A DNA stretch of 64,000 bases, from contig OZ242325.1 in the NCBI GenBank assembly GCA_965208245.1, forward strand, positions 2,581,878 to 2,645,877. The letters are read 5' to 3'. Both the position numbers and the translations under genes were made by a program. The stretch's first letter is position 1. The number at the start of each line of letters is the position of its first letter. Below are positions 1-64,000 of this stretch, in pieces. The DNA comes from Candidatus Poribacteria bacterium. GTDB taxonomy: Bacteria; Poribacteria; WGA-4E; WGA-3G. The notes under the pieces were generated by a model. The model was not told the origin of the DNA. It worked only from the letters and a program-made list of their open reading frames with translations, and made no database searches.

Positions 1-258
1 CAAGGAAATCAAGCACTCATAGAAAAAAATAAAGAATTGATGCAACCAATTTTCAAGGAACTTGAACAACTTATTATTAAAACCGGAAAAGATGAAAACT
101 ACGATCTAATTATTGACAGACAAGCAGCACTCTATTTTAATGAAAAGTACGATATTACGGACAAACTTATTATCCTGATTAACGCAGGAAATGAAAAAGC
201 AGAACAGAATAATCAGAATGCTGAAGTGCCGCAAAATGGAAATGCAGATCAAAAGTAG
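1..258 (+). CDS. skp: Periplasmic chaperone Skp/OmpH, C-terminal part (5' end lies outside the window)
   Basis: Frame 1 is open from base 1. The coiled-coil C-terminus with ...DLIIDRQAALYFNEKYDITDKLIILIN resembles the OmpH C-terminus, and lpxD follows immediately as in the conserved skp-lpxD arrangement. Confidence 0.6.
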   Translation, partial: QGNQALIEKNKELMQPIFKELEQLIIKTGKDENYDLIIDRQAALYFNEKYDITDKLIILINAGNEKAEQNNQNAEVPQNGNADQK

Positions 259-366
259 TAGGCACACTCCATGTACTTGTCAATTCTTGTCTGGGGAAAT
301 GTATCAAATAATTAGGCATACCCTAATAAGCTCAGATACTAATGTAGTAAAATTGCACCCGTTTCA

Positions 367-1437
367 ATGAGGATACTAAATATGAAACTAAAGGATATTT
401 CAGAACATATCGATGGCGAACTTCATGGGGATGGTGACATTGAAATAACGAGTGTTTCTGGCATTAAAGAAGCAGTACCAAACCAAATTACCTTCGTTGC
501 AAATACAAAATACCTGAGTGCTATCCCAACTACCCAAGCATCGGCAATAATCTTAGAACACGGTGTTTCTGGCAATGGGAAACCCACAATCCGTGTTGAC
601 AACCCATATTGGGGATTTGTAAAGGTCTTGGAATTATTTGCACAAGGAACAGAGAAAAATCAACAGACCGGTATACATAAAACAGCGATTATCGGAGAGA
701 ATGTTAAAATCGGAAATAACGTCTCAATACACGCACACTGTGTCTTAGAAGACAATGTGGAAATTGGTGATAGAACAATAATTATGCCTCTAGTATATAT
801 CGGAGAAGGAAGCAAAATTGGATGTGATGGCTTAATATACGCTAATGTAAGTATTCGTGATAATATCATTATTGGTGATCGTGTCATTATTCATTGTGGC
901 GCTGTCATTGGTAGCGACGGATTCGGGTTTACACCCGATCCCACAAACCATAGTCCATATAAAATTCCACAAATAGGTTCTGTTGTTATTGAAGACAATG
1001 TAGAAATCGGGGCAAATACAACAATTGATAGAGCAACAATCTCTGAAACGCTCATAAAAAACGGAACAAAACTTGACAATCTCGTTCAGATTGCACACAA
1101 TGTAGTTATTGGCAAAGATTGCTGTTTAGCAGCACAGACAGGTATTGCAGGAAGTAGCCAACTAGGCGACCGTATAAATATGGCAGGTCAATCTGGTGTC
1201 ATCGGACACCTAACACTTGGCGAAAACACCGTCATCTACTCAAAAACAGCTGTCACAAAAGATATCCCACCTGGAAGCCATCTTTCCGGTATTCCCGCCC
1301 GACCCCATAAACAGGAGTTACGTTTTCAAGCATCAATCAGAAAAATGCCAGAATTATTGCAAGAATTCAATAAACTGCAAAAACGTGTCGTGGAACTTGA
1401 AGAAAAACTACACGAACTTGAAAAAGAAGAATCTTAG
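367..1437 (+). CDS. lpxD: UDP-3-O-acylglucosamine N-acyltransferase (lipid A biosynthesis) with a C-terminal coiled-coil tail
   Basis: N-terminal LpxD domain followed by a long run of left-handed beta-helix hexapeptide repeats (IGxxVxIG...), placed directly downstream of skp. Confidence 0.85.
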   Translation: MRILNMKLKDISEHIDGELHGDGDIEITSVSGIKEAVPNQITFVANTKYLSAIPTTQASAIILEHGVSGNGKPTIRVDNPYWGFVKVLELFAQGTEKNQQTGIHKTAIIGENVKIGNNVSIHAHCVLEDNVEIGDRTIIMPLVYIGEGSKIGCDGLIYANVSIRDNIIIGDRVIIHCGAVIGSDGFGFTPDPTNHSPYKIPQIGSVVIEDNVEIGANTTIDRATISETLIKNGTKLDNLVQIAHNVVIGKDCCLAAQTGIAGSSQLGDRINMAGQSGVIGHLTLGENTVIYSKTAVTKDIPPGSHLSGIPARPHKQELRFQASIRKMPELLQEFNKLQKRVVELEEKLHELEKEES

Positions 1438-1565
1438 ACAAATGATGTAGAACACCCAGCGTAGGGACGAGGTCACCTCGCCCGTTGTCAATATTCTAAA
1501 CTGCCAATAATTCTAAAATTTACCATAACCCATTCCTGTTAACACCAGATAGAAACCATCAGAGG

Positions 1566-2420
1566 TTGACAATGAGGACGTTGTTAACGTATATTGAACT
1601 TGCAAGACCTTTGAACGGTGTAATCGCGTTTATTTCAGCTTGGTTAGGGGGCATATTCGCGATAGGCAGCACACTCAATTCATTTTCAAATGTAAAATTA
1701 TTATATGTCTCTATCGCATCACTGCTACTACTCTCCGCAGGCAACACTATAAATGATTATTGTGATTACAACATCGACTGCCATAACAGACCCGATCGTC
1801 CACTCCCATCAGGTAGAATCCGTAGAAGAAATGCACTCATATTCGCCATGACGCTTATCGGACTCGGTATTGCACTTGGCGTGTTAGTCAATTTATATGC
1901 AGTTTATGTTGCAGTGATAGTGTCTATGCTGCTCGTAACCTATGCTCTCATTTTCAAACGTACAACCATCTTAGGAAATTTAGTTGTCGGTATTCTGACA
2001 AGTCTGACATTCATTTCCGGTGGTATAGCAGTCGGTTCAGTACGAGGCACCATCATACCAGCTATTTTCGCCTTTCTATTTACAACAGCAAGGGAAATCG
2101 TCAAAGACCTTGAAGATATTGAAGGAGATAAGAGAGAAAACGTCAAAACACTTGCTAATCTCAATCCTCGCATGGCAATCGTCATGGCATTGAGTTTTAT
2201 GTTCTCTGTAATTTTATTTAGTCCTATTCCCTATCTGTTAGGACTTTATCCGTGGCAATATTTAGTAACGATCTTACTTGGCGTTGATCTTGTCCTTATC
2301 TGCTTAGGAATTCAACTCGTTACAAACACCTCAAAAGACGGTTATGCCAAAATACAACATTGGATGAAATGGGACATATTCATAGGTTTAGCTGCAATCT
2401 ATCTCGGAATCATCTATTAA
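1566..2420 (+). CDS. UbiA-family prenyltransferase, probable digeranylgeranylglyceryl-phosphate-synthase-like
   Basis: About 8 predicted transmembrane segments. NDYCDYNIDCHNRPDRPLPSG gives the NDxxDxxxD aspartate-rich motif, and a second acidic motif is near KDLEDIEGD. Two genes upstream of a PcrB/GGGPS homolog. Confidence 0.65.
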   Translation: MTMRTLLTYIELARPLNGVIAFISAWLGGIFAIGSTLNSFSNVKLLYVSIASLLLLSAGNTINDYCDYNIDCHNRPDRPLPSGRIRRRNALIFAMTLIGLGIALGVLVNLYAVYVAVIVSMLLVTYALIFKRTTILGNLVVGILTSLTFISGGIAVGSVRGTIIPAIFAFLFTTAREIVKDLEDIEGDKRENVKTLANLNPRMAIVMALSFMFSVILFSPIPYLLGLYPWQYLVTILLGVDLVLICLGIQLVTNTSKDGYAKIQHWMKWDIFIGLAAIYLGIIY

Positions 2421-2463
2421 GGATAAGAGAGAGGTGACGAATCATTTTTCGTCAAAATAGACA

Positions 2464-3675
2464 TTGAAAAAATATACCAAAGTAATAGAATTCTTAAACA
2501 GCACGACACCAAATATTGAGCATGCACTACACTTTATAGATGCATTTCAAAGTTCATCTTTAACAGACGAATTGTGTAAATCCTGCAGGGTCTTTACGTC
2601 AGGATGGAGACAGATTGACGGTGTAATGTTGATGAAACAGATGGAAGGGCATGATTCTGATTATCGTATACTTGTAAGTGCAACTACCGAACGAAGTCTA
2701 ACAGAACTACTCCTCGCTTTTCCAAGGAGTTCTTTGGGGATGTTTTTCCTGACGAATGAATGGATTGAAAGGAGAATTCTTGATCTGTTTGACGGTAAGA
2801 AGGTTAATGTAGGACCAGAAATCCGTTTCGTTGGAACAAAAAAAGGAAACATTACAGCAGCAGAACAGAAAACATTGACAAAAAAGAAAAATGAAATCGC
2901 CAATAATCTTGCTAAACTCACACCCATAAAAGGTAGATCTGAAAATATTCAGTTTCTTATTGAAGGTGAAATGTTGGTAGAACGCGCTTTCTACGATGGA
3001 TTACCTATCGAAAAGGTGCTTTATACAAACGATTTTGTCTCGTCTACTGCAGGCAAGGATTTTTTGAAGAAAGTTTTTGCCGAAAATCTTTCTATATATC
3101 TAACAAGAGATAGTGTATTAGGATCACTAACAACAACACGACCTATTCCCTCAATTATAGCATCAGTACATCAAAGTTATCCTATCTTTCTAAATGAAGA
3201 TGGACAAATGAATTTTAATTTCAGTCAAGACTGTATGTTGTTGATTATAGAAAACGTTCAGAATCCTGATAATCTTGGGATGACTTTACGCACAGCTGAT
3301 GCTGCAGGTGTTTCCGCTGTATTAATCAGCGGAGAAGGAGCAAATCCGTTCCATAAGAACTGTATTCGTGCATCGCGTGGTGCTGTTGGCAGGATTCCCA
3401 TTTTCTATGTTCCTTCATCGAAGTCAGCGATTGAGAAACTCAAAGCAAGGGGTTGGCATATCATTGGAGCAACAGCAAAAGCAGAAAAGGAAATTTACAC
3501 ATCGTCATATAGGACACCAATTGCAGTTATTGTTGGCAATGAGAATAGTGGTTTGACAGAAGAGACTCGAAATCAGTGCACAGAATTAGTAACTATACCA
3601 ATGGCAACCGGTCAATCTTCTCTGAATGTGGGCGTCGCCGCTGGAATTCTATTATACGAACTAAGAAGACCATGA
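2464..3675 (+). CDS. SpoU/TrmH-family RNA 2'-O-methyltransferase with an N-terminal domain of unknown function
   Basis: The C-terminal half carries the SpoU substrate-binding region and SPOUT motifs (ENVQNPDNLGMTLRTADAAGV...GNENSGL...SLNVGVAAGILLYE). Confidence 0.7.
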   Translation: MKKYTKVIEFLNSTTPNIEHALHFIDAFQSSSLTDELCKSCRVFTSGWRQIDGVMLMKQMEGHDSDYRILVSATTERSLTELLLAFPRSSLGMFFLTNEWIERRILDLFDGKKVNVGPEIRFVGTKKGNITAAEQKTLTKKKNEIANNLAKLTPIKGRSENIQFLIEGEMLVERAFYDGLPIEKVLYTNDFVSSTAGKDFLKKVFAENLSIYLTRDSVLGSLTTTRPIPSIIASVHQSYPIFLNEDGQMNFNFSQDCMLLIIENVQNPDNLGMTLRTADAAGVSAVLISGEGANPFHKNCIRASRGAVGRIPIFYVPSSKSAIEKLKARGWHIIGATAKAEKEIYTSSYRTPIAVIVGNENSGLTEETRNQCTELVTIPMATGQSSLNVGVAAGILLYELRRP

Positions 3676-3801
3676 CAACACCCCTATATCATAAGAATTT
3701 GACAAATTCGTCAGACGGTGTTAAAATAATTTAGTTTTGATATATAATCGTGTAAGTTAAATTCACCAAGGATCAATAACATTCTAACCAGTAAGGACCA
3801 G

Positions 3802-4554
3802 TTGCAGTTGAGACCAAATTGTATTCTAAGTTATCTAAAAACAGTTATTGCAGAAAAGGACGCAGGATACTTCGTCTTGATTGATCCGGAAATGTGTGAT
3901 GTAGAAAAAAGTGCAAAACTTGCCAATACCTTAGAGAACGCAGGGGTAGATGCGATTCTACTTGGAGGTAGTCTGCTAACTCAAGAATTGCATCCTATCG
4001 CAGCCTCTATCAAGTCAGAAACTGAGTTACCAATTATCCTTTTCCCTGGCGACTCCATGCATCTCACTCCACATGCAGATGCAATCATGTTTATGAGTCT
4101 CATCAGTGGACGAAACCCAAACTATCTCATCGGGGAACAAGTAAAAGCAGCACCATGGATCCAGAAATATGAATTAGAACCCATACCAATAGGGTACATG
4201 CTGATTGATGGTGGAAACAGAACTTCAGTAGAATTCATGAGTGGCACTGCTCCTATTCCGAGAGACAAACCTGACATCGCTGCACCCCATGCACTGGCAG
4301 CAGAATACCTCGGTATGCAGATGGTCTATCTGGAAGCAGGAAGCGGGGCAACACTGCCTGTTCCAAACGAGATGATTTCTTCTGTAAAAGAACAGATCAC
4401 AATACCATTAATTGTCGGAGGAGGCATCAGATCGCCTGAAACAGCAACTGAAAAAGTAAAAGCAGGAGCAGATTTTATAGTCACAGGGAACATACTTGAA
4501 GAAAAAGGTTCTATTGACCTTATGAAACAGTTTGCCATCGCAGTTCATGGTTAA
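3802..4554 (+). CDS. pcrB: PcrB/GGGPS-family (hepta/geranylgeranyl)glyceryl phosphate synthase
   Basis: TIM-barrel protein matching the PcrB/GGGP synthase family: DAILLGGS..., YLEAGSGA..., IVGGGIRSPETA... Confidence 0.75.
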   Translation: MQLRPNCILSYLKTVIAEKDAGYFVLIDPEMCDVEKSAKLANTLENAGVDAILLGGSLLTQELHPIAASIKSETELPIILFPGDSMHLTPHADAIMFMSLISGRNPNYLIGEQVKAAPWIQKYELEPIPIGYMLIDGGNRTSVEFMSGTAPIPRDKPDIAAPHALAAEYLGMQMVYLEAGSGATLPVPNEMISSVKEQITIPLIVGGGIRSPETATEKVKAGADFIVTGNILEEKGSIDLMKQFAIAVHG

Positions 4555-4612
4555 CTATTACAAATGACTTACATTATAGTGAATTTTGGAATTATAAAGA
4601 TATTTCAATGAA

Positions 4613-4695
4613 CTTGCAAGTACCACAAGTTCCGTAGGGGCGAGGCCTCCCTTGCAAGTACCACAAGTTCCGTAGGGGCGAGGTCTCCTCGCCCG
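4613..4695. repeat. REP-B hairpin element, two tandem copies, inside a 38-bp direct repeat (cttgcaagtaccacaagttccgtaggggcgagg.ctcc)
   Basis: The exact 38-bp unit is repeated; the core ccgtaggggcgaggtctcctcgcccg is a GC-rich hairpin that recurs at 9 other loci. Confidence 0.85.
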
Positions 4696-4776
4696 TTGAG
4701 AAGTGTTTCATTAAATGTAAGTTCCACTATTAGAATGTCCAATCAAAAAACAAACAATTAGAACGAGAGGAAATAC

Positions 4777-5508
4777 ATGATGTCAGAAAACAAAGAGGTA
4801 GTTATTGAAATTGGAACTGAAAACAAAGAATCTGATGCTGAAACTTCTGCAACACCAGATGATTCTGACAATACTACCGAAATAGAAAATAAAAATGACG
4901 AGCTTACCGTAGAAACACTACTCACAGAAATTGAAGAACTCAAAGAATCTTTCAAAAAACAAATTGAGGAAGTTGCAGAATCAGAGAGATCACAATATGA
5001 AACTGAACGGGAACGCTTGTTGCGCACCGCTGCAGAAGCTGAAAATACAAAAAGACGTGTTGAAAACGATGCTAAGAAACAACTAAAATTCGCAAATAAG
5101 AATATCATAGAAACAATTATTCCTGTATTGGATAGCCTTGAAGCAGCAATTAATAGCATTAATGAAAAAGTCGAAACTGAAACTCATAATCAAGATATGT
5201 CTAACTTCAGTGAAGGTGTAGAATTAGTACATAAACAACTATTAGATGTTCTAAGATTACATGGACTTACACCAATTGACTCCGCAATAGGTTCATTTGA
5301 TCCAAACCAGCATGAAGCAGTCTTGGCAACAGAATCAGATGAAGTGCCAGAGGGGAACATCATTGAGGAATTTAGACGAGGATATCTGCTGCATGAACAC
5401 GTAATTCGTGCCGCACAAGTTGTTGTGTCAACAGGAAAGAAAAAGGAAGAACCCACAGATGAAGGAACCGATGAAATCATAATCGACATTTCAACTGAGG
5501 AAGAATGA
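4777..5508 (+). CDS. grpE: Nucleotide exchange factor GrpE with an acidic N- and C-terminal extension
   Basis: Central coiled coil plus the GrpE C-terminal beta-domain (IPVLDSLEAA...GYLLHEHVIRAAQVVVS); dnaJ follows. Confidence 0.85.
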   Translation: MMSENKEVVIEIGTENKESDAETSATPDDSDNTTEIENKNDELTVETLLTEIEELKESFKKQIEEVAESERSQYETERERLLRTAAEAENTKRRVENDAKKQLKFANKNIIETIIPVLDSLEAAINSINEKVETETHNQDMSNFSEGVELVHKQLLDVLRLHGLTPIDSAIGSFDPNQHEAVLATESDEVPEGNIIEEFRRGYLLHEHVIRAAQVVVSTGKKKEEPTDEGTDEIIIDISTEEE

Positions 5509-5624
5509 ATGTAATACCTCTATTGTAGCACAATCTAACAGATTGTGCCGTTCTCTGTTCGATTTCTAAACAGCCAGTAATGAGGTAATTTAATAAAAAT
5601 GGTATAACTTAGGTAGGAAAACAC

Positions 5625-6734
5625 ATGCAACAAAAACGTGACTATTATGATGTTCTGAACATCAGCAGAGATGCAGATGAAAACGAAATTAAAAAAGCAT
5701 ATAGAAAATTAGCAGTGAAATATCATCCAGATAAAAATCAAGGTGATAAAGACACCGAAGAAAAATTCAAAGAAGCTACCGAAGCTTACGACGTGTTGAG
5801 AACACCAGAAAAACGACAGCGATATGACCAATACGGACATGCAGGACTTGAAGGAACAGCATCTGGATACGGATATGGCGTAAACCTTGACGATATATTG
5901 AGCGAAGTGTTTGGAGACATGTTTGGTGGTTTTGGAAGAACAAGCAATAGACCCAAACAGGGACGTAGTTTGCAGTACAGTCTTCAAATCTCACTTGAGG
6001 AAGCATATTACGGAAAAGAGGAAACAATTGAAATACCACGAATTGAATCTTGTCATGAATGTAGTGGAAGCGGCGCTGAAAGAGGATCAACTATTGATGC
6101 ATGTCCACAGTGCTATGGACGCGGACAAGTAACACAATCACAAGGTTTCTTTACAATGTCCCGAACATGTCCACGATGTCAAGGTGAAGGTGAAATCATC
6201 AAGAATCCATGTAAAAACTGTGATGGACAAGGCAGGATAAGAGTCAAACGAGAACTCAAAATAAAAATTGATAAAGGTGTTGACAACGCTACTGAGTACC
6301 GAATGCGTGGCCAAGGTGAAGCAGGTACTTTAGGAGGCCCCCCCGGAGACCTACTAGTTGTAATCCACATAAAACCACACCAAACTTTCACCCGGGAGGG
6401 AAACGACCTATATACATCAGCAAGAATTTCTTTTATCCAAGCATCACTTGGAACTACTATTGAAGTTAAAAATATTGATGGCGTACAAGAATTAGATGTG
6501 CCAGCAGGAACACAATACGGAGAACAATTGCATGTAAGGGGTAAGGGAATGCCAAGATATAGAAGTTCTTATTACGGTGACCTTGTTGTTCAGATAGAGA
6601 TAGAAACACCAAGAAAACTCACGACACAGCAGAGAACACTGTTAGAACATTTTGATGACCCTGAGTATAAACCAGACGGATCCCAGAACAGTAGTTTCTG
6701 GGAAAAACTCTTTAGCAATCAAGATGATAAATAG
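5625..6734 (+). CDS. dnaJ: Molecular chaperone DnaJ
   Basis: J-domain with HPD (YHPDKN), a G/F region, and four CxxCxGxG zinc-finger repeats. Confidence 0.9.
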   Translation: MQQKRDYYDVLNISRDADENEIKKAYRKLAVKYHPDKNQGDKDTEEKFKEATEAYDVLRTPEKRQRYDQYGHAGLEGTASGYGYGVNLDDILSEVFGDMFGGFGRTSNRPKQGRSLQYSLQISLEEAYYGKEETIEIPRIESCHECSGSGAERGSTIDACPQCYGRGQVTQSQGFFTMSRTCPRCQGEGEIIKNPCKNCDGQGRIRVKRELKIKIDKGVDNATEYRMRGQGEAGTLGGPPGDLLVVIHIKPHQTFTREGNDLYTSARISFIQASLGTTIEVKNIDGVQELDVPAGTQYGEQLHVRGKGMPRYRSSYYGDLVVQIEIETPRKLTTQQRTLLEHFDDPEYKPDGSQNSSFWEKLFSNQDDK

Positions 6735-6785
6735 TCAATATAGTGAAACCTAGAAGTAAATATACACTAATTCACTAACAGATAC

Positions 6786-6818
6786 CCGCACGTAGGGGCA
6801 GGGGTTCCCTGCCCGCAG
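6786..6818. repeat. REP-B hairpin copy
   Basis: cgtaggggcaggggttccctgcccgc palindrome. Confidence 0.8.
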
Positions 6819-6884
6819 CAATTCACTGTCCGTCGTACTAAGAAGTGTTATGAAACTTTCAGGTATCACTACAAATACTGAAAA

Positions 6885-7769
6885 ATGAAATGGATAAAGA
6901 TTACAATAAAAATATCTCATGAAGCATCTGAAACCGTAGCAAATCAATTATTTGAAATGCAGTCACTCGGCGTTGAGATAAGTGAAGACAATAAAAATAA
7001 TACGCTATTAACCGCATATTTCCCTCTGGATGACAAAACAAATTCAAGAGTTAACGAACTGAAAACCTTCCTGTCAAAACTACCTGCATGGGGAATCCAA
7101 CCGAATCCAGCAGAAATTGAACTAAAAAGAATTAAATCAGAAAAATGGACAGAGGCATGGAAAGCAAATTTCACACCTCAAAAAGTAGGAGAAAAGATAC
7201 ACATTGTTCCAACATGGTATAAACAACCCATCAATGAATCGGACATCGTAATAAAAATTGATCCTGGAATGGCATTCGGCACAGGTTACCATCCAACAAC
7301 ACGATTAACTCTACAAATGTTGGAAAAGTCAATCAAACCAAATCAGATTGTAGCAGATGTAGGAACTGGATCAGGAATCTTGGCAATTGCCGCTATCAAA
7401 CTTGGGGCGAAACATAGTGACGCGATTGAACTTGACCCGAAAGCAATACCAATAGCAATCACCAATTTCGCCAATAACAGTGTCTCAAAAAAAATTACAT
7501 TACATGAAACAGATGGACTCCGGACTGTTGAACGAAAATACGATCTTATCGTCACAAATATCCTAACAAAAGCAATCATACCACTGATTCCATACTGTCG
7601 TGATAGATTAAATCCAGATGGGAGTCTAATCTTATCCGGTATTCTGGAATCTGAACAGACCACCGTTCAAGAAACGCTAAAAGAAAACAGATTAGAATGC
7701 GTTTCTGTCACGCGTCAAACTGAGGATGAACTCATGTGGATAGCAATGTTAGCGAGGCTCCTTTGCTAA
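6885..7769 (+). CDS. prmA: Ribosomal protein L11 methyltransferase
   Basis: PrmA fold with the SAM motif DVGTGSGILAIAA. Confidence 0.85.
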   Translation: MKWIKITIKISHEASETVANQLFEMQSLGVEISEDNKNNTLLTAYFPLDDKTNSRVNELKTFLSKLPAWGIQPNPAEIELKRIKSEKWTEAWKANFTPQKVGEKIHIVPTWYKQPINESDIVIKIDPGMAFGTGYHPTTRLTLQMLEKSIKPNQIVADVGTGSGILAIAAIKLGAKHSDAIELDPKAIPIAITNFANNSVSKKITLHETDGLRTVERKYDLIVTNILTKAIIPLIPYCRDRLNPDGSLILSGILESEQTTVQETLKENRLECVSVTRQTEDELMWIAMLARLLC

Positions 7770-8006
7770 TCCATGACAAAGATTACATCTACCGAGATTG
7801 AGATGTGGCATGATAGGTGATTTCTCATCACCACTTAAATGACATTTCAGACACGATGCATCTTCAGAAGATGATCGATGCTCCTCAATATTTGATCGTG
7901 CAGGCGCTGCATTAAAAAATAGAATTACCATTACAATCGCGAATATTAAACCAATAACGCAGACAATATACATCAACACTTTCGGGTTAGCTTGATCGGT
8001 TGGCAT
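7749..8006 (-). CDS. Small membrane-anchored putative dihaem c-type cytochrome
   Basis: N-terminal TM helix (VLMYIVCVIGLIFAIVMVILFF) followed by two CxxCH haem-binding motifs (CLKCH, CNLCH). Its 3' end overlaps prmA by 21 nt in convergent orientation. Confidence 0.4.
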   Translation of the reverse strand: MPTDQANPKVLMYIVCVIGLIFAIVMVILFFNAAPARSNIEEHRSSSEDASCLKCHLSGDEKSPIMPHLNLGRCNLCHGLAKEPR

Positions 8007-8086
8007 GTGATATTTTATAATTCCTTACTATAGTTGTTTGCTAATTATGTGCCATTGACAACCTATTCAAAAAATGGGAAAAGAAG

Positions 8087-8554
8087 ATGAACCCTTGGAA
8101 AATCGAAATTACAGATAAACCTGAAATTACAGATTCTGTTGGCAAAGAGATTCTTGAAGATATTGCCGACCTCGGCATAGATGGTGTTGAATCCATCCGT
8201 ACTGCATCAATCTATTGGATTGAAGGAACACTTAACTCAGAACACATACATAGAATTGGCAGTGAACTCCTTGCTGATCCAATTACACAAGTGTTTAATC
8301 TGACTGAAGAAAAAGAAGAAACAAACGATTGGACAATAGAAGTCCAATACAAACCTGGTGTAACAGATGCCGTTGGAGATAGTACTGTCAAGGGTATCAA
8401 AGATATCGGTATCTCCTCTGTCAACAATGTTCGGACAGGCAAAAAGTTCTGGTTAAATGGAAACCTAAATGATCAAATCATAGAAAATATTGCACAACGC
8501 CTGCTAATGAATGATGTAATCCAGACCTTTTCATACAAAGAACCACATCGCTAA
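8087..8554 (+). CDS. purS: Tandem-duplicated PurS (two PurS domains of FGAM synthase in one polypeptide)
   Basis: Two consecutive copies of about 75 aa each match PurS (I.ITDKPEITDSVGKEILEDIADLGIDGVESIRT...LLADPITQ and KPGVTDAVGDSTVKGIKDIGISSVNNVRTGKKFWL...LLMNDVIQTFSY). Confidence 0.6.
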   Translation: MNPWKIEITDKPEITDSVGKEILEDIADLGIDGVESIRTASIYWIEGTLNSEHIHRIGSELLADPITQVFNLTEEKEETNDWTIEVQYKPGVTDAVGDSTVKGIKDIGISSVNNVRTGKKFWLNGNLNDQIIENIAQRLLMNDVIQTFSYKEPHR

Positions 8555-8574
8555 ATCCAGTAGACTTGTCAATT

Positions 8575-8625
8575 CCTATATTGTAGGTCGGGTAGAGCGA
8601 AGCGAAACCCGACCTACAATATAAA
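8575..8625. mobile_element. MITE-like palindromic element, short form (terminal inverted repeats only)
   Basis: tatattgtaggtcgggtagagcgaagcgaaacccgacctacaatata is a perfect hairpin sharing the terminal inverted repeats of the 90-100 bp element family. Confidence 0.8.
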
Positions 8626-8656
8626 ATGGAATGAACACTAGTGCTAAAAAAGCATC

Positions 8657-9628
8657 CTAAAACAAAGGCAATCCTTGCGCTTCAGTATAGACCGAATAGA
8701 GTGACTGACTGCCAGTCATAAACAGTCTGTTACGTTTTGTTCCTCCGAAACATAAATTTGAACAGATTTCTGGTAAATGTATTTTACCTATCAACGTCCC
8801 ATCTGGCGCGAATATATGCACACCGTCATATCCATCTCCAACCCAACCTGCACTCGACCACAGATTGCCGTCTATATCACACCTGATACCATCTGCTATG
8901 CCTGGGGACATATCACAGAATACCTGTTTGTTCTCTAAGTGTTCACCGTCAACAACATCAAAAACATAGATATTCCTTGGACTTCCCTCTTTATGTATGG
9001 CACCCGTATCTACAACATATAACTTTTCATAATCTGGTGAAAAGCAAATTCCATTCGGTCTATCAAGCTCCGTTGTAACAACAGTCACTACGCTTGCATC
9101 AGGATTCAGACGATATACTGCAGTGGGTAATTCAAAAGCTGCAACGTGGCCTTCATAATTCAGCATAATACCGTATCCTGGATCGCTAAACCATATATGC
9201 CGATCTATATGCACAGCAACGTCATTTGGAGCATTGAGACGTTTACCATCATAGTGATCCATCAACACAGAAATCGTTCCATCGTATTCAGTCCGAGTAA
9301 CGCGTCGTGTGCCGTGTTCACAACTGATAAGTCTTCCGTGTCGGTCTCGTGTATGTCCATTACTATAATTGGATGGTTTACGATATACACTTACCTTCCC
9401 AGAGGCTTCTTCCCATTTCAGTATCCTATTATTTGGTATATCACTCCAAAGTAGATACCCTCCATCTCCAAACCACACAGGTCCTTCTGACCAACGGGCA
9501 CCAGACCATAGTCGTTCCACCACTGCATTACCAATTCTATATTTTGCAAATCGTGAATCAATCACCTCAATCGCAGGATCAGGATAACGGGTAATAGATC
9601 CGTCCCATTTCCTCTCAAAGTCACGCAT
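8657..9628 (-). CDS. SMP-30/gluconolactonase/LRE-like beta-propeller hydrolase
   Basis: Six-bladed propeller signature (SEGPVWF..., NAPNDVAVH..., NGICFSPD...). Confidence 0.75.
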   Translation of the reverse strand: MRDFERKWDGSITRYPDPAIEVIDSRFAKYRIGNAVVERLWSGARWSEGPVWFGDGGYLLWSDIPNNRILKWEEASGKVSVYRKPSNYSNGHTRDRHGRLISCEHGTRRVTRTEYDGTISVLMDHYDGKRLNAPNDVAVHIDRHIWFSDPGYGIMLNYEGHVAAFELPTAVYRLNPDASVVTVVTTELDRPNGICFSPDYEKLYVVDTGAIHKEGSPRNIYVFDVVDGEHLENKQVFCDMSPGIADGIRCDIDGNLWSSAGWVGDGYDGVHIFAPDGTLIGKIHLPEICSNLCFGGTKRNRLFMTGSQSLYSVYTEAQGLPLF

Positions 9629-9872
9629 TGTTTACTCCTTCAATATTCATGTCAATAGATAAGTATAACACAAAATACCTATCAAGTCTAAAAAAATATA
9701 CCTATACTTGAAAATAGAACACCTCAAAAAAAGTCGTTATTTTCCGTAAAAAATGGTATACTATATAAGAAAGATTGACGAATCCGTATATTCTAATGAA
9801 AGAACAAGACTATATTATACTAAAGTCAAGAACTCATGAGACATTTCACCCATACAACGATGACGAGAACCA

Positions 9873-9950
9873 CCCCGCGTAGGGGAACGAGGCCACCTCG
9901 CCCGTCATTTACAAAGACCACCCCGCGTAAGGGCGAGGTCTCCTCGCCCG
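9873..9950. repeat. REP-B hairpin elements, two copies
   Basis: accaccccgcgtagggg.acgaggccacctcgcccg appears twice, 48 bp apart. Confidence 0.85.
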
Positions 9951-10005
9951 CACTAGACTGTTTCATTATATCTGAAATCCACTATAAACTAAAAGCGACT
10001 GAAAT

Positions 10006-18053: not shown

Positions 18054-18886
18054 ACAGATAATTTGTATGCTTCTTTAGCATTCTTCCAGAAATATTTCTC
18101 TTTTGCTTCATCGCCTTTTGCACTGAAGTAGTCGTTCACGATCTTTTGGACGACTCGGTATTCTGTGAAACGTTCAGACACAGGCCAATTGCTTCCATAG
18201 ATAAGCCTGTCTGCACCGAACGCTTTCCATAGAACATCAATCGTCGGTCTGTAGAAGGTTACATCGTCTGGAGCAGGTTTCTGTCCTGTATGCTCTGCTA
18301 AACCGGAAACCTTACAATAGACATTAGGATAACGTGCAACCTCTTGAATTGCTGTCACCCAGTCTGAATCTGGAGCATTACCGTCAACCCGTACACCCGC
18401 AATGTGGTTAATAACAACTTGCATTGTTGGTGTATGTTCAACTAAGGCAGGAACCTGTTTCAACGCGTCAGGGTTAATCAGAAGGTCTAAAGTCAGTTCT
18501 TTTTGAGCCAGTTTCTCAATATTCTTTATGAAGCCTGTATCACCGAGCGAATTTAGATGACCACTCCCGATACGGATACCTCGGAATAAGAGGTTTGCAG
18601 AGAACCGATTAAGATTCTTTTCAAAGTCAGCATCATTCGGGTTGATATTCCCAACAAATCCGACAATGAAGTCTTCTTTTGCAGCAAGATCAAGTATCCA
18701 TTGGTTATCCTCTATCCAGCGACTTGCTTCAACAACGACAGTCCCTGTTACACCTTCAGGAACAGCAAGTTTCTTGTAGTCTTCTGGCATCACCTTTCGG
18801 TATAGAAGATCATCATCTGGATTCGGCCACGGTACACCTTCGGGACGAGTAGGGTCATAGAAATGCGTATGTGTATCAATAATCAT
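18050..18886 (-). CDS. Amidohydrolase-2 family metal-dependent TIM-barrel hydrolase
   Basis: MIIDTHTHFYDP... HxH start and the PF04909-like layout. Confidence 0.7.
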   Translation of the reverse strand: MIIDTHTHFYDPTRPEGVPWPNPDDDLLYRKVMPEDYKKLAVPEGVTGTVVVEASRWIEDNQWILDLAAKEDFIVGFVGNINPNDADFEKNLNRFSANLLFRGIRIGSGHLNSLGDTGFIKNIEKLAQKELTLDLLINPDALKQVPALVEHTPTMQVVINHIAGVRVDGNAPDSDWVTAIQEVARYPNVYCKVSGLAEHTGQKPAPDDVTFYRPTIDVLWKAFGADRLIYGSNWPVSERFTEYRVVQKIVNDYFSAKGDEAKEKYFWKNAKEAYKLSV

Positions 18887-18973
18887 AAAAAAACTACTCC
18901 TTATTACTTATGCCTGATTAATTTTTGGATGGCAATGTTATACCATTTCTAATTGGCAATACATCATTCTTCT

Positions 18974-19066
18974 GTAGGTCGGGTAGAGGCACAAAACCCG
19001 ACACGTCTTGATTAGGCATATCATGTCGCCAGTTAATATTTTAATGGCGTTCCTCTACCCGACCTA
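18974..19066. mobile_element. MITE-like palindromic element, full copy
   Basis: Terminal inverted repeats gtaggtcgggtagag.../...ctctacccgacctac and the internal core cgccagttaatattttaatg. Confidence 0.85.
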
Positions 19067-19094
19067 CGAAATAATGAGATAAGGACAAATAAAA

Positions 19095-19922
19095 TTGGTA
19101 TTACGAATATTCTGTATTTTAATCCTCATAATACCGCAGTTCACGCTAAGCGGGTGTCCTTCCCCCGATGAAGCAGAAATCAAACGTAGAGAACTTCGAC
19201 GCGAAGCAATGAAACTTGAAATGGGACAAGCACTAAACCCAATTGATCCCCAAGGACATATTGAGTTAGGTAAGGCATATCACCAACTGGGTGAATTAGA
19301 AAAAGCAACACAATCTTTCCAAACAGCAATTTCACTTGACGACAGACACCCACATGCCTATAACAATCTCGGTTTAGTTTACATTGACCAGCGATTATTT
19401 CTCCTTGCTATAGAGATGTTCATGGCTGCCCTTGAAATAGATCCTCAAAATCCTGCATTCTACAATAATCTCGGCTTTGCCTATGATCTTTCGGATAGAT
19501 TTCCAGAGGCATTAACTGCATTCCAAAAGGCAATTGAAATCGATCCAGAGTTCGTAGACACGTATTACAATCTCGCCGATGCCTATCTCAACCAAGAACG
19601 CTATAATGATGCAATTAAACACTATCAAATAGGTATAGAACTTGATGGTGGTGATGCTACCGTCTATTTTAATTTAGGACTCGCGTATGAGAAAACAGCA
19701 GATAATCACGCTGCTATAATCACCTATGAGAAAGGGGTATCTCTGGACCCAGATGAAATAGAAGCGTATTATCGACTTGCATCTGCTTATGTGAAAAAAA
19801 AGGATTACGTCATGATGAACCGTTATTTAGAGACTTTTCTAAAACGTGCTAAAGGTGTCCCGCGCCTTGAACAACAATATCTTGATGCGATAAGGATGAA
19901 ACAACAGTATGATGATATGTGA
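19095..19922 (+). CDS. TPR-repeat lipoprotein
   Basis: Signal peptide with lipobox LSGC followed by about 6 TPR repeats. Confidence 0.6.
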   Translation: MVLRIFCILILIIPQFTLSGCPSPDEAEIKRRELRREAMKLEMGQALNPIDPQGHIELGKAYHQLGELEKATQSFQTAISLDDRHPHAYNNLGLVYIDQRLFLLAIEMFMAALEIDPQNPAFYNNLGFAYDLSDRFPEALTAFQKAIEIDPEFVDTYYNLADAYLNQERYNDAIKHYQIGIELDGGDATVYFNLGLAYEKTADNHAAIITYEKGVSLDPDEIEAYYRLASAYVKKKDYVMMNRYLETFLKRAKGVPRLEQQYLDAIRMKQQYDDM

Positions 19923-19939
19923 ATTCTATTCTGTTTCCT

Positions 19940-20974
19940 TTACTTCCCCTCATCTTCTGCCTTAGTCTGATAACGGATTGTTAATTTTGGACGCAGGTTT
20001 TCGACTTGACTCTCTTTAGACGTAAAGACTATAGGTGCAATACCATCCCGCAGTGCAAACAGATAACCGTAGTTGTAGTCAGGGTTTTTAACCCAGAAGC
20101 GAACCGCATCTGTAATTAAATCACTCTTAAATGTATACCGTTGACCTTGTTCTTTGATCTTAAATTCACCGTCTATTCTGTGTGCAACATCCTCAGAACC
20201 GTTGTAATCACTTTCTCTATCGCCATCTATCCCCCTGAGCATAGCTTGTGCTGGGGATTTGTTCCATGGTAAGTTGCGGTGAAGTGGACTGCTGTAAGTA
20301 AGTTCATTCTCTTGCGCCATATCTGATATCCCTCTACCTTCCTTCCAGGGAAGCAATACTCTACGTAGTATCACCGTTTGTTCAATTTCAGGATCAGTTT
20401 TCTCAACATTTAGACTGATTGACACATCTAATACCTGTTCAGGATCTCTGATACCCATGTCCTCAAATGCATCATATAGATCAAATGCAACGAAGAAAAC
20501 ACTACCTATAGGATTGCATAAGAGTGTTGCTTCAGCACCTGCGTTGTGATTACGGGTTTTCCGATCTTTGTGGACTTTTAAACTAGTATCTTGTAGTCCA
20601 CCAGAGAATCTAACTAATTCTCCATCTCCAAAGGTAATCTCATTTTCTGATGGTAGTCTAAAGTCTATCTTTGTTTGTGTATTCTGGAGCGTAAGACTGT
20701 AAGACTTCTCTATCTCAAGTTGTGAAGTCAATAGCATCACACGGTTCTGTCTACTATCCAATAATGCTAATTCTACCTCAATGTTTGGCGTTATACTATA
20801 GATTTCAATGTTTTCTACTTTTTCAACTTCAAGTGCTTTGTCAAACTGAAGTTGAATAGCAGTTTGTGATAACGGAAGAACTTTTAGCAGTTTTGGTGTT
20901 TCCTCTTCAGTTTGACTGTCAGAGACATTTAAAAAAAGTAATAAAATAATAAAAAGTGATAGGTAAGTTTTCAA
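19940..20974 (-). CDS. Secreted hypothetical protein
   Basis: N-terminal signal peptide (MKTYLSLFIILLLFLNVSDS); no recognised domain. Confidence 0.4.
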   Translation of the reverse strand: MKTYLSLFIILLLFLNVSDSQTEEETPKLLKVLPLSQTAIQLQFDKALEVEKVENIEIYSITPNIEVELALLDSRQNRVMLLTSQLEIEKSYSLTLQNTQTKIDFRLPSENEITFGDGELVRFSGGLQDTSLKVHKDRKTRNHNAGAEATLLCNPIGSVFFVAFDLYDAFEDMGIRDPEQVLDVSISLNVEKTDPEIEQTVILRRVLLPWKEGRGISDMAQENELTYSSPLHRNLPWNKSPAQAMLRGIDGDRESDYNGSEDVAHRIDGEFKIKEQGQRYTFKSDLITDAVRFWVKNPDYNYGYLFALRDGIAPIVFTSKESQVENLRPKLTIRYQTKAEDEGK

Positions 20975-21045
20975 TGTTCTCCTTCAATGTTCTAAGCAAT
21001 ATTAAATAATGAATTATCAATTTTCAGATTCTCCTGCAGACTCCG

Positions 21046-21075
21046 AACCCGTAGGGGCGGGGTCTGCCCGCCCGT
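21046..21075. repeat. REP-B hairpin copy
   Basis: cccgtaggggcggggtctgcccgcccg. Confidence 0.8.
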
Positions 21076-21156
21076 CATCAATCTGCCAGATTGTGCTGTT
21101 CTCCGTTTTATTTCTAAGAGGCAGTAATGATGGAAGATCTAATAGAAATGGTATAA

Positions 21157-22383
21157 CTATTCCGTGTCCATCGTAATAAAAACTGCATTTAGCACTTCTC
21201 GTTCCTTCTGTCCAGAGGGCTTATTCACAACTTGACCATTTACAACAAAAGTACTTGAGGATCCGCCATCAAGATTGATTGCTTCAGTTGCACCAAGTTC
21301 AATAAGGATACCAGCAAGCTCATAAAGCGTCAGGCCAGTACTGTATTTTGGTTGTCTGCCATCCGCAACAGCTAAATAGAGTGTGTCTTCATTGTATCCG
21401 AGTGCAGTTCGGGGTTCATGGCTTAAGTTTAAGAACTGATTCCGTTTACCAGGGACATGTTTATCCAGATTCTTAATATGTAAATCCACAAGTTCTTGAT
21501 TGATTTTCCCATTTTTGAGAAGACGTATACGTCCACCAATCGCATGACAGACATCATTCCACTCTGGCGGATCCAATGTGACATGGATAGTGCCGCTTGC
21601 ATTCTGTTTAAACGCTGATACTGCAGGTTCTTTTATCTGTGAACTTATCCACAGTACGAGCCCATCTTCCGGTATAACACTGTTGCCATTAGTTGAAACA
21701 GTGTCCACGTTGTACGTATGAATATAGAGTGGCGAAATCGGTAGTTTAAGTCCGCTGAGTCCTATCTCTTTTCCTCTGCGACGGTTAGTGCGTGTAGAAT
21801 CTCCAAAACGTGGGGTATAAAGTGTTATTTGACATCCATCAAGTCTTCGTTGGTTAATGCATCCAATTGCCAATGAATGGTCACCGATCTTTATGCTTGC
21901 TTTCATCTTAACAGGGGTACTGATGAATTCTCCAGATTCTGTAACACCGAAACATGCATCGTTATCAGTCGGTTGTGTGATGAGTTCTCCATCTTGTATG
22001 TAGATATTTTCCAAGACTCCACCATATCCCCGCATATCTCCCAGCACACCAAAACCGCCATTAACTGCAACAACAACTTTTCGGTCACCTTGTTGTGCCC
22101 TCCGTATTGCCATAGAACGCACTGTCTCTTTACCAAGCACTTCTGAATTCGCAAGAGATACCTCTAACTTTAATGTCGGTTCATCACGGGATAGTTCTGC
22201 AATATAGAGCACACAAGTTTCAAGGTCCCAATCATATCGATAGATATTTAAACCTTGTGATATACCTGAAAAGAGTTGTGTTTTCTTTCCAGCTGCATCT
22301 GCACTTTTCTCTATTGAAACGGCAGAAATGTGAAAAAATAGGATTAGAACAGTGCACAGTCGAAATCCAATTTGCATTATCAC
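21157..22383 (-). CDS. Phosphodiester glycosidase family protein (NAGPA-like), secreted
   Basis: Signal peptide plus the C-terminal ...ALGYNEDTLYLAVADGRQ...INLDGGSSSTF motif. Confidence 0.6.
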   Translation of the reverse strand: MIMQIGFRLCTVLILFFHISAVSIEKSADAAGKKTQLFSGISQGLNIYRYDWDLETCVLYIAELSRDEPTLKLEVSLANSEVLGKETVRSMAIRRAQQGDRKVVVAVNGGFGVLGDMRGYGGVLENIYIQDGELITQPTDNDACFGVTESGEFISTPVKMKASIKIGDHSLAIGCINQRRLDGCQITLYTPRFGDSTRTNRRRGKEIGLSGLKLPISPLYIHTYNVDTVSTNGNSVIPEDGLVLWISSQIKEPAVSAFKQNASGTIHVTLDPPEWNDVCHAIGGRIRLLKNGKINQELVDLHIKNLDKHVPGKRNQFLNLSHEPRTALGYNEDTLYLAVADGRQPKYSTGLTLYELAGILIELGATEAINLDGGSSSTFVVNGQVVNKPSGQKEREVLNAVFITMDTE

Positions 22384-22748
22384 TCCTTTTCTCTATAAAT
22401 CTCAACAGCAAAGTAGGTAATGGGATTATTAATTGGGGGTTTTAGTTTTTTGATGGTGAGTCGGATAACTTCTATATCAAATCTGTTCAATAACGCATCT
22501 GCCATCTTTTCTGCCAACGCTTCAATTAGTTTAAACTTCTGACTTGTGGCAATTTCAACAAGCATGTTTACAACACTTTCATAATCAATTGTATCTACGA
22601 GTGTATCGTATTTTCCTGCCTTCAATAGAGATAAATTCAACGTTACATCGACTTCATAGTGACCTCCAATTGTCCTCTCTTCTTCCGTAACACCGTGATG
22701 ACCATGAAATCTTATACCTTTTATGACTAAACTATCCATTTCTCTCAC
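22380..22748 (-). CDS. folB: Dihydroneopterin aldolase
   Basis: About 120-aa FolB fold (IKGIRFHGHHGV..EER..G). Confidence 0.8.
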   Translation of the reverse strand: MREMDSLVIKGIRFHGHHGVTEEERTIGGHYEVDVTLNLSLLKAGKYDTLVDTIDYESVVNMLVEIATSQKFKLIEALAEKMADALLNRFDIEVIRLTIKKLKPPINNPITYFAVEIYREKE

Positions 22749-22954
22749 CGATTTTTATTTCATTTCAACCACCTATATTTTAGCAGAAATTAGTGCAAAA
22801 ATCAATAGGGTGTGTAAAGTTCATTTGGGTGTGTAAATATTTTATCACCATAATCACCAATTTAAAGAAAATAAATCCAATCTATTAGTGTCCTCAGTCC
22901 CGTAGGGACGATATGTTTATAAGATTCTTTACACACCCCATTCAACATACCCAT

Positions 22955-22983
22955 TTGACACTACCACGCTATTGTGCTATACT
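22955..22983 (+). promoter_or_regulatory. Sigma70-type promoter of the moaD-moaE operon (TTGACA-17 nt-TATACT)
   Basis: Consensus -35 with a 17-nt spacer and a near-consensus -10, about 35 nt upstream of the moaD SD/ATG. Confidence 0.5.
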
Positions 22984-23016
22984 CTTAGATACTATGAATA
23001 TGCCAAATACTAATCC

Positions 23017-23286
23017 GTGAAGGAGCCCCCTATGAATGTTACTGTAAAATACTTTGCTGTATGTCATGAAATGTTAGATAGATCTGAGGAAGAGATGCAA
23101 CTTCCTGAAGGTGCTACTGTAAACACTATATTGAAAAAACTTGAGGAAGAATGGCCAGAGATTGCCGAGTTTTACGAAGTGATGCAGATGTCAGTTAACT
23201 GGGAATATGCTACAGAAGACACTGAATTGTCAGAAGGCGATGAGGTGGCGTTGATACCACCCGTCACAGGGGGTAAAAATGTTTAA
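23017..23286 (+). CDS. moaD: MoaD/ThiS-like sulfur-carrier protein with a 3-residue extension after the GG terminus
   Basis: Beta-grasp sulfur-carrier protein ending ...IPPVTGG-KNV; its stop overlaps the moaE start. Confidence 0.6.
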   Translation: MKEPPMNVTVKYFAVCHEMLDRSEEEMQLPEGATVNTILKKLEEEWPEIAEFYEVMQMSVNWEYATEDTELSEGDEVALIPPVTGGKNV

Positions 23287-23716
23287 AATCACATCTGACA
23301 TTATAACAGAAGCTCAGGTGCGTGAAGTTATAGAATCGCCTGAAGCAGGGGCAGTCGTCCTATTTCTTGGAACAGTACGGAACAATACTGATGGACAGCA
23401 AGTCAAACACCTCGAATATGATGCTTATACACCGATGGCAGAAAGAAAAATGGCAGAGATTGGACAAGAGATATTAGAAAAATGGGGAATCAAACACGTC
23501 GCAATAATTCACCGTGTTGGAAAACTAGAAATTGGTGAGGTTAGTGTCACAGTGGGTGTCGCCTCCCCTCACCGTAAAGATGGTTTCGAAGCATGTAAAT
23601 ATGCAATGGATCGCCTAAAACAGATTGTGCCAATCTGGAAACGTGAAGTCTGGTTAGATGGTGATGCTGAATGGGTTAAACCGGATGCCGTATATTTTAA
23701 CAGAATTCGTTCATAG
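23279..23716 (+). CDS. moaE: Molybdopterin synthase catalytic subunit
   Basis: MoaE family (GAVVLFLGTVRN..., HRVGKLEIGE...). Confidence 0.8.
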   Translation: MFKITSDIITEAQVREVIESPEAGAVVLFLGTVRNNTDGQQVKHLEYDAYTPMAERKMAEIGQEILEKWGIKHVAIIHRVGKLEIGEVSVTVGVASPHRKDGFEACKYAMDRLKQIVPIWKREVWLDGDAEWVKPDAVYFNRIRS

Positions 23717-24832
23717 ACAGAATCTATCTACGAACTGACTAAAGACATTTACACCCTTTCCAAACTGATCTATTGCCATCCATTCGTTGACGGTATGTGC
23801 TTGAAGGATACTCCCCGGTCCAATGATAACAGCCTCCATATACTTTGAGAACTCTGCTGCATCTGTACTGTAGGAAACAGTATCCGGCTCTGAATCACCC
23901 GTTATCTCAAGTGCTGCTTTTATTATCTCAGCATCCGGTTCTGTGTGAACAGGACCGGCATTGATAAATAGATCAAACGCTAAACCATACTTTTCAGCAA
24001 CTTCACGGGCACGGTCTATCCACTCCTCTGGATTGTCTCCAGGCATAGGTCGATAGTTAATATTGCAGACACTCTTGGGGGGCGTGATATTCGCCGTACA
24101 TTCTCCATCACTAATCGTAATATTCCAATCCGTATAGGGTGGTGTAAACTCAAAATTGTAATACTTAGTATCTGTCGTTAATTCCTGATGAATATCGCGC
24201 ATCTCAGATAGGAAAGGAATCATCTTTAGATTAGCATTGTCACCTTTATCTGTGCTACTATGCGCTGCGCGTCCGTAGGCAGTAACAGTAAATCGGACTG
24301 CTCCTTTGTGTGCGTAAACGGCTTTTAACTCTGTAGGTTCTCCAACAACACCGTATTGTGGAAATCCGTGTCTTTTGAACATTTCTGACTTCTTTACAAC
24401 TGCCGTTGCACCGAAATAACCAACTTCTTCATCCGCTGTGATCACAACATATAGTGGCGCGTCAAACTGAGAAGAAGAATATCGTGAGGCAACCTCAATC
24501 ATGCAGGCAACACTGCCTTTCATATCGCAACTGCCCCGTCCATACAACTTACCATCAACAATCCGAGCCTCAAAAGGGTTTGCCTCCCAACCAATTGCAG
24601 GGACAGTGTCAATGTGACCGAGGAGCGCAAGCCCACGTTGACCTGAATTCCCACCTTTCCTGCCGATAAGGTTAACTTTTAACGTACCAGCAGGATCCTT
24701 ATATTCAACTCGTTCTACTTCACAATCTATTGATTCCAGTACATTGGTAAGGTAATCCATTACCTCTACATTACTCTTAAGACTTACTGTATCATACCCT
24801 ATAAGGGTTTTTGTCAATTCTATTGCATCCAT
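23711..24832 (-). CDS. M20-family metallopeptidase (ArgE/DapE-like), second paralog
   Basis: GHIDTVP...GRGSCDMKG...ITADEEVG motifs. Confidence 0.75.
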   Translation of the reverse strand: MDAIELTKTLIGYDTVSLKSNVEVMDYLTNVLESIDCEVERVEYKDPAGTLKVNLIGRKGGNSGQRGLALLGHIDTVPAIGWEANPFEARIVDGKLYGRGSCDMKGSVACMIEVASRYSSSQFDAPLYVVITADEEVGYFGATAVVKKSEMFKRHGFPQYGVVGEPTELKAVYAHKGAVRFTVTAYGRAAHSSTDKGDNANLKMIPFLSEMRDIHQELTTDTKYYNFEFTPPYTDWNITISDGECTANITPPKSVCNINYRPMPGDNPEEWIDRAREVAEKYGLAFDLFINAGPVHTEPDAEIIKAALEITGDSEPDTVSYSTDAAEFSKYMEAVIIGPGSILQAHTVNEWMAIDQFGKGVNVFSQFVDRFCL

Positions 24833-24897
24833 AGTTTAAGTTTTCTTACATCAAATGTTGACAAATGTTGAAAGTCACCTTTCGTCTATAACACTAT

Positions 24898-25659
24898 TCA
24901 CAGAATTTTGAGAGTTGCCCACGTGATTGTCATGTTATTAAAATTATCTTTGACAGACAATCCTTTTGCCCTCATGTTCTGTTTAATTTCTTGTTCATTC
25001 AGAAGCCTATCATATACACGCACTTCGTCAATAATCCCGTTTAGATAATAACCTAACGTTTCACCTATTATCAAGGGTTGAGTCGAAGCAGCAACGGTCG
25101 TTTCTTCTGATACAACCAACTTACCATCTTGATAGAGAAAAGCTGTTTCACCATCGGTCGCCATCACCACATGAGACCACTCTGCTTCTATCAGTTCTCC
25201 ATCTTCATGAAAATCTACCCATTCCCATCCACCTTGAAACTGGTATTCGGAACTATACCGTAGGACATAACCCGATCCTATCCACCTCAGAGCCTTTATG
25301 AGAATACCTTGGTACTCATTGATCTGTGTAATATTGATCCAGAATTCAATAGAACCGGTGCTGTCTAAACGGAGTATATCTGTATCAGGGATTTCTATAT
25401 AATCGTCCACACCATCAAAATCTAATGCTTCTCCGAATTTACCCTTGGTTATTTTGGGGTCACCGTTGATTGTTCCATGATTACTTCCCCAAGTATCTTT
25501 AACGGTATTGGCTTGAATTGTCTCTTTATTTAGGGACCAATAACTAACTAATCCATCAGTAACGACTTGTGCGGTCAGCACATTTCCCGAAACAACTGTG
25601 AGTAGGAAAAACGATAGTATAGTTGCGTATTGTTTTATGTAAGGATATTTACTTTTCAT
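24898..25659 (-). CDS. Secreted LamG/concanavalin-A-like jelly-roll domain protein
   Basis: Signal peptide plus GEALDFDGVDDYIEIPD...SIEFWIN...DEVRVYDRLL, typical of LamG-like lectin folds. Confidence 0.55.
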   Translation of the reverse strand: MKSKYPYIKQYATILSFFLLTVVSGNVLTAQVVTDGLVSYWSLNKETIQANTVKDTWGSNHGTINGDPKITKGKFGEALDFDGVDDYIEIPDTDILRLDSTGSIEFWINITQINEYQGILIKALRWIGSGYVLRYSSEYQFQGGWEWVDFHEDGELIEAEWSHVVMATDGETAFLYQDGKLVVSEETTVAASTQPLIIGETLGYYLNGIIDEVRVYDRLLNEQEIKQNMRAKGLSVKDNFNNMTITWATLKIL

Positions 25660-25675
25660 CTAAATAGTTCTTGAT

Positions 25676-26518
25676 TCAGGAATTTTCATCTTCTCGGTTA
25701 TTGCGTTGTGTGTGAAGTCGCTCTATTTCAGCCTCCAACTCGCGTCTTCGCTGCGCTTCTGCTTCTGCCTGCGCTTCTGCTATCTGTCGCAGCCGTTGTT
25801 CCTGTTCCCGCAACTGCTGTTCCTGTTCCCGCAACTGCTGTTCCTGTTCCCGCAAGTCTGCTTCTTCCCGAGATGTTGTAATAGGTGTGCCATCAGGTAA
25901 ATAAGGACGCAATAATCGGACATGGTCAGTAAGGTCGTTCTCCCATTGAAACGATAGATTTAATGCCGTACTGAACAATGCCCCTTGTTCATCCGGTACT
26001 ATCTCGCTATAATTTCCCGATTTACCGCGCCGCCACCCATGAAATTCAACGTGTTTTTTCAATTCCGGTTGGTGGATAAAGTATTCTTGCACCCCGATTT
26101 CTTTCATATAGAGATCAACCTTGCTATTACGATCCTTATCCGCTGTTGAATCGGATAGGAACTCAAATACTGCTACTGGTATTGCACCTTCTGCCCAAGT
26201 ATAGAAACTTCTTCGCTGAGGAGACTTTGAAACACCAAACACTACAAATACATCTGGTGCAACAACCTTTCTAATGTCACCTTCTTCATAGTAGATGAAA
26301 CTGTCAATGCCGATGAAAATGTGTTTGTTGAGACGAAAATATCGTGAAAGTTGGTCGAAAAAGGTCGTAATTTGTATGCCGTGGAAACCAGTTGCTGCCA
26401 TAGGTTCATCGTCCTCACACGGATATCCTTCAATAAAAATAGTGGGTTTACCAATAGCTAACGGAAAATCCGGTATATACTTTTTCTGTTTGTAATAGTA
26501 TGCGTTTAGAGGATTCAT
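25676..26518 (-). CDS. Uma2-family (DUF820) putative endonuclease with a C-terminal EQEQQLR-repeat coiled-coil tail
   Basis: Uma2 core (...APDVFVVFG...PVAVFEFLSDSTADKDRNSKVDLYMKEIGVQEYFI) followed by a repetitive REQEQQLREQEQQLREQEQRLR tail encoded by a 21-bp tandem repeat. Confidence 0.65.
   Translation of the reverse strand: MNPLNAYYYKQKKYIPDFPLAIGKPTIFIEGYPCEDDEPMAATGFHGIQITTFFDQLSRYFRLNKHIFIGIDSFIYYEEGDIRKVVAPDVFVVFGVSKSPQRRSFYTWAEGAIPVAVFEFLSDSTADKDRNSKVDLYMKEIGVQEYFIHQPELKKHVEFHGWRRGKSGNYSEIVPDEQGALFSTALNLSFQWENDLTDHVRLLRPYLPDGTPITTSREEADLREQEQQLREQEQQLREQEQRLRQIAEAQAEAEAQRRRELEAEIERLHTQRNNREDENS
25797..25863. repeat. 21-bp tandem repeat, 3 copies (cctgttcccgcaactgctgtt), inside the coding sequence
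   Basis: Exact tandem copies encode the EQEQQLR heptad repeats of the Uma2-family protein. Confidence 0.85.
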
Positions 26519-26555
26519 GATTTCTCCATTCTGATAATTAAACTATAGAAACAGT

Positions 26556-29426
26556 CTACACAAGATGTTGCTTCAAGAACTTACCCGTAAAAGATTTACG
26601 TGCTTTTGCAATTTCTTCTGGAGTACCTTGCGCTAATACCTGTCCACCTTTATGTCCACCCTCAGGTCCAAGGTCAATCATATAATCAGCAGTCTTTATG
26701 ACATCCAGATGATGCTCAATAACGATAACAGTATGTCCAGAATCGACAAGTCTTCCAATACTGTCTAATAACTTCTGAATATCAGCAAGATGTAACCCCG
26801 TTGTGGGTTCGTCAAGTATATAGAGATTATGCTTGCCGCGTTTGATTTTACTGAGTTCATTTGCAAGTTTAATCCGTTGTGCTTCTCCCCCTGAGAGAAT
26901 AGGTGCAGGATGTCCAATTTTGAGGTATCCGAGGCCCAATTCATTCATTACACCTAATTTGTGGTTAATCAGACGTTGGTCAATGAAAAACGCAACGCCG
27001 TCCTCAATGGACATTTCAAGGATTTCGGATATATTCTTACCATTATAGGTTACCTCAAGCGTATCATCATTGTAACGTGCCCCTTTGCAGGTTGGACAGA
27101 TGACCTCAACATCAGGCATGAAGTGCAACTGAGTCGTTATTGAACCTTCCCCATGACATTCTTCACAACGTCCACCTTTCACGTTAAAACTAAAACGTGA
27201 TGCTGTATAACCACGTGCTTGTGACGCAGGTGTACTGGCATAGAGCTTACGGATATTGTCATAAAATCCGATGTATGTGGCTGGATTTGAACGCGGGGAA
27301 CGACCAATGGGAGACTGGTCTATGTTTATAACATCGCTGATGTTCTCGTGACCTTTAAGTTCATCGTGTTCACCGTAAAGGGTTCGGCTATCATGATAGA
27401 TCGAATACAGCCTCTTATATATAATTTCATTGAGTAGCGTACTCTTACCAGACCCAGATGCACCTGTAATACAGATGAAGACTCCTAAGGGTATTTCCAC
27501 GTCAATATCCTGTAAATTATTCTCTCTTGCACCAATGATGCTGAGAAATTTCCCGTTAAGATTTCGACGTTCTACCGGCATCGGAATTTCCAGTTTTCCG
27601 CTCATATACAAGCCAGTCAAAGACTCGTTACTCTTTATTATTTTGTCGAAGGGACCTTGCACTACTACTTGTCCACCATGAACACCTGGACCAGGGCCCA
27701 TTTCAATGATATGGTCAGCTTCCCGTATTGTGCTTTCATCATGCTCAACAACGATAACAGTGTTACCAATATCACGCAGTTTCTGTAACGTCTCAATCAT
27801 CTTCACATTGTCCTTTGGGTGCAACCCGATACTCGGTTCATCAAGCACATAGAGCATTCCCATCAATCCAGAACCGATTTGAGTAGACAAGCGAATACGT
27901 TGTGACTCACCCCCTGACAGTGTAGCAGACCTTCTATTCAGATTCAAATAGTCGAGCCCAATTCCAAGTAACAGTTCAATTCGGGTTACCAATTCTCTGA
28001 TAACACGTGTGCCAGCTTCCTGTTGTTTCTCAGGCAATTCTGTAATACTATTGAGGAAATCACACAATTGTTCAAGATGCAATTCACCGACATCATGAAT
28101 CGTCTTACCGTGGACAGTAACAAGTAAGCGTTGTCGCTTCAGTTTTCTACCATGACAATCGGGACAAGTATGCTCCACCATTACCTTGCGTAGATATTCC
28201 TCCATCCCAGAGTGCGCTTCTCCCTGTTTCCTATACCTTCTGTACCGTCTATCAATCCGTGTGATAATCCCATCAAAACGTACTGGCATCCCGATATGTC
28301 GTTCCTGCATAGGTTTTGCATCTTCAACTTGACAGAGTGGAAACTCCTCCCCGCGTGTTCCATAGAATATGATATCCACGACCTCTTCAGGCAGGTCAGC
28401 AAAAGGCATATTCAGATCAATCTTATAATGTTGTGCCAGACTATACATCATCCGACCATCCCATCTATCAGGTTCATAGTTAAATGCTTGTTTGACAAAA
28501 GCACCTTCTGCTATGCTGCGCGTTTTATCCGGAACAAGTAAATTCGGATGGACCTGTAGATAAGTACCGAGACCAGAACACGTTACACACGCACCCGTTG
28601 GTTCATTAAAGGTAAAATGGTGCGGGCCCAATTCACACATCAATACGCCGTGTGTTTCACAGCCAAAGTCTGACATAAACACATCAAGGTCTACATCTTC
28701 ATCTTCCGGCAATTCAATATGAAAACGCATGAAACCTTCACCAACTACCATTGCATGTTCAAGTGCTGCAAATACCTGTTTATCAATATCCTTTTTTATA
28801 TAGAATTTGTCCACAATCACCTGAATATCATAATCTTTATCAGGATCAAGTTCCACTTCTTCGCTAATGTCGTGTTCTACACCATCAACGCTTACGTGTC
28901 TACATCCTTTAGTTCTTATATCGTCAAAAAGATACTCGTAATCTTCACCGTATATTTTAAAGACCGGTACATGTATTTCTACTTCAGTGTCAACTGGGAG
29001 GGATAGCAGCCTTTCCAAAATCTGATGATGGGTCCTGATTGGAATTTCTTTTTCACAGTAAGGACAGTGTGAAATGCCGATAGTCGCAAAGAGCATACGC
29101 AAATAATCCTGCAGATCAGTCATGGTCCCTACGGTTGAACGCGGATTCATTGTAACCGTTTTCTGCTCAATTGAGACAACAGGAGACAATCCATCAATGA
29201 AATCAACGTCAGGTTTTTTTAACTGTGTAATAAATCTTTTGGCATAACTTGACATTGATTCGAGAAACCTGCGTTGTCCCTCAGCATACACAGTGTCAAA
29301 TGCTAATGAGGATTTTCCTGATCCACTAATTCCTGTTACAACGACAAATTGATCACGTGGAATCTCTACGTCTATATTCTGTAGGTTATTCTCTCTCGCC
29401 CCTTTTACTGAGACCGTTTGTCTCAT
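26556..29426 (-). CDS. uvrA: Excinuclease ABC subunit A
   Basis: 956 aa with two ABC ATPase modules ([10 protein letters not shown]..., [10 protein letters not shown]...) and zinc fingers (CxxC). Confidence 0.95.
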
Positions 29427-29523
29427 ACCTGTCCTCCTTTCATCATGATTTCTCTGCTTATTCGATTACGGCGATATGCCATTAAATAATACGTTGCTTA
29501 CTTCTTATGAAGATTAAAAAATA

Positions 29524-29602
29524 TTTGGGTAATCCAATGCATCAGAACCATCGTAGGGGCTGGGTTTCCCAGACCGCATGTTGCCGGTTTCCCCTTCCGC
29601 AT
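29524..29602. repeat. REP-B hairpin, long form
   Basis: tttgggtaatccaatgcatcagaaccatcgtaggggctgggtttcccagaccgcat plus the ttgccggtttccccttccgcat tail. Confidence 0.75.
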
Positions 29603-29686
29603 ATTACTCGATTAACTAACAACTTAATCTTCATCTGAAAAAACAACGATGGGACAACTGCTGTAGTTACACCGTCCCTTAGAGAG

Positions 29687-29788
29687 GGTTTTCGGCTAAG
29701 TAATGGTATATGCCATTTTCGTAATATTTCATCCGACGATGAGTCATCTTCATCTGGTTTTCGGCTAAGTAATGGTATATGCCATTTT
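29687..29788. promoter_or_regulatory. Two 33-bp direct repeats (ggttttcggctaagtaatggtatatgccatttt), each holding a 16-bp near-palindrome AATGGTATATGCCATT; an inverted partial third copy lies at 29852-29866
   Basis: Exact 33-bp copies at 29687-29719 and 29756-29788, 260-360 bp upstream of the uvrA start and downstream of the Phd-like gene. Confidence 0.45.
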
Positions 29789-29951
29789 AGGATTGAGAAC
29801 TTAGACTGTCAGGGACTCGCGTTTTAGAATTGAGACGAAATCATTATTAAACCGAAAACCCTCCCCTTAGACTACATAGTAAATAGTCGCTTACAGCATC
29901 TTCCTCATCTGGTAACAGGCCAGAAATCATAATTGAGCAGTCCAACAACTA

Positions 29952-30194
29952 TCATCTGCAACCTTCGTTCTTCCAATCCGTCACCTCTCTAACAGAACCA
30001 ACTAGACAATTTGTCCGTAATTCAATCAATCTGGAATAAGCCTCAGGCGTGTTTTCCAACTCTATGCCATCAGGGGGTAACATCAAAGCTATTACCTTAC
30101 ACCTATTTGTAACAGAGAATCTCTCACCGTTCTCAATACGTTTGAAAAGGCTTGATAGGCTGGTCTTTGCCTCATTTAATCCAATTTCTGTCAT
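29952..30194 (-). CDS. Phd/YefM-like antitoxin-fold protein
   Basis: MTEIGLNEAKTSLSSLFKRIENGERFSVTNRCKVIALMLPPD resembles the Phd/YefM N-terminal fold. It overlaps the 3' end of the upstream gene by 23 nt. Confidence 0.5.
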   Translation of the reverse strand: MTEIGLNEAKTSLSSLFKRIENGERFSVTNRCKVIALMLPPDGIELENTPEAYSRLIELRTNCLVGSVREVTDWKNEGCR

Positions 30195-32112
30195 TTTTTT
30201 GCTCCTTTAATTCCAATGCAGAATGAAAAGAATTCGTTTTATAAAAAGGATTGTCAATATCATAGAAATATGCAGGTTCATCCACCGAGACTTTACTATC
30301 CATCGTCAATCTTATAGGTGAAGAGAACAACTCCAGAACATCTTTCCGTGATAGCCATTCACATGCCATACTGAGCCAAAGCTGCCGACTACCAAAATGA
30401 TCATAGATGTCAGATAAGGATCGTTCCCCGCCAGCATCCTCAAGAAAATCAAGGATAGGTTTAAAAAACGTATGTATATGCTCTTCTAAGAATCCGTCAA
30501 TCTTATCCAATACCTTTGCAAGAACCGACTCGTCCTTTGGAACATCCAAAATATCTGTAAATATAGCATTAAAAAAGTCGGGATTGCTTTTGAGTGCTTG
30601 ATAAATAGCCTTACGTCTAGGAACCTCTCCGCTCATGATGACTTCAATACGCGCCAATTGTATAACGGCAATCATCAAGTAATAGAAAGTGTAATTATAG
30701 TCCTTTTTCACATAGAACCATTTCTCAGTCTTGTCAAGTATCGTCGTTAATCCTCCTGCCATATTCAATAATTGTGATTGTTTATCACGTTCCCCGATAA
30801 AATTAAGGACTTCATGCAACTCTCTAAGCGTTGGATCCTTGGTGAAGAGTATTTCACTTTGAACGTATACTGCGGAAAGAAGACTCCCTTGTAAGTTGCG
30901 TTCCATTAACTTCTTATATGCCTTTCTGGAAAACAGCCGCACTATGATTGGTATCCCATCCGCAATTAATTGATACAAATGCTGTTGATACTTCGTGCCA
31001 TCTCTCATAATGAGTGTGATATCAATGTTAGTCTTCTCCCAAACGTTATCCTCTTTGAGATTACTTGTGAGTATTGCAGCGACAATATAACGATCCGCTA
31101 CGATTGTGTCAGTGAACCTTTCTAAAGCATCCTCAATCTGTGGATGAACTTCTGATTTCAGTTTAAATGTACGAAACTCAGTTTCTGATTTATCATAATA
31201 GTATGCCGGCTCCTCCAATGTAATCTGACTCTTAACCGTCAACCGAATAGGGGTAGATACCTGTTGGATGACTCCTTTCCATGCTAACCATTGACATAAT
31301 ACATCAACAGACGCATGACAGAACTTCATATGAAAATGTGCATTCAATTCAGAATTGGATCGTGGACCTTTCTGTTCTTCAAGATAATCCAAAATTGGTT
31401 GGAAGATGAACTCTCTTTCATCAATATAAGCGTTCACGGCATCGAGTGCAGCTTGAATAACTTTGTCATTTTTTTCGCAGTTTATTAGGTCAGTATATAC
31501 ATGTCCGAAGAAATCTGGGTTATATGCCAAAGCCGGTTGTATAACTTCTCGCGCCGGAATCTCATTATTCAAAAGTACTTCAATACGTGCTAAACTCTCC
31601 ACAACGCTTAGGAGTGACAGAAAGCAGGTTATTATATCCCTATTCACATAAAACTGCTTTTCTGCATATATGAGTGTTGGTAATGTCCCCGCAATAACAT
31701 TTAGCAGTTGTAATTGCTTATCACGCTCACCGATACTATCCCGACTTGCGTTCTTATCATACCATTCCTTGATAGAGTCATCACGAGAAAATAACAACGT
31801 GCTATGTGAAAAATAAGAGTGCATGAACGAACCTTCTTGCGCGCTCTCAATGGCACGTTTGAACAAACTGCGCGGGGTTAAACTTGCATGTATCATAACA
31901 TCGTTTTCTACAAGTGAAAAAAACGATTCTCTTGGACGAATACCATCCTTACCGATAATCTCAACATCTAAATCGGATTTTTCCCACACCTGTGCATAAG
32001 AAAAACTACCAGCAACAATCATCGCAAGCATATTCGGATCCGCCCTTACCCTATCAACAAGCATGTCGACTGCTTCATAGTACTGTTGCTCAACATCATC
32101 TTGTGTTCTCAT
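30172..32112 (-). CDS. Internally duplicated KNTase/ANT-like nucleotidyltransferase (two NTase-plus-helical modules; the second catalytic motif is degenerate)
   Basis: The two halves (about 1-320 and 325-646) align to each other (GERDKQLQLLNVIAGTLPTLIYAEKQFYVNRD against GERDKQSQLLNMAGGLTTILDKTEKWFYVKKD; SNPDFF and PIRLT..S....EPAYYYD in both). Half 1 has the NTase motif GSFSY...EKSDLDVEII; half 2 has TSNL...EKTNIDITLI and lacks the GS. Confidence 0.5.
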   Translation of the reverse strand: MRTQDDVEQQYYEAVDMLVDRVRADPNMLAMIVAGSFSYAQVWEKSDLDVEIIGKDGIRPRESFFSLVENDVMIHASLTPRSLFKRAIESAQEGSFMHSYFSHSTLLFSRDDSIKEWYDKNASRDSIGERDKQLQLLNVIAGTLPTLIYAEKQFYVNRDIITCFLSLLSVVESLARIEVLLNNEIPAREVIQPALAYNPDFFGHVYTDLINCEKNDKVIQAALDAVNAYIDEREFIFQPILDYLEEQKGPRSNSELNAHFHMKFCHASVDVLCQWLAWKGVIQQVSTPIRLTVKSQITLEEPAYYYDKSETEFRTFKLKSEVHPQIEDALERFTDTIVADRYIVAAILTSNLKEDNVWEKTNIDITLIMRDGTKYQQHLYQLIADGIPIIVRLFSRKAYKKLMERNLQGSLLSAVYVQSEILFTKDPTLRELHEVLNFIGERDKQSQLLNMAGGLTTILDKTEKWFYVKKDYNYTFYYLMIAVIQLARIEVIMSGEVPRRKAIYQALKSNPDFFNAIFTDILDVPKDESVLAKVLDKIDGFLEEHIHTFFKPILDFLEDAGGERSLSDIYDHFGSRQLWLSMACEWLSRKDVLELFSSPIRLTMDSKVSVDEPAYFYDIDNPFYKTNSFHSALELKEQKNDRNWIK

Positions 32113-32135
32113 GGTTCCTTTCCCTTATTTCTTAC

Positions 32136-32951
32136 TCATCCTTCTGAATTACCCTCTTCGTTCGATAACTTCAACGCAGTGCAAACCGCTTCACGTACTT
32201 CTCCGCAGATACGCATGGCGTTCTCTGCATCACTTGCAGTCGCAATTTTCTCCGGATACCGAGAATCCACCGCATGTTTTGTTAGTGTTGATAGATCAGC
32301 CTGCCATACACGCCATGCAGGCATTGTCGGTAGAATTAAGTCTAACAGATCATTTAAATTGTGTGTTCTCTGTATAGGAATGTTATGCTCTTGAAGCCAC
32401 GCCTTTAGATATTTTTCTACACACTGTTGTGCTAAAAAACAGATAACATGGTATACAGGATTCTGTCCTTGATAATTTTCCTCAGCTACAGAATAATCAC
32501 CCTCAGCCTTTTCTACCCATTCTAAAGTAATCGGGTTCATTTCTCTATTCTCTTTTTTGTGTGGTATGATATAGAAACCCTCGGTTTCATAGAGCACCTG
32601 ACCCTTCTCAGTGACTTCATGCAGAAACCAATCATTGTATGAAAGACGATATGCAATGTATTCTGGAGAACGGACGAGTAAGTCAATATTAAATCGACTC
32701 GGAATCTGTTTCTTAATCTCGACTTCTCTGTCGCGTACTTCAGATTTGTCAACCGGCATGACAACTAACAGGTCAACATCAGAGTTTTCTGAAGGTGTAC
32801 CATACGCATAAGAACCGTAAAGGATTATCTGTAATGGTGCAAATTCACGCACGATATCATCACAAGTAGCTAAAATCTCTTCACGACTTACCATCTTAAT
32901 GACCCTAAAATTTACTATCCTGATCGGTAATGGCACACCATGTACTGCCAT
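32136..32951 (-). CDS. Minimal nucleotidyltransferase (MNT) fused to a HEPN domain
   Basis: N-terminal MNT (ILYGSYAYGTPSENSDVDLLVVM) and C-terminal HEPN PF05168-type (QQCVEKYLKAWL...RTHNLNDLLDL...RYPE). Confidence 0.65.
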   Translation of the reverse strand: MAVHGVPLPIRIVNFRVIKMVSREEILATCDDIVREFAPLQIILYGSYAYGTPSENSDVDLLVVMPVDKSEVRDREVEIKKQIPSRFNIDLLVRSPEYIAYRLSYNDWFLHEVTEKGQVLYETEGFYIIPHKKENREMNPITLEWVEKAEGDYSVAEENYQGQNPVYHVICFLAQQCVEKYLKAWLQEHNIPIQRTHNLNDLLDLILPTMPAWRVWQADLSTLTKHAVDSRYPEKIATASDAENAMRICGEVREAVCTALKLSNEEGNSEG

Positions 32952-33078
32952 CGAATATTTAGACCACTACCTAAGATTATATTGTAATATAATTACAATA
33001 TAATTGAAAGCAGAAATCCGACAGGGTTCTTCAGTTTTAAGAATTGTTGGTTTTTGCGTAGGACTAATAGTTTACTTT

Positions 33079-33168
33079 GTAGGTTGGGTAGAGCGAAGCG
33101 AAACCCGACAAAAGCGTGAACGTGTCGCCAGTTAATATTTTAATGACGCTTCGCTCTACCCAACCTAC
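33079..33168. mobile_element. MITE-like palindromic element, full copy
   Basis: Terminal inverted repeats gtaggttgggtagagcgaagcg/cgcttcgctctacccaacctac and the internal core cgccagttaatattttaatg. Confidence 0.85.
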
Positions 33169-33498
33169 GGATAAATTCAATAAATTAACGTTTGTTGCGT
33201 AATTCTTCAAAATCACCGAAAACTGAATAGCCATGGAAATCCGATGGCAATTTGAAGACAATTCACATCAGACATTTAAAGCTGAAGTTGTAACTGAGGC
33301 ACCGTGTGGTTATATATGATAAAATACTTATAAGAATGAGATAATTTTCAAAAAAAATCAGTAAACGTAATGTGTTAGTTGGAATATTTCGGTGCAATAT
33401 TGACTGGACAGCCTAATAAAGAATGTTGTAAAATGTGTTTAGTCAATGTATAATGTAAATACTTCACTAAATATCCAAACGTTAAGGCAAAAAAACAG

Positions 33499-34572
33499 AT
33501 GGAAAAACTAAAGGAACTACAAATCTCAAACGATGCAATGAATGATCCTGAGGAGCTCCACACAAGGATGGCAGAAACGGGCTATCTATTCTTCAAGAAA
33601 CTACAGGATCCAGATAAACTCTGGGAATTGCGACGAGAAATGCTCACAACAATGCAACAAGAGGGTTGGCTCGTAGCAGATACTGACCCAATGGACGGCA
33701 TTGCCGATATTTCTACACAATGCACCGAAGGTGACCCCGAATATACCGATGTATACCATGAAGTATATAAGTTAGAAACATTCCACCAATCAGGACATTG
33801 GCACGAAGTCGTCAATATGGTAGAAAAGATAATCGGTAGAGAAGTACTACCCCATCCACAAAAAATCGCGCGTCTATGGTATCCAAAATATACTGAACAT
33901 ACAACGCCGATACATCAAGACTTCGTTCACTTTCAAGGAAACTTCCAGACCTATACATGCTGGGCACCCGTTGGTGATTGTCCAATAGAGTTGGGGGGAT
34001 TAGCAGTTCTCCCCGGATCCCATAAAATCAACGAAGTCATGGAACATCACTTCTCGCTCGGAGCAGGAGGTCTCTGTGTCAACACAGACGAGTTATCAGG
34101 TGAATGGCATACCACAAACTATGAAATAGGGGATACGTTGATATTTCCTGCATTGACTATCCATAAAGCCTTACCTAATTTGACCGAAGATAGACTCCGT
34201 GTTTCATTAGACAACCGCTACCAAGCCGTTGAGGATCCGATCTCTGAACACATGCTTGAACCGCATCTCAACATATTCAACTCGCTACAATGGGAAGATG
34301 TCTATTGCAATTGGGAATCTGATGAACTCAAGTACTATTGGAAAGACTCTGACTTAAAGGTCATTCCAAGAGACTTCAGTTATATAATGAAAGGATTTGA
34401 GGAAGCATTGCAGCTTGCAAGAAATGGGGATGACAGAGCTGTGCATCAACTAAAACGTATCATAAAACGCGACCCAACAGCAGACATGGCAATAAAAGCT
34501 ACAAAGGTTCTGCAGGATGTAGGTATTGAAACTTCGGTCAATTCAGAATTCAGGCACTCCTTTCCACAATAG
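33499..34572 (+). CDS. Phytanoyl-CoA dioxygenase (PhyH)-family Fe(II)/2-oxoglutarate oxygenase
   Basis: HQDFVHF (the HxD facial triad), PGSHK, and the PhyH-like double-stranded beta-helix layout. Confidence 0.6.
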   Translation: MEKLKELQISNDAMNDPEELHTRMAETGYLFFKKLQDPDKLWELRREMLTTMQQEGWLVADTDPMDGIADISTQCTEGDPEYTDVYHEVYKLETFHQSGHWHEVVNMVEKIIGREVLPHPQKIARLWYPKYTEHTTPIHQDFVHFQGNFQTYTCWAPVGDCPIELGGLAVLPGSHKINEVMEHHFSLGAGGLCVNTDELSGEWHTTNYEIGDTLIFPALTIHKALPNLTEDRLRVSLDNRYQAVEDPISEHMLEPHLNIFNSLQWEDVYCNWESDELKYYWKDSDLKVIPRDFSYIMKGFEEALQLARNGDDRAVHQLKRIIKRDPTADMAIKATKVLQDVGIETSVNSEFRHSFPQ

Positions 34573-37500
34573 CAATTTCGTCGGGGGTTAGTTCATATAA
34601 CTCGTAGACGAGTTGGTCAATCCCATTTTCAAGGTCTGTCGTGTCAGCGTTAGAATCGTCTTCTTTAGCAGCGAGTATTTGGTCAACTTTTTCTTCTATC
34701 CTTGATACCAAGGATCGGTTTTCTGTTGTAATCGGTGGAACATGAATCAATTCCACATACTGCTTTTTCCATTCAAAAGCATGACCTAACGGAATTCCTA
34801 AATTTATAAACTCCCAATTAAATATCTTAGAGTTCATACAGGCAAGTAGATACTTAATGCTGTTTTCCTGTGAAGTCAAAAGATTTGCTGGCGCATTAAT
34901 GAATTCTCCAGGTTTGGAGTAACAGAATGAACTACTATAAGCAATATTTCCCCAAACGACTTTTTCCTTGTTAAAATCGGAATAGTACGTTTTGGCACAA
35001 CGCTGCATAGCGTACCATTCATAACGAATACCTATTTCAGATCTATTTCTATTTGATAACTGATTCTGATATTCCAATAAATGTTCGTAGACAAACGGGT
35101 GTTCTTCTCTGAATTGATCTTCTGCTAATTGAGATGCTCCTGAAATTGTATTGTCTTCATGTAATGGAAAATGCCAAGGAATAAAGAGAAGATATAATCT
35201 TGACCACTGTGATTGAAAACGTTTGATGTCTCGGCCGCTGAGAAAAGGTTTAATGATCTCAGCTGACCTTGGGTCTTGTTGAATAAGTTCCTCGCGCTTG
35301 GCTTCGTCTATAATGAATGCTTCGTTACAACCAGTTACAATTCCACGATAGATGTTTACATCCCAGTCTTTGAGCGGTTTTCCAACATCCTCTATTTTGC
35401 GTTTCAGGTTGAGTTCAGCAGATGAGAGAATCGCCCACGGTTCACCTTTAGCGGGTATCTCCATACTTGTACCATTATCGATCAAATATCGGGAAATGTT
35501 ATTGATCTGTCTGTCAAAATCTGTTCCAATTGTTACGGCTTCAAAACCAGCAAGAGTCAAAGACGTGCTGCTTTGTAGCAGTAGGATATTTGTATCTACA
35601 GTAGCATCAAAAACGTCCGGTCCCATATCCAATAGTTGAATCGGTTGGGTATGTGTTACAAAATAATCTCTCAACTTTTTTCCATATCCTGCGCGCATCC
35701 ATTTGTTACTCGTAATATAGCAAAGATGTCCAGCCTGTGTTAAAAGTCTTATCCCGCGTTCATAGAACAAACAGTAAATATCACCCATCCGTGTAAAAGC
35801 ATCAAAACCTGCATCTTGATAGATATCTGCGAGTCTTCCACCCTCCTTTTGCAGTTGAATATAAGGCGGGTTACCAATCACCACATCAAATCCATCCGTA
35901 ACCCCAAACATCAATTCAGAGTCAAACCAATCTGCCTTGGCATTCTGGTCATACGGATCCCACTGTGCAATGCTATCTGCTTCATCTGCAAATACTCCAA
36001 GACTTTTTAGTTCCGTTGCCAGTTCCGCACGTAATTTTTCGTCTTTGTCTTTGCATGCACGTTTCTGTTGCCGTGTAGTTGCGTGGAAGTGCTTTTCACG
36101 GTTGTTGCGTAGTTCCTGTTCCAATCGGCTCGCTTTCTGACTTTTCAACGTCATTTGTTCCTTAAGTCCAATTAAGGTATCCGCAGCAACAAACCGCGTC
36201 TCTAAATTCGGCAACGGTTTGATACCGAAGTTCTCTGCGTCTCTGTCTGGGTCCTGCTCAATTGCCAGTGAGATAAAGAAGCGGAGTTTGGCAATCTGAC
36301 ATGCAATCGGTTGAATGTCCACACCGAAGATGCTGTTCTGAATCAGATACAACTTTCGTCCGAAGTCTGAATCTCGGTAACGCTTGAAAGTGTCATCAAT
36401 TTCAATCAATTCTTCACGGCGCGTTTGATCATCCTGTGTGTCATAAGCGATTTCTGTTCGTTTCAATGCAAGTTCTTTCTGCAATGCTTCCCATCGGTTG
36501 TTATCTGGGTCAAGTCGCCGCAGTGCCAGTGTCAACTTGTGGAGCATTCCCATCGGAAACGCCCCGGAACCGACTGCTGGGTCCAGTATCTTGAGTTCAG
36601 AGATAGTCTTGACAATCGCGTCTGTTTCACGATCATCAAACCATTCGCTTGCATCGTCAAACAGCTTTGCATAGTCAAACAGATATCGCAATCGTTCATC
36701 CCAAGCGACATCATTGGTATCAGTGGGTTGACACTTTTGAGATAACGTAGCGACTAACGCCTCCTCCACCATATAGTCTACAATGGCGCGTGGGGTATAG
36801 TAGGAACCTGTCATCTTGCGTGCTGTTTCTCCCGTTTCTGGGTTGATAGCAGCGAGTAGGTTCTCAAACACTCTACCGAGTAGTTCGGGGTCAAGTGCTA
36901 CCTCTTGATCTATCGGTGTGTTCTCTTCAACGGTGAATTTGCAGTGTTCAAGCAGGGGAATAAGTCCTCGGTTTTCATCAAAAAAGAGGGGGTTGGGTAT
37001 GGATAATTTATGATACTGCCTATCAGAGAAGCAGTCTATTCTGTAACCCCCTTCACCTGTGGCTTTGAAACTATCCAGACAATCGAACAAGCCACCGTTG
37101 ATGAAAGGGGTCTGTGCAAAGAGGGATAGCAGCTTTTCGGGGGCGTCCATCTGTTTTTTGTAACGATACCGCGAGAAATTACGGTGATTAGGATTGCCTC
37201 CCTTGCTAAACTCACGTTTGTCAATCTCCGTGTTTAGTGTAGCGAAAAAGAGGTTCTGTAGCACGGCACGATAGTAGGAATCGCCATTATCAAAGTCATC
37301 TTCTGTCAATAGGTCTTGGATTTGTGCTTTGTTGAACAGATCATCTGCCACTAATCCTTTTTCCTTGATAAACCAGATAAAGAGTAGACGTGTGATGAGG
37401 CGGATGACATGTTCCTCCGGTTTTATGACACGGTTTTCGTCTGCCGGAAACGTTGCTGTTTCTATTGCCCATTCATACCACGTGAACAGTTTCCGATAGA

Positions 37501-38194
37501 ACTTTTTATTCAACTCTTCTGTATTCAGAATCTTTTCCCATGCATCGTGAAGTGTATCAAAGTTATTAACTTCTTTAGTCTGGATAAGGTTACGGAGGTA
37601 TAGGTCGTAGATGATCTCAATATGGGCACGTATGGGGGTGTTTAGGTTTATATCCTTGATAAGGGTAACTTTCTCTAAGACCTGTTTTGTCTTATCTCGT
37701 TTGTGATGTCTACGGTTGATGATGGCAAGCGAGAGATAATCACCATATCGGAACATCACCATTATTGAATAGGGTGTTTTTCTACATAGGAATCGGGTAA
37801 TGTCCGCGAGTTGGGTACGTGTAAAGGAAGTACCATCAAGTTCTATAGCCACAAACATATAAGATGTTCTGAGGTTTTCGTTTATGCCTATGCTTTCAAA
37901 TAAGAATTGCTGATCAGGTGTTTGTTGCTGCTTTATCTCCTCATCTGTTATTTGGATGATGCGTCTATAGCTTTGCCATTTTTCAATGCAGAACTTCTTA
38001 GATGGATTAGAAGTTTCAAGAGCAGATTCAAGGAGATTGTTATACTTCTCGTTATCTAACGCATCGTTACTAATCCGCTTGCTACGATAGCCGAGGATAT
38101 CTAAGAGTTGTGTTGCAGCATCTCTTATCGGTTGGGTATCAAATTCCTTTAGGACGTTCTCAATTTTCTTCTTAATTGTTACTTCTGAATTCAT
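34550..38194 (-). CDS. Type IIG restriction-modification / PglX-like N6-adenine DNA methyltransferase (1214 aa) with a C-terminal target-recognition domain
   Basis: SAM motif I DPAVGSGAFPMG, motif IV VIGNPPYIQ, and a C-terminal TaqI_C-like TRD (YRGIVTGCNEAFII...IKPFLSGRDIKRF). The roughly 400-aa N-terminal region is of unassigned function. Confidence 0.75.
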   Translation of the reverse strand: MNSEVTIKKKIENVLKEFDTQPIRDAATQLLDILGYRSKRISNDALDNEKYNNLLESALETSNPSKKFCIEKWQSYRRIIQITDEEIKQQQTPDQQFLFESIGINENLRTSYMFVAIELDGTSFTRTQLADITRFLCRKTPYSIMVMFRYGDYLSLAIINRRHHKRDKTKQVLEKVTLIKDINLNTPIRAHIEIIYDLYLRNLIQTKEVNNFDTLHDAWEKILNTEELNKKFYRKLFTWYEWAIETATFPADENRVIKPEEHVIRLITRLLFIWFIKEKGLVADDLFNKAQIQDLLTEDDFDNGDSYYRAVLQNLFFATLNTEIDKREFSKGGNPNHRNFSRYRYKKQMDAPEKLLSLFAQTPFINGGLFDCLDSFKATGEGGYRIDCFSDRQYHKLSIPNPLFFDENRGLIPLLEHCKFTVEENTPIDQEVALDPELLGRVFENLLAAINPETGETARKMTGSYYTPRAIVDYMVEEALVATLSQKCQPTDTNDVAWDERLRYLFDYAKLFDDASEWFDDRETDAIVKTISELKILDPAVGSGAFPMGMLHKLTLALRRLDPDNNRWEALQKELALKRTEIAYDTQDDQTRREELIEIDDTFKRYRDSDFGRKLYLIQNSIFGVDIQPIACQIAKLRFFISLAIEQDPDRDAENFGIKPLPNLETRFVAADTLIGLKEQMTLKSQKASRLEQELRNNREKHFHATTRQQKRACKDKDEKLRAELATELKSLGVFADEADSIAQWDPYDQNAKADWFDSELMFGVTDGFDVVIGNPPYIQLQKEGGRLADIYQDAGFDAFTRMGDIYCLFYERGIRLLTQAGHLCYITSNKWMRAGYGKKLRDYFVTHTQPIQLLDMGPDVFDATVDTNILLLQSSTSLTLAGFEAVTIGTDFDRQINNISRYLIDNGTSMEIPAKGEPWAILSSAELNLKRKIEDVGKPLKDWDVNIYRGIVTGCNEAFIIDEAKREELIQQDPRSAEIIKPFLSGRDIKRFQSQWSRLYLLFIPWHFPLHEDNTISGASQLAEDQFREEHPFVYEHLLEYQNQLSNRNRSEIGIRYEWYAMQRCAKTYYSDFNKEKVVWGNIAYSSSFCYSKPGEFINAPANLLTSQENSIKYLLACMNSKIFNWEFINLGIPLGHAFEWKKQYVELIHVPPITTENRSLVSRIEEKVDQILAAKEDDSNADTTDLENGIDQLVYELYELTPDEIAIVERSA

Positions 38195-38251
38195 AGGTTA
38201 CCTTTAATGCGAAATATGCATAATTTTCTATTAAAGACGGTGTTTGCATGT

Positions 38252-38467
38252 CTACAACTTATAGGTAGCAACTTGGGTTAGATAATTGGCAATATCGGCA
38301 AAAGCGTTAAAGATGGGGAATTCGTCAAAGAAGTCTTGGATGGTACCGGTAAGTTCAAGGGTGCGTTCGCTGCGGTAGCCTATCGTTGCAAGTAGGTTCT
38401 TTGATTTTTCCAGAAAATCGCCGGTTGATAGTGTTTGTAATGCGGATTTGATTGTTTCCAAGTTCAT
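38252..38467 (-). CDS. Small ORF resembling the N-terminus of the adjacent type IIG enzyme (possible gene remnant)
   Basis: MNLETIKSALQTLSTGDFLEKSKNLLATIGYRSER aligns with MNSEVTIKKKIENVLKEFDTQPIRDAATQLLDILGYRSKR of the 1214-aa protein. Confidence 0.35.
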   Translation of the reverse strand: MNLETIKSALQTLSTGDFLEKSKNLLATIGYRSERTLELTGTIQDFFDEFPIFNAFADIANYLTQVATYKL

Positions 38468-38515
38468 AATATAAACAGTACAAACGCGGAATGTGTCCAT
38501 CCTGACTTTTGTAAA

Positions 38516-39022
38516 TCACTTCTCACCGGTTATTTTAAAGTCACCACTTGCGCCGCCCGTTTTCTTGATAAGTTTTATGTCTGAAATGCACATTTCCCTG
38601 TCAACTGCTTTGCACATATCATATACAGTCAGTGCTGCTACCGATACAGCAGTAAGTGCTTCCATCTCCACACCTGTGCGTCCAACAGTTTGTACTTCTG
38701 CTTCAATCTCTATTTTTTTATCAACGATCGTCACATCTACTCGGATTGAGGTAAGATTGAGTGGGTGGCACAACGGTATGAGATCGCTTGTGCGTTTTGC
38801 TGCCATATATCCAGCAAGTCGTGCAACTTCCAAAACATTACCTTTTTTCATCTGTTGTTCCGAAATGAGTCTGAGCGTTTCTGGTTGAGCCGCTACATGT
38901 CCTCTTGCAATAGCTGTACGCAAAGACTGCGGTTTGCTTCCGACATCAACCATCTGTGTTTTTCCTTCTGAGTCAATGTGTGTGAGTTTGCTTTTTCCGT
39001 CAATGTGTGTTGTATGCTTCAT
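38516..39022 (-). CDS. moaC: Cyclic pyranopterin monophosphate synthase accessory protein
   Basis: MoaC family (THID..GKTQMVDV, IPLCHPL, ALTVYDMCKA). Confidence 0.85.
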   Translation of the reverse strand: MKHTTHIDGKSKLTHIDSEGKTQMVDVGSKPQSLRTAIARGHVAAQPETLRLISEQQMKKGNVLEVARLAGYMAAKRTSDLIPLCHPLNLTSIRVDVTIVDKKIEIEAEVQTVGRTGVEMEALTAVSVAALTVYDMCKAVDREMCISDIKLIKKTGGASGDFKITGEK

Positions 39023-39054
39023 AATTCCTGTTACGTTTAGTTAGTACTATCCGG

Positions 39055-40713
39055 TTATAGAGGATTCTCTTTGATAACTTTTTGATATGTGTCTCGAAAT
39101 CGTTGTAGATAATTACCTTCTCCGTGATATGCTGCAATATCAGTAGGTTTAGGTTGAATAAGTACGCCACGTTTTAGGACAGTTTTGCTAAAATCCTCAA
39201 CATTAAAAGATTCACTAGTGTGATCACAATATGCTTTCACGCCTGCTACAGCAGCACCGAGAGCCGCGCCACCCTTTTCTACCGAGACTATAGGTCTATT
39301 CCAAATACCTGCAACCCTTCGCATTATTTCCGGACTATCTGTTGCACCACCAGTAACATGTAACGGTTCTTGAGTCTGTTTTGTCGTCTTATATGTAAAG
39401 GCTTGCGAATAAACATATACTGCTGCAAGACTTGTCTCAATTACACCTGCGTAATCCTCAGCTAAATTATATGTATCTGTTTGGGCTTTTCGTATCAGTT
39501 CAAAAGCACCAGAGACAGGAAAGGATTCAGTCTTCGGTTGCCAGAATGCCATGTATTGTCCTGGTGAAACATTTTGTAATGCTGTCTCTGCCGGTTCGTA
39601 TTCCTCTTTGGTTAATCCGTAGTGACTTCTGACAGTATCCCAGACCATAGCACCGTTGGTTCGGCATCCAAACATAAATGGACGTCCAATTCCATCGTAC
39701 ATGGCATTTGCATAACCTTCTGGGTCAAGTGTATTACCATCTGTAGATACCATATTGACAAAACTTGTTCCGAGGCTGAGTAGGTCTCCAGCAACTGGTA
39801 CTTTCGCCTGCGGATTATCACCTGATCCTGCAACGATTGTGCAATCATCTGAAAACCCGTATTTTTCCACGAAGTACTTTGCAATATTCCCCACAACGGT
39901 ATCCGGTGGCGCGAGTTCCGGTAGTTTCCGCTGTAATTCCTCTGCTCCACCTGATATACCAGCAGCAGTAGCTGCAATCAACTTGCTGTCCCATTGCTTT
40001 TTCCGATAGTTCATGAGTGACATACCACATGCATTTCCCGTATCAATCGGAACTAATGGATTGGCTGTTAGAACTGCTGGTATAAAACTACTGATAAGTT
40101 GTATTTTTTCTGTTGCTGCATATGCGTCAGGAGATTGTTCAGCGACACGTCGGATAACCGCACCCGAAAACCGCAGCGGGGCATCCGAACCGGACAGTTC
40201 AATCATCTCTCTTTTTCCACCGACTGCTTCTCGCACATGAGCAGCCTGTGTTAAGGTATTTGCTGTCATCCATATCGGTGCGGTGAAATAGGAGAAGACA
40301 CCCGCTAATAACGTTTTTAATTCTAATGTACTACTTTCTGCTCTAAGCAGGTTGGAGAAAATAATCGAGAGATTCTTGTTCAGATACACATGACCGTGTT
40401 GCTGCCCTGATGTATTAATAGCAACTATATCCTCTAACGCAACATCTGCATTTCGCAGATCAGCAAACATTGCATCAAGCGATGCAAGATACATCAACGG
40501 GGGTTGGTCGGTTTCACCTGCAGCCATTGAATGACGCGGAGGTAAGATATAATCTTCTCCTATACCGAAGCAATTGGTGCGTTCATCTGCGCGATAGTCA
40601 ATAGCGTGCTCAAAACACTTTTCTGCAGAGTCAATATCTATGACGATTGCAGATAGGCTCTGTGTGCTTGAATCTAAACCGAGGACAAGTCGTCTGTTTT
40701 TTTCGTCATTCAC
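39055..40713 (-). CDS. FGGY-family carbohydrate kinase (ribulo-/xylulokinase-like)
   Basis: FGGY N-terminal motif (LVLGLDSSTQS), GQQHG, and FGGY C-terminal GGATDSPEIMRRVAGIWNRPI. Confidence 0.6.
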   Translation of the reverse strand: MNDEKNRRLVLGLDSSTQSLSAIVIDIDSAEKCFEHAIDYRADERTNCFGIGEDYILPPRHSMAAGETDQPPLMYLASLDAMFADLRNADVALEDIVAINTSGQQHGHVYLNKNLSIIFSNLLRAESSTLELKTLLAGVFSYFTAPIWMTANTLTQAAHVREAVGGKREMIELSGSDAPLRFSGAVIRRVAEQSPDAYAATEKIQLISSFIPAVLTANPLVPIDTGNACGMSLMNYRKKQWDSKLIAATAAGISGGAEELQRKLPELAPPDTVVGNIAKYFVEKYGFSDDCTIVAGSGDNPQAKVPVAGDLLSLGTSFVNMVSTDGNTLDPEGYANAMYDGIGRPFMFGCRTNGAMVWDTVRSHYGLTKEEYEPAETALQNVSPGQYMAFWQPKTESFPVSGAFELIRKAQTDTYNLAEDYAGVIETSLAAVYVYSQAFTYKTTKQTQEPLHVTGGATDSPEIMRRVAGIWNRPIVSVEKGGAALGAAVAGVKAYCDHTSESFNVEDFSKTVLKRGVLIQPKPTDIAAYHGEGNYLQRFRDTYQKVIKENPL

Positions 40714-41401
40714 TGAAAAGAGTTCCCTTCAAACTGATAGTTTAGATTTAGGAGTGTATATTCCATTTTTTAGCGACATTCGGTTTTTCTTTCCATTTTA
40801 AATACAAGGACTGCCGAATTTTGCCCATTGCAGATATTTTTTGACATAGACAAGTCTCTGACAAGCGAAATCCCTTCTCAAAGTTGGTTATTTGCATCCG
40901 AAAAGTGTTTTCAGTTCTGAGTTTTTATATGGTTTTAGAGTATCATGTTATATGCAACTTTAGGTCTTGAAACTAAATATCTCATCATATCCTTTATACG
41001 CGTCATTCCTTTAGTTCATAGGACAGATAATGCGGTATTTCGTGGTTTTTGTCGCTGATACCTCGCTGTGTGAGTGTCCAACCTATCTCGTGGGAAACGA
41101 CAGAGAGTAAGTGGCTTGTTTCTGCTCCACTCTTGAGAGACGCACACATTATTTTGCCATCATTTAATATAAATTAAAATTTAAACCTTTTAGATAAAGG
41201 TTTAAGGTGAAGTATAGCAGATATAGCGAAATAAATCACGCTATATCTGCTTATTTTTAAATATTAACGATTGTGACAAAATATGACCAAAATACCTAAA
41301 ACTGAAAAACCTTGTGCCATTTCAGATTCATCTTGACAAAAAAAACGCTATACTGTAAAGTATCAACAGATCTAATGCTGTCAATTAAGGAAACACAGTG
41401 T

Positions 41402-42196
41402 ATGAAAATTACAATATTAGGTTCAGGAACTTCAACAGGTGTACCTGAATACAGATGTGAATGTGAGACATGTACAGATTCAATGCAGAACGGATCAAAA
41501 AACTACCGAACACGTTCATCCATACATATTGAAAAGGATGGTAAACATCTACAGTTCGACCTAGGTCCAAACTTCATGGATCAGATAAATAAAAATAAAA
41601 TTGATTGGATAGATGCTGTCATCTATACCCACTGTCATTCTGATCATATCAGTGGCACAAACGATATTGTGATGCCATGTCGTAAACAACAAGTGGATAT
41701 GCCTATCTATGGACCTGAACAAACCATAAAAATACTTCAACGCAATTACGACTATATGTTCATAAAAGAGACATTTCAAGGTGGCGGTGTCGGACACCTG
41801 ATACCGAATGTCATAGAAAACAAGTTTCAACTCCACGGTTTTGACATAACACCTATTCCTGTAGAACATAGTACTATGGACACCTTCGGATATAGAATTG
41901 ATGATTTTGGATATCTGCCTGATGTAAAATCGTTACCAGAAACATCTCAAGCTATGCTGGAAGGGATAGAGGTCTTAATAATTGATGCCTTGAGTTTTAA
42001 TCCAAGACATCCTACACATCAGTCAGTTGGTCAAGCCTTAGAAATTAGTTATGCACTGAAACCGAAACAGACCTATTTTACACATATCATGCATCGGCTT
42101 GATCATCGGTATTTTAAGGATCAGTGTGCTGAACAGGACATTGAACTTCCTGACAATGCATACCTCGCCTATGATGGTCAAGTAATTGTGTTGTAA
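41402..42196 (+). CDS. MBL-fold metallo-hydrolase (PhnP/YhfI-like)
   Basis: MKITILGSGTS...THCHSDHISG beta-lactamase-fold motif. Confidence 0.65.
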   Translation: MKITILGSGTSTGVPEYRCECETCTDSMQNGSKNYRTRSSIHIEKDGKHLQFDLGPNFMDQINKNKIDWIDAVIYTHCHSDHISGTNDIVMPCRKQQVDMPIYGPEQTIKILQRNYDYMFIKETFQGGGVGHLIPNVIENKFQLHGFDITPIPVEHSTMDTFGYRIDDFGYLPDVKSLPETSQAMLEGIEVLIIDALSFNPRHPTHQSVGQALEISYALKPKQTYFTHIMHRLDHRYFKDQCAEQDIELPDNAYLAYDGQVIVL

Positions 42197-42233
42197 TTTT
42201 AGGGACATATAGTTATCGGTCTTTCATAAATAG

Positions 42234-42299
42234 ATCGGCAAAAAAAAAAATCGGCACCACACCAATTAAAGTTGTATTAAAGTTGATGCCGATTTTTTT
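42234..42299. terminator. Bidirectional rho-independent-like terminator between convergent genes (A10 - stem AATCGGCA/TGCCGATT - T7)
   Basis: A run of 10 A, an 8-bp stem with a large loop, then a run of 7 T, between the MBL gene (+) and the HlyD-like gene (-). Confidence 0.5.
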
Positions 42300-42328
42300 A
42301 TCAGGAACTTTATCTTTTTTAATCTAAT

Positions 42329-44215
42329 TTATCTACCCCATTCGTTCTGTGATCTTTGACGACGTTGCAGGATGACTCTATCTCCATCGGTGATACCACT
42401 CTTGATGATCACTTCAGTTTCGTTTTGCATACCTGTCTCAATAGGCGTTTCAATACCTGCACTCCCATTACCTTTGTCTAACATGACGAACTTACCCTTA
42501 GTGACAGTAATTTGGGCTGGGACACCGTCCGCTTTTTTATCATCATTGATCAAAAGTGAAACAGTTGCAGGACCTGGCATAATACCGCGTTGTTTCGGAT
42601 CTAATTCTAAAGTTACACTACCATTCCCAACACTTTGGACTGTGCCGTAGAATATTTTATCGCTGATAGTCTGCATATCTACTTTTCTACCAACTTTGAA
42701 GGGAGATGTGTCCCCGACTTGAGTAACGACGGTAGCAGAATTTTTCGAAATAACCGCATCAATCGGAATCACTAAAACGTTCTTTTCTTCATACGTAATA
42801 ATGTCTACATCAGCACTCATTCCGGGTCGGATGTTACCAGAGGTGTCATTAACCTCAATCATCACCTCAAAAGAGATGATGTTATCCTGTTGCTGACCGC
42901 TTGGAGAAATCTCATACACATTACCTGTAAATTTCTGATTCTGAAATGCATCAATCTTGATATTCGCTGTTTGTCCTTCCTCAAGTCTTTCCATATCAAC
43001 TTCGTTTATAAAAGTTTTGACGACCATTTTTGAGAGATCGGCGATTGTCATTATCGGTGGACTTTGTGAAAATGCGGAACGGCCAGATGTAACAATCTCA
43101 CCTTCTTCTATGACGAGTTGTGTAACTGTGCCAGACATCGGTGCTTTAATGACAGTCCATTCAAGACGTTCCTCCTGATTCTTCAAAGTGCTCTGCCTAC
43201 GGAGAAGATTCGCATCCGCACTCACTTTTGATTGCTCAGTCAACAACTTCTCATTATTAATAGTCAGATTGAGTTCCTGTAACTGCGTAATTGCGTTATC
43301 CAAACGAATCTGACTCTCCTCTTCGGACTTTCTCCGCATCTTCTTTAGATTCTCTAAACTCAATTGCTGATATGATAGTTGGGATTGGCGAGTTTTTATG
43401 CCTGTTTCACGCGCAAGAATAGTACGATCTTGCGAGGCTATTGTTTTCTTTTGAGATTCTACACGTTTATTTGCATTCTTGTATTGTGAGTCAGCACTTA
43501 CGTAACGAGATTCCGCATCTTCCAATGTCTGTTTGGATACAAGCTCACTCTCGTAGAGAGACTTATTCCTATCAAACTCTGACTTGGCTGTATCTACGGA
43601 AACTTTAGCAGATGCAAGCGATGTTTCGTATTCTGCAAGCGTTAAATTAGCTTGATCAAGCGCAATATTCGCTTGTTCTAAAGCGATCTTATCCTGGTCT
43701 AACTCATTCATTGTTGCTTGTAGATTGGTTTCTGCATTGCTAACTTGTGTAAGAGTAGTTGCTTTCTCCGTTTCAAGATTAGCTCTGGCGATTTTTACTG
43801 CAGCTTCTTTCTGAGTAAGGTCACTGTTTAGACGTTCTTTCTTGAGTTCAATATTTAATTTTGCCTGCATCAATTGTGCTTCTGCAGCATCAACATCAGC
43901 CTTTGCTTGCTTCTGCTCCTCCTGATATATCTCTGGATCAAGCCTAACTAATATATCACCCTCTTTGACAAAGTCGCCGTCTTTGACAAGTAATTCAACG
44001 ACTTCACCCTCAACGTTTGATTTAACCTCCACATCAAGAAGAGGTTCAAGATTCCCAGTTGCACGGATCGTCATATGAAAATCATCACGTTTTGCAACTT
44101 CAATCTTCTGAGCAGGTCCTGTTGAGACACCGTTCTTACCACGGCTCAGAACAACCCAGCCTACCGCACCAATAAGTATGACGATGGTACCTACTGTAAT
44201 AATTAATTTTTTCAA
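42329..44215 (-). CDS. HlyD/MacA-like periplasmic adaptor (membrane fusion protein) with a very long coiled coil
   Basis: N-terminal TM anchor, biotinyl-lipoyl and beta-barrel segments, and a coiled-coil hairpin of about 250 aa. Confidence 0.7.
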   Translation of the reverse strand: MKKLIITVGTIVILIGAVGWVVLSRGKNGVSTGPAQKIEVAKRDDFHMTIRATGNLEPLLDVEVKSNVEGEVVELLVKDGDFVKEGDILVRLDPEIYQEEQKQAKADVDAAEAQLMQAKLNIELKKERLNSDLTQKEAAVKIARANLETEKATTLTQVSNAETNLQATMNELDQDKIALEQANIALDQANLTLAEYETSLASAKVSVDTAKSEFDRNKSLYESELVSKQTLEDAESRYVSADSQYKNANKRVESQKKTIASQDRTILARETGIKTRQSQLSYQQLSLENLKKMRRKSEEESQIRLDNAITQLQELNLTINNEKLLTEQSKVSADANLLRRQSTLKNQEERLEWTVIKAPMSGTVTQLVIEEGEIVTSGRSAFSQSPPIMTIADLSKMVVKTFINEVDMERLEEGQTANIKIDAFQNQKFTGNVYEISPSGQQQDNIISFEVMIEVNDTSGNIRPGMSADVDIITYEEKNVLVIPIDAVISKNSATVVTQVGDTSPFKVGRKVDMQTISDKIFYGTVQSVGNGSVTLELDPKQRGIMPGPATVSLLINDDKKADGVPAQITVTKGKFVMLDKGNGSAGIETPIETGMQNETEVIIKSGITDGDRVILQRRQRSQNEWGR

Positions 44216-44382
44216 AGTCCTAACCTCCTAATATTCAACGGTATACGTGATAACACTCACCTATCAGATATCCGTTTCTAGTAGGGCAATTCATTATCCC
44301 TCTCACCAAGATGCATCCTAATGTTATTTAGGTTTTACTATGCATTCAATCTCACTAGTGCTTTGTCAAGTTCCTTTTTGTG

Positions 44383-44463
44383 TGTCGGGTAGAGCGTAGC
44401 GAAACCCGACATGATAGTTTTAATCAACATGCGTCGGGTTTCGCTACGCTCTACCCGACCTAC
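44383..44463. mobile_element. MITE-like element variant nested inside an additional 17-bp inverted repeat (cactagtgctttgtca)
   Basis: gtcgggtagagcgtagcgaaacccgac ... gtcgggtttcgctacgctctacccgacctac, flanked by cactagtgctttgtcaag / ctgacaaagcactagtg. Confidence 0.7.
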
Positions 44464-44490
44464 GAAGAAAACCTGACAAAGCACTAGTGT

Positions 44491-45807
44491 TTAATCCGAT
44501 CGCAATGCTTCAACTGGCGTTAATTTGGCTGCCTTATGAGCAGGATACAGACCGAAAAACACACCGATACCAACCGATACAATCAAGGCAATGAACATTG
44601 TTTCAAATGAAACAACTGATGGCCAGTTGCTATCTTCCCATACAAATTTTGAAATGAGAACTGCTGTCCCTTTCCCCATAAAAATACCCAAGATTGACCC
44701 AAGAATACCACCGGCCAATGTTAAGACAGATGCTTCAATAAGAAACTGTGTGATGATATCATTGAAAGTTGCCCCGAGTGCTTTACGTAGTCCTATCTCC
44801 TGTGTCCGGTCAGTAACAGACACAAGCATGATATTCATTACACCAATCCCAGCAACCATCAACGCAATACCTGCAATACCACCCATCAAAGCTTTCATGA
44901 CCAAGCCAACTTTATTAGCAGTCGCTAATTCCTCGGTTGCTGTCCAATAGTTATATTCTTCACCTGTGTTCTTATGTATCCTACCTAATATCAATTTGGC
45001 TTCATCGATAACTTGAGGAATAGTATCAACATCAATGGCTTCTACACGTATCCGTTCTACATCTTGTCTTCCCTTAAACCGATCTTGTAGGGTCGTTATT
45101 GGTATAATGAACCGATCATCCCAACCTGTTGTATCCATCGCGTCACCCTTCTCTTCCATAACACCGATAACCCTAAGGCGCACTTCGTAGAGACCACTTC
45201 TTCCTCTCCAGAAAGATGGTCGTGATGCTTTGATTTCTTTCCCTATAGGGTCTTTATTGAGAAATACCTCTTCAGCAATTTTTGAGCCGATGACTGCAAC
45301 ACTACTTGCTGATTCTACTTCATGTTCATTAAAAAATCTACCCATTGAGGTATACCAGTTATAGGATCTATCATACCCGGCAGTTGACGCGACAATACGA
45401 GATTCCTTTTTTCGTCCTTTATAACTAACACGCCATCCTGGCATATCATCTTCAGCAATTACATTTATGACACCGCTTGCGTTCTTCCATATTTCAAAAG
45501 CGTCGTCAGTTTCCAGATGTTCGGCACGGTTTCTACGCCAACGACTTTTGCCTCGCACTGCTTCCCCTGCTGCCCGACTTAATGTGCCGGATTGTCTGTC
45601 CCAATCATCCTTATAAATCTCAATGATTTTTGTCCCACCAGTACGTTCAATCTCACGCAGTACCATTGCAGATGAACCGTCCCCCACAGAAACCATACTC
45701 ACTACAGAACCGACACCGACAATTATACCTAAAATGGTTAAACTTGAACGAAGTGGATTCCGCTTCAGACTAGTAATTCCTAAGATAATACATTCAAAAA
45801 GACTCAT
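44491..45807 (-). CDS. MacB/FtsX-like ABC transporter permease (periplasmic core domain plus 4 TM; no ATPase domain)
   Basis: N-terminal TM, MacB_PCD-like periplasmic domain, and the C-terminal FtsX 3-TM bundle. Confidence 0.75.
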   Translation of the reverse strand: MSLFECIILGITSLKRNPLRSSLTILGIIVGVGSVVSMVSVGDGSSAMVLREIERTGGTKIIEIYKDDWDRQSGTLSRAAGEAVRGKSRWRRNRAEHLETDDAFEIWKNASGVINVIAEDDMPGWRVSYKGRKKESRIVASTAGYDRSYNWYTSMGRFFNEHEVESASSVAVIGSKIAEEVFLNKDPIGKEIKASRPSFWRGRSGLYEVRLRVIGVMEEKGDAMDTTGWDDRFIIPITTLQDRFKGRQDVERIRVEAIDVDTIPQVIDEAKLILGRIHKNTGEEYNYWTATEELATANKVGLVMKALMGGIAGIALMVAGIGVMNIMLVSVTDRTQEIGLRKALGATFNDIITQFLIEASVLTLAGGILGSILGIFMGKGTAVLISKFVWEDSNWPSVVSFETMFIALIVSVGIGVFFGLYPAHKAAKLTPVEALRSD

Positions 45808-45818
45808 ACGCTCCCCGA

Positions 45819-47138
45819 TTACTCTATTCGTAACGCTTCAATTGGTGATAGTGAAGATGCCTTGAGTGCCGGATAGAGACCGAAAGATACTCCGATCAAT
45901 GCAGAGAAAGAAACAGAGATAAACACCCATTGCATGGAAATCACAGAAGGCCATTCAGGTACCATTTTAACGATATTCACAGCCAGAACTGACATCGCTT
46001 CCCCAGCAAGCATGCCTACACCAACACCTATTGCACCACCGATCAGACACATTGCAATTGATTCAATCAAAAACTGTAACATTATATCAAAACGTTTTGC
46101 CCCGAGTGCTTTCCGCAAACCGATCTCTCGGGTACGTTCAGTTACTGCAACCAACATCATGTTCATAATCCCTATGCCACCAACAAGCAGTGAAAATCCT
46201 GCAATACTCCCCAACGCAATTTTGATAACCTTACTAATCTTCTCTAATTGCGCCATACCTTCCCGCATATCCCTGAGATCAAAAAAATCATCCTGATTAT
46301 TGTGCCGTCTTCTGATTACATCCTTTACTTCTTCAATTGCCTTCGGTACATCCTCTACTGTGTTTGCATGTACAGATAGCATTGAAATGTAATCGTTGCC
46401 AGTGAAACGTTCTTGTACAGTTGTGAGCGGCATAAACACCATATCGTCAAGGTTCCATCCAAATCGTAGACTTCTACCTCGTGGATTCATGACACCAATA
46501 ACGGTAAATCGTTCAGCGATACGTGTTCGATCTCTTCTACCCCACCTGTCATATCTGTTGCCACCTCTACCGATCTTTATTTCCTTGTCTAAAGGCGATT
46601 CGTTACCGAAAAGATTCAATGCGACTTCAGTGCCGATAACACAAACTTTCTCTTTATTTTCAATATCTTCCGCTGAAATGAACCTACCTTCCTGAACTCC
46701 CCATTCCATTGCCTCGGAAAATGTATAATTTACCCCGTTATAGCCACTACGCACTTCAGCACCATCATTCGTCTGAATGAGAACGCCTCGCCATTCAGGT
46801 ATTCTAGGGACAGCAACTTTCACAGAGGGACATTCAGCCTCAATAGCTAAGACATCCTCATACTCAAAGTGCTCATTGCTTCTGTTTGGCATCCACCGAC
46901 TGCCAACACGTTTATAACTGCTGCGAAACATAGTGAACTGATTAACCCCACCCAACTTCTGAGCATCTTGTAATACAATCTCTTTAGCACCATCTCCTAT
47001 AGATATCATTGCAAGAACCGAAGCTACACCGATGATAATACCCAACATAGTGAGTAAAGACCTGAGTTTGTTACTTCGGATTGCAGTAAGTCCTACAAAG
47101 AACCCTTCAAATATGCACATTTCATGTCTCCAAATCAT
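45819..47138 (-). CDS. MacB/FtsX-like ABC transporter permease, paralog
   Basis: Same architecture as the downstream permease. Confidence 0.75.
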   Translation of the reverse strand: MIWRHEMCIFEGFFVGLTAIRSNKLRSLLTMLGIIIGVASVLAMISIGDGAKEIVLQDAQKLGGVNQFTMFRSSYKRVGSRWMPNRSNEHFEYEDVLAIEAECPSVKVAVPRIPEWRGVLIQTNDGAEVRSGYNGVNYTFSEAMEWGVQEGRFISAEDIENKEKVCVIGTEVALNLFGNESPLDKEIKIGRGGNRYDRWGRRDRTRIAERFTVIGVMNPRGRSLRFGWNLDDMVFMPLTTVQERFTGNDYISMLSVHANTVEDVPKAIEEVKDVIRRRHNNQDDFFDLRDMREGMAQLEKISKVIKIALGSIAGFSLLVGGIGIMNMMLVAVTERTREIGLRKALGAKRFDIMLQFLIESIAMCLIGGAIGVGVGMLAGEAMSVLAVNIVKMVPEWPSVISMQWVFISVSFSALIGVSFGLYPALKASSLSPIEALRIE

Positions 47139-47260
47139 TAAAAGAGAATACTTTTACACACAAGCTATTAGACAGAAATAAGCAGAAAAGGTTCGTCCTG
47201 ATAACAGGGAAAGACCAAAGTATGTGAGATTAGAATGTGTACTACTATGGTGAAATTTGA

Positions 47261-47302
47261 AAATAATTATACAAAAATAATTATACAAAAATAATTATAC
47301 AC
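47261..47302. repeat. 14-bp tandem repeat, 3 copies (aaataattatacaa)
   Basis: Exact tandem copies in an AT-rich intergenic region. Confidence 0.8.
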
Positions 47303-47820
47303 TCTCATCCCCAGGTAGGTGAGATTTCCTTATCGCACCGCTGTTGATGTAAAATTAATTCTATTTTCTACCGTAATTGTAATTGACGTAAATCTGTCAA
47401 ATTTGGTTTATTACAATTAAATTATAGGATTTACACATTTTGCTCGTTTTCAGAAGTTAAAGCGTTTAATGTGAATGCTAAACGCGCATTCACCAAGGGA
47501 AACCATTCATTGACCGTTCTTATGCAATATAGGTTTAATGCGTTGCAAATTCCAATCTTCAGCGTAAGTCCTGTCTATATAACACAAGTTGCAACCTATG
47601 TTCCATAATCTGTTTGATTGTGGAACAAGAACACAAATTGACAGTGGACGCTACAACTATTTGTTAAAAACTGGTGTTTACAAGTCAAAATCTTGTCCGT
47701 AGCAACTTGGGCTATAATAAGATTCGGGTTTCGTTCCTCAATCAAACTTATAGAATTAAGCTGGACAGAACAATATTGCCTGAGATGCAAAATAAAAAGA
47801 AACTTTTTGCAAAAATATTG

Positions 47821-47849
47821 TTGACAAAAATAATCATATATGATAAAAT
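47821..47849 (+). promoter_or_regulatory. Strong sigma70-type promoter with an extended -10 (TTGACA-17 nt-TGaTAAAAT)
   Basis: Consensus -35 with a 17-nt spacer, a TG extension and a TAAAAT -10, about 100 nt upstream of the poly-C ORF. Confidence 0.6.
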
Positions 47850-47965
47850 TTTTTTAGAATGAGAATAAATGCTCAAGTTTTTTTGCAATAAAAGGAAAAA
47901 GAACATACGAACATACCTAATTTGCTTTTAGTATTCAGTTTTGTATTTTTTTGAGCGGGGGAACA

Positions 47966-48364
47966 ATGAAAAGCCGAAAAAGTAACCATCATGCTGTCCA
48001 AATATATGCGCCAGATGTCTACTGTCTGATCGAAAATTGTGTAGGTGGCTTCGTTGATGCTTTTGCATCAACATCGGTTTTGAGTCCCCCCCCCCCCCCC
48101 CCCCTTCCAACGTCACCGTTAAATATAACAACACATAACGGTAAAAATACTTTAATAGTTAGTTCTGGTAGTGTCAACGCTACTATGCCAGCACGTCCAT
48201 TTTGGAACGTTGTGGGTTTTTGGGGATACCCATTACCCGCAAATGCTACGTTAACAAAAAACGCAGATGGCACGGTATGGACGCTAACATTACCCGGTAT
48301 CACTGATCTGGATAAAACCCAATGGGGGACATTAAAAGCTCAAGATAAGAAGGGCAGCATGTAA
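47966..48364 (+). CDS. Small hypothetical protein containing a 19-nt poly-C tract (encoding PPPPPP); candidate phase-variable gene
   Basis: The ORF is open through C19 at 48086-48104. Its C-terminus DKTQWGTLKAQDKK resembles the C-terminus of the downstream 1155-aa protein (TTQWGTLKRQY). Confidence 0.3.
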   Translation: MKSRKSNHHAVQIYAPDVYCLIENCVGGFVDAFASTSVLSPPPPPPLPTSPLNITTHNGKNTLIVSSGSVNATMPARPFWNVVGFWGYPLPANATLTKNADGTVWTLTLPGITDLDKTQWGTLKAQDKKGSM

Positions 48365-48374
48365 ATTCACAAAA

Positions 48375-48468
48375 GGTTTCGTAGGGGCGGGGTTCCCCCG
48401 CCCGCATAGTGACCAATAGGAACAAGGTTTCGTAGGGGCGGGGTTCCCCTGCCCGCATAGTGACCAAT
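48375..48468. repeat. REP-B hairpin, two tandem copies (ggtttcgtaggggcggggttccccc/tgcccgcatagtgaccaat)
   Basis: A 43-bp unit is directly repeated with 8 bp between the copies. Confidence 0.85.
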
Positions 48469-48735
48469 TAATAGTTCAAACTTCATTTCCGAAAATTGAA
48501 GGAAGTTATTATAATTCACAAGTTATTAAAGTTTACTACATTGAACTCATATTGAGTAACCTCTAAGTTTCGTTGAAAGTCGCCCGAAAATTTATCATTG
48601 CATATGTCAAGTTGCGAAACCCTAATCGGGTTTCTTTGAGCGTATCATAGCTTAGAGCGAGCCGTTGGAGGTTTTACTCAATATGACTTCATTTTAATCA
48701 AGCTGATTTGGCTTAATAAAAGAAGGAGAATATTC

Positions 48736-51700
48736 ATGACATTTTCAAGATATTTAGCACATCGGTACATTTTTCTGTTAGCGATTGCTTTAACATTTTG
48801 TTTTATTGAAATTTCTAGTGCTATAGCTAAACCGACCACCGCTGAAACTAGAGTCTTGTTCACGCAAACTCCGGGGTATATAGATTGGGGGAGGTTTGTC
48901 TGGATTCCGGCAAATACAACAGCTAACAGTATTGTTATCGATATTACATTTAGCGAAACTCCTAATCCAGCACCAAAAAAAGCAGACTTTATGCTGGGTG
49001 ACAAAACAGTAGAAGAACGTTATGCTGGCAAGCTTGGAAGTCAAGGAATAACAGTTGAAAAAATAGCAAATAGTCCTAAACACTATCGCCTACGGATATA
49101 TGGTAAAACGGGAGGGGCAATAAGTGCCCTACCACTACATACAAATCTTGTTTATAAAGGTGTCTATAAAGTGACTCTTGTCAAGAATAAATCTGAGTCA
49201 TTTATAGATTTGTCAGGAAAGTATATCGGTTCTATTCATAGGAGTGTCCAAACGAATAAAAGGACTGTAACGATTGATATTCGTTTTTTTGAACCTCCTA
49301 CGCGTGAGTTGACAAAGGGTGACTGGACAATTAACAATAGACAGGCACTCCCTGCTAATACCCAAATTTTAAAGATTGATAGTAAAAACTATCAAATTAA
49401 GTTTTTGGATACCACTGAAGTGCCGCTTACACTTGAGTTTCGTAACTATAGAGGATTTAATCTTGAAGATAATCAAGCAGGTTATCTAACAAACGAAAAA
49501 ATAGTTGTCGATTTTCGTAGTTTTTCAACTTTAAGACCTTTAGCATTTCAAACCACTGTATTTGAGGGGCGAACCTATTCATATGTCGAGGTTGAGATTT
49601 CTTTCAACGTACCACCTTATCCAACGCCAACAGAAGCAGATTTTTTATTTGATGGGAAACCTATTCCTCAACATCTGATAGACGACTATGAGGCGTATCT
49701 GGATACAAGTTATGGTGATAAGTTGTTTGCCATTGTTTTTGAAAATACAACAGTAGTACCGAAGACGCTTCAATTCAGGGACTTTCCACCTGTCAGTCTC
49801 ATCAAAAATGGTACTATAAGCAATACGACTGATGACGAAAAGCTTATTTCTGTTAAAGCCCAAGGTTTTGAAGTTTGGACTTCTGGAGGGACTACGTATC
49901 CTGCACAGGTCCACATTGATCTTACCTATAACCGTTCTGTGCAGAACAAACCGAAACTCACGGATTTTACAATAAATGGTGGACAACCACTATCCACATG
50001 GGGAAATAGAGTGGCGATCGTTCAAGGTGATTATGGGGATATGAGAATAGAGTGGGTTATTATATTTACGGGTACAGCCAGGATACCGAAGACTCTTGAG
50101 GCGCCCGGTTTCCATCCTGTTCATCTTGTTAATGATGTAGATCTACTTTTTGTGCCTTTGACTTATGTGGTACCTACAGAGTATGGTTCTCCAGTTGGTG
50201 CGGGCACGATTTTGACAAAACAATCTGGTGCACAGATACAACCGGGTGTGTATGGTATTCCTGCAAAGGATAAGATTGTCATTAATGAGATCGCGAATCT
50301 ATCCGGTGCATCTGATTGGATAGAACTGCTTAACATCAGTGATACTGGACTATCGCTTGACAAAACGGCGTTGTCTATCGTCACTGAATATAATGACGAG
50401 ACGGAGATTATCCGATTTCCCGATGTATCTATCCCTGCTGGTGGTATCCTCTTACTCGTGAATATGGATCCTGCAAACACTGATCTTGCGACGGGACATA
50501 ATGTGAAAGTGAATACACCAGATCACCCCCCTGATGCTGATGAGAATATCTCTTACCTCATCGTGAAAGGTGAAACGAACTACGGATTCACAAGTCCCGG
50601 GATTGACCTGCCAGACCATAACGATTGGATGCTTATCCTACGTAGCGGCACACCTTGGGATGTCAAAGATGGCAACGATATCTATAATACGGGATATCAG
50701 ATAGAGGATGTCGCTGGACCCGCATCTATCACTTTGGAGATAGATGAGAACGAGATTAATCAGCCTAGGGAGAAGAATAAGGATGGCACAGAAGGTGGAG
50801 ATCTCTGGTCAACTACAGTTTTTCCCTTAAACAGCCGCGAAGATACCGGTGATATGCTGCTAAGGTTCGATCGCACGCTCAATGAAGGCACAGTGCATGC
50901 ACGCGATGTTGATAAACACGGATTTGAAGTTCACAGTTTCAATCCTGCACCTTTCACAGGTATCGGCTACGACAGCGACATTACGGATGACGGGGGACAC
51001 CTCGGCACGCCAGGATATCCGAATGTTATGGCATCCAGCGTCTCCGATCTCAAGACAGGTCAGTTTATTGTCAGTGAGTTGATGTTAACAACAGATGGTG
51101 GCACGTATGCCCAGTGGATAGAGTTGCATAACACCTCTAAATCAGAAGCAATTAATTTAGAGGACCCTGATGGTGATGGCGACCTCACTGCTTGGAAAAT
51201 GACGATTGAGAACCATAATTCAGGCTCATGGAAACGTATCAGACGCAACTTGCACGTTGAAGTTGATCTAAGTGAATGGTTTCAGTATATTCCTCCCAAG
51301 CAGAAGGTGTTGATTGCTGCTTTCGCGGATCGGAATTCGGGGGCATCCGATTTTCCATCTACGCGGGTTGCGACGCTCTGGGAGACGCACAGACGTTCCT
51401 TCAGTATGATTAAACGCGGCAACCTCTTCTTAAATGCTTCAGGCGGATTCACTATCAAAATAACGGATAGTCAAGGCAACGTTTCTGACAGTGTCGGCAA
51501 CTTGGATGGAACAGCAGCTGATCCTGATGCAGATATAGGCAACGATGATCCTGTCGGTTTTGACTGGCCTACCGAGTTAACGGAAGACGGTCACCGCACA
51601 TCATTGATACGCCTGAAAAAACCCGATGGTAGTGCGCGCACTGGTATGCCAACACGTGATAGTTCAGGTGCTGCAACCGACAAGAAGGGATCCGTTCTTT

Positions 51701-52203
51701 CTCTTGGGGGAGATGAGAGCTCTGATACAGAAAGTTTTGCATGGAAACATGCAGCAGATATAAACCTTGACGACCTCGCCAAAATGACATGGTTCGGCAA
51801 TGAAAACGATATCAGCACACCGCTAAACCTAGAAAACACGGTGATGCCTGTCTTACTCTCATATTTCCGTCCGATTCTGGAAAATGGCGAAGTCCTTATT
51901 CAATGGACAACGGAAGCCGAACTCGACAACGCAGGATTTCATATCCTACGCAGTGAAACACGGGATGGACACTTCAAACGCATCAACACCCAGTTGATAC
52001 AAGGTGCCGGTTCAACAGCGGAACGACAGACTTATGAATGGATAGATACAACCGCAAAACCGGGAGTTGTCTATTACTATCAGATAGAGGATGTCTCTTT
52101 TTCAGGTGAACGCTATCGGTTAGCAACGACGAAACTAAAAGGATTCGTCTCTGCCAAGAACAAACTCACAACGCAATGGGGAACGTTAAAAAGACAATAT
52201 TAG
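48736..52203 (+). CDS. Large secreted surface protein with four N-terminal repeats of about 150 aa and two lamin-tail (LTD) domains
   Basis: Signal peptide plus AGGAG SD. Repeats are marked by VIDITFSETP / VTIDIRFFEPP / VEVEISFNVPP / VHIDLTYNRSV. The LTD signatures are IVINEIANLSGASDWIELLNISDTGLSL and FIVSELMLTTDGGTYAQWIELHNTS. Confidence 0.6.
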   Translation: MTFSRYLAHRYIFLLAIALTFCFIEISSAIAKPTTAETRVLFTQTPGYIDWGRFVWIPANTTANSIVIDITFSETPNPAPKKADFMLGDKTVEERYAGKLGSQGITVEKIANSPKHYRLRIYGKTGGAISALPLHTNLVYKGVYKVTLVKNKSESFIDLSGKYIGSIHRSVQTNKRTVTIDIRFFEPPTRELTKGDWTINNRQALPANTQILKIDSKNYQIKFLDTTEVPLTLEFRNYRGFNLEDNQAGYLTNEKIVVDFRSFSTLRPLAFQTTVFEGRTYSYVEVEISFNVPPYPTPTEADFLFDGKPIPQHLIDDYEAYLDTSYGDKLFAIVFENTTVVPKTLQFRDFPPVSLIKNGTISNTTDDEKLISVKAQGFEVWTSGGTTYPAQVHIDLTYNRSVQNKPKLTDFTINGGQPLSTWGNRVAIVQGDYGDMRIEWVIIFTGTARIPKTLEAPGFHPVHLVNDVDLLFVPLTYVVPTEYGSPVGAGTILTKQSGAQIQPGVYGIPAKDKIVINEIANLSGASDWIELLNISDTGLSLDKTALSIVTEYNDETEIIRFPDVSIPAGGILLLVNMDPANTDLATGHNVKVNTPDHPPDADENISYLIVKGETNYGFTSPGIDLPDHNDWMLILRSGTPWDVKDGNDIYNTGYQIEDVAGPASITLEIDENEINQPREKNKDGTEGGDLWSTTVFPLNSREDTGDMLLRFDRTLNEGTVHARDVDKHGFEVHSFNPAPFTGIGYDSDITDDGGHLGTPGYPNVMASSVSDLKTGQFIVSELMLTTDGGTYAQWIELHNTSKSEAINLEDPDGDGDLTAWKMTIENHNSGSWKRIRRNLHVEVDLSEWFQYIPPKQKVLIAAFADRNSGASDFPSTRVATLWETHRRSFSMIKRGNLFLNASGGFTIKITDSQGNVSDSVGNLDGTAADPDADIGNDDPVGFDWPTELTEDGHRTSLIRLKKPDGSARTGMPTRDSSGAATDKKGSVLSLGGDESSDTESFAWKHAADINLDDLAKMTWFGNENDISTPLNLENTVMPVLLSYFRPILENGEVLIQWTTEAELDNAGFHILRSETRDGHFKRINTQLIQGAGSTAERQTYEWIDTTAKPGVVYYYQIEDVSFSGERYRLATTKLKGFVSAKNKLTTQWGTLKRQY

Positions 52204-52353
52204 TCGCTTGCCTTATCTTCTACTATACCTTGGACAGTTTAAACAACCTATCAGGGCTTCCAAAGGCAATAAAATTGTTATGTCTACACTCTTTGGCTCA
52301 TGTCTCATTTGTCATTATAAAATTTCATTATAGTGAAATATACACTTACTCCT

Positions 52354-52400
52354 GCACTGTATTGTCCCACAAACTTTTAGTTTGTGGGACAATACAGTGC
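52354..52400. terminator. Perfect 22-bp inverted repeat hairpin (GCACTGTATTGTCCCACAAACT ttt AGTTTGTGGGACAATACAGTGC)
   Basis: Exact palindrome with a 3-nt loop, 150 nt downstream of the LTD-protein stop. It could be a terminator or a protein-binding site. Confidence 0.45.
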
Positions 52401-52633
52401 GGTCTTTCAGTTTAGACCCACGTAGCAAAAGTGTGTATATTTTTTGTATTTCACTATAATAACATTATTTCGTTCTTTTATTCTGTTATACCTTTCTTTC
52501 TGCCTTTTTCCACTAAAATCAAACCGACAAGGACTGTTTCTTTGAACGCCCACCCAATTTATTTGCAGGGCTATTCAGTTTTCGGTGATTTTAAAGAATT
52601 ACGCAACAAACGTTAATTTATTGAATTTATCCG

Positions 52634-52722
52634 TAGGTCGGGTAGAGCGAAGCGTCATTAAAATATTAACTGGCGACACGTTCACGTTTCTGTCGGGTTT
52701 CGCTACGCTCTACCCAAACTAC
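52634..52722. mobile_element. MITE-like palindromic element, full copy (core in inverted orientation)
   Basis: gtaggtcgggtagagcgaagcg ... cattaaaatattaactggcg ... cgctacgctctacccaaactac. Confidence 0.85.
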
Positions 52723-52855
52723 AAAGTCCACTATTAGTCCTACGCAAAAACTGGCAATTCTTAAAACTGAAGAACGAACCCTACATTCACGTTGAAAAAC
52801 ATCACGATCTGTGGTAAAATATAGATAAATTTGAAGATAAGGAGAACGAAATAAA

Positions 52856-53707
52856 ATGCCGAAGTTTGGTGTAAATCTATTATTATGGGCAGATAAATTT
52901 GACAAAGAGACTGCAGACTTAATTCCGCAAGTCGCAGAGATAGGTTTTGATGGGGTTGAAATTCCCATCTTTGATCCAGAAACAGTGGACATCCCGTATA
53001 CGCAATCTATATTAAAGGATACAGGATTAGAAACTATCGGTTGTAATATCATGGCAGGCGACCGAAATCCGATTGATGAAAACCCTGCTATAAGAGAAAA
53101 CGGTGTCAACTATCTCAAACGCACAATTGAAGTTATCGCTGAATTAGGTGCAGATACACTCGTTGGACCCATGTATAGTGCAGTCGGTAAATTGGTGGGA
53201 CGTGGTAGAAATGAACAAGAGTGGGATTGGTGTGTTGAAGGTTTACAAGATGTCGCCGAATTTGGTGGAAAACATGGCGTAACGCTTGCCAGCGAACCCC
53301 TCAATCGCTTTGAAACCTATTTCATAAATATCGCGGAAGACGCAGTGAAACTCTGTCAAGCAGTTGATAGTCCATACTTTAAAGTCCATCTCGATACTTT
53401 TCACATGAATATAGAGGAAAAGAATCAGGCAGATGCAATAATGAATACAGGTAATTATTTGCATCACATGCATTGCTGTGAGAATGACAGAGGAACGCCA
53501 GGAACCGGTCTGGTTAATTGGAATGACGTTTTCGGTGCGCTTGCAAAAGTGAACTACGACAGATGGTTAGTGATCGAATCTTTTACACCTGCTGTAAAGG
53601 AAATAGCAGCAGCGACATGTATCTGGCGCGATATTGCACCAAGTGCAGAGAAACTTGCCACAGATGGACTCACATTTCTCAAACAGAAAGCGGACGAATA
53701 TCTCTAG
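52856..53707 (+). CDS. Sugar phosphate isomerase/epimerase (xylose-isomerase-like TIM barrel)
   Basis: GFDGVEI..., ...HLDTFHMNIEE..., ...CENDRGTPGTG signature of the AP_endonuc_2/TIM family. Confidence 0.7.
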   Translation: MPKFGVNLLLWADKFDKETADLIPQVAEIGFDGVEIPIFDPETVDIPYTQSILKDTGLETIGCNIMAGDRNPIDENPAIRENGVNYLKRTIEVIAELGADTLVGPMYSAVGKLVGRGRNEQEWDWCVEGLQDVAEFGGKHGVTLASEPLNRFETYFINIAEDAVKLCQAVDSPYFKVHLDTFHMNIEEKNQADAIMNTGNYLHHMHCCENDRGTPGTGLVNWNDVFGALAKVNYDRWLVIESFTPAVKEIAAATCIWRDIAPSAEKLATDGLTFLKQKADEYL

Positions 53708-53728
53708 GAGACTGTCCAGCCTTATTTC

Positions 53729-53826
53729 GTAGGTCAGGTAGAGCGAAGCGAAACCCAACATGTTAGTTCCAGCCAAAACGTATCGCCAGTTAATATTTTA
53801 ATGGTACTTCGCTCTAACCGACCTAC
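53729..53826. mobile_element. MITE-like palindromic element, full copy
   Basis: gtaggtcaggtagagcgaagcgaaacccaac ... cgccagttaatattttaatg ... cttcgctctaaccgacctac. Confidence 0.85.
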
Positions 53827-53884
53827 AATGTAAGAGTAGACATTCTACTAGAGGGTTTTTTTAGGACAATCAGGAGGAATTGAG

Positions 53885-56875
53885 ATGCAATTGAATAAGA
53901 ATTTATCACTGCTTTGCGCGATAATTTTCACTCTTTTTTTCTTCTCTCTAACTGGTCACACAGAACTGCCAAATGCAACGGAGAGTGAAACTGAAACGAA
54001 GAAAATAGAAGAGAATAGGTTACTCACAAATGTACGTCAACTTACTTATGCAGGTAAAAGGGCTGGTGAAGGTTATTTTTCTGAGGATGGAAACTCGCTT
54101 ATTTTTCAAAGTGAACGTGAAACAGACAATCCTTTCTACCAGATTTATATATTGGACCTGCTGACCGGTGAGTCACATCGTGTTTCTCCTGGTGTAGGGA
54201 AAACAACTTGTGCATTCTTCCGTCCGGGAACTGAAGAAATACTATTCGCTTCTACACATCACGATACGTTTGCACAAGCAAAACAGATCAAGGAGTTTGA
54301 ACTTCGCGCATCAGGAAAAGAACAACGCTACAGTTGGGATTATGATGTAACTATGGATATCTTTTCTGCTAATCGTGATGGAAGCAATCTCAAACAATTA
54401 ACAGATGCTGAAGGATATGATGCAGAAGGGTCCTATTCACCTGATGGTAAATACATCGTTTTCTGTTCTTTACGAGATGCCTATCCTAAGATAGACCTAA
54501 CGCCGAAACAACTAAAACAGTATGAGATTGATCCTTCCTATTTCGGTGAAATCTATATTATGGATGCAGACGGGTCAAATCAGAAACGTCTAACTGATTC
54601 ACCCGGATATGATGGCGGTCCCTTTTTTACGCCTGATGGACAACACATCGTGTGGAGACATTTTTCAGAAAATGGAAAAACTGCAGACATTTACACTATG
54701 CGTATAGATGGATCAGGGGTAACACGACTAACAGACTTCGGGAGTATGTCGTGGGCTCCATTCTTTCATCCAAGTGGTGCTTATGTCATTTTTGCATCAA
54801 ACAAACTCGGTTTTGCCAACTTTGAACTCTTTATCGTCGACTCAATGGGTAGACACGAACCTATTCAGGTTACATCAACAGATGGATTCGATGGTCTTCC
54901 TGTCTTCTCGCCTGATGGGAGTCGTTTATGTTGGACATCTAATCGCAACAATCAGAAACAATCACAACTCTATCTGGCAACTTGGAATCATGAAGCTGCT
55001 TTGGAAGCGATCTCCCTATCTCCTAGAAGCAGCATCACCAGAATCTCTGAACCGATAGGACAACAGATAAACGCAGATCTGGATTTTACTGATTTCGTTG
55101 ATGATACCAAAACTACCATTCAGCGACATGTTGCGTTTCTTGCTGACGATGCATTAGAAGGCAGAATGTCAGGTTCTCAAGGTTCAAAACGCGCAGCGGA
55201 ATACATCGTTAAAGAATTTACTAAACTCGGTCTGCAGCCCGCTGGGGAAGGGGGTGACTTCTTCCAAACTTTCGAATTCAATGCTGGCAGTCAACTCATC
55301 ACTGATAAGAACAATTTCGACATAACACGTAAAACAAACGATACAGACGTGCAGCTTAAATTCACGGTAAAGGATGATTTTTTGCCCTTCTCATTTTCAA
55401 GCAATGGTGATGTTGAGGGTGAAGTTGTTTTCGTTGGCTACGGTATACACACACCTAATGATACGAATTTAGGCTATGATTCTTACGACGGTATAGATGT
55501 GAAGGATAAGATCGTTGTTGCGCTGCGCTACGTTCCAGAAACCATCAAAGGTAAACGACGGCAGCAATTAATGCAACATGCAGGTATCCGCTATAAAGCC
55601 GTGCAAGCAAAGAAAAAAGGGGCAAAAGCGTTTTTAACAGTTGCTGGACCAAATTCTCAGAACGCTGGGAAGGTAATACCACTGAGTTTTCACAGCGGCA
55701 GTGCTAATGCTGGTATCATCGCATGTTCTATTTCAGATACAATTGCCAATGTCCTATTCTCACAAGCAGGTAAAGACCTTAAAGATGTTCAAACCAGGCT
55801 CGACGGTGAAAATCCACACTTTGTTGGGCATTTTCCAATACCCAATATCAAAATTAAAATATCAGCAGGAATTGAGAAGATTAAGAAGACAGATAATAAC
55901 GTTCTTGCGAAACTTCCACCAACTAACCCAACTGACTTTAGTGAATATATCATCATCGGCGGACATTATGACCATATAGGATTCGGGGAAATAGGTTCAC
56001 TTGCAAAAGGTGAAGAGAAAAATAAAATCCATAACGGAGCTGATGATAATGCTTCAGGTACTGCAGTCGTTCTAAAACTTGCAGAGATGTTCAGTGCTGA
56101 CTATAAAAACCATCCAGATAAGTTCAAACGTGGAATCATCTTTACGCTATGGTCCGGTGAGGAACTCGGACTTATCGGTTCAACACATTTTGTTAATAAC
56201 CCAACACTCCCTTTAGATAATGTCGCAGCCTACGTTAACTTTGATATGGTTGGACGACTTCGTGACAATAAACTCGTTCTTCAAGGAATAGGTTCATCAC
56301 CTATCTGGACAAAGATCATAGAAAAAAGAAACGTGCTCGTCGGACTTAATCTTTCACTAAAAGCTGATCCGTATATGCCGACTGACGTTACGGCTTTCTA
56401 TCCTAAGAATGTCCCTGTTCTCAGTTTCTTCACAGGATTACACAACGACTATAACCGTCCTTCAGATGACCCTGAAACGCTGAATTATGCTGGCATGGAA
56501 CGTATATCAAGTTTGGCTTACGGGATGGTATCTGACCTTATGAGTGCTGATGAACGTCCAGAATATGTAAAGGTTGAACGTAACGCACCCGAACAAGGAA
56601 GTCGCGCTTCAATGCATGCATATTTGGGGACAATTCCAGATTATACAACCGAAGATATTGGTGTAAAACTATCTGGTGTTGTAGGTGGCAGTCCAGCAGA
56701 AAAAGCCAGATTGAAAGGTGGAGATGTTATCACAGAATTTGGCACTAAGAAGATTGAGAACATATATGACCTCACTGACGCACTGAGGGCAGCCAAGATT
56801 GGGAAACCTATTGATGTGGTTGTGATACGTGATGGGAAACGAGTAAAACTGAAAGTCACACCTGAAGCAAGGTAA
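53885..56875 (+). CDS. Secreted multidomain protease: TolB-like PD40 beta-propeller, M28 zinc peptidase and C-terminal PDZ
   Basis: Signal peptide; repeated PD40 motifs (SPDGK.I.F.S.R.G...IY); M28 metal ligands (GGHYDHIGFG, HNGADDNASGTA, WSGEELGLIGS, NFDMVGR); PDZ (GVKLSGVVGGSPAEKARLKGGDVITEFG). Confidence 0.7.
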   Translation: MQLNKNLSLLCAIIFTLFFFSLTGHTELPNATESETETKKIEENRLLTNVRQLTYAGKRAGEGYFSEDGNSLIFQSERETDNPFYQIYILDLLTGESHRVSPGVGKTTCAFFRPGTEEILFASTHHDTFAQAKQIKEFELRASGKEQRYSWDYDVTMDIFSANRDGSNLKQLTDAEGYDAEGSYSPDGKYIVFCSLRDAYPKIDLTPKQLKQYEIDPSYFGEIYIMDADGSNQKRLTDSPGYDGGPFFTPDGQHIVWRHFSENGKTADIYTMRIDGSGVTRLTDFGSMSWAPFFHPSGAYVIFASNKLGFANFELFIVDSMGRHEPIQVTSTDGFDGLPVFSPDGSRLCWTSNRNNQKQSQLYLATWNHEAALEAISLSPRSSITRISEPIGQQINADLDFTDFVDDTKTTIQRHVAFLADDALEGRMSGSQGSKRAAEYIVKEFTKLGLQPAGEGGDFFQTFEFNAGSQLITDKNNFDITRKTNDTDVQLKFTVKDDFLPFSFSSNGDVEGEVVFVGYGIHTPNDTNLGYDSYDGIDVKDKIVVALRYVPETIKGKRRQQLMQHAGIRYKAVQAKKKGAKAFLTVAGPNSQNAGKVIPLSFHSGSANAGIIACSISDTIANVLFSQAGKDLKDVQTRLDGENPHFVGHFPIPNIKIKISAGIEKIKKTDNNVLAKLPPTNPTDFSEYIIIGGHYDHIGFGEIGSLAKGEEKNKIHNGADDNASGTAVVLKLAEMFSADYKNHPDKFKRGIIFTLWSGEELGLIGSTHFVNNPTLPLDNVAAYVNFDMVGRLRDNKLVLQGIGSSPIWTKIIEKRNVLVGLNLSLKADPYMPTDVTAFYPKNVPVLSFFTGLHNDYNRPSDDPETLNYAGMERISSLAYGMVSDLMSADERPEYVKVERNAPEQGSRASMHAYLGTIPDYTTEDIGVKLSGVVGGSPAEKARLKGGDVITEFGTKKIENIYDLTDALRAAKIGKPIDVVVIRDGKRVKLKVTPEAR

Positions 56876-56966
56876 AAACCGATTTTTCGCAGGCCGGTAA
56901 ATGCAATTTCCTTATCACATCTACCGGCCTGTGAACATCACTCAATTGGCACTTATGGGATATTAA

Positions 56967-57007
56967 GAAAAAAGCACCATCATCTGATGATGGTGCTTTT
57001 CTTTTCA
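56967..57007. terminator. Bidirectional rho-independent terminator (A5 - AGCACCATCA tctga TGATGGTGCT - T-rich)
   Basis: 10-bp perfect stem with a 5-nt loop, flanked by A and T runs, between convergent genes. Confidence 0.7.
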
Positions 57008-57020
57008 GTTCAAGACTAAT

Positions 57021-58181
57021 CTATTGACTACCGAGCGGTTGTAAGGATCCATCATGCACGTCAAGAACGACAATCTGTTCATAGATCGCTTCTCCATCCG
57101 GGTCAAAAGAAAATGGTCCTAAGACTGTATCAAACTGACTAGTTTGTGCCAAAGCATCGCGAATAGCTGCTGCCTCAAGTGAACCTGCTTCTCTTATCGC
57201 ATTTGCCAGTATATTCAGACTTGCATAAGCTTGTGCAGCCCATGGACCCGGGATATCGTTGTATTTGTCCATATAACTTTGGACAAATACTTGGTTTCTT
57301 GGATTTTGATCAAGTTCCGACCACCCCGCAAAAGCAACTGCATTTTCAGCTGCAGCACCTAAAGTATCAACTTCTGACTGTGTCAAATCAGGAACAATCA
57401 GCCTCGAAGAGATATCTAATGTATCTGCTTGCATGATAATTTGAACCATCTGAGTTGACAGAGCAGCGACAAAGACTACATCAGGAGCCATGCTATCAAT
57501 GTTCTTTAATTGTGTCATAAAATCGGTATCGGTTGTTGTGAACTCTTCCGTTGCCAATACTTCAACATTTACTGTTCCTAACGCTTTCATCAGCTCATCT
57601 TTAACGCTTGTAGAGTAAGTATCAGCACTATCAAAAATAATTGCTGCACTTTGATATGCCAATGCTGCATGCGTTTGCATCACACCGCGCGGTATAAGAA
57701 TGTTGGTGGCTAAACCTGCACGGAATGCATAGTCGCCGACCTCACTACTCAAGCCTGCAGCAGAAGAAATCGGACTGAAAGCAACAACACGTGCCTCTTG
57801 TGCAATAGGGAAAGCTTCTCTAAGATGGGTTGAAATACCAACGCCTACAATGGCAGGAACACCTTGATCCACTAAAAACTGAACTGCCTCCTTAGCACCG
57901 TCTACTGTACTCTTGTTGTCATATACGAAAAACTTAAAGTTGACACCATGCAATTTCTGTTCTTCTCGTGCTAATTCAAGACCACGGAACATCGGTTCCC
58001 CATAGGGTTCCGCATTAATGCCAGTCCTTGCAACAGCAATACCGACAGTTACATCTATGATATCAACGGGGTCCGTTTCACCAGGAGGTATAACACTCGT
58101 CATCCTTTCACAACCTGAAATACCTACAACTAAAAATGCTATCGCCACTAAGGCAAAAAGTGAAACATTTCTTATTCTCAT
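57021..58181 (-). CDS. ABC transporter substrate-binding lipoprotein, branched-chain amino acid (LivJ/PBP1) family
   Basis: Lipobox ISGC and a type-1 periplasmic binding fold (VPAIVGVGISTH..., ...GVNFKFFVYDN). Confidence 0.7.
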   Translation of the reverse strand: MRIRNVSLFALVAIAFLVVGISGCERMTSVIPPGETDPVDIIDVTVGIAVARTGINAEPYGEPMFRGLELAREEQKLHGVNFKFFVYDNKSTVDGAKEAVQFLVDQGVPAIVGVGISTHLREAFPIAQEARVVAFSPISSAAGLSSEVGDYAFRAGLATNILIPRGVMQTHAALAYQSAAIIFDSADTYSTSVKDELMKALGTVNVEVLATEEFTTTDTDFMTQLKNIDSMAPDVVFVAALSTQMVQIIMQADTLDISSRLIVPDLTQSEVDTLGAAAENAVAFAGWSELDQNPRNQVFVQSYMDKYNDIPGPWAAQAYASLNILANAIREAGSLEAAAIRDALAQTSQFDTVLGPFSFDPDGEAIYEQIVVLDVHDGSLQPLGSQ

Positions 58182-58383
58182 TAATCAATCTCCTATTTTG
58201 TAATTATTCATAATTTATTCAAACCTATAACTCGAGCTTAAGGATTAGTATTGGAATGTCCTTTATAATATAAATTATCACATAATTACGGGGCAGTGTC
58301 AAATTAAAAACTTGATGTAACTAATTCACTTGACAAAGTGTTTAATTATATGTTAAAATTAAAATCGTTAATTTGTGAATCAT

Positions 58384-58471
58384 GGTGGGATGGCTGAGTG
58401 GACGAAGGCGGCGGTCTTGAAAACCGTTGTGGCGCAAGCCACCGTGGGTTCGAATCCTACTCCCACCGCCA
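58384..58471 (+). tRNA. tRNA-Ser (anticodon TGA), type II with a long variable arm, CCA encoded
   Basis: Acceptor GGTGGGA/TCCCACC, anticodon loop cTTGAaa, long variable arm, T-loop GTTCGAATC. Confidence 0.85.
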
Positions 58472-58479
58472 CACAATAT

Positions 58480-58567
58480 GGAGAGGTGCAGGAGTGGTTG
58501 AACTGGACTGCCTGCTAAGCAGTTATGGCGAAAGTCATCGTGGGTTCGAATCCCACCCTCTCCGCCA
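58480..58567 (+). tRNA. tRNA-Ser (anticodon GCT), CCA encoded
   Basis: Acceptor GGAGAGG/CCTCTCC, anticodon stem ACTGC/GCAGT, loop CTGCTAA. Confidence 0.85.
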
Positions 58568-58678
58568 TCATGTTTTATGTGATTTTCTAATACAGAAATA
58601 CGATATGAACAATATGTCCGGTCCAGTATCTTAAAACGCAAAATTAATCAGATTTTCATATAGTAATGTGTATATGAC

Positions 58679-58752
58679 GCGCCTGTAGCTCAGTGGATTA
58701 GAGCATCTGACTACGGATCAGAAGGCCGGGGGTTCGAATCCTCTCAGGCGCT
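58679..58752 (+). tRNA. tRNA-Arg (anticodon ACG)
   Basis: Acceptor GCGCCTG/CAGGCGC, D-arm TAGCTCAGTGG, anticodon stem TCTGA/TCAGA with loop CTACGGA. The T-stem has two G-U pairs. Confidence 0.75.
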
Positions 58753-58793
58753 TTAATACTTTATGAATAATCAAAACTAAGGTTTAAAGAACA

Positions 58794-59273
58794 GTGTCAA
58801 TCACTTTACCATCCAACCCAATCACAAAAGATGATGTCTATTGGATGGAAAAGGCACTTGAATTAGCACAACAAGCCACAGAGACAAATGAAGTACCAGT
58901 CGGTGCTGTTGTCATAAAGGAAGGAAACCTTGTTGCCACCGCACATAATCTTCGCGAACAGTTGAGAAATCCTGTTGCACACGCTGAAATGCTTGCAATT
59001 CAGTCAGCAGCGAAAAAACTCGATAATTGGCGTTTGACAGAAACAACATTATATGTTACGCTGGAACCATGTCCAATGTGTGCTGGTGCAATTATTCTTG
59101 CACGTATACCAAGGGTTGTCTTTGGTGCCACAGACCCAAAAAGTGGTGCCGCCGGATCACTTTACAACATTGTTCAAGATGAGAGACTTAATCATAAAGT
59201 AGAACTGCTAAGCGGTGTCTGTGCCGAAGAAAGTAGGGCACTTTTGCAAACTTTTTTTGAGAATAAACGTTAA
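58794..59273 (+). CDS. tadA: tRNA-specific adenosine deaminase
   Basis: CDA-fold zinc motifs HAEMLAI and PCPMCAGAI. Confidence 0.85.
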   Translation: MSITLPSNPITKDDVYWMEKALELAQQATETNEVPVGAVVIKEGNLVATAHNLREQLRNPVAHAEMLAIQSAAKKLDNWRLTETTLYVTLEPCPMCAGAIILARIPRVVFGATDPKSGAAGSLYNIVQDERLNHKVELLSGVCAEESRALLQTFFENKR

Positions 59274-59282
59274 AAAATATAA

Positions 59283-59370
59283 GGAGAGATGCAGGAGAGG
59301 TTGAACTGGACAGTCTCGAAAACTGTTGTGACGAAAGTCACCGTGGGTTCGAATCCCACTCTCTCCGCCA
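59283..59370 (+). tRNA. tRNA-Ser (anticodon CGA), CCA encoded
   Basis: Acceptor GGAGAGA/TCTCTCC, anticodon stem ACAGT/ACTGT, loop CTCGAAA. Confidence 0.85.
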
Positions 59371-59494
59371 CCTTGTTATGAAGATGTGTAACAGAGCAAG
59401 TTTAATCGTAAATCAGAAGCCTAAAATACATAGGGATTCCTGAAGCAATTATTGCTACAAACTTTTTGAATTGATCGGAGAATATGATATTGTT

Positions 59495-59567
59495 GGGGCA
59501 GTAGCTCAGTTGGGAGAGCGTATCCCTCGCACGGATGAGGTCACGGGTTCAAATCCCGTCTGCTCCA
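59495..59567 (+). tRNA. tRNA-Ala (anticodon CGC)
   Basis: Acceptor GGGGCAG/CTGCTCC with the G3:U70 alanine identity pair; anticodon loop CTCGCAC. Confidence 0.8.
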
Positions 59568-59583
59568 TACTATTGAACTTTAC

Positions 59584-59675
59584 GGAGAGATGCAGGAGAT
59601 GGCTGAACTGGCATGACTGGAAATCATGTGTGCTGTTATGCAGTACCGTGGGTTCGAATCCCACTCTCTCCGCCA
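59584..59675 (+). tRNA. tRNA-Ser (anticodon GGA), CCA encoded
   Basis: Acceptor GGAGAGA/TCTCTCC, anticodon stem CATGA/TCATG, loop CTGGAAA. Confidence 0.85.
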
Positions 59676-59869
59676 CCTTGTTATGAAAAATATCAGTTTT
59701 GCGTTATATGTAATGTATACTGTGCTAAACCGATAATTTCAAATATGTTAATAGTTTTACGACTTGGCTATGCTAAGTGGGGAGATAGCGGTGCCCTGTA
59801 TCTGCAATCCGCTATAGCAGAACTGAATTCCGAGTAGGCGGCCTGTCTTTGTGGGGTCTGTCCTAAGCA

Positions 59870-59985
59870 CGTGGCGTTGATAGTTGGGTCTTGAGCAACG
59901 AGAGGTTATTAAACCCCGTCAGATCCGGAAGGAAGCAGCGGTAGATAAGTTTTCTCGTGTGACGCAAGGCAACCTGATTTGAGCC
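59870..59985 (+). ncRNA. ffs: Signal recognition particle RNA (4.5S/ffs), conserved domain IV hairpin; ends approximate
   Basis: GTCAGATCCGGAAGGAAGCAGCGG at 59918-59941 matches the universally conserved SRP RNA helix-8 motif (GUCAGGUCCGGAAGGAAGCAGCC, GGAA tetraloop). It lies immediately upstream of dnaX, a common ffs position. Confidence 0.5.
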
Positions 59986-60097
59986 AACGACTTAAGCAAC
60001 GCCCGGAAAGGCTTGTCAACACTGGGTGCATAGCCATTTTCTCAGAAAAACCGATTCGTGAAGGGGATGGAATACACATCTATCTAAGGTTTTAAAC

Positions 60098-61912
60098 ATG
60101 TCTTATGAAGTTTTCGCTCAAAAATGGCGACCTCAATTTTTTCGTGATGTCGTTGGACAAGTTCATGTGACAACAACAATACAGAATCAGATCAAGTCCA
60201 ACCGACTAGGACATGCTTATCTTTTTCGGGGACCCCGAGGTACTGGAAAGACTACAGTCGCACGACTGTTTGCAAAAGCAGTCAACTGTCTAAAACCTAC
60301 AAAAGATACCACCTTTGATCAGTCAATCATAGGTGAACCTTGTAATACATGCAACGCATGCACTCAGATTACTCGAGGTAGTTCTTTTGATGTGATTGAG
60401 ATGGATGCTGCATCAAATAGAGGAATCGACACAATCCGAGACCTACGTGAAAACGTCAAACTCTCACCTGCCGCCTATAAATATAAAGTCTACATAATTG
60501 ATGAAGTCCACATGCTCACACAGGAGGGTTTCAATGCACTGCTCAAGACACTTGAAGAACCCCCTTCACATGTGATTTTCATCATGGCCACAACAGAACA
60601 TTCCAAAATACCTAAGACCATCGTATCACGTTGCCAAGATTTTGATTTTCGGAACCTCTCCTCAGAACAGATTGTCTCACGATTACAACTTATTGCATCC
60701 GATGAAGGGATTTCCGCTGAAAATGAGGTACTATCCCTGATCGCTCGTCAATCTGAGGGATGTCTCCGTGACGCAGAAAACCTACTTGAAAGACTTGTTT
60801 CATCTAATGCAAAAGAACTGACAATTGAAAACGTTGAGGAAACATTAGGATTAGGATCAAGTTTCCTGCTCAACAAACTTTCAGAGTCTATTATCAAACA
60901 GAACCTTATTTCAGGCCTGCAGACATTAAACAAACTATCCAAACAGGGAATGGATCTGGTACTGTGTCTAAATCAACTTATCTCCTATTTTCGCGACCTT
61001 CGTCTACTCGCTATTGACAACCAACTCGGTGAACTGATTCAAGCACCATCCTCTGAACTCCCAACACTGAAAAAGAAGACACAAGAAATCTCTGTTGAGC
61101 GACTATCACGGGTCATAAGAATACTCATGCATGCTAACAGAGATATCAAAGAATACGGTTACGTTCAATTACAACTTGAAAACGCATTGGTACAGATAAA
61201 TGCAATTAAAGAGGGAATTAAACTTGATGAGATTGTTAATAAACTCATTGAAGTTGAGCAGAAAATAGGAAGCGTTAAAACAACATCACACACAACGGCA
61301 CAATCAAGATATGCTGATACAGAAGGAACCCAGTATATTCAGCAGAACGTGGTAGAACAAGGTGTGACTGAATCATCAACTCTGCAGGGTCAGGAGACAT
61401 CTATTGCACAGTCTGAAAAAATACACACACATGGTAGGAGTGTTGATGCCCCATCTACAAAGTCTATTCCTGAAACTGAACAGAAACCTAAGTCTGAAGT
61501 TAAACTAGAGGAAACTAATAATGTTGAAAATAGTCATGATAAACTATCTGATATTTGGAGCAAGGTAAAATCACGCCTACCAATAATGTTGAATCATGGG
61601 TTGTTCCAAAATGCAATCCCAAGTTTTGAGGGAAAAGACCATGTAAGAATCTCTTGTCCTTTAGGAAAATTTTCCATTGCTGATGAGGATGCCAGAAAAG
61701 AAATCACAGAAACATTTTCTGAAGTCATCGGTAGACAGATTAGCATCGAACTTGTTAAATCTGAATTAATTCCAAAAGTGGTAGAGACCTTAGATCCATC
61801 TGATGTAGAAGTTAAGACTACACCTTCTATGCGGAAACGTCAAGCAGAGAAAGATGAACAGATTAGACCTATTCTTGAAATGTTTGATGCAAGAATATTA
61901 GAAACAAAATAA
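60098..61912 (+). CDS. dnaX: DNA polymerase III subunit gamma/tau
   Basis: AAA+ clamp-loader motifs (GPRGTGKTT, DEVHML, SRC-containing box) plus a tau C-terminal extension. Confidence 0.9.
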   Translation: MSYEVFAQKWRPQFFRDVVGQVHVTTTIQNQIKSNRLGHAYLFRGPRGTGKTTVARLFAKAVNCLKPTKDTTFDQSIIGEPCNTCNACTQITRGSSFDVIEMDAASNRGIDTIRDLRENVKLSPAAYKYKVYIIDEVHMLTQEGFNALLKTLEEPPSHVIFIMATTEHSKIPKTIVSRCQDFDFRNLSSEQIVSRLQLIASDEGISAENEVLSLIARQSEGCLRDAENLLERLVSSNAKELTIENVEETLGLGSSFLLNKLSESIIKQNLISGLQTLNKLSKQGMDLVLCLNQLISYFRDLRLLAIDNQLGELIQAPSSELPTLKKKTQEISVERLSRVIRILMHANRDIKEYGYVQLQLENALVQINAIKEGIKLDEIVNKLIEVEQKIGSVKTTSHTTAQSRYADTEGTQYIQQNVVEQGVTESSTLQGQETSIAQSEKIHTHGRSVDAPSTKSIPETEQKPKSEVKLEETNNVENSHDKLSDIWSKVKSRLPIMLNHGLFQNAIPSFEGKDHVRISCPLGKFSIADEDARKEITETFSEVIGRQISIELVKSELIPKVVETLDPSDVEVKTTPSMRKRQAEKDEQIRPILEMFDARILETK

Positions 61913-61957
61913 GGAGATATTCCAGTTCTCATAAGGGAAGTGGAGCCATTTATAACT

Positions 61958-62266
61958 ATGAAAATGAATGACTTGATGAAACAAGCACAACAGATGCAGA
62001 AACGTATGCTCGAAATCAGAGAAGAACTCGCAAACCAGACTGTTGAGGCAACCGTCGGGGGGGGCATGGTAACAGCAGTTGTCAATGGACAACAGGAGCT
62101 TGTTTCACTTCACATTACACCGGAAGTCGTGGATCCCGACGATACAGAGATGCTTGAAGACCTTGTTGTCTCAGTGGTGAACCAAGCTTTACAACAATCT
62201 CAAGAATTGATGTCTGACGAGATGAGTAAACTCACCGGCAATTTCAAGATCCCTGGACTTCCATAA
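61958..62266 (+). CDS. ybaB: Nucleoid-associated protein YbaB/EbfC
   Basis: About 100 aa with MNDLMKQAQQMQKRM...; placed in the conserved dnaX-ybaB-recR arrangement. Confidence 0.8.
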   Translation: MKMNDLMKQAQQMQKRMLEIREELANQTVEATVGGGMVTAVVNGQQELVSLHITPEVVDPDDTEMLEDLVVSVVNQALQQSQELMSDEMSKLTGNFKIPGLP

Positions 62267-62337
62267 CGACAGTTACATATTGACACACTGAAAACCTTGT
62301 ACTCAAGATGATTTCTGACACTTCAACAAGCAAAAAC

Positions 62338-62937
62338 ATGCAAACGTATCCTCAACCTTTAGAGCAGCTAATCATGCAACTCCAAAAACTTCCAACAGTT
62401 GGTCCAAAAACTGCTCAACGTTTAGCTTTTTTTATGCTAACACTTCCCGATTTTGAGACTAACCAAATTGCAGAAGCGATCATGGCAGTTAAAAAACACT
62501 TGTCTGATTGCAATGTCTGTGGTACTATCACGGACATAAATCCGTGCCATATCTGCTCAAACCCAAGACGTGATCAACAGATAATCTGTGTCGTTGAACA
62601 ACCAGATGACCTGTGGGCAATAGAACGCACAGAGATACACAAAGGACTATATCATGTCTTGGGAGGGGTTCTGTCACCATTAGACGGTATCGGACCGGAT
62701 TCGTTGAGAATGAGCGACCTATTCACACGCGTTCACAATAATAACGTTAAAGAGGTTATACTTGCAACCAACTGGGACACTGAAGGTCAAGCAACCGCAC
62801 TCTTCCTAACACAGCAATTAGAAGAGTATCCTATATCTGTAACAAGAATAGCCTACGGAATCCCCGTTGGTGGAGATTTGGAATATATTGACGAAGTCAC
62901 ACTTGCGAAGGCTCTTGAAGGCAGACGTGCAGTGTAA
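62338..62937 (+). CDS. recR: Recombination protein RecR
   Basis: HhH (LPTVGPKTAQRLAF), C4 zinc finger (CxxC...CxxC) and a Toprim domain. Confidence 0.85.
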   Translation: MQTYPQPLEQLIMQLQKLPTVGPKTAQRLAFFMLTLPDFETNQIAEAIMAVKKHLSDCNVCGTITDINPCHICSNPRRDQQIICVVEQPDDLWAIERTEIHKGLYHVLGGVLSPLDGIGPDSLRMSDLFTRVHNNNVKEVILATNWDTEGQATALFLTQQLEEYPISVTRIAYGIPVGGDLEYIDEVTLAKALEGRRAV

Positions 62938-62973
62938 TACACTTTTGGCTTATTTATTTTTAAGGAGGTATCC

Positions 62974-63927
62974 TTGAAATTATCACAATTAACTACTACG
63001 GTTTTCATTCTAAGCTGCTGTATGGTATCTTTGCATGCAACAGCACAGAATGCCCCACAACATGAGACTGTTGACAAGAATCAGCCGACTACATTCGACA
63101 GCAACACTGCTTTTGAATTCTTGAAAAAGCAGTGTGAATTCGGACCTCGGCCTCCCGGTTCAGAAGCACATAAAAAAACAAGGGATTACCTGTCTACAGA
63201 ACTAAAAAAATATACCGATGCTGTTACACTACAACCTTTCACATCTGTGGTAGATGCAGTTGGGAATCCACAACAAAAAATAACGCTGCACATGAACAAT
63301 GTCATTGCAGAATTTGGCAGCAGTCTTAATGAAACACTCCTGTTAGCAGCACATTGGGACACGCGTCCGTGTGCTGACAAAGAACCAGATAAAGAGGTAC
63401 AACTTAATCCAATACTTGGTGCAAACGATGGGGCGTCTGGTGTGGCAGTTTTGCTTGAAATCGCCCGTATCCTCAAATTGAAGCCACCCCCAAAAAGAAT
63501 TGTAATCGTCCTATTTGATGGAGAGGATTACGGAAAGTCAACAGACCAAATGTTCCTAGGATCACGTTACTTCGCGAAAAATATGGGAAAATGGAAACCT
63601 GATTACGGAATCCTTTTGGATATGATTGGAGATAAAGACTTAGAGATACCCATTGAACAGTACTCTTGGGTTGCAAACCGTGAATATACAGACTCAATCT
63701 GGAAACGTGCAATAGAATTAGGATTAGCACCATTTAAACGTAGAATAGGACCTGCAATTATGGATGACCATGTGCCTTTGATTGAGGTCGGTATACCGAT
63801 GGTCAATATTATTGACTTTGATTATCCGTATTGGCATACACTTGAGGATACAGTGGATAAATGTAGTCCTAAAAGTTTGGAAATTGTTGGGACACTTGTG
63901 CTAAATATTATCTATGAAGGCTTATAG
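62974..63927 (+). CDS. Secreted M28-family zinc peptidase (glutaminyl-cyclase/aminopeptidase-like)
   Basis: Signal peptide, then AAHWDTRP, NDGASGVAVLLE, FDGEDYG and HT..D metal-binding motifs. Confidence 0.7.
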   Translation: MKLSQLTTTVFILSCCMVSLHATAQNAPQHETVDKNQPTTFDSNTAFEFLKKQCEFGPRPPGSEAHKKTRDYLSTELKKYTDAVTLQPFTSVVDAVGNPQQKITLHMNNVIAEFGSSLNETLLLAAHWDTRPCADKEPDKEVQLNPILGANDGASGVAVLLEIARILKLKPPPKRIVIVLFDGEDYGKSTDQMFLGSRYFAKNMGKWKPDYGILLDMIGDKDLEIPIEQYSWVANREYTDSIWKRAIELGLAPFKRRIGPAIMDDHVPLIEVGIPMVNIIDFDYPYWHTLEDTVDKCSPKSLEIVGTLVLNIIYEGL

Positions 63928-63957
63928 TAGAATTCCAAACAATGAGGCGAATGCACC

Positions 63958-64000
63958 ATGAATATATATCAGAAACAGTACGATGTCATAGTCGTAGGTG
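63958..64000 (+). CDS. 5' end of an FAD/NAD(P)-binding oxidoreductase (runs beyond the window)
   Basis: MNIYQKQYDVIVVG matches a dinucleotide-binding N-terminus (DVIVVG...). Confidence 0.3.
   Translation, partial: MNIYQKQYDVIVVG

Follow-up and report, generated by a model that had tools for sequence, protein, structure and literature searches.

Candidate archaeal-type ether-lipid gene pair, a group II GGGP synthase and a DGGGP synthase-like UbiA prenyltransferase, in diderm Candidatus Poribacteria

The 64,000-nucleotide stretch of a Candidatus Poribacteria genome analysed here (the window) contains a block of genes for what are probably the two enzymes that form the ether bonds of archaeal membrane lipids, here in a diderm bacterium. 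The earlier note had read the pair as archaeal-type, and the model and structure scores agree with it, pointing to a PcrB-family protein that is a group II geranylgeranylglyceryl phosphate synthase (GGGPS) and a UbiA-family membrane prenyltransferase that is DGGGP synthase-like (DGGGPS-like). The host belongs to a candidate phylum associated with sponges and corals, has a genome of 4.25 Mb, and is placed by the NCBI taxonomy in 'Bacteria incertae sedis', outside the FCB group; the proposed signature of FCB-group bacteria and candidate phyla holds as regards a co-localised gene pair in a diderm bacterium, and not as regards FCB membership. This type of system is already known, and what is new is the presence of both ether-bond-forming genes in Poribacteria, a phylum missing from the published surveys searched. 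Poribacteria are not among the phyla listed for bacterial GGGPS or DGGGPS in the accessible parts of PMC7852524 (text and supplements) and PMC6431249, and a survey from 2026 on the ether-lipid pathways of sponge symbionts left the GGGPS/DGGGPS route outside its scope.

The genes follow one another on the plus strand (Table 1), those of the UbiA-family and PcrB-family proteins being separated by 1.38 kb, and are thus as close as the earlier note had described them (within 3 kb). The lengths of the homologues (282 aa for UbiA, 248 aa for PcrB) indicate ATG 1572 and TTG 3808 as the likely starts of the two genes. The diderm markers Skp and LpxD, also named in that note, are both present: window positions 4-195 match residues 117-181 of the OmpH of a relative (L058; tblastn, 51% identity, E=7e-21), OmpH lies upstream of LpxD in L050, L054 and L058, with BamA upstream of Skp in relatives, and LpxD is syntenic across the Poribacteria loci at 70-97% identity. 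The 'TolB-like proteins' correspond only loosely to a protein with PD40 repeats, an M28 peptidase domain and a PDZ domain at 53885-56875, which is not TolB itself. A REP-like palindrome motif, with nine matches at seven sites in the window against none expected, brackets the UbiA-SpoU-PcrB block. The leader with the putative promoter, about 110 nt 5' of PcrB, is about 95% identical among L001, L002, L003 and L005, despite dS values of 0.2-0.5 in the flanking genes of the same loci.

Table 1. Features of the window in and around the candidate ether-lipid block
Feature	Position	Strand	Evidence
C-terminal end of Skp/OmpH periplasmic chaperone gene (cut by window edge)	1..258	+	stop codon 256-258
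LpxD, lipid A N-acyltransferase; diderm marker, conserved upstream neighbour	367..1437	+	TIGR01853 368 bits (cut-off 242); NF002060 393 bits
REP-like palindrome GTAGGGACGAGG-TCA-CCTCGCCC, between LpxD and UbiA	1461..1483	.	motif search
UbiA-family membrane prenyltransferase, DGGGP-synthase-like	1566..2420	+	PF01040 143 bits
SpoU/TrmH-class RNA 2'-O-methyltransferase, RlmB-like	2464..3675	+	PF00588 129 bits; PF22435 30 bits
Putative sigma-70-like promoter TTGACA-17 nt (with TG)-TAAAAT, upstream of PcrB	3699..3727	+	11/12 consensus positions
Group II geranylgeranylglyceryl phosphate synthase, PcrB family (by sequence)	3802..4554	+	PF01884 167 bits (cut-off 24)
Two REP-like palindrome copies, one degenerate, between PcrB and GrpE	4630..4698	.	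motif search
GrpE, DnaJ, PrmA; conserved downstream neighbours completing phylum-wide syntenic run	4777..7769	+	family matches; synteny in 43 Poribacteria loci

The PcrB-family protein clears both the GGGP equivalog model TIGR01769 (235 bits, cut-off 162) and the group II subfamily model NF003198 (298.5 bits, cut-off 247), the latter being also the best model for the experimentally characterised enzymes of M. thermautotrophicus and F. johnsoniae (344 and 284, respectively). Among solved structures, those of group II are clearly favored (186 bits for 4MM1, 177 for 4JEJ and 165 for 6NKE/6JO3) over the group I enzyme of A. fulgidus (2F6U, 41 bits) and over the HepGP synthases of Bacillus and Staphylococcus (3VZX, 1VIZ and 4NAE, 29-32 bits). 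Identity as a group Ib HepGP synthase, the placement that the earlier note had considered fatal to its reading, was rejected on these structural scores and on the 35.5 bits obtained with NF003197 (cut-off 260). The Bacillus subtilis PcrB shares with the window protein the PF01884 family, the TIM-barrel fold and the use of glycerol phosphate, but differs in its subgroup (32 bits to 3VZX/1VIZ), its C35 chain, the location of its limiter residue and the lack of a partner DGGGPS. By sequence, the protein is therefore a group II GGGP synthase, an assignment that stands at the level of group II and no finer (archaeal-like or FCB-like).

The residues of this protein are mostly in agreement with that assignment, since the catalytic Y132, Y176 and E178 are kept, as are the EAGSG and GGGIR phosphate-binding loops; N230 of the phosphate-binding loop counts against it, as group II normally has a conserved Thr there, and group I an Asn. 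At the limiter position in helix alpha-3', L88 aligns with V86 of the M. thermautotrophicus enzyme and I90 of the F. johnsoniae enzyme, residues of similar size, and C20-specific group II enzymes carry Val or Ile there, although the chain-length limiter of group II GGGPS is poorly defined according to a review (PMC9385802). The bacterial group IIb enzyme of F. johnsoniae (4JEJ), 44% identical to the window protein and with a similarly aliphatic limiter, is a dimer without an aromatic anchor (Peterhoff et al. 2014, as summarised in PMC9385802), whereas the window protein has a Phe at this position (F145; W141 in the M. thermautotrophicus enzyme), from which a hexamer is predicted. Linkage of the Bacteroidetes GGGPS genes to DGGGPS is not reported in the published surveys compared.

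For the UbiA-family protein, in which the expected N-D-x-x-D-x-x-x-D motif lies at residues 63-71 and at least seven strongly hydrophobic segments are found, the best NCBIfam models are all of the DGGGPS type (NF009521, 216.5 bits; NF009523, 210; NF009522, 167), they are ranked as for the DGGGPS of M. jannaschii (MjDGGGPS), and their scores lie more than 75 bits above those of all other UbiA subfamilies (EboC 90, ChlG 78, UbiA 60, CyoE 53, MenA 32). Placement among the quinone prenyltransferases, the other outcome feared by the earlier note, was rejected (TIGR01474, 60 bits, cut-off 275; NF004749 MenA, 32.5, cut-off 277; NF041585 MqnP, 46.5, cut-off 375). The only strong solved relative is MjDGGGPS (PDB 6M31; 139.6 bits, E=1.5e-39, full length), the second-best PDB match being chlorophyll synthase with 39 bits. 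Both Asp-rich motifs are present, and N63, D67, D71, D181, D184 and D188 align with N62, D66, D70, D180, D183 and D187 of MjDGGGPS, so that all six residues whose mutation impairs the archaeal enzyme, catalytic and GGGP-binding, are kept. An identity of 34% to MjDGGGPS counts against the assignment, and the protein falls under every DGGGPS equivalog cut-off (NF009521, 296; NF009523, 269; NF009522, 353), models that are narrow, MjDGGGPS itself reaching only 299 on NF009521. Because of these curated cut-offs, the protein is described, from its sequence, as DGGGPS-like and not as a certified equivalog.

The pair is linked throughout the phylum. In all 41 informative loci, that is, species-representative Poribacteria loci with enough upstream DNA, the two genes share a strand, with UbiA 5' of PcrB, and this linkage is kept down to 44-66% protein identity and extends to non-sponge relatives. 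Both genes are under purifying selection, with dN/dS values of 0.12-0.20 for UbiA and 0.09-0.18 for PcrB that resemble those of the housekeeping neighbours; the pair is as strongly conserved as LpxD, and at long range GGGPS (72-76% identity) is more conserved than DnaJ and GrpE (56-62%). The SpoU gene found between them, which the earlier note had called an unrelated SpoU-family methyltransferase, is indeed of the RNA 2'-O-methyltransferase type, with an MRM3-like substrate-binding domain, an N-terminal extension of about 145 aa outside the assigned domains, and a score on the RlmB model TIGR00186 (138 bits) below the cut-off of 160. It is present at this place in 40 of the 41 informative loci, being absent from L030, and is also absent from L056.

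The arrangement in relatives adds a third component, since in L056 a Fer4::GGR fusion lies between UbiA and PcrB, the ends of the genes overlapping, and in L054 and L058 it is UbiA-SpoU-Fer4-GGR-PcrB, inside the same BamA-Skp-LpxD...GrpE-DnaJ-PrmA frame as in the window. The geranylgeranyl reductase (GGR) of these relatives matches the Thermoplasma digeranylgeranylglycerophospholipid reductase 3OZ2 over its full length (259 bits), and the presence of a ferredoxin and an archaeal-type GGR between UbiA and PcrB in three relatives speaks in favour of a lipid-pathway module. Its ancestral form was most likely DGGGPS-Fer4-GGR-GGGPS, into which SpoU, an RNA methyltransferase with no relation to the pathway, came by insertion. 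GGR orthologues share multi-Mb Poribacteria chromosomes with GGGPS and UbiA; the contig of the window is not among the 120 matches listed, and GGR is lacking both in the window and in the 10-kb flanks of 43 sponge-type loci, which counts against the module there. The GGR of Poribacteria looks like a selenoprotein.

Taken together, these data point to a pathway in which the soluble TIM-barrel GGGP synthase would take a C20 geranylgeranyl chain from GGPP and attach it to glycerol phosphate, most likely G1P and possibly G3P, at its C3 hydroxyl. The multi-pass membrane UbiA enzyme would then place another geranylgeranyl chain on C2 of the resulting GGGP, so that DGGGP (unsaturated archaetidic acid) is formed. 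Head groups could then be added to DGGGP by ordinary bacterial enzymes of the CdsA, PgsA or Pss type, and the chains saturated by the ferredoxin-dependent geranylgeranyl reductase where it is present. The expected outcome would be archaeol-type diether lipids beside normal fatty-acid and lipid A membranes. The sequences themselves show the families and subgroups, the kept catalytic residues, the linkage across the phylum, the purifying selection and the clustering with GGR in relatives, whereas we infer the C20 chain, the stereochemistry of the glycerol phosphate, the head-group steps, and how much product is made and where in the cell it lies. Several absences count against a complete pathway in the window, since among its ORFs of at least 120 aa no G1P dehydrogenase (EgsA/AraM) was found and no Pfam hits matched GGPP synthase or CarS, nor does a 2016 survey table (PMC5059525) give an EgsA/AraM for Poribacteria. 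What is supported at the level of genes is a capacity and not lipid production.

The closest known counterpart is the pair of Cloacimonetes and other FCB bacteria (Villanueva et al. 2021, PMC7852524; Coleman et al. 2019, PMC6431249), in which one diderm genome likewise holds a group II GGGPS together with a UbiA protein of DGGGPS-like type beside normal bacterial lipid genes, the two being co-localised and no G1P dehydrogenase or CarS being obvious. When expressed in E. coli, the Cloacimonetes GGGPS and DGGGPS yielded unsaturated archaetidylglycerol without a dedicated CarS, and the G1P dehydrogenase was dispensable (PMC7852524). The Poribacteria pair differs in its host, outside the FCB group and outside the phyla that those papers list; in the presence of SpoU and, in some lineages, of Fer4-GGR between the two genes; in a co-localisation that is phylum-wide, whereas Villanueva et al., in a table of FCB genomes only, found it only in Cloacimonetes; and in being known from genes alone, activity having been demonstrated for the Cloacimonetes enzymes. 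With the archaeal enzymes, M. thermautotrophicus GGGPS (4MM1, 43% identity), M. jannaschii DGGGPS (6M31) and T. acidophilum DGGGPL reductase (3OZ2), the folds, families and catalytic residues are shared, and the differences concern the bacterial, lipid A-making host, the lack of CarS and EgsA in the window, the Asn in place of the group II Thr and the scores of the UbiA protein under the equivalog cut-offs.

The surroundings of the pair may also reflect a different fate of its product. In basal relatives a GT2 glycosyltransferase and a CehA/McbA PHP metallohydrolase, possibly a phosphatase, lie upstream of UbiA, and in two other relatives BacA/UppP lies downstream of it; these genes, together with the position of the block within the envelope-biogenesis neighbourhood (BamA)-Skp-LpxD and the lack of CarS and G1P dehydrogenase in the window, would fit active enzymes whose product is a specialised prenyl-glycerol lipid of low abundance (for instance an anchor in the membrane, a carrier, or a glycolipid from which an envelope polymer is built) instead of a bulk membrane lipid. 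A precedent exists in B. subtilis, where the heptaprenylglyceryl phosphate made by PcrB loses its phosphate, is acetylated and does not serve as a bilayer lipid (PMC9385802). Nevertheless, we regard this fate as rather unlikely, since neither the window nor the sponge-type loci carry the GT2 and PHP genes, the conservation of the pair equals that of LpxD, and the archaeal-type DGGGPL reductase that clusters with it in relatives indicates saturated diethers of the kind typical of membranes. As far as DGGGP, the two readings would in any case share the same chemistry, and they part only over fate and abundance.

An improbable reading is that the UbiA protein is no DGGGP synthase and prenylates another acceptor, its proximity to PcrB being an accident of operon history and the GGGPS making only the monoether GGGP or a derivative; the scores under the equivalog cut-offs, the ready shifts of acceptor specificity among UbiA subfamilies (PMC7852524, PMC9385802), the intervening SpoU gene and the close UbiA relatives of other lineages that adjoin BacA with no PcrB nearby would all fit it. 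The lead of the DGGGPS models, the six conserved residues, the persistence of the linkage in divergent relatives and the compact UbiA-GGR-PcrB arrangement of L056 argue against it. Thaumarchaeota are abundant in sponges and share this host with Poribacteria, and the pair could run in reverse, breaking down or recycling the ether lipids of these ammonia-oxidising archaea. Such a salvage role was suggested by Coleman et al. for bacteria without a G1P dehydrogenase (PMC6431249), in line with the 2016 survey table, but we hold it to be highly improbable here, given that catabolic running is known for no prenyltransferase of either family, that the Cloacimonetes homologues are biosynthetic in E. 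coli (PMC7852524), and that the same genes occur in non-sponge relatives, among housekeeping neighbours and with a constitutive-looking putative promoter 5' of PcrB.

Returning to the biosynthetic reading, in which the pair forms the ether bonds of membrane lipids, a wider and only tentative extension of it is that the whole phylum makes saturated archaeol-type diether lipids, through an inherited module of DGGGPS, ferredoxin-dependent GGR and GGGPS in the BamA-Skp-LpxD locus, with selenocysteine replacing the catalytic cysteine of the reductase in many lineages. Since Poribacteria, uncultured symbionts, are abundant in high-microbial-abundance sponges, the prediction is testable by heterologous expression and sorted-cell lipidomics. 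If true, it would reveal a natural and ancient 'mixed membrane' outside the FCB group and an overlooked bacterial source of isoprenoid glycerol ethers that, in the lipid profiles of sponges, are commonly attributed to archaea, and it bears on which organisms produce these ethers in sponge holobionts. Early cell evolution has the 'lipid divide' that separates archaea from bacteria among its central problems, and besides the FCB group only a few candidate phyla have so far been natural candidates for mixed membranes. Another phylum in which the two enzymes are universal, linked, under purifying selection and ancestrally clustered with a chain-saturating reductase widens the phylogenetic base of the phenomenon and offers a second case of conserved co-localisation for testing inheritance as a unit, and its gene content suggests that Poribacteria may be one more of the few bacterial groups that build mixed archaeal/bacterial membranes.

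The archaeal-type ether-lipid gene pair that the earlier note had proposed for this diderm bacterium was observed again, and its reading is supported as a genetic capacity; the gene coordinates, the NDxxDxxxD motif of the UbiA protein and the position of the SpoU gene between UbiA and PcrB were all accurate. The SpoU product was itself ruled out as a lipid enzyme by its SPOUT RNA methyltransferase domain and its RNA-substrate-binding domain, and also because the gene is missing from two of the homologous loci of other genomes (L030 and L056). Its N-terminal extension of approximately 145 residues has no Pfam or NCBIfam match, and homologues are even longer (440 aa in L054 and 460 aa in L058).

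Coordinates of the features in the window and in homologous loci of other genomes (L-numbers)
Feature	Sequence	Coordinates	Strand	Remark
Skp/OmpH gene	window	1-258	+	3' end only
LpxD gene	window	367-1437	+	
UbiA-family gene	window	1566-2420	+	likely start ATG at 1572, 282 aa
SpoU-class methyltransferase gene	window	2464-3675	+	
SpoU N-terminal extension	window	2464-2900		residues 1-145
PcrB leader	window	3676-3801		
Promoter-like site	window	3699-3727		TTGACA-17(TG)-TAAAAT
PcrB-family gene	window	3802-4554	+	likely start TTG at 3808, 248 aa
GrpE, DnaJ, PrmA genes	window	after PcrB, to 7769	+	
REP-like palindrome	window	1461-1483, 4630-4698, 9927-9953, 13761-13783, 21051-21073, 48381-48454		
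TPR protein, SMC/AAA ATPase	window	14100-17416	+	
HEPN + nucleotidyltransferase protein	window	32136-32951		
PhyH gene	window; L054; L057	33499-34572; 18224-18861; 9001-9759		
Restriction-modification fusion	window	34550-38194	-	
RNA gene cluster	window	58384-60033		
tadA-like gene	window	58794-59273		
SRP RNA	window	59768-60033		
Fer4 + GGR	L058; L054; L056; L057	5557-7041; 11529-12937; 2438-3835; 5506-6999		
In-frame TGA of GGR	L054; L057; L058	11882-11884; 5941-5943; 5980-5982		codon 46
PHP metallohydrolase (+ GT2) region	L050/L051; L055; L056	5300-8004; 5249-8052; 3-1577		
Divergent UbiA paralogue	L050; L054	4331-5245; 7811-8914		
SpoU-PcrB junction insertions	L007; L004; L042	5327-10000; 8351-10000; 6849-10000		
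UbiA relative and BacA/UppP	L048; L052	2693-4414; 7420-15355		

The PcrB protein exceeds the cut-offs of the GGGP synthase equivalog model TIGR01769 (235 bits versus 162) and of the subfamily model NF003198 (298.5 versus 247), while it obtains 35.5 bits with the Bacillus-type heptaprenylglyceryl phosphate (HepGP) synthase model, for which the cut-off is 260. NF003198 is also the top model for the Methanothermobacter and Flavobacterium reference enzymes and thus defines group II as a whole. Against solved structures, the scores were 186 bits with the Methanothermobacter GGGPS (4MM1), 177 with the Flavobacterium johnsoniae GGGPS (4JEJ) and 165 with two Thermoplasma enzymes, compared with 41 for the group I Archaeoglobus GGGPS and 29-32 for the Bacillus and Staphylococcus HepGP synthases. 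The residues to which catalysis and stereoselectivity are attributed (Y132, Y176 and E178) and the phosphate-binding loops are kept; Leu88 occupies the proposed chain-length-limiting position of group II (V86 in M. thermautotrophicus, I90 in F. johnsoniae), and Phe145 that of the aromatic anchor (W141 in M. thermautotrophicus), which drives hexamer formation (PMC9385802). A deviation is Asn230, where group II enzymes normally carry a conserved Thr. It is concluded that the PcrB protein is, judged by its sequence, a group II GGGPS and not a Bacillus-type enzyme, with a likely C20 specificity. The choice between groups I and II was based on the HMM and PDB scores and not on the neighbor-joining GGGPS tree (PDB and GTDB anchors), whose rooting is unreliable owing to a wrongly extracted Paenibacillus outgroup ORF of 833 aa; in this tree, the Poribacteria clade has a support of 88%, and the relations among Poribacteria, FCB and Methanothermobacter, at 4-22%, show no resolution.

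For the UbiA protein, the three top NCBIfam models are all of the DGGGPS type (NF009521, 216.5 bits; NF009523, 210; NF009522, 167), ahead of EboC (90), chlorophyll synthase (78), UbiA (60), heme O synthase (53) and MenA (32). The sole strong PDB match, over residues 3-283 of 284, is the M. jannaschii DGGGPS (6M31; 139.6 bits, E=1.5e-39), followed by a chlorophyll synthase with 39 bits, and the residues N62, D66, D70, D180, D183 and D187 of the former, any of which impairs the enzyme when mutated (PMC9385802), are all kept in the UbiA protein, which contains at least seven strongly hydrophobic segments. The DGGGPS-like assignment of the earlier note stands on subfamily ranking, structural match and key residues; the protein misses the curated NCBIfam equivalog cut-offs. 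How narrow these models are can be seen from the experimentally characterised M. jannaschii enzyme, which reaches 299 where the cut-off is 296. DGGGPS-like is thus the best-supported subfamily for this predicted prenyltransferase, rather than a certified equivalog. The search with this protein covered 1.84 billion cluster representatives exhaustively and returned identities of 52, 48, 44 and 43%, followed by approximately 38%, and the clade is rather isolated.

Other UbiA genes were seen in related loci. A divergent paralogue of 304-367 aa, absent from the window and with a generic prenyltransferase model as its best NCBIfam match (55 bits only), lies between LpxD and the DGGGPS-like gene in L025, L027, L028, L029, L031, L035 and L038, and is also present in L050 and L054. 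In L048 and L052, BacA/UppP directly follows a close UbiA relative (38-42% identity), with no PcrB within 8 kb, and in L052 a YceD-PlsX-FabH-FabD-FabG-ACP-FabF lipid-synthesis cluster comes next.

The GGGPS protein scan, restricted to one genome per GTDB species, yielded 47 loci, 43 of which (72-93% identity) belong to Candidatus Poribacteria or same-clade MAGs from sponges and corals; a protein 100% identical to the GGGPS of the window is encoded on a 4.25-Mb contig; the nearest named GGGPS outside Poribacteria, at 55%, is from the FCB lineage Zhuqueibacterota, and in the NCBI taxonomy Poribacteria are placed in 'Bacteria incertae sedis', outside the FCB group. When seven window proteins were compared with the loci by tblastn, the one-strand order LpxD-UbiA-SpoU-PcrB-GrpE-DnaJ-PrmA was found throughout, with UbiA upstream of PcrB in 41 of the 43 loci (the other two are cut by contig ends) and SpoU between them in 40 of these 41, with the exception of L030. 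In distant Poribacteria, GGGPS (72-76% identity) equals LpxD (70-72%) in conservation and exceeds DnaJ or GrpE (56-62%), with UbiA at 60-66%, and the dN/dS values against three close relatives (UbiA, 0.12-0.20; PcrB, 0.09-0.18; LpxD, 0.09-0.10; DnaJ, 0.09-0.15) indicate that purifying selection maintains both UbiA and PcrB. Insertions recur at the SpoU-PcrB junction: L007 has transposase-like ORFs there, L004 and L042 have unrelated ORFs on the opposite strand, and it is this junction that carries the ferredoxin (Fer4) and geranylgeranyl reductase (GGR) genes in L054 and L058.

In L058, which has a PcrB 71% identical and falls within the Poribacteria clade of the tree, the frame of the window is exactly reproduced with the addition of Fer4-GGR, and L054 (UbiA 52%, PcrB 64-65%) reads BamA-OmpH-LpxD-deacetylase-UbiA2-UbiA-SpoU-Fer4-GGR-PcrB-HrcA-GrpE-DnaJ-PrmA. 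In L056 (UbiA 44%, PcrB 58%), the genes for a PHP metallohydrolase, UbiA, a ferredoxin::GGR fusion and PcrB follow one another, with ends that overlap. From these three neighborhoods, the ancestral Poribacteria most likely had the order DGGGPS-(SpoU)-Fer4-GGR-GGGPS, with three lipid enzymes of archaeal type. The reductase matches the Thermoplasma digeranylgeranylglycerophospholipid reductase 3OZ2 over its full length (259 bits), is approximately 50% identical to a Methanocellales homologue among the matches listed, and has orthologues that share multi-Mb Poribacteria chromosomes with GGGPS and UbiA. Relaxed tblastn detected no trace of GGR in the window, nor in the flanks (10 kb) of any of the 43 loci, and the clade of the window has apparently lost it from the cluster position; in L057, a sponge-type genome, Fer4-GGR lies elsewhere and has PhyH and the genes of a UvrA-like and a DnaJ-domain protein as neighbors, so the reductase has left the cluster on one or more occasions. 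Genes of the PhyH (phytanoyl-CoA dioxygenase) family also lie near the lipid block of L054 and in the window, which may be a coincidence in such a large family or a hint of isoprenoid-chain metabolism.

In three assemblies that are independent of one another (L054, L057 and L058), the GGR frame contains a TGA at the very codon that encodes the catalytic Cys of PVRCAEG in the homologues of L055 and L056 and in the Poribacteria-labelled database proteins P0415, P0501 and P0510. Beyond the TGA, the frame stays open over approximately 351 conserved codons, and a hairpin (GCACAG...CTGTGC) that resembles a bacterial SECIS element begins 13-14 nt past the UGA. Most Poribacteria GGR entries among the matches listed are N-terminally truncated (283-346 aa), as would be expected if gene callers halted at the TGA codon. 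Poribacteria are already among the phyla listed with Sec-containing hydrogenases, no paper on a selenocysteine GGR was found, and the Poribacteria GGR is a possible selenoprotein candidate.

In the proposed pathway, GGPP and glycerol phosphate would be converted to GGGP by the cytosolic group II GGGPS and, with a second GGPP, to DGGGP by the membrane UbiA enzyme; DGGGP would be activated and receive its head group through promiscuous bacterial enzymes, and its chains could optionally be saturated by the ferredoxin-dependent GGR. The family assignments, residue conservation, linkage, selection and GGR association on which this scheme is built are observed; the chain length, stereochemistry and abundance of the product and the downstream steps we infer. 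Among the approximately 45 larger ORFs of the window, no match was found for G1P dehydrogenase, GGPP synthase, CarS or GGR, and a 2016 survey table gives no EgsA/AraM for Poribacteria (PMC5059525). The situation resembles that of Cloacimonetes, where EgsA/AraM and CarS were not found either, and whose genes nonetheless gave unsaturated archaetidylglycerol in E. coli, which makes G1P without AraM (PMC7852524).

The main rival suggested is that the product serves as a minor anchor, carrier or glycolipid and not as a bulk membrane lipid, as the envelope-gene neighborhood of the block and the GT2, PHP-hydrolase or BacA neighbors in some distant relatives would favor. In basal relatives, a CehA/McbA-family PHP metallohydrolase (524-551 aa) directly precedes the DGGGPS-like gene, itself preceded in two of them by a GT2 glycosyltransferase, and these genes may serve to turn DGGGP into a diether that is dephosphorylated or glycosylated. 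Against this rival, GT2, PHP-hydrolase and BacA genes are absent from the window, those for PHP and GT2 also from the sponge-type loci. Relaxed tblastn detected no Fer4, PHP or GT2 remnants in the window.

The leader of PcrB, of approximately 110 nt, is about 95% identical in four relatives (L001, L002, L003 and L005) and exceeds in conservation the synonymous sites of the flanking genes, whose synonymous divergence is 0.2-0.5. This conserved stretch has no Rfam family match and carries a near-consensus promoter site, together with a second TATAAT-like box, so that PcrB probably has its own predicted promoter and leader. A REP-like GC-rich palindrome, GTAGGGGCGAGG-NNN-CCTCGCCC, recurs intergenically (nine matches at seven window sites, with 0 expected by shuffling), and its copies flank the UbiA-SpoU-PcrB block, directly behind LpxD on one side and directly behind PcrB on the other; the copy behind LpxD is missing in the close relative L001.

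Elsewhere in the window, a tight RNA gene cluster comprises four tRNA-Ser (tga, gct, cga and gga), tRNA-Arg(acg) and tRNA-Ala(cgc), an embedded tadA-like deaminase gene and, after the tRNAs, an SRP RNA of the large bacterial type. Defence islands may be formed by a restriction-modification fusion of the Eco57I/TaqI_C type (1214 aa) together with a TPR protein (628 aa) that has a TaqI_C-like domain and lies ahead of an SMC/AAA ATPase, and with a HEPN and nucleotidyltransferase protein.

GGGPS/DGGGPS pairs are established in bacteria of the FCB group and some candidate phyla (PMC7852524, PMC6431249), and their co-localisation was reported as restricted to Cloacimonetes, in a table that covered FCB genomes only (PMC7852524). 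The texts of both papers and their accessible supplements do not mention Poribacteria, and full-text literature searches combining this name with GGGP(S) or geranylgeranylglyceryl returned two unrelated essays only. A June 2026 preprint on sponge-symbiont ether-lipid pathways implicates Poribacteria via elbD, agps and mss, states that no ether-lipid biosynthesis was on record for them, and never mentions GGGPS or DGGGPS. Given this absence from the prior literature, the genes represent a known kind of system in a new phylum, in which the arrangement is unusually stable: the bacterial pair as such was known. What is new is the phylum, the synteny with outer-membrane genes across its whole breadth, and the three-gene module of its ancestral arrangement.

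Follow-up and report, generated by a model that had tools for sequence, protein, structure and literature searches.

At 47821–48227 the window (the whole 64,000-nucleotide stretch of DNA analysed) carries a modular 5′ leader cassette, one of many copies of an element that is specific to Candidatus Poribacteria. We favour, with moderate confidence, the reading that this cassette is a pil1-like, phase-variable, translation-coupled attenuator built around a homopolymer. Across its copies we observe a common anatomy, conserved sequence, an open upstream reading frame (uORF), an intrinsic terminator, a tract of variable length and a link to exported proteins that carry a C-terminal tag. What is switched is likely to be whether transcription reads through into the gene or genes that follow, here the gene for a protein with a Lamin Tail Domain (LTD). 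The first-pass annotation had supposed instead a switched small-protein or surface-protein gene, a view that we do not support, as the first 87 codons of the ORF concerned are a conserved leader, made up of uORF, poly-C and a terminator inside the ORF, that is found before unrelated exported-protein genes. The features of the locus are as follows.

47821–47849, plus strand: sigma-70 promoter, with −35 box TTGACA at 47821–47826, a 17-nt spacer and an extended −10 box TGaTAAAAT at 47841–47849.
47856–47965, plus strand: 5′ UTR of the leader, ~110 nt, of which the 3′ 40 nt (from 47928) are kept across copies.
47966–48085, plus strand: first part of the uORF, ATG plus 40 codons (MKSRKSNHHAVQIYAPDVYCLIENCVGGFVDAFASTSVLS), in a frame that is stop-free in 14/14 copies.
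48086–48104, plus strand: hypervariable poly-C tract (C19), read as PPPPPP and the first base of a Leu codon, which sets the frame downstream.
48105–48155, plus strand: near-invariant C-rich, G-poor block (TTCCAACGTCACCGTTAAATATAACAACACATAACGG...), with the frame-B stops TAA at 48120–48122 and TAA at 48126–48128.
48188–48221, plus strand: intrinsic terminator inside the uORF, a hairpin CCAGCACGTCC-ATTTT-GGAACGTTGTGGG at 48188–48216 followed by TTTTT at 48217–48221.
48228–48364, plus strand: tail of the window ORF, which continues the frame of the uORF, with the tag DKTQWGTLK at 48311–48337 and the stop codon at 48362–48364.
48736–52203, plus strand: LTD gene, encoding 1155 residues with a signal peptide and a Lamin Tail Domain and ending NKLTTQWGTLKRQY, with the tag at ~52170–52200.

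The promoter matches the consensus at 11 of 12 positions and has in addition an extended −10 element (TAAAAT at 47844–47849 with TG at 47841–47842). It comes top of a scan of 2 kb, in agreement with the near-perfect sigma70 promoter reported here previously, and the predicted transcription start is near 47856. A promoter of the form TTGACA-17/18-TA(T/A)AAT is found at the equivalent position in most other copies (from the alignment and also in L022). The Shine-Dalgarno-like box near the ATG of the uORF, which belongs to the part of the 5′ UTR that is kept across copies, is weak (GGGAAC, AGGAAC or TGGAAA, 3–4 nt upstream), unlike the strong AGGAGG-type sites of the downstream genes. The run of C occupies exactly the coordinates given in the first-pass annotation, 48086–48104, and is the sole homopolymer of at least 12 bases in the window, the next longest being A11, G8 and C7; by our own arithmetic, ~1e-8 such C19 runs are expected in 64 kb at C = 21%. 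The ORF had been described as passing through the tract, and it does so, being open from the conserved ATG at 47966 (extendable to a TTG at 47951) across C19 to the stop at 48362–48364, a length of 132 residues. Exactly the same ORF is present on a 4.25-Mb contig, which suggests a long-read assembly. The count of 19 is not to be trusted to within 1–2 bases because the assembly is likely long-read, so that the original caution over the assembled tract length stands.

The cassette is multicopy in Candidatus Poribacteria assemblies; 17 copies were read as DNA and ~60 as ORF variants. At least 8 of the ORF variants lie on the one 4.25-Mb contig that also bears the exact ORF of the window, and a 5.9-Mb Poribacteria contig holds 6 copies. 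According to the limits of the nhmmer profile match, the homologous unit is ~300 nt long (window 47928–48227), and the profile finds exactly one copy at each locus, the window included. The parts follow one another in the same order in every copy: promoter, 5′ UTR of ~110 nt, 40-codon uORF, poly-C, a C-rich block with two TAA in one frame and an intrinsic terminator, which the uORF encloses when it is read in either of the other frames. Most of the per-copy counts given here refer to 14 aligned DNA copies, L021–L023 being three further loci with matching ATG and tract. In the window and all 14 aligned copies, the uORF and poly-C stand behind a consensus promoter. Relatives are 71–94% identical in nucleotide sequence (median 80%), with frame-breaking indels past the tract and unrelated downstream genes, and copies that are nearly identical diverge chiefly in tract length and frame. 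No terminal inverted repeats of the MITE or transposon kind were seen by eye. Rfam gave no match at the element (whole window at gathering thresholds; 47200–48800 at E ≤ 10), and the 7 matches from a metagenome scan with a 19-mer of the invariant block were all due to chance, none having poly-C.

The block that follows the tract has 0–1 mismatch in 21 nt at loci that had not been chosen by means of that 21-mer. Taken together over 78 nt, the tract and the bases after it are 27–38% C and 8–13% G. A frame-C stop within the block (TAA at 48136–48138) is present in the window copy only. The invariance of this block exceeds what the attenuator model requires.

An open frame is maintained in the uORF, without a stop in any of the 14 copies, whereas each of the other frames is stop-free in 0/14, with 2–6 stops apiece (column-shuffle P = 0.0006). 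The indels inside the uORF are of 15, 9 and 3 nt, all multiples of three, and 12 copies start with ATG, one with GTG and one with ATA. The uORF is probably translated. In L003 a compensating −1/+1 pair of indels flanks the tract, and there is more compensation of this kind in P0030 and P0029. Beyond the tract, no stop interrupts frame A up to and across the terminator in any of the 14 copies, and the same holds for frame C in 9–10 of them; frame B meets TAA at +4 and again at +10 in all 14, 65 nt ahead of the stem (shuffle P = 0.0014). Twelve of the 14 DNA copies are now in a read-through frame. Stops in frame C occur only in copies that are at present outside frame C (4/7 vs 0/7; Fisher one-sided P ~0.035), a distribution that hints at frames persisting for long periods. 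Diversity at the three codon positions is 0.29/0.20/0.26, with no third-position excess and no protein-like signature. With three frames in use past the tract, this pattern of diversity and nothing significant from Pfam and NCBIfam for the window ORF, an ordinary protein-coding gene was rejected; the first two of these observations also tell against the earlier suggestion that the 132-residue product is itself what is switched.

The length of the poly-C tract ranges from 7 to 19 bases in the 17 DNA copies and reaches an estimated ~25 in one ORF variant (P0005), with the limitation that long-tract lengths, and hence frames, may be miscalled because several of the assemblies are probably long-read. 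ORF variants on the 4.25-Mb contig imply about C19, C19, C21, C21 and C25. A single subfamily of 91–94% identity holds all of the frames (A in L002 and L003, C in L004 and B in L011). Similarly, P0056 and P0072 are alike except for one Pro, P0052, P0066 and P0067 are in three frames, and P0027 has undergone a 9-nt contraction of the tract that leaves it one Pro, compared with four in P0062 and P0063, nearly identical members of its cluster. Length and frame are seen to differ both among near-identical paralogues and among contigs of different samples, although some assemblies may miscall long homopolymers, and within populations the tract may gain and lose bases rapidly. The first-pass annotation held that the length of the tract fixes the frame downstream, and the homologous copies, in three frames past the tract, bear this out.

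A hairpin with a T-rich tail is found in 14/14 copies at −7 to −20 kcal/mol, the window copy, at −10.7 kcal/mol, being among the weakest. It is the consensus hairpin in RNAalifold, where 95% of cells are paired compared with 33–42% in slid controls, and one of its pairs is compensatory (GC in 6 copies, AU in 4 and GU in 4). The terminator is probably functional. The RNAalifold consensus as a whole amounts to just −17 kcal/mol over ~400 nt, with support only for the terminator and one 5-bp helix; on this ground, and for want of an Rfam family, a structured non-coding RNA or riboswitch-type leader was rejected. Between the window terminator and the start of the LTD gene there are ~515 nt that include two REP-like hairpins. 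In other copies a conserved −10-like TATAAT is located ~75 nt past the terminator and might serve the downstream gene as a promoter of its own.

The LTD gene is the first intact gene 3′ of the window cassette and, by analogy with the other copies, the likely candidate for the regulated gene. Among the other tabulated DNA copies, 13 in all, the gene next to the cassette on its 3′ side encodes a tagged exported protein in 11. The products have signal peptides or lipoboxes and LamG_3, NPCBM, DUF4960, LTD, cadherin/LRR or caspase domains, and most of them end in the tag KLxTTWGxIK. The downstream genes of the frame-B copies, L010 and L011, are intact and undecayed. The C-terminus of the window ORF had been noted to match that of the LTD protein, with a shared tag as one suggestion. 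This is confirmed: the two ends, DKTQWGTLKAQ and TTQWGTLKRQY, are identical at 8 of 9 residues, and the tag is common to 20 ORFs adjoining copies of the element. The likeness between the window tag and the 3′ end of the LTD gene is at the level of the peptide, the synonymous codons being different, and the TQWGTLK match is a real tag of the C-terminus, under selection as an amino-acid sequence. A diversity-generating retroelement template or variable repeat, which would call for near-identity over about 100 nt or more between the element and the 3′ end of its target, was rejected, as only 34 nt, at 76% identity, are shared with the LTD 3′ end. Literature searches for phase variation in Poribacteria and for the TTWGxIK motif found nothing.

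Homology to the cassette ends at 48227 by the profile match, and the last ~45 codons of the window ORF lie beyond the U-run of the terminator. Other copies, including P0005 of the 4.25-Mb contig, continue with GFCCYI... in place of this tail, which has just the 9-residue tag in common with any protein examined. The tail looks like what is left of the 3′ end of a tag-bearing gene after its deletion, a description that we infer because the tag alone is recognisable in it. Fusion of such a remnant in frame after the U-run would make the 132-residue ORF a chimera.

In the attenuator reading that we favour, the strong sigma-70 promoter would give rise to a transcript beginning with the 40-codon uORF, and the uORF would enter the slippage-prone poly-C, which is read as poly-proline whatever the frame. 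Tract length modulo 3 would then set the frame downstream. In frame B the ribosome would halt at the conserved TAA well before the terminator, the hairpin would form, transcription would terminate and the downstream gene would be OFF. In frame A, and in frame C in most copies, the ribosome would cross the hairpin and U-run and so block the hairpin; a ribosome in an open frame would probably also bar Rho from loading on the C-rich block. With the hairpin blocked, RNA polymerase would read on into the gene or genes for exported proteins, which would be ON. At C19 the window copy would be in frame A, the read-through state, and here a tract of C20 or C21 would in either case bring an early stop. 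Its original first downstream gene would have been deleted to the last ~45 codons, leaving the LTD gene as the next intact one. Control of read-through by frame is probable by analogy with other terminators, for which an efficiency of ~0.9 has been found when they lie >30 bp past a stop codon and repression by the ribosome when they lie a few bp past the stop or late in a coding region (PMC4824070).

We also put forward, more tentatively and as something that need not be so, a genome-wide plug-in contingency system with at least 6–8 cassettes per genome, each of which would switch, independently of the others, a different exported lectin or adhesin with a phylum-specific C-terminal tag, the tract possibly making read-through sensitive to EF-P, proline translation and Rho as well. 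If this were true, there would be combinatorial surface variation in an uncultured phylum that is not known for pathogens, and a tract with these sensitivities would make the switch both stochastic and physiologically tunable.

It is unlikely, in our view, that the cassette is instead a polyproline-stalling attenuator that depends on EF-P and prolyl-tRNA and is not a switch at the level of DNA. Here a stall would uncouple translation from transcription, upon which the terminator or Rho would act; read-through would report on translation capacity and tract length would tune the stall. The proline-codon leader ORFs that control mgtA are a precedent. The poly-C tract encodes poly-Pro in every frame, the DNA copies having 2–6 Pro and P0005 as many as 8, and the C-rich, G-poor stretch past the tract resembles a Rho loading site. 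The arrangement of PPPPPP followed by a terminator within the ORF is also like that of the synthetic PPPPPP-pyrL reporter, the expression of which goes down 26-fold on loss of EF-P (PMC5021804). However, stalling leaves unexplained both the two conserved TAA in exactly one frame, with two frames open through the terminator, and the presence of all three frames among close relatives. Some copies, moreover, are poor in Pro (two in L010, and the P0027 cluster described above), and the downstream genes have no obvious tie to proline or translation status. Stalling is compatible with the frame-dependent attenuator and the two could act jointly.

We consider it improbable that the cassette is a stand-alone unit for a small RNA or small protein, co-duplicated with neighbours that have promoters of their own, in which case variation in the tract would be neutral or would affect the product only. 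The ~365 nt from promoter to terminator form a self-contained unit, the −10-like TATAAT lies between terminator and downstream gene in many copies, and two copies have other neighbours: L001 is followed by a CRISPR array and L021 by a 71-residue ORF and a Rep3 gene on the opposite strand. Against this, there is little conserved structure beyond the terminator and one short helix, and Rfam has nothing at E ≤ 10. Twelve of the 14 ORFs cross the terminator, whereas a normal small gene stops before its terminator, and the product past the tract varies by frame between close copies. The identity of the cassettes, 80% in nucleotide sequence, also stands against 25–33% in amino acids, or none, for the non-homologous downstream proteins.

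There is very little likelihood, to our mind, that the invariant block, either alone or together with the tract, serves to recruit a dedicated antitermination factor or as a pause site for it, in the manner of ops/RfaH or of UpxY, a NusG paralogue, with the uORF being secondary. The ops and JUMPstart elements are found in long leaders of surface-structure operons, and the cassette similarly forms a long leader before surface-protein genes, with the block after the tract as its most conserved segment; nevertheless, the block has no sequence similarity to ops, and neither the pattern of stop codons nor the tract is accounted for. Equally remote is a true surface-protein gene, small or fragmentary, whose own 132-residue product is switched by the C-tract: the ORF is open, has a strong promoter, ends with the family tag and occurs twice in identical or near-identical form on the 4.25-Mb contig (P0001 and P0009), but a signal peptide is lacking, as is any Pfam or NCBIfam domain, residues 1–87 are the shared leader that homologues read in other frames, an intrinsic terminator lies within it, and its tail has just the 9-residue tag in common with the proteins examined.

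Two further candidates were rejected. A tract acting as a promoter spacer, in the style of Bordetella fim, does not fit with its position 236 nt past the −10 box, and −35- and −10-like hexamers flanking the tract fit L010 only. For a type I toxin–antitoxin or antisense pair, the sole antisense promoter-like site (48177–48149) is specific to the window and unconserved.

If the attenuator reading is correct, attenuator logic has been built independently in a distant uncultured phylum and would be a general design, with a portable cassette reused before many unrelated exported carbohydrate-binding and adhesion proteins, and contingency loci would extend beyond host-adapted pathogens. The cassette would offer a natural test case for the interplay of polyproline stalling, Rho and intrinsic termination. 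For exported proteins of Poribacteria, a C-terminal tag not described before is defined. A rule for annotation also follows, in that hypothetical proteins of 50–140 residues at cassette sites would be leader ORFs, and differences in tract length would be biologically meaningful.

Homopolymer contingency loci include the poly-G/C tracts in genes of Neisseria, Campylobacter and Helicobacter and the poly-C tracts in Bordetella fim promoters, and in siaD of N. meningitidis poly-C is combined with Rho-dependent polarity. The cassette is like these loci in having a G/C run of at least 7 bases associated with surface proteins, a change in the length of which changes the frame. As in contingency loci in general, a length-variable tract sets the frame, here of the uORF, beside genes for exported proteins, with a presumed effect on expression. 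It is unlike them in that their tract is in the structural gene or promoter spacer whereas here it is in a dedicated uORF, far past the −10 box; the tracts here are also unusually long (10–25 bases), and the hosts are uncultured and not known as pathogens.

The PPPPPP-pyrL reporter (PMC5021804) and Salmonella mgtL/mgtP resemble the cassette in having proline codons upstream of a terminator or Rho site in one ORF or leader. In those cases a fixed sequence senses physiology, while here the proline tract is variable in length and hypermutable. The E. coli pyrBI leader (pyrL) also has a leader ORF that spans the attenuator hairpin, where a close ribosome prevents termination (cited in PMC5021804 and PMC4824070). 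The pyrBI attenuator relies on UTP-dependent pausing of the polymerase in a fixed frame, compared with a variable frame and possibly proline stalling here.

The only experimental support that we have found for phase variation by leader-peptide attenuation comes from the pilus loci of S. gallolyticus, pil1 and pil3, which use a GCAGA repeat (Danne et al. 2014; PMC3894217). In these loci the genes are OFF when a stop lies 33–39 bp before the terminator and ON when it lies inside the terminator or past it (PMC3894217). The cassette likewise has a repeat-bearing, promoter-proximal leader ORF, a terminator between the leader and the genes for surface structures, and one frame that stops well upstream of the hairpin (33–39 bp there, 65 nt here) and would be OFF. 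Its two other frames stop in or past the hairpin, so that a ribosome would block the hairpin and give ON. In both cases control extends to more than one locus in the genome. The two systems belong to different phyla, have no sequence relationship and differ in the repeat, a C homopolymer encoding polyproline here and a GCAGA pentamer there. Unlike pil1 and pil3, the cassette is present in at least 6–8 copies per genome, placed before unrelated exported proteins, and has a near-invariant block in addition.

The poly-C tract, near-perfect sigma70 promoter and tract-spanning ORF described in the first-pass annotation are all present in the sequence, at the positions below, given together with that of the terminator:

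47821–47849, promoter, TTGACA-17 nt-TGaTAAAAT; 11 of 12 positions match, with an extended −10
47966 (conserved ATG) to 48362–48364 (stop), window ORF, 132 aa, open across the tract
48086–48104, poly-C tract, C19; the sole long homopolymer within the window
48188–48221, terminator, −10.7 kcal/mol; weaker than in most copies

From the 21% C content, ~ 1e-8 C19 runs are expected by chance in the window. The window ORF is not an ordinary gene. Neither it nor the element around it has a family match in Rfam, Pfam or NCBIfam; in an initial protein search its matches were an identical ORF, carried by a 4.25-Mb contig, and three partial relatives. Alignment of the DNA of the relatives' contigs showed nucleotide-level conservation over ~ 300 nt, with frame-breaking indels 3′ of the tract, poly-C runs of differing length and unrelated downstream genes. 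With a 21-mer of the most conserved block, ten further copies were located in three Candidatus Poribacteria assemblies, a 5.9-Mb contig alone accounting for six, and a profile search with the ORF translations gave 52 clusters, all named ones being Poribacteria. The 4.25-Mb contig holds at least 8 ORF variants (P0001, P0005–P0009, P0031, P0042, P0045). By nhmmer profile the window copy spans 47928–48227, and each locus has one copy.

The anatomy of this leader cassette is based on 14 DNA copies in alignment and a further three. Most have a TTGACA-17/18-TA(T/A)AAT promoter, followed by a 5′ UTR of ~ 110 nt, a uORF of ATG plus 40 codons, and the tract, of 7, 10, 10, 10, 11, 11, 11, 12, 12, 13, 14, 14, 14, 14, 17, 17 and 19 C in the 17 copies. 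The block that follows, AACGTCACCGTTAAATATAACAACACATTACGA, is conserved with 0–1 mismatch, also in loci chosen without it, and a variable stretch of ~ 40 nt separates it from the terminator, a GC-rich hairpin CCCGCACGTCC-ATTTT-GGATCGTTGCGGG and then TTTTTGTTGTT. The terminator is found in 14/14 copies (−7 to −20 kcal/mol) and is the consensus hairpin in RNAalifold; 95% of cells are paired, against 33–42% in slid controls, and pair 412/435 is GC in six copies, AU in four and GU in four. Elsewhere in the cassette RNAalifold gave little conserved structure, a short helix within the uORF being the exception.

Of the three frames 5′ of the tract, one lacks stop codons in all 14 copies and the other two have 2–6 each (P = 0.0006 by column shuffling). 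Indels in this part of the uORF are of 15, 9 and 3 nt; single-base indels are confined to the surroundings of the tract and are compensated, as in copy L003, where −1 in a T-run 5′ of the tract is offset by +1 (CACCCG) on its 3′ side, and similarly in ORF variants P0029 and P0030. Downstream of the tract, frame B meets TAA at anchor +4 and +10 in 14/14 copies, frame A (the read-through frame of the window copy) runs open across the terminator in 14/14, and frame C in 9–10 of the 14, a pattern with P = 0.0014 on shuffling. As sampled, 12 of the 14 copies read through the terminator and stop just past the U-run; the other two, L010 and L011, are in frame B and stop 65 nt short of the terminator. 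Frame-C stops occur only in copies currently outside frame C, which suggests that frames can persist over long periods. Diversity by codon position is 0.29/0.20/0.26, and the amino-acid sequence is therefore not the conserved feature. There is evidence here that translation of the leader probably counts and the sequence of its peptide does not.

As far as sequence comparison can tell, the tract is the fast-changing part of the cassette. One subfamily with 91–94% identical leaders holds all three frames (L002 and L003 in A, L004 in C, L011 in B), and on the 4.25-Mb contig ORFs > 90% identical imply C19, C19, C25, C21 and C21, that is, frames A, A, A, B and B. In 90%-identity ORF clusters, whose members come from different contigs, P0056 and P0072 differ solely by one proline, P0044, P0064 and P0065 have 4, 5 and 4 prolines, P0052, P0066 and P0067 are in three different frames, and P0027 has a tract shorter by 9 nt. 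Megabase contigs point to long-read assembly, in which long homopolymers are miscalled; SPAdes-style contigs, taken as short-read assemblies, likewise vary (10, 10, 11, 11 and 12 C). P0056 and P0072 (ENA contigs of 4–5 kb) are in-frame fusions in which a TnpB-like OrfB_Zn_ribbon C-terminus follows the distal leader ORF (tract, block and terminator region).

Among the other tabulated DNA copies, 11 of 13 begin their downstream region with a gene for a signal-peptide protein, often with two in tandem. The cassette also precedes lipoproteins (L010, L013), a 2365-aa cadherin/LRR protein (L023) and a CRISPR array (L001). Domains of the downstream proteins are LamG_3, NPCBM, DUF4960, LTD and caspase; LamG proteins are only 25–33% identical across subfamilies and the others are unrelated, whereas the leaders have a median nucleotide identity of 80%. 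The contrast marks the cassette as a conserved, portable module.

The downstream signal-peptide proteins end in K(L/T)xTTWGx(I/L)K, 2–8 residues from the C-terminus. The likeness of the window ORF's C-terminus to that of the adjacent 1155-aa Lamin Tail Domain (LTD) protein holds, as does the suggestion of a shared tag: its amino-acid sequence is conserved at the C-termini of 20 ORFs (window, L002–L012, L022; e.g. window 52170–52200), on exported proteins of Poribacteria that differ in domain content (LamG_3, NPCBM, DUF4960, LTD). Free variation of synonymous codons shows that selection acts on its protein sequence; the tag has no Pfam, NCBIfam or literature match and may be a sorting or anchoring signal. 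Its only two carriers in the 64-kb window are the window ORF, in its tail, and the LTD protein. Cassette homology ends at the U-run (48227), beyond which other copies continue otherwise (GFCCYI...). As only the tag is recognisable in the tail, we infer, on the simplest reading, that 48228–48361 would be the last ~ 45 codons of a tag-bearing gene, a deletion leftover fused in frame.

Other elements were noted in the window and in copies L001 and L005. In the interval from the ORF stop to the LTD gene there are two 45-nt direct repeats (48373–48417 and 48424–48468), each containing the hairpin GGGGCGGGG-TTCC-CCCGCCC, which recurs at 13764–13783 and 21054–21073 and is therefore a dispersed REP-like element. 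A second dispersed family, of GTAGGTCGGGTAGAGCGAAGCGAAACCCGAC type (window ~ 44338–44487 and 52633–52722), yields the artefactual ORFs 'VERSETR' and 'GFATLYPT'; L005 has a copy inserted in its 5′ UTR (~ 450–490). In the LTD 5′ UTR, directly ahead of the ribosome-binding site, a 28-nt inverted repeat (48532–48559/48674–48701; 82% complementary, 114 nt between arms) encloses, as read by eye, a hairpin GAAACCC-TAAT-CGGGTTTC, and could be a further regulatory structure. Directly upstream of the cassette is a divergent operon (42329–47138, minus strand), presumably encoding a 628-aa long coiled-coil membrane-fusion-like protein and two MacB/FtsX-like permeases (438 and 439 aa). Six tRNA genes are clustered at 58384–59672, with a large-type SRP RNA after them (59768–60033). 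In the metagenomic copy L001 (6431–6655 and 7113–7214), the small CRISPR array (repeat CTTTTAATCGCACCAGTTTGGAATAGAAA) begins ~ 130 nt past the terminator and is followed by cas genes (Cas8a-like CXXC_CXXC and DevR/Cas7); an 8-nt GGAAGGAT tandem array lies at 6641–6820.

In the S. gallolyticus pil1/pil3 system, the gene for a leader peptide contains a repeat that shifts its frame: translation of the short peptide ends 33–39 bp ahead of the terminator, giving low expression, whilst longer peptides stop within or beyond it, so that the ribosome blocks the hairpin and expression is high (PMC3894217). In E. coli, terminators > 30 bp past a stop codon have an efficiency of ~ 0.9, and those a few bp past it, or towards the end of a coding region, are repressed (PMC4824070). 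In the cassette, the OFF-frame stop lies 65 nt ahead of the stem, and in ON frames the terminator is 222–255 nt into the uORF. From this logic, these efficiencies and this spacing we propose, with slightly better than even confidence, that the cassette is a phase-variable, translation-coupled attenuator. The window copy would be ON at C19 (frame A) and OFF both at C20 (frame C, through a private TAA at 48136–48138) and at C21 (frame B). The idea of a contingency locus thus survives in spirit, without the small surface protein as its product: what is switched appears to be terminator read-through from the conserved leader.

Polyproline stalling with EF-P, and Rho, suggest themselves as rival or extra layers of control. 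The tract encodes polyproline in every case, and a PPPPPP-pyrL terminator reporter turns strongly EF-P dependent (PMC5021804); tract and block together are 27–38% C and 8–13% G, resembling a Rho loading site. The uORF has a weak Shine–Dalgarno-like box, the block 3′ of the tract is conserved beyond the needs of the attenuator model, and a −10-like TATAAT ~ 75 nt past the terminator is conserved in other copies.

On the attenuator reading, the Poribacteria arrangement follows the same logic as that proven for pil1/pil3, a mechanism on record elsewhere for a single streptococcal system, and gives it a new version that is built on a homopolymer and carried in multiple copies.
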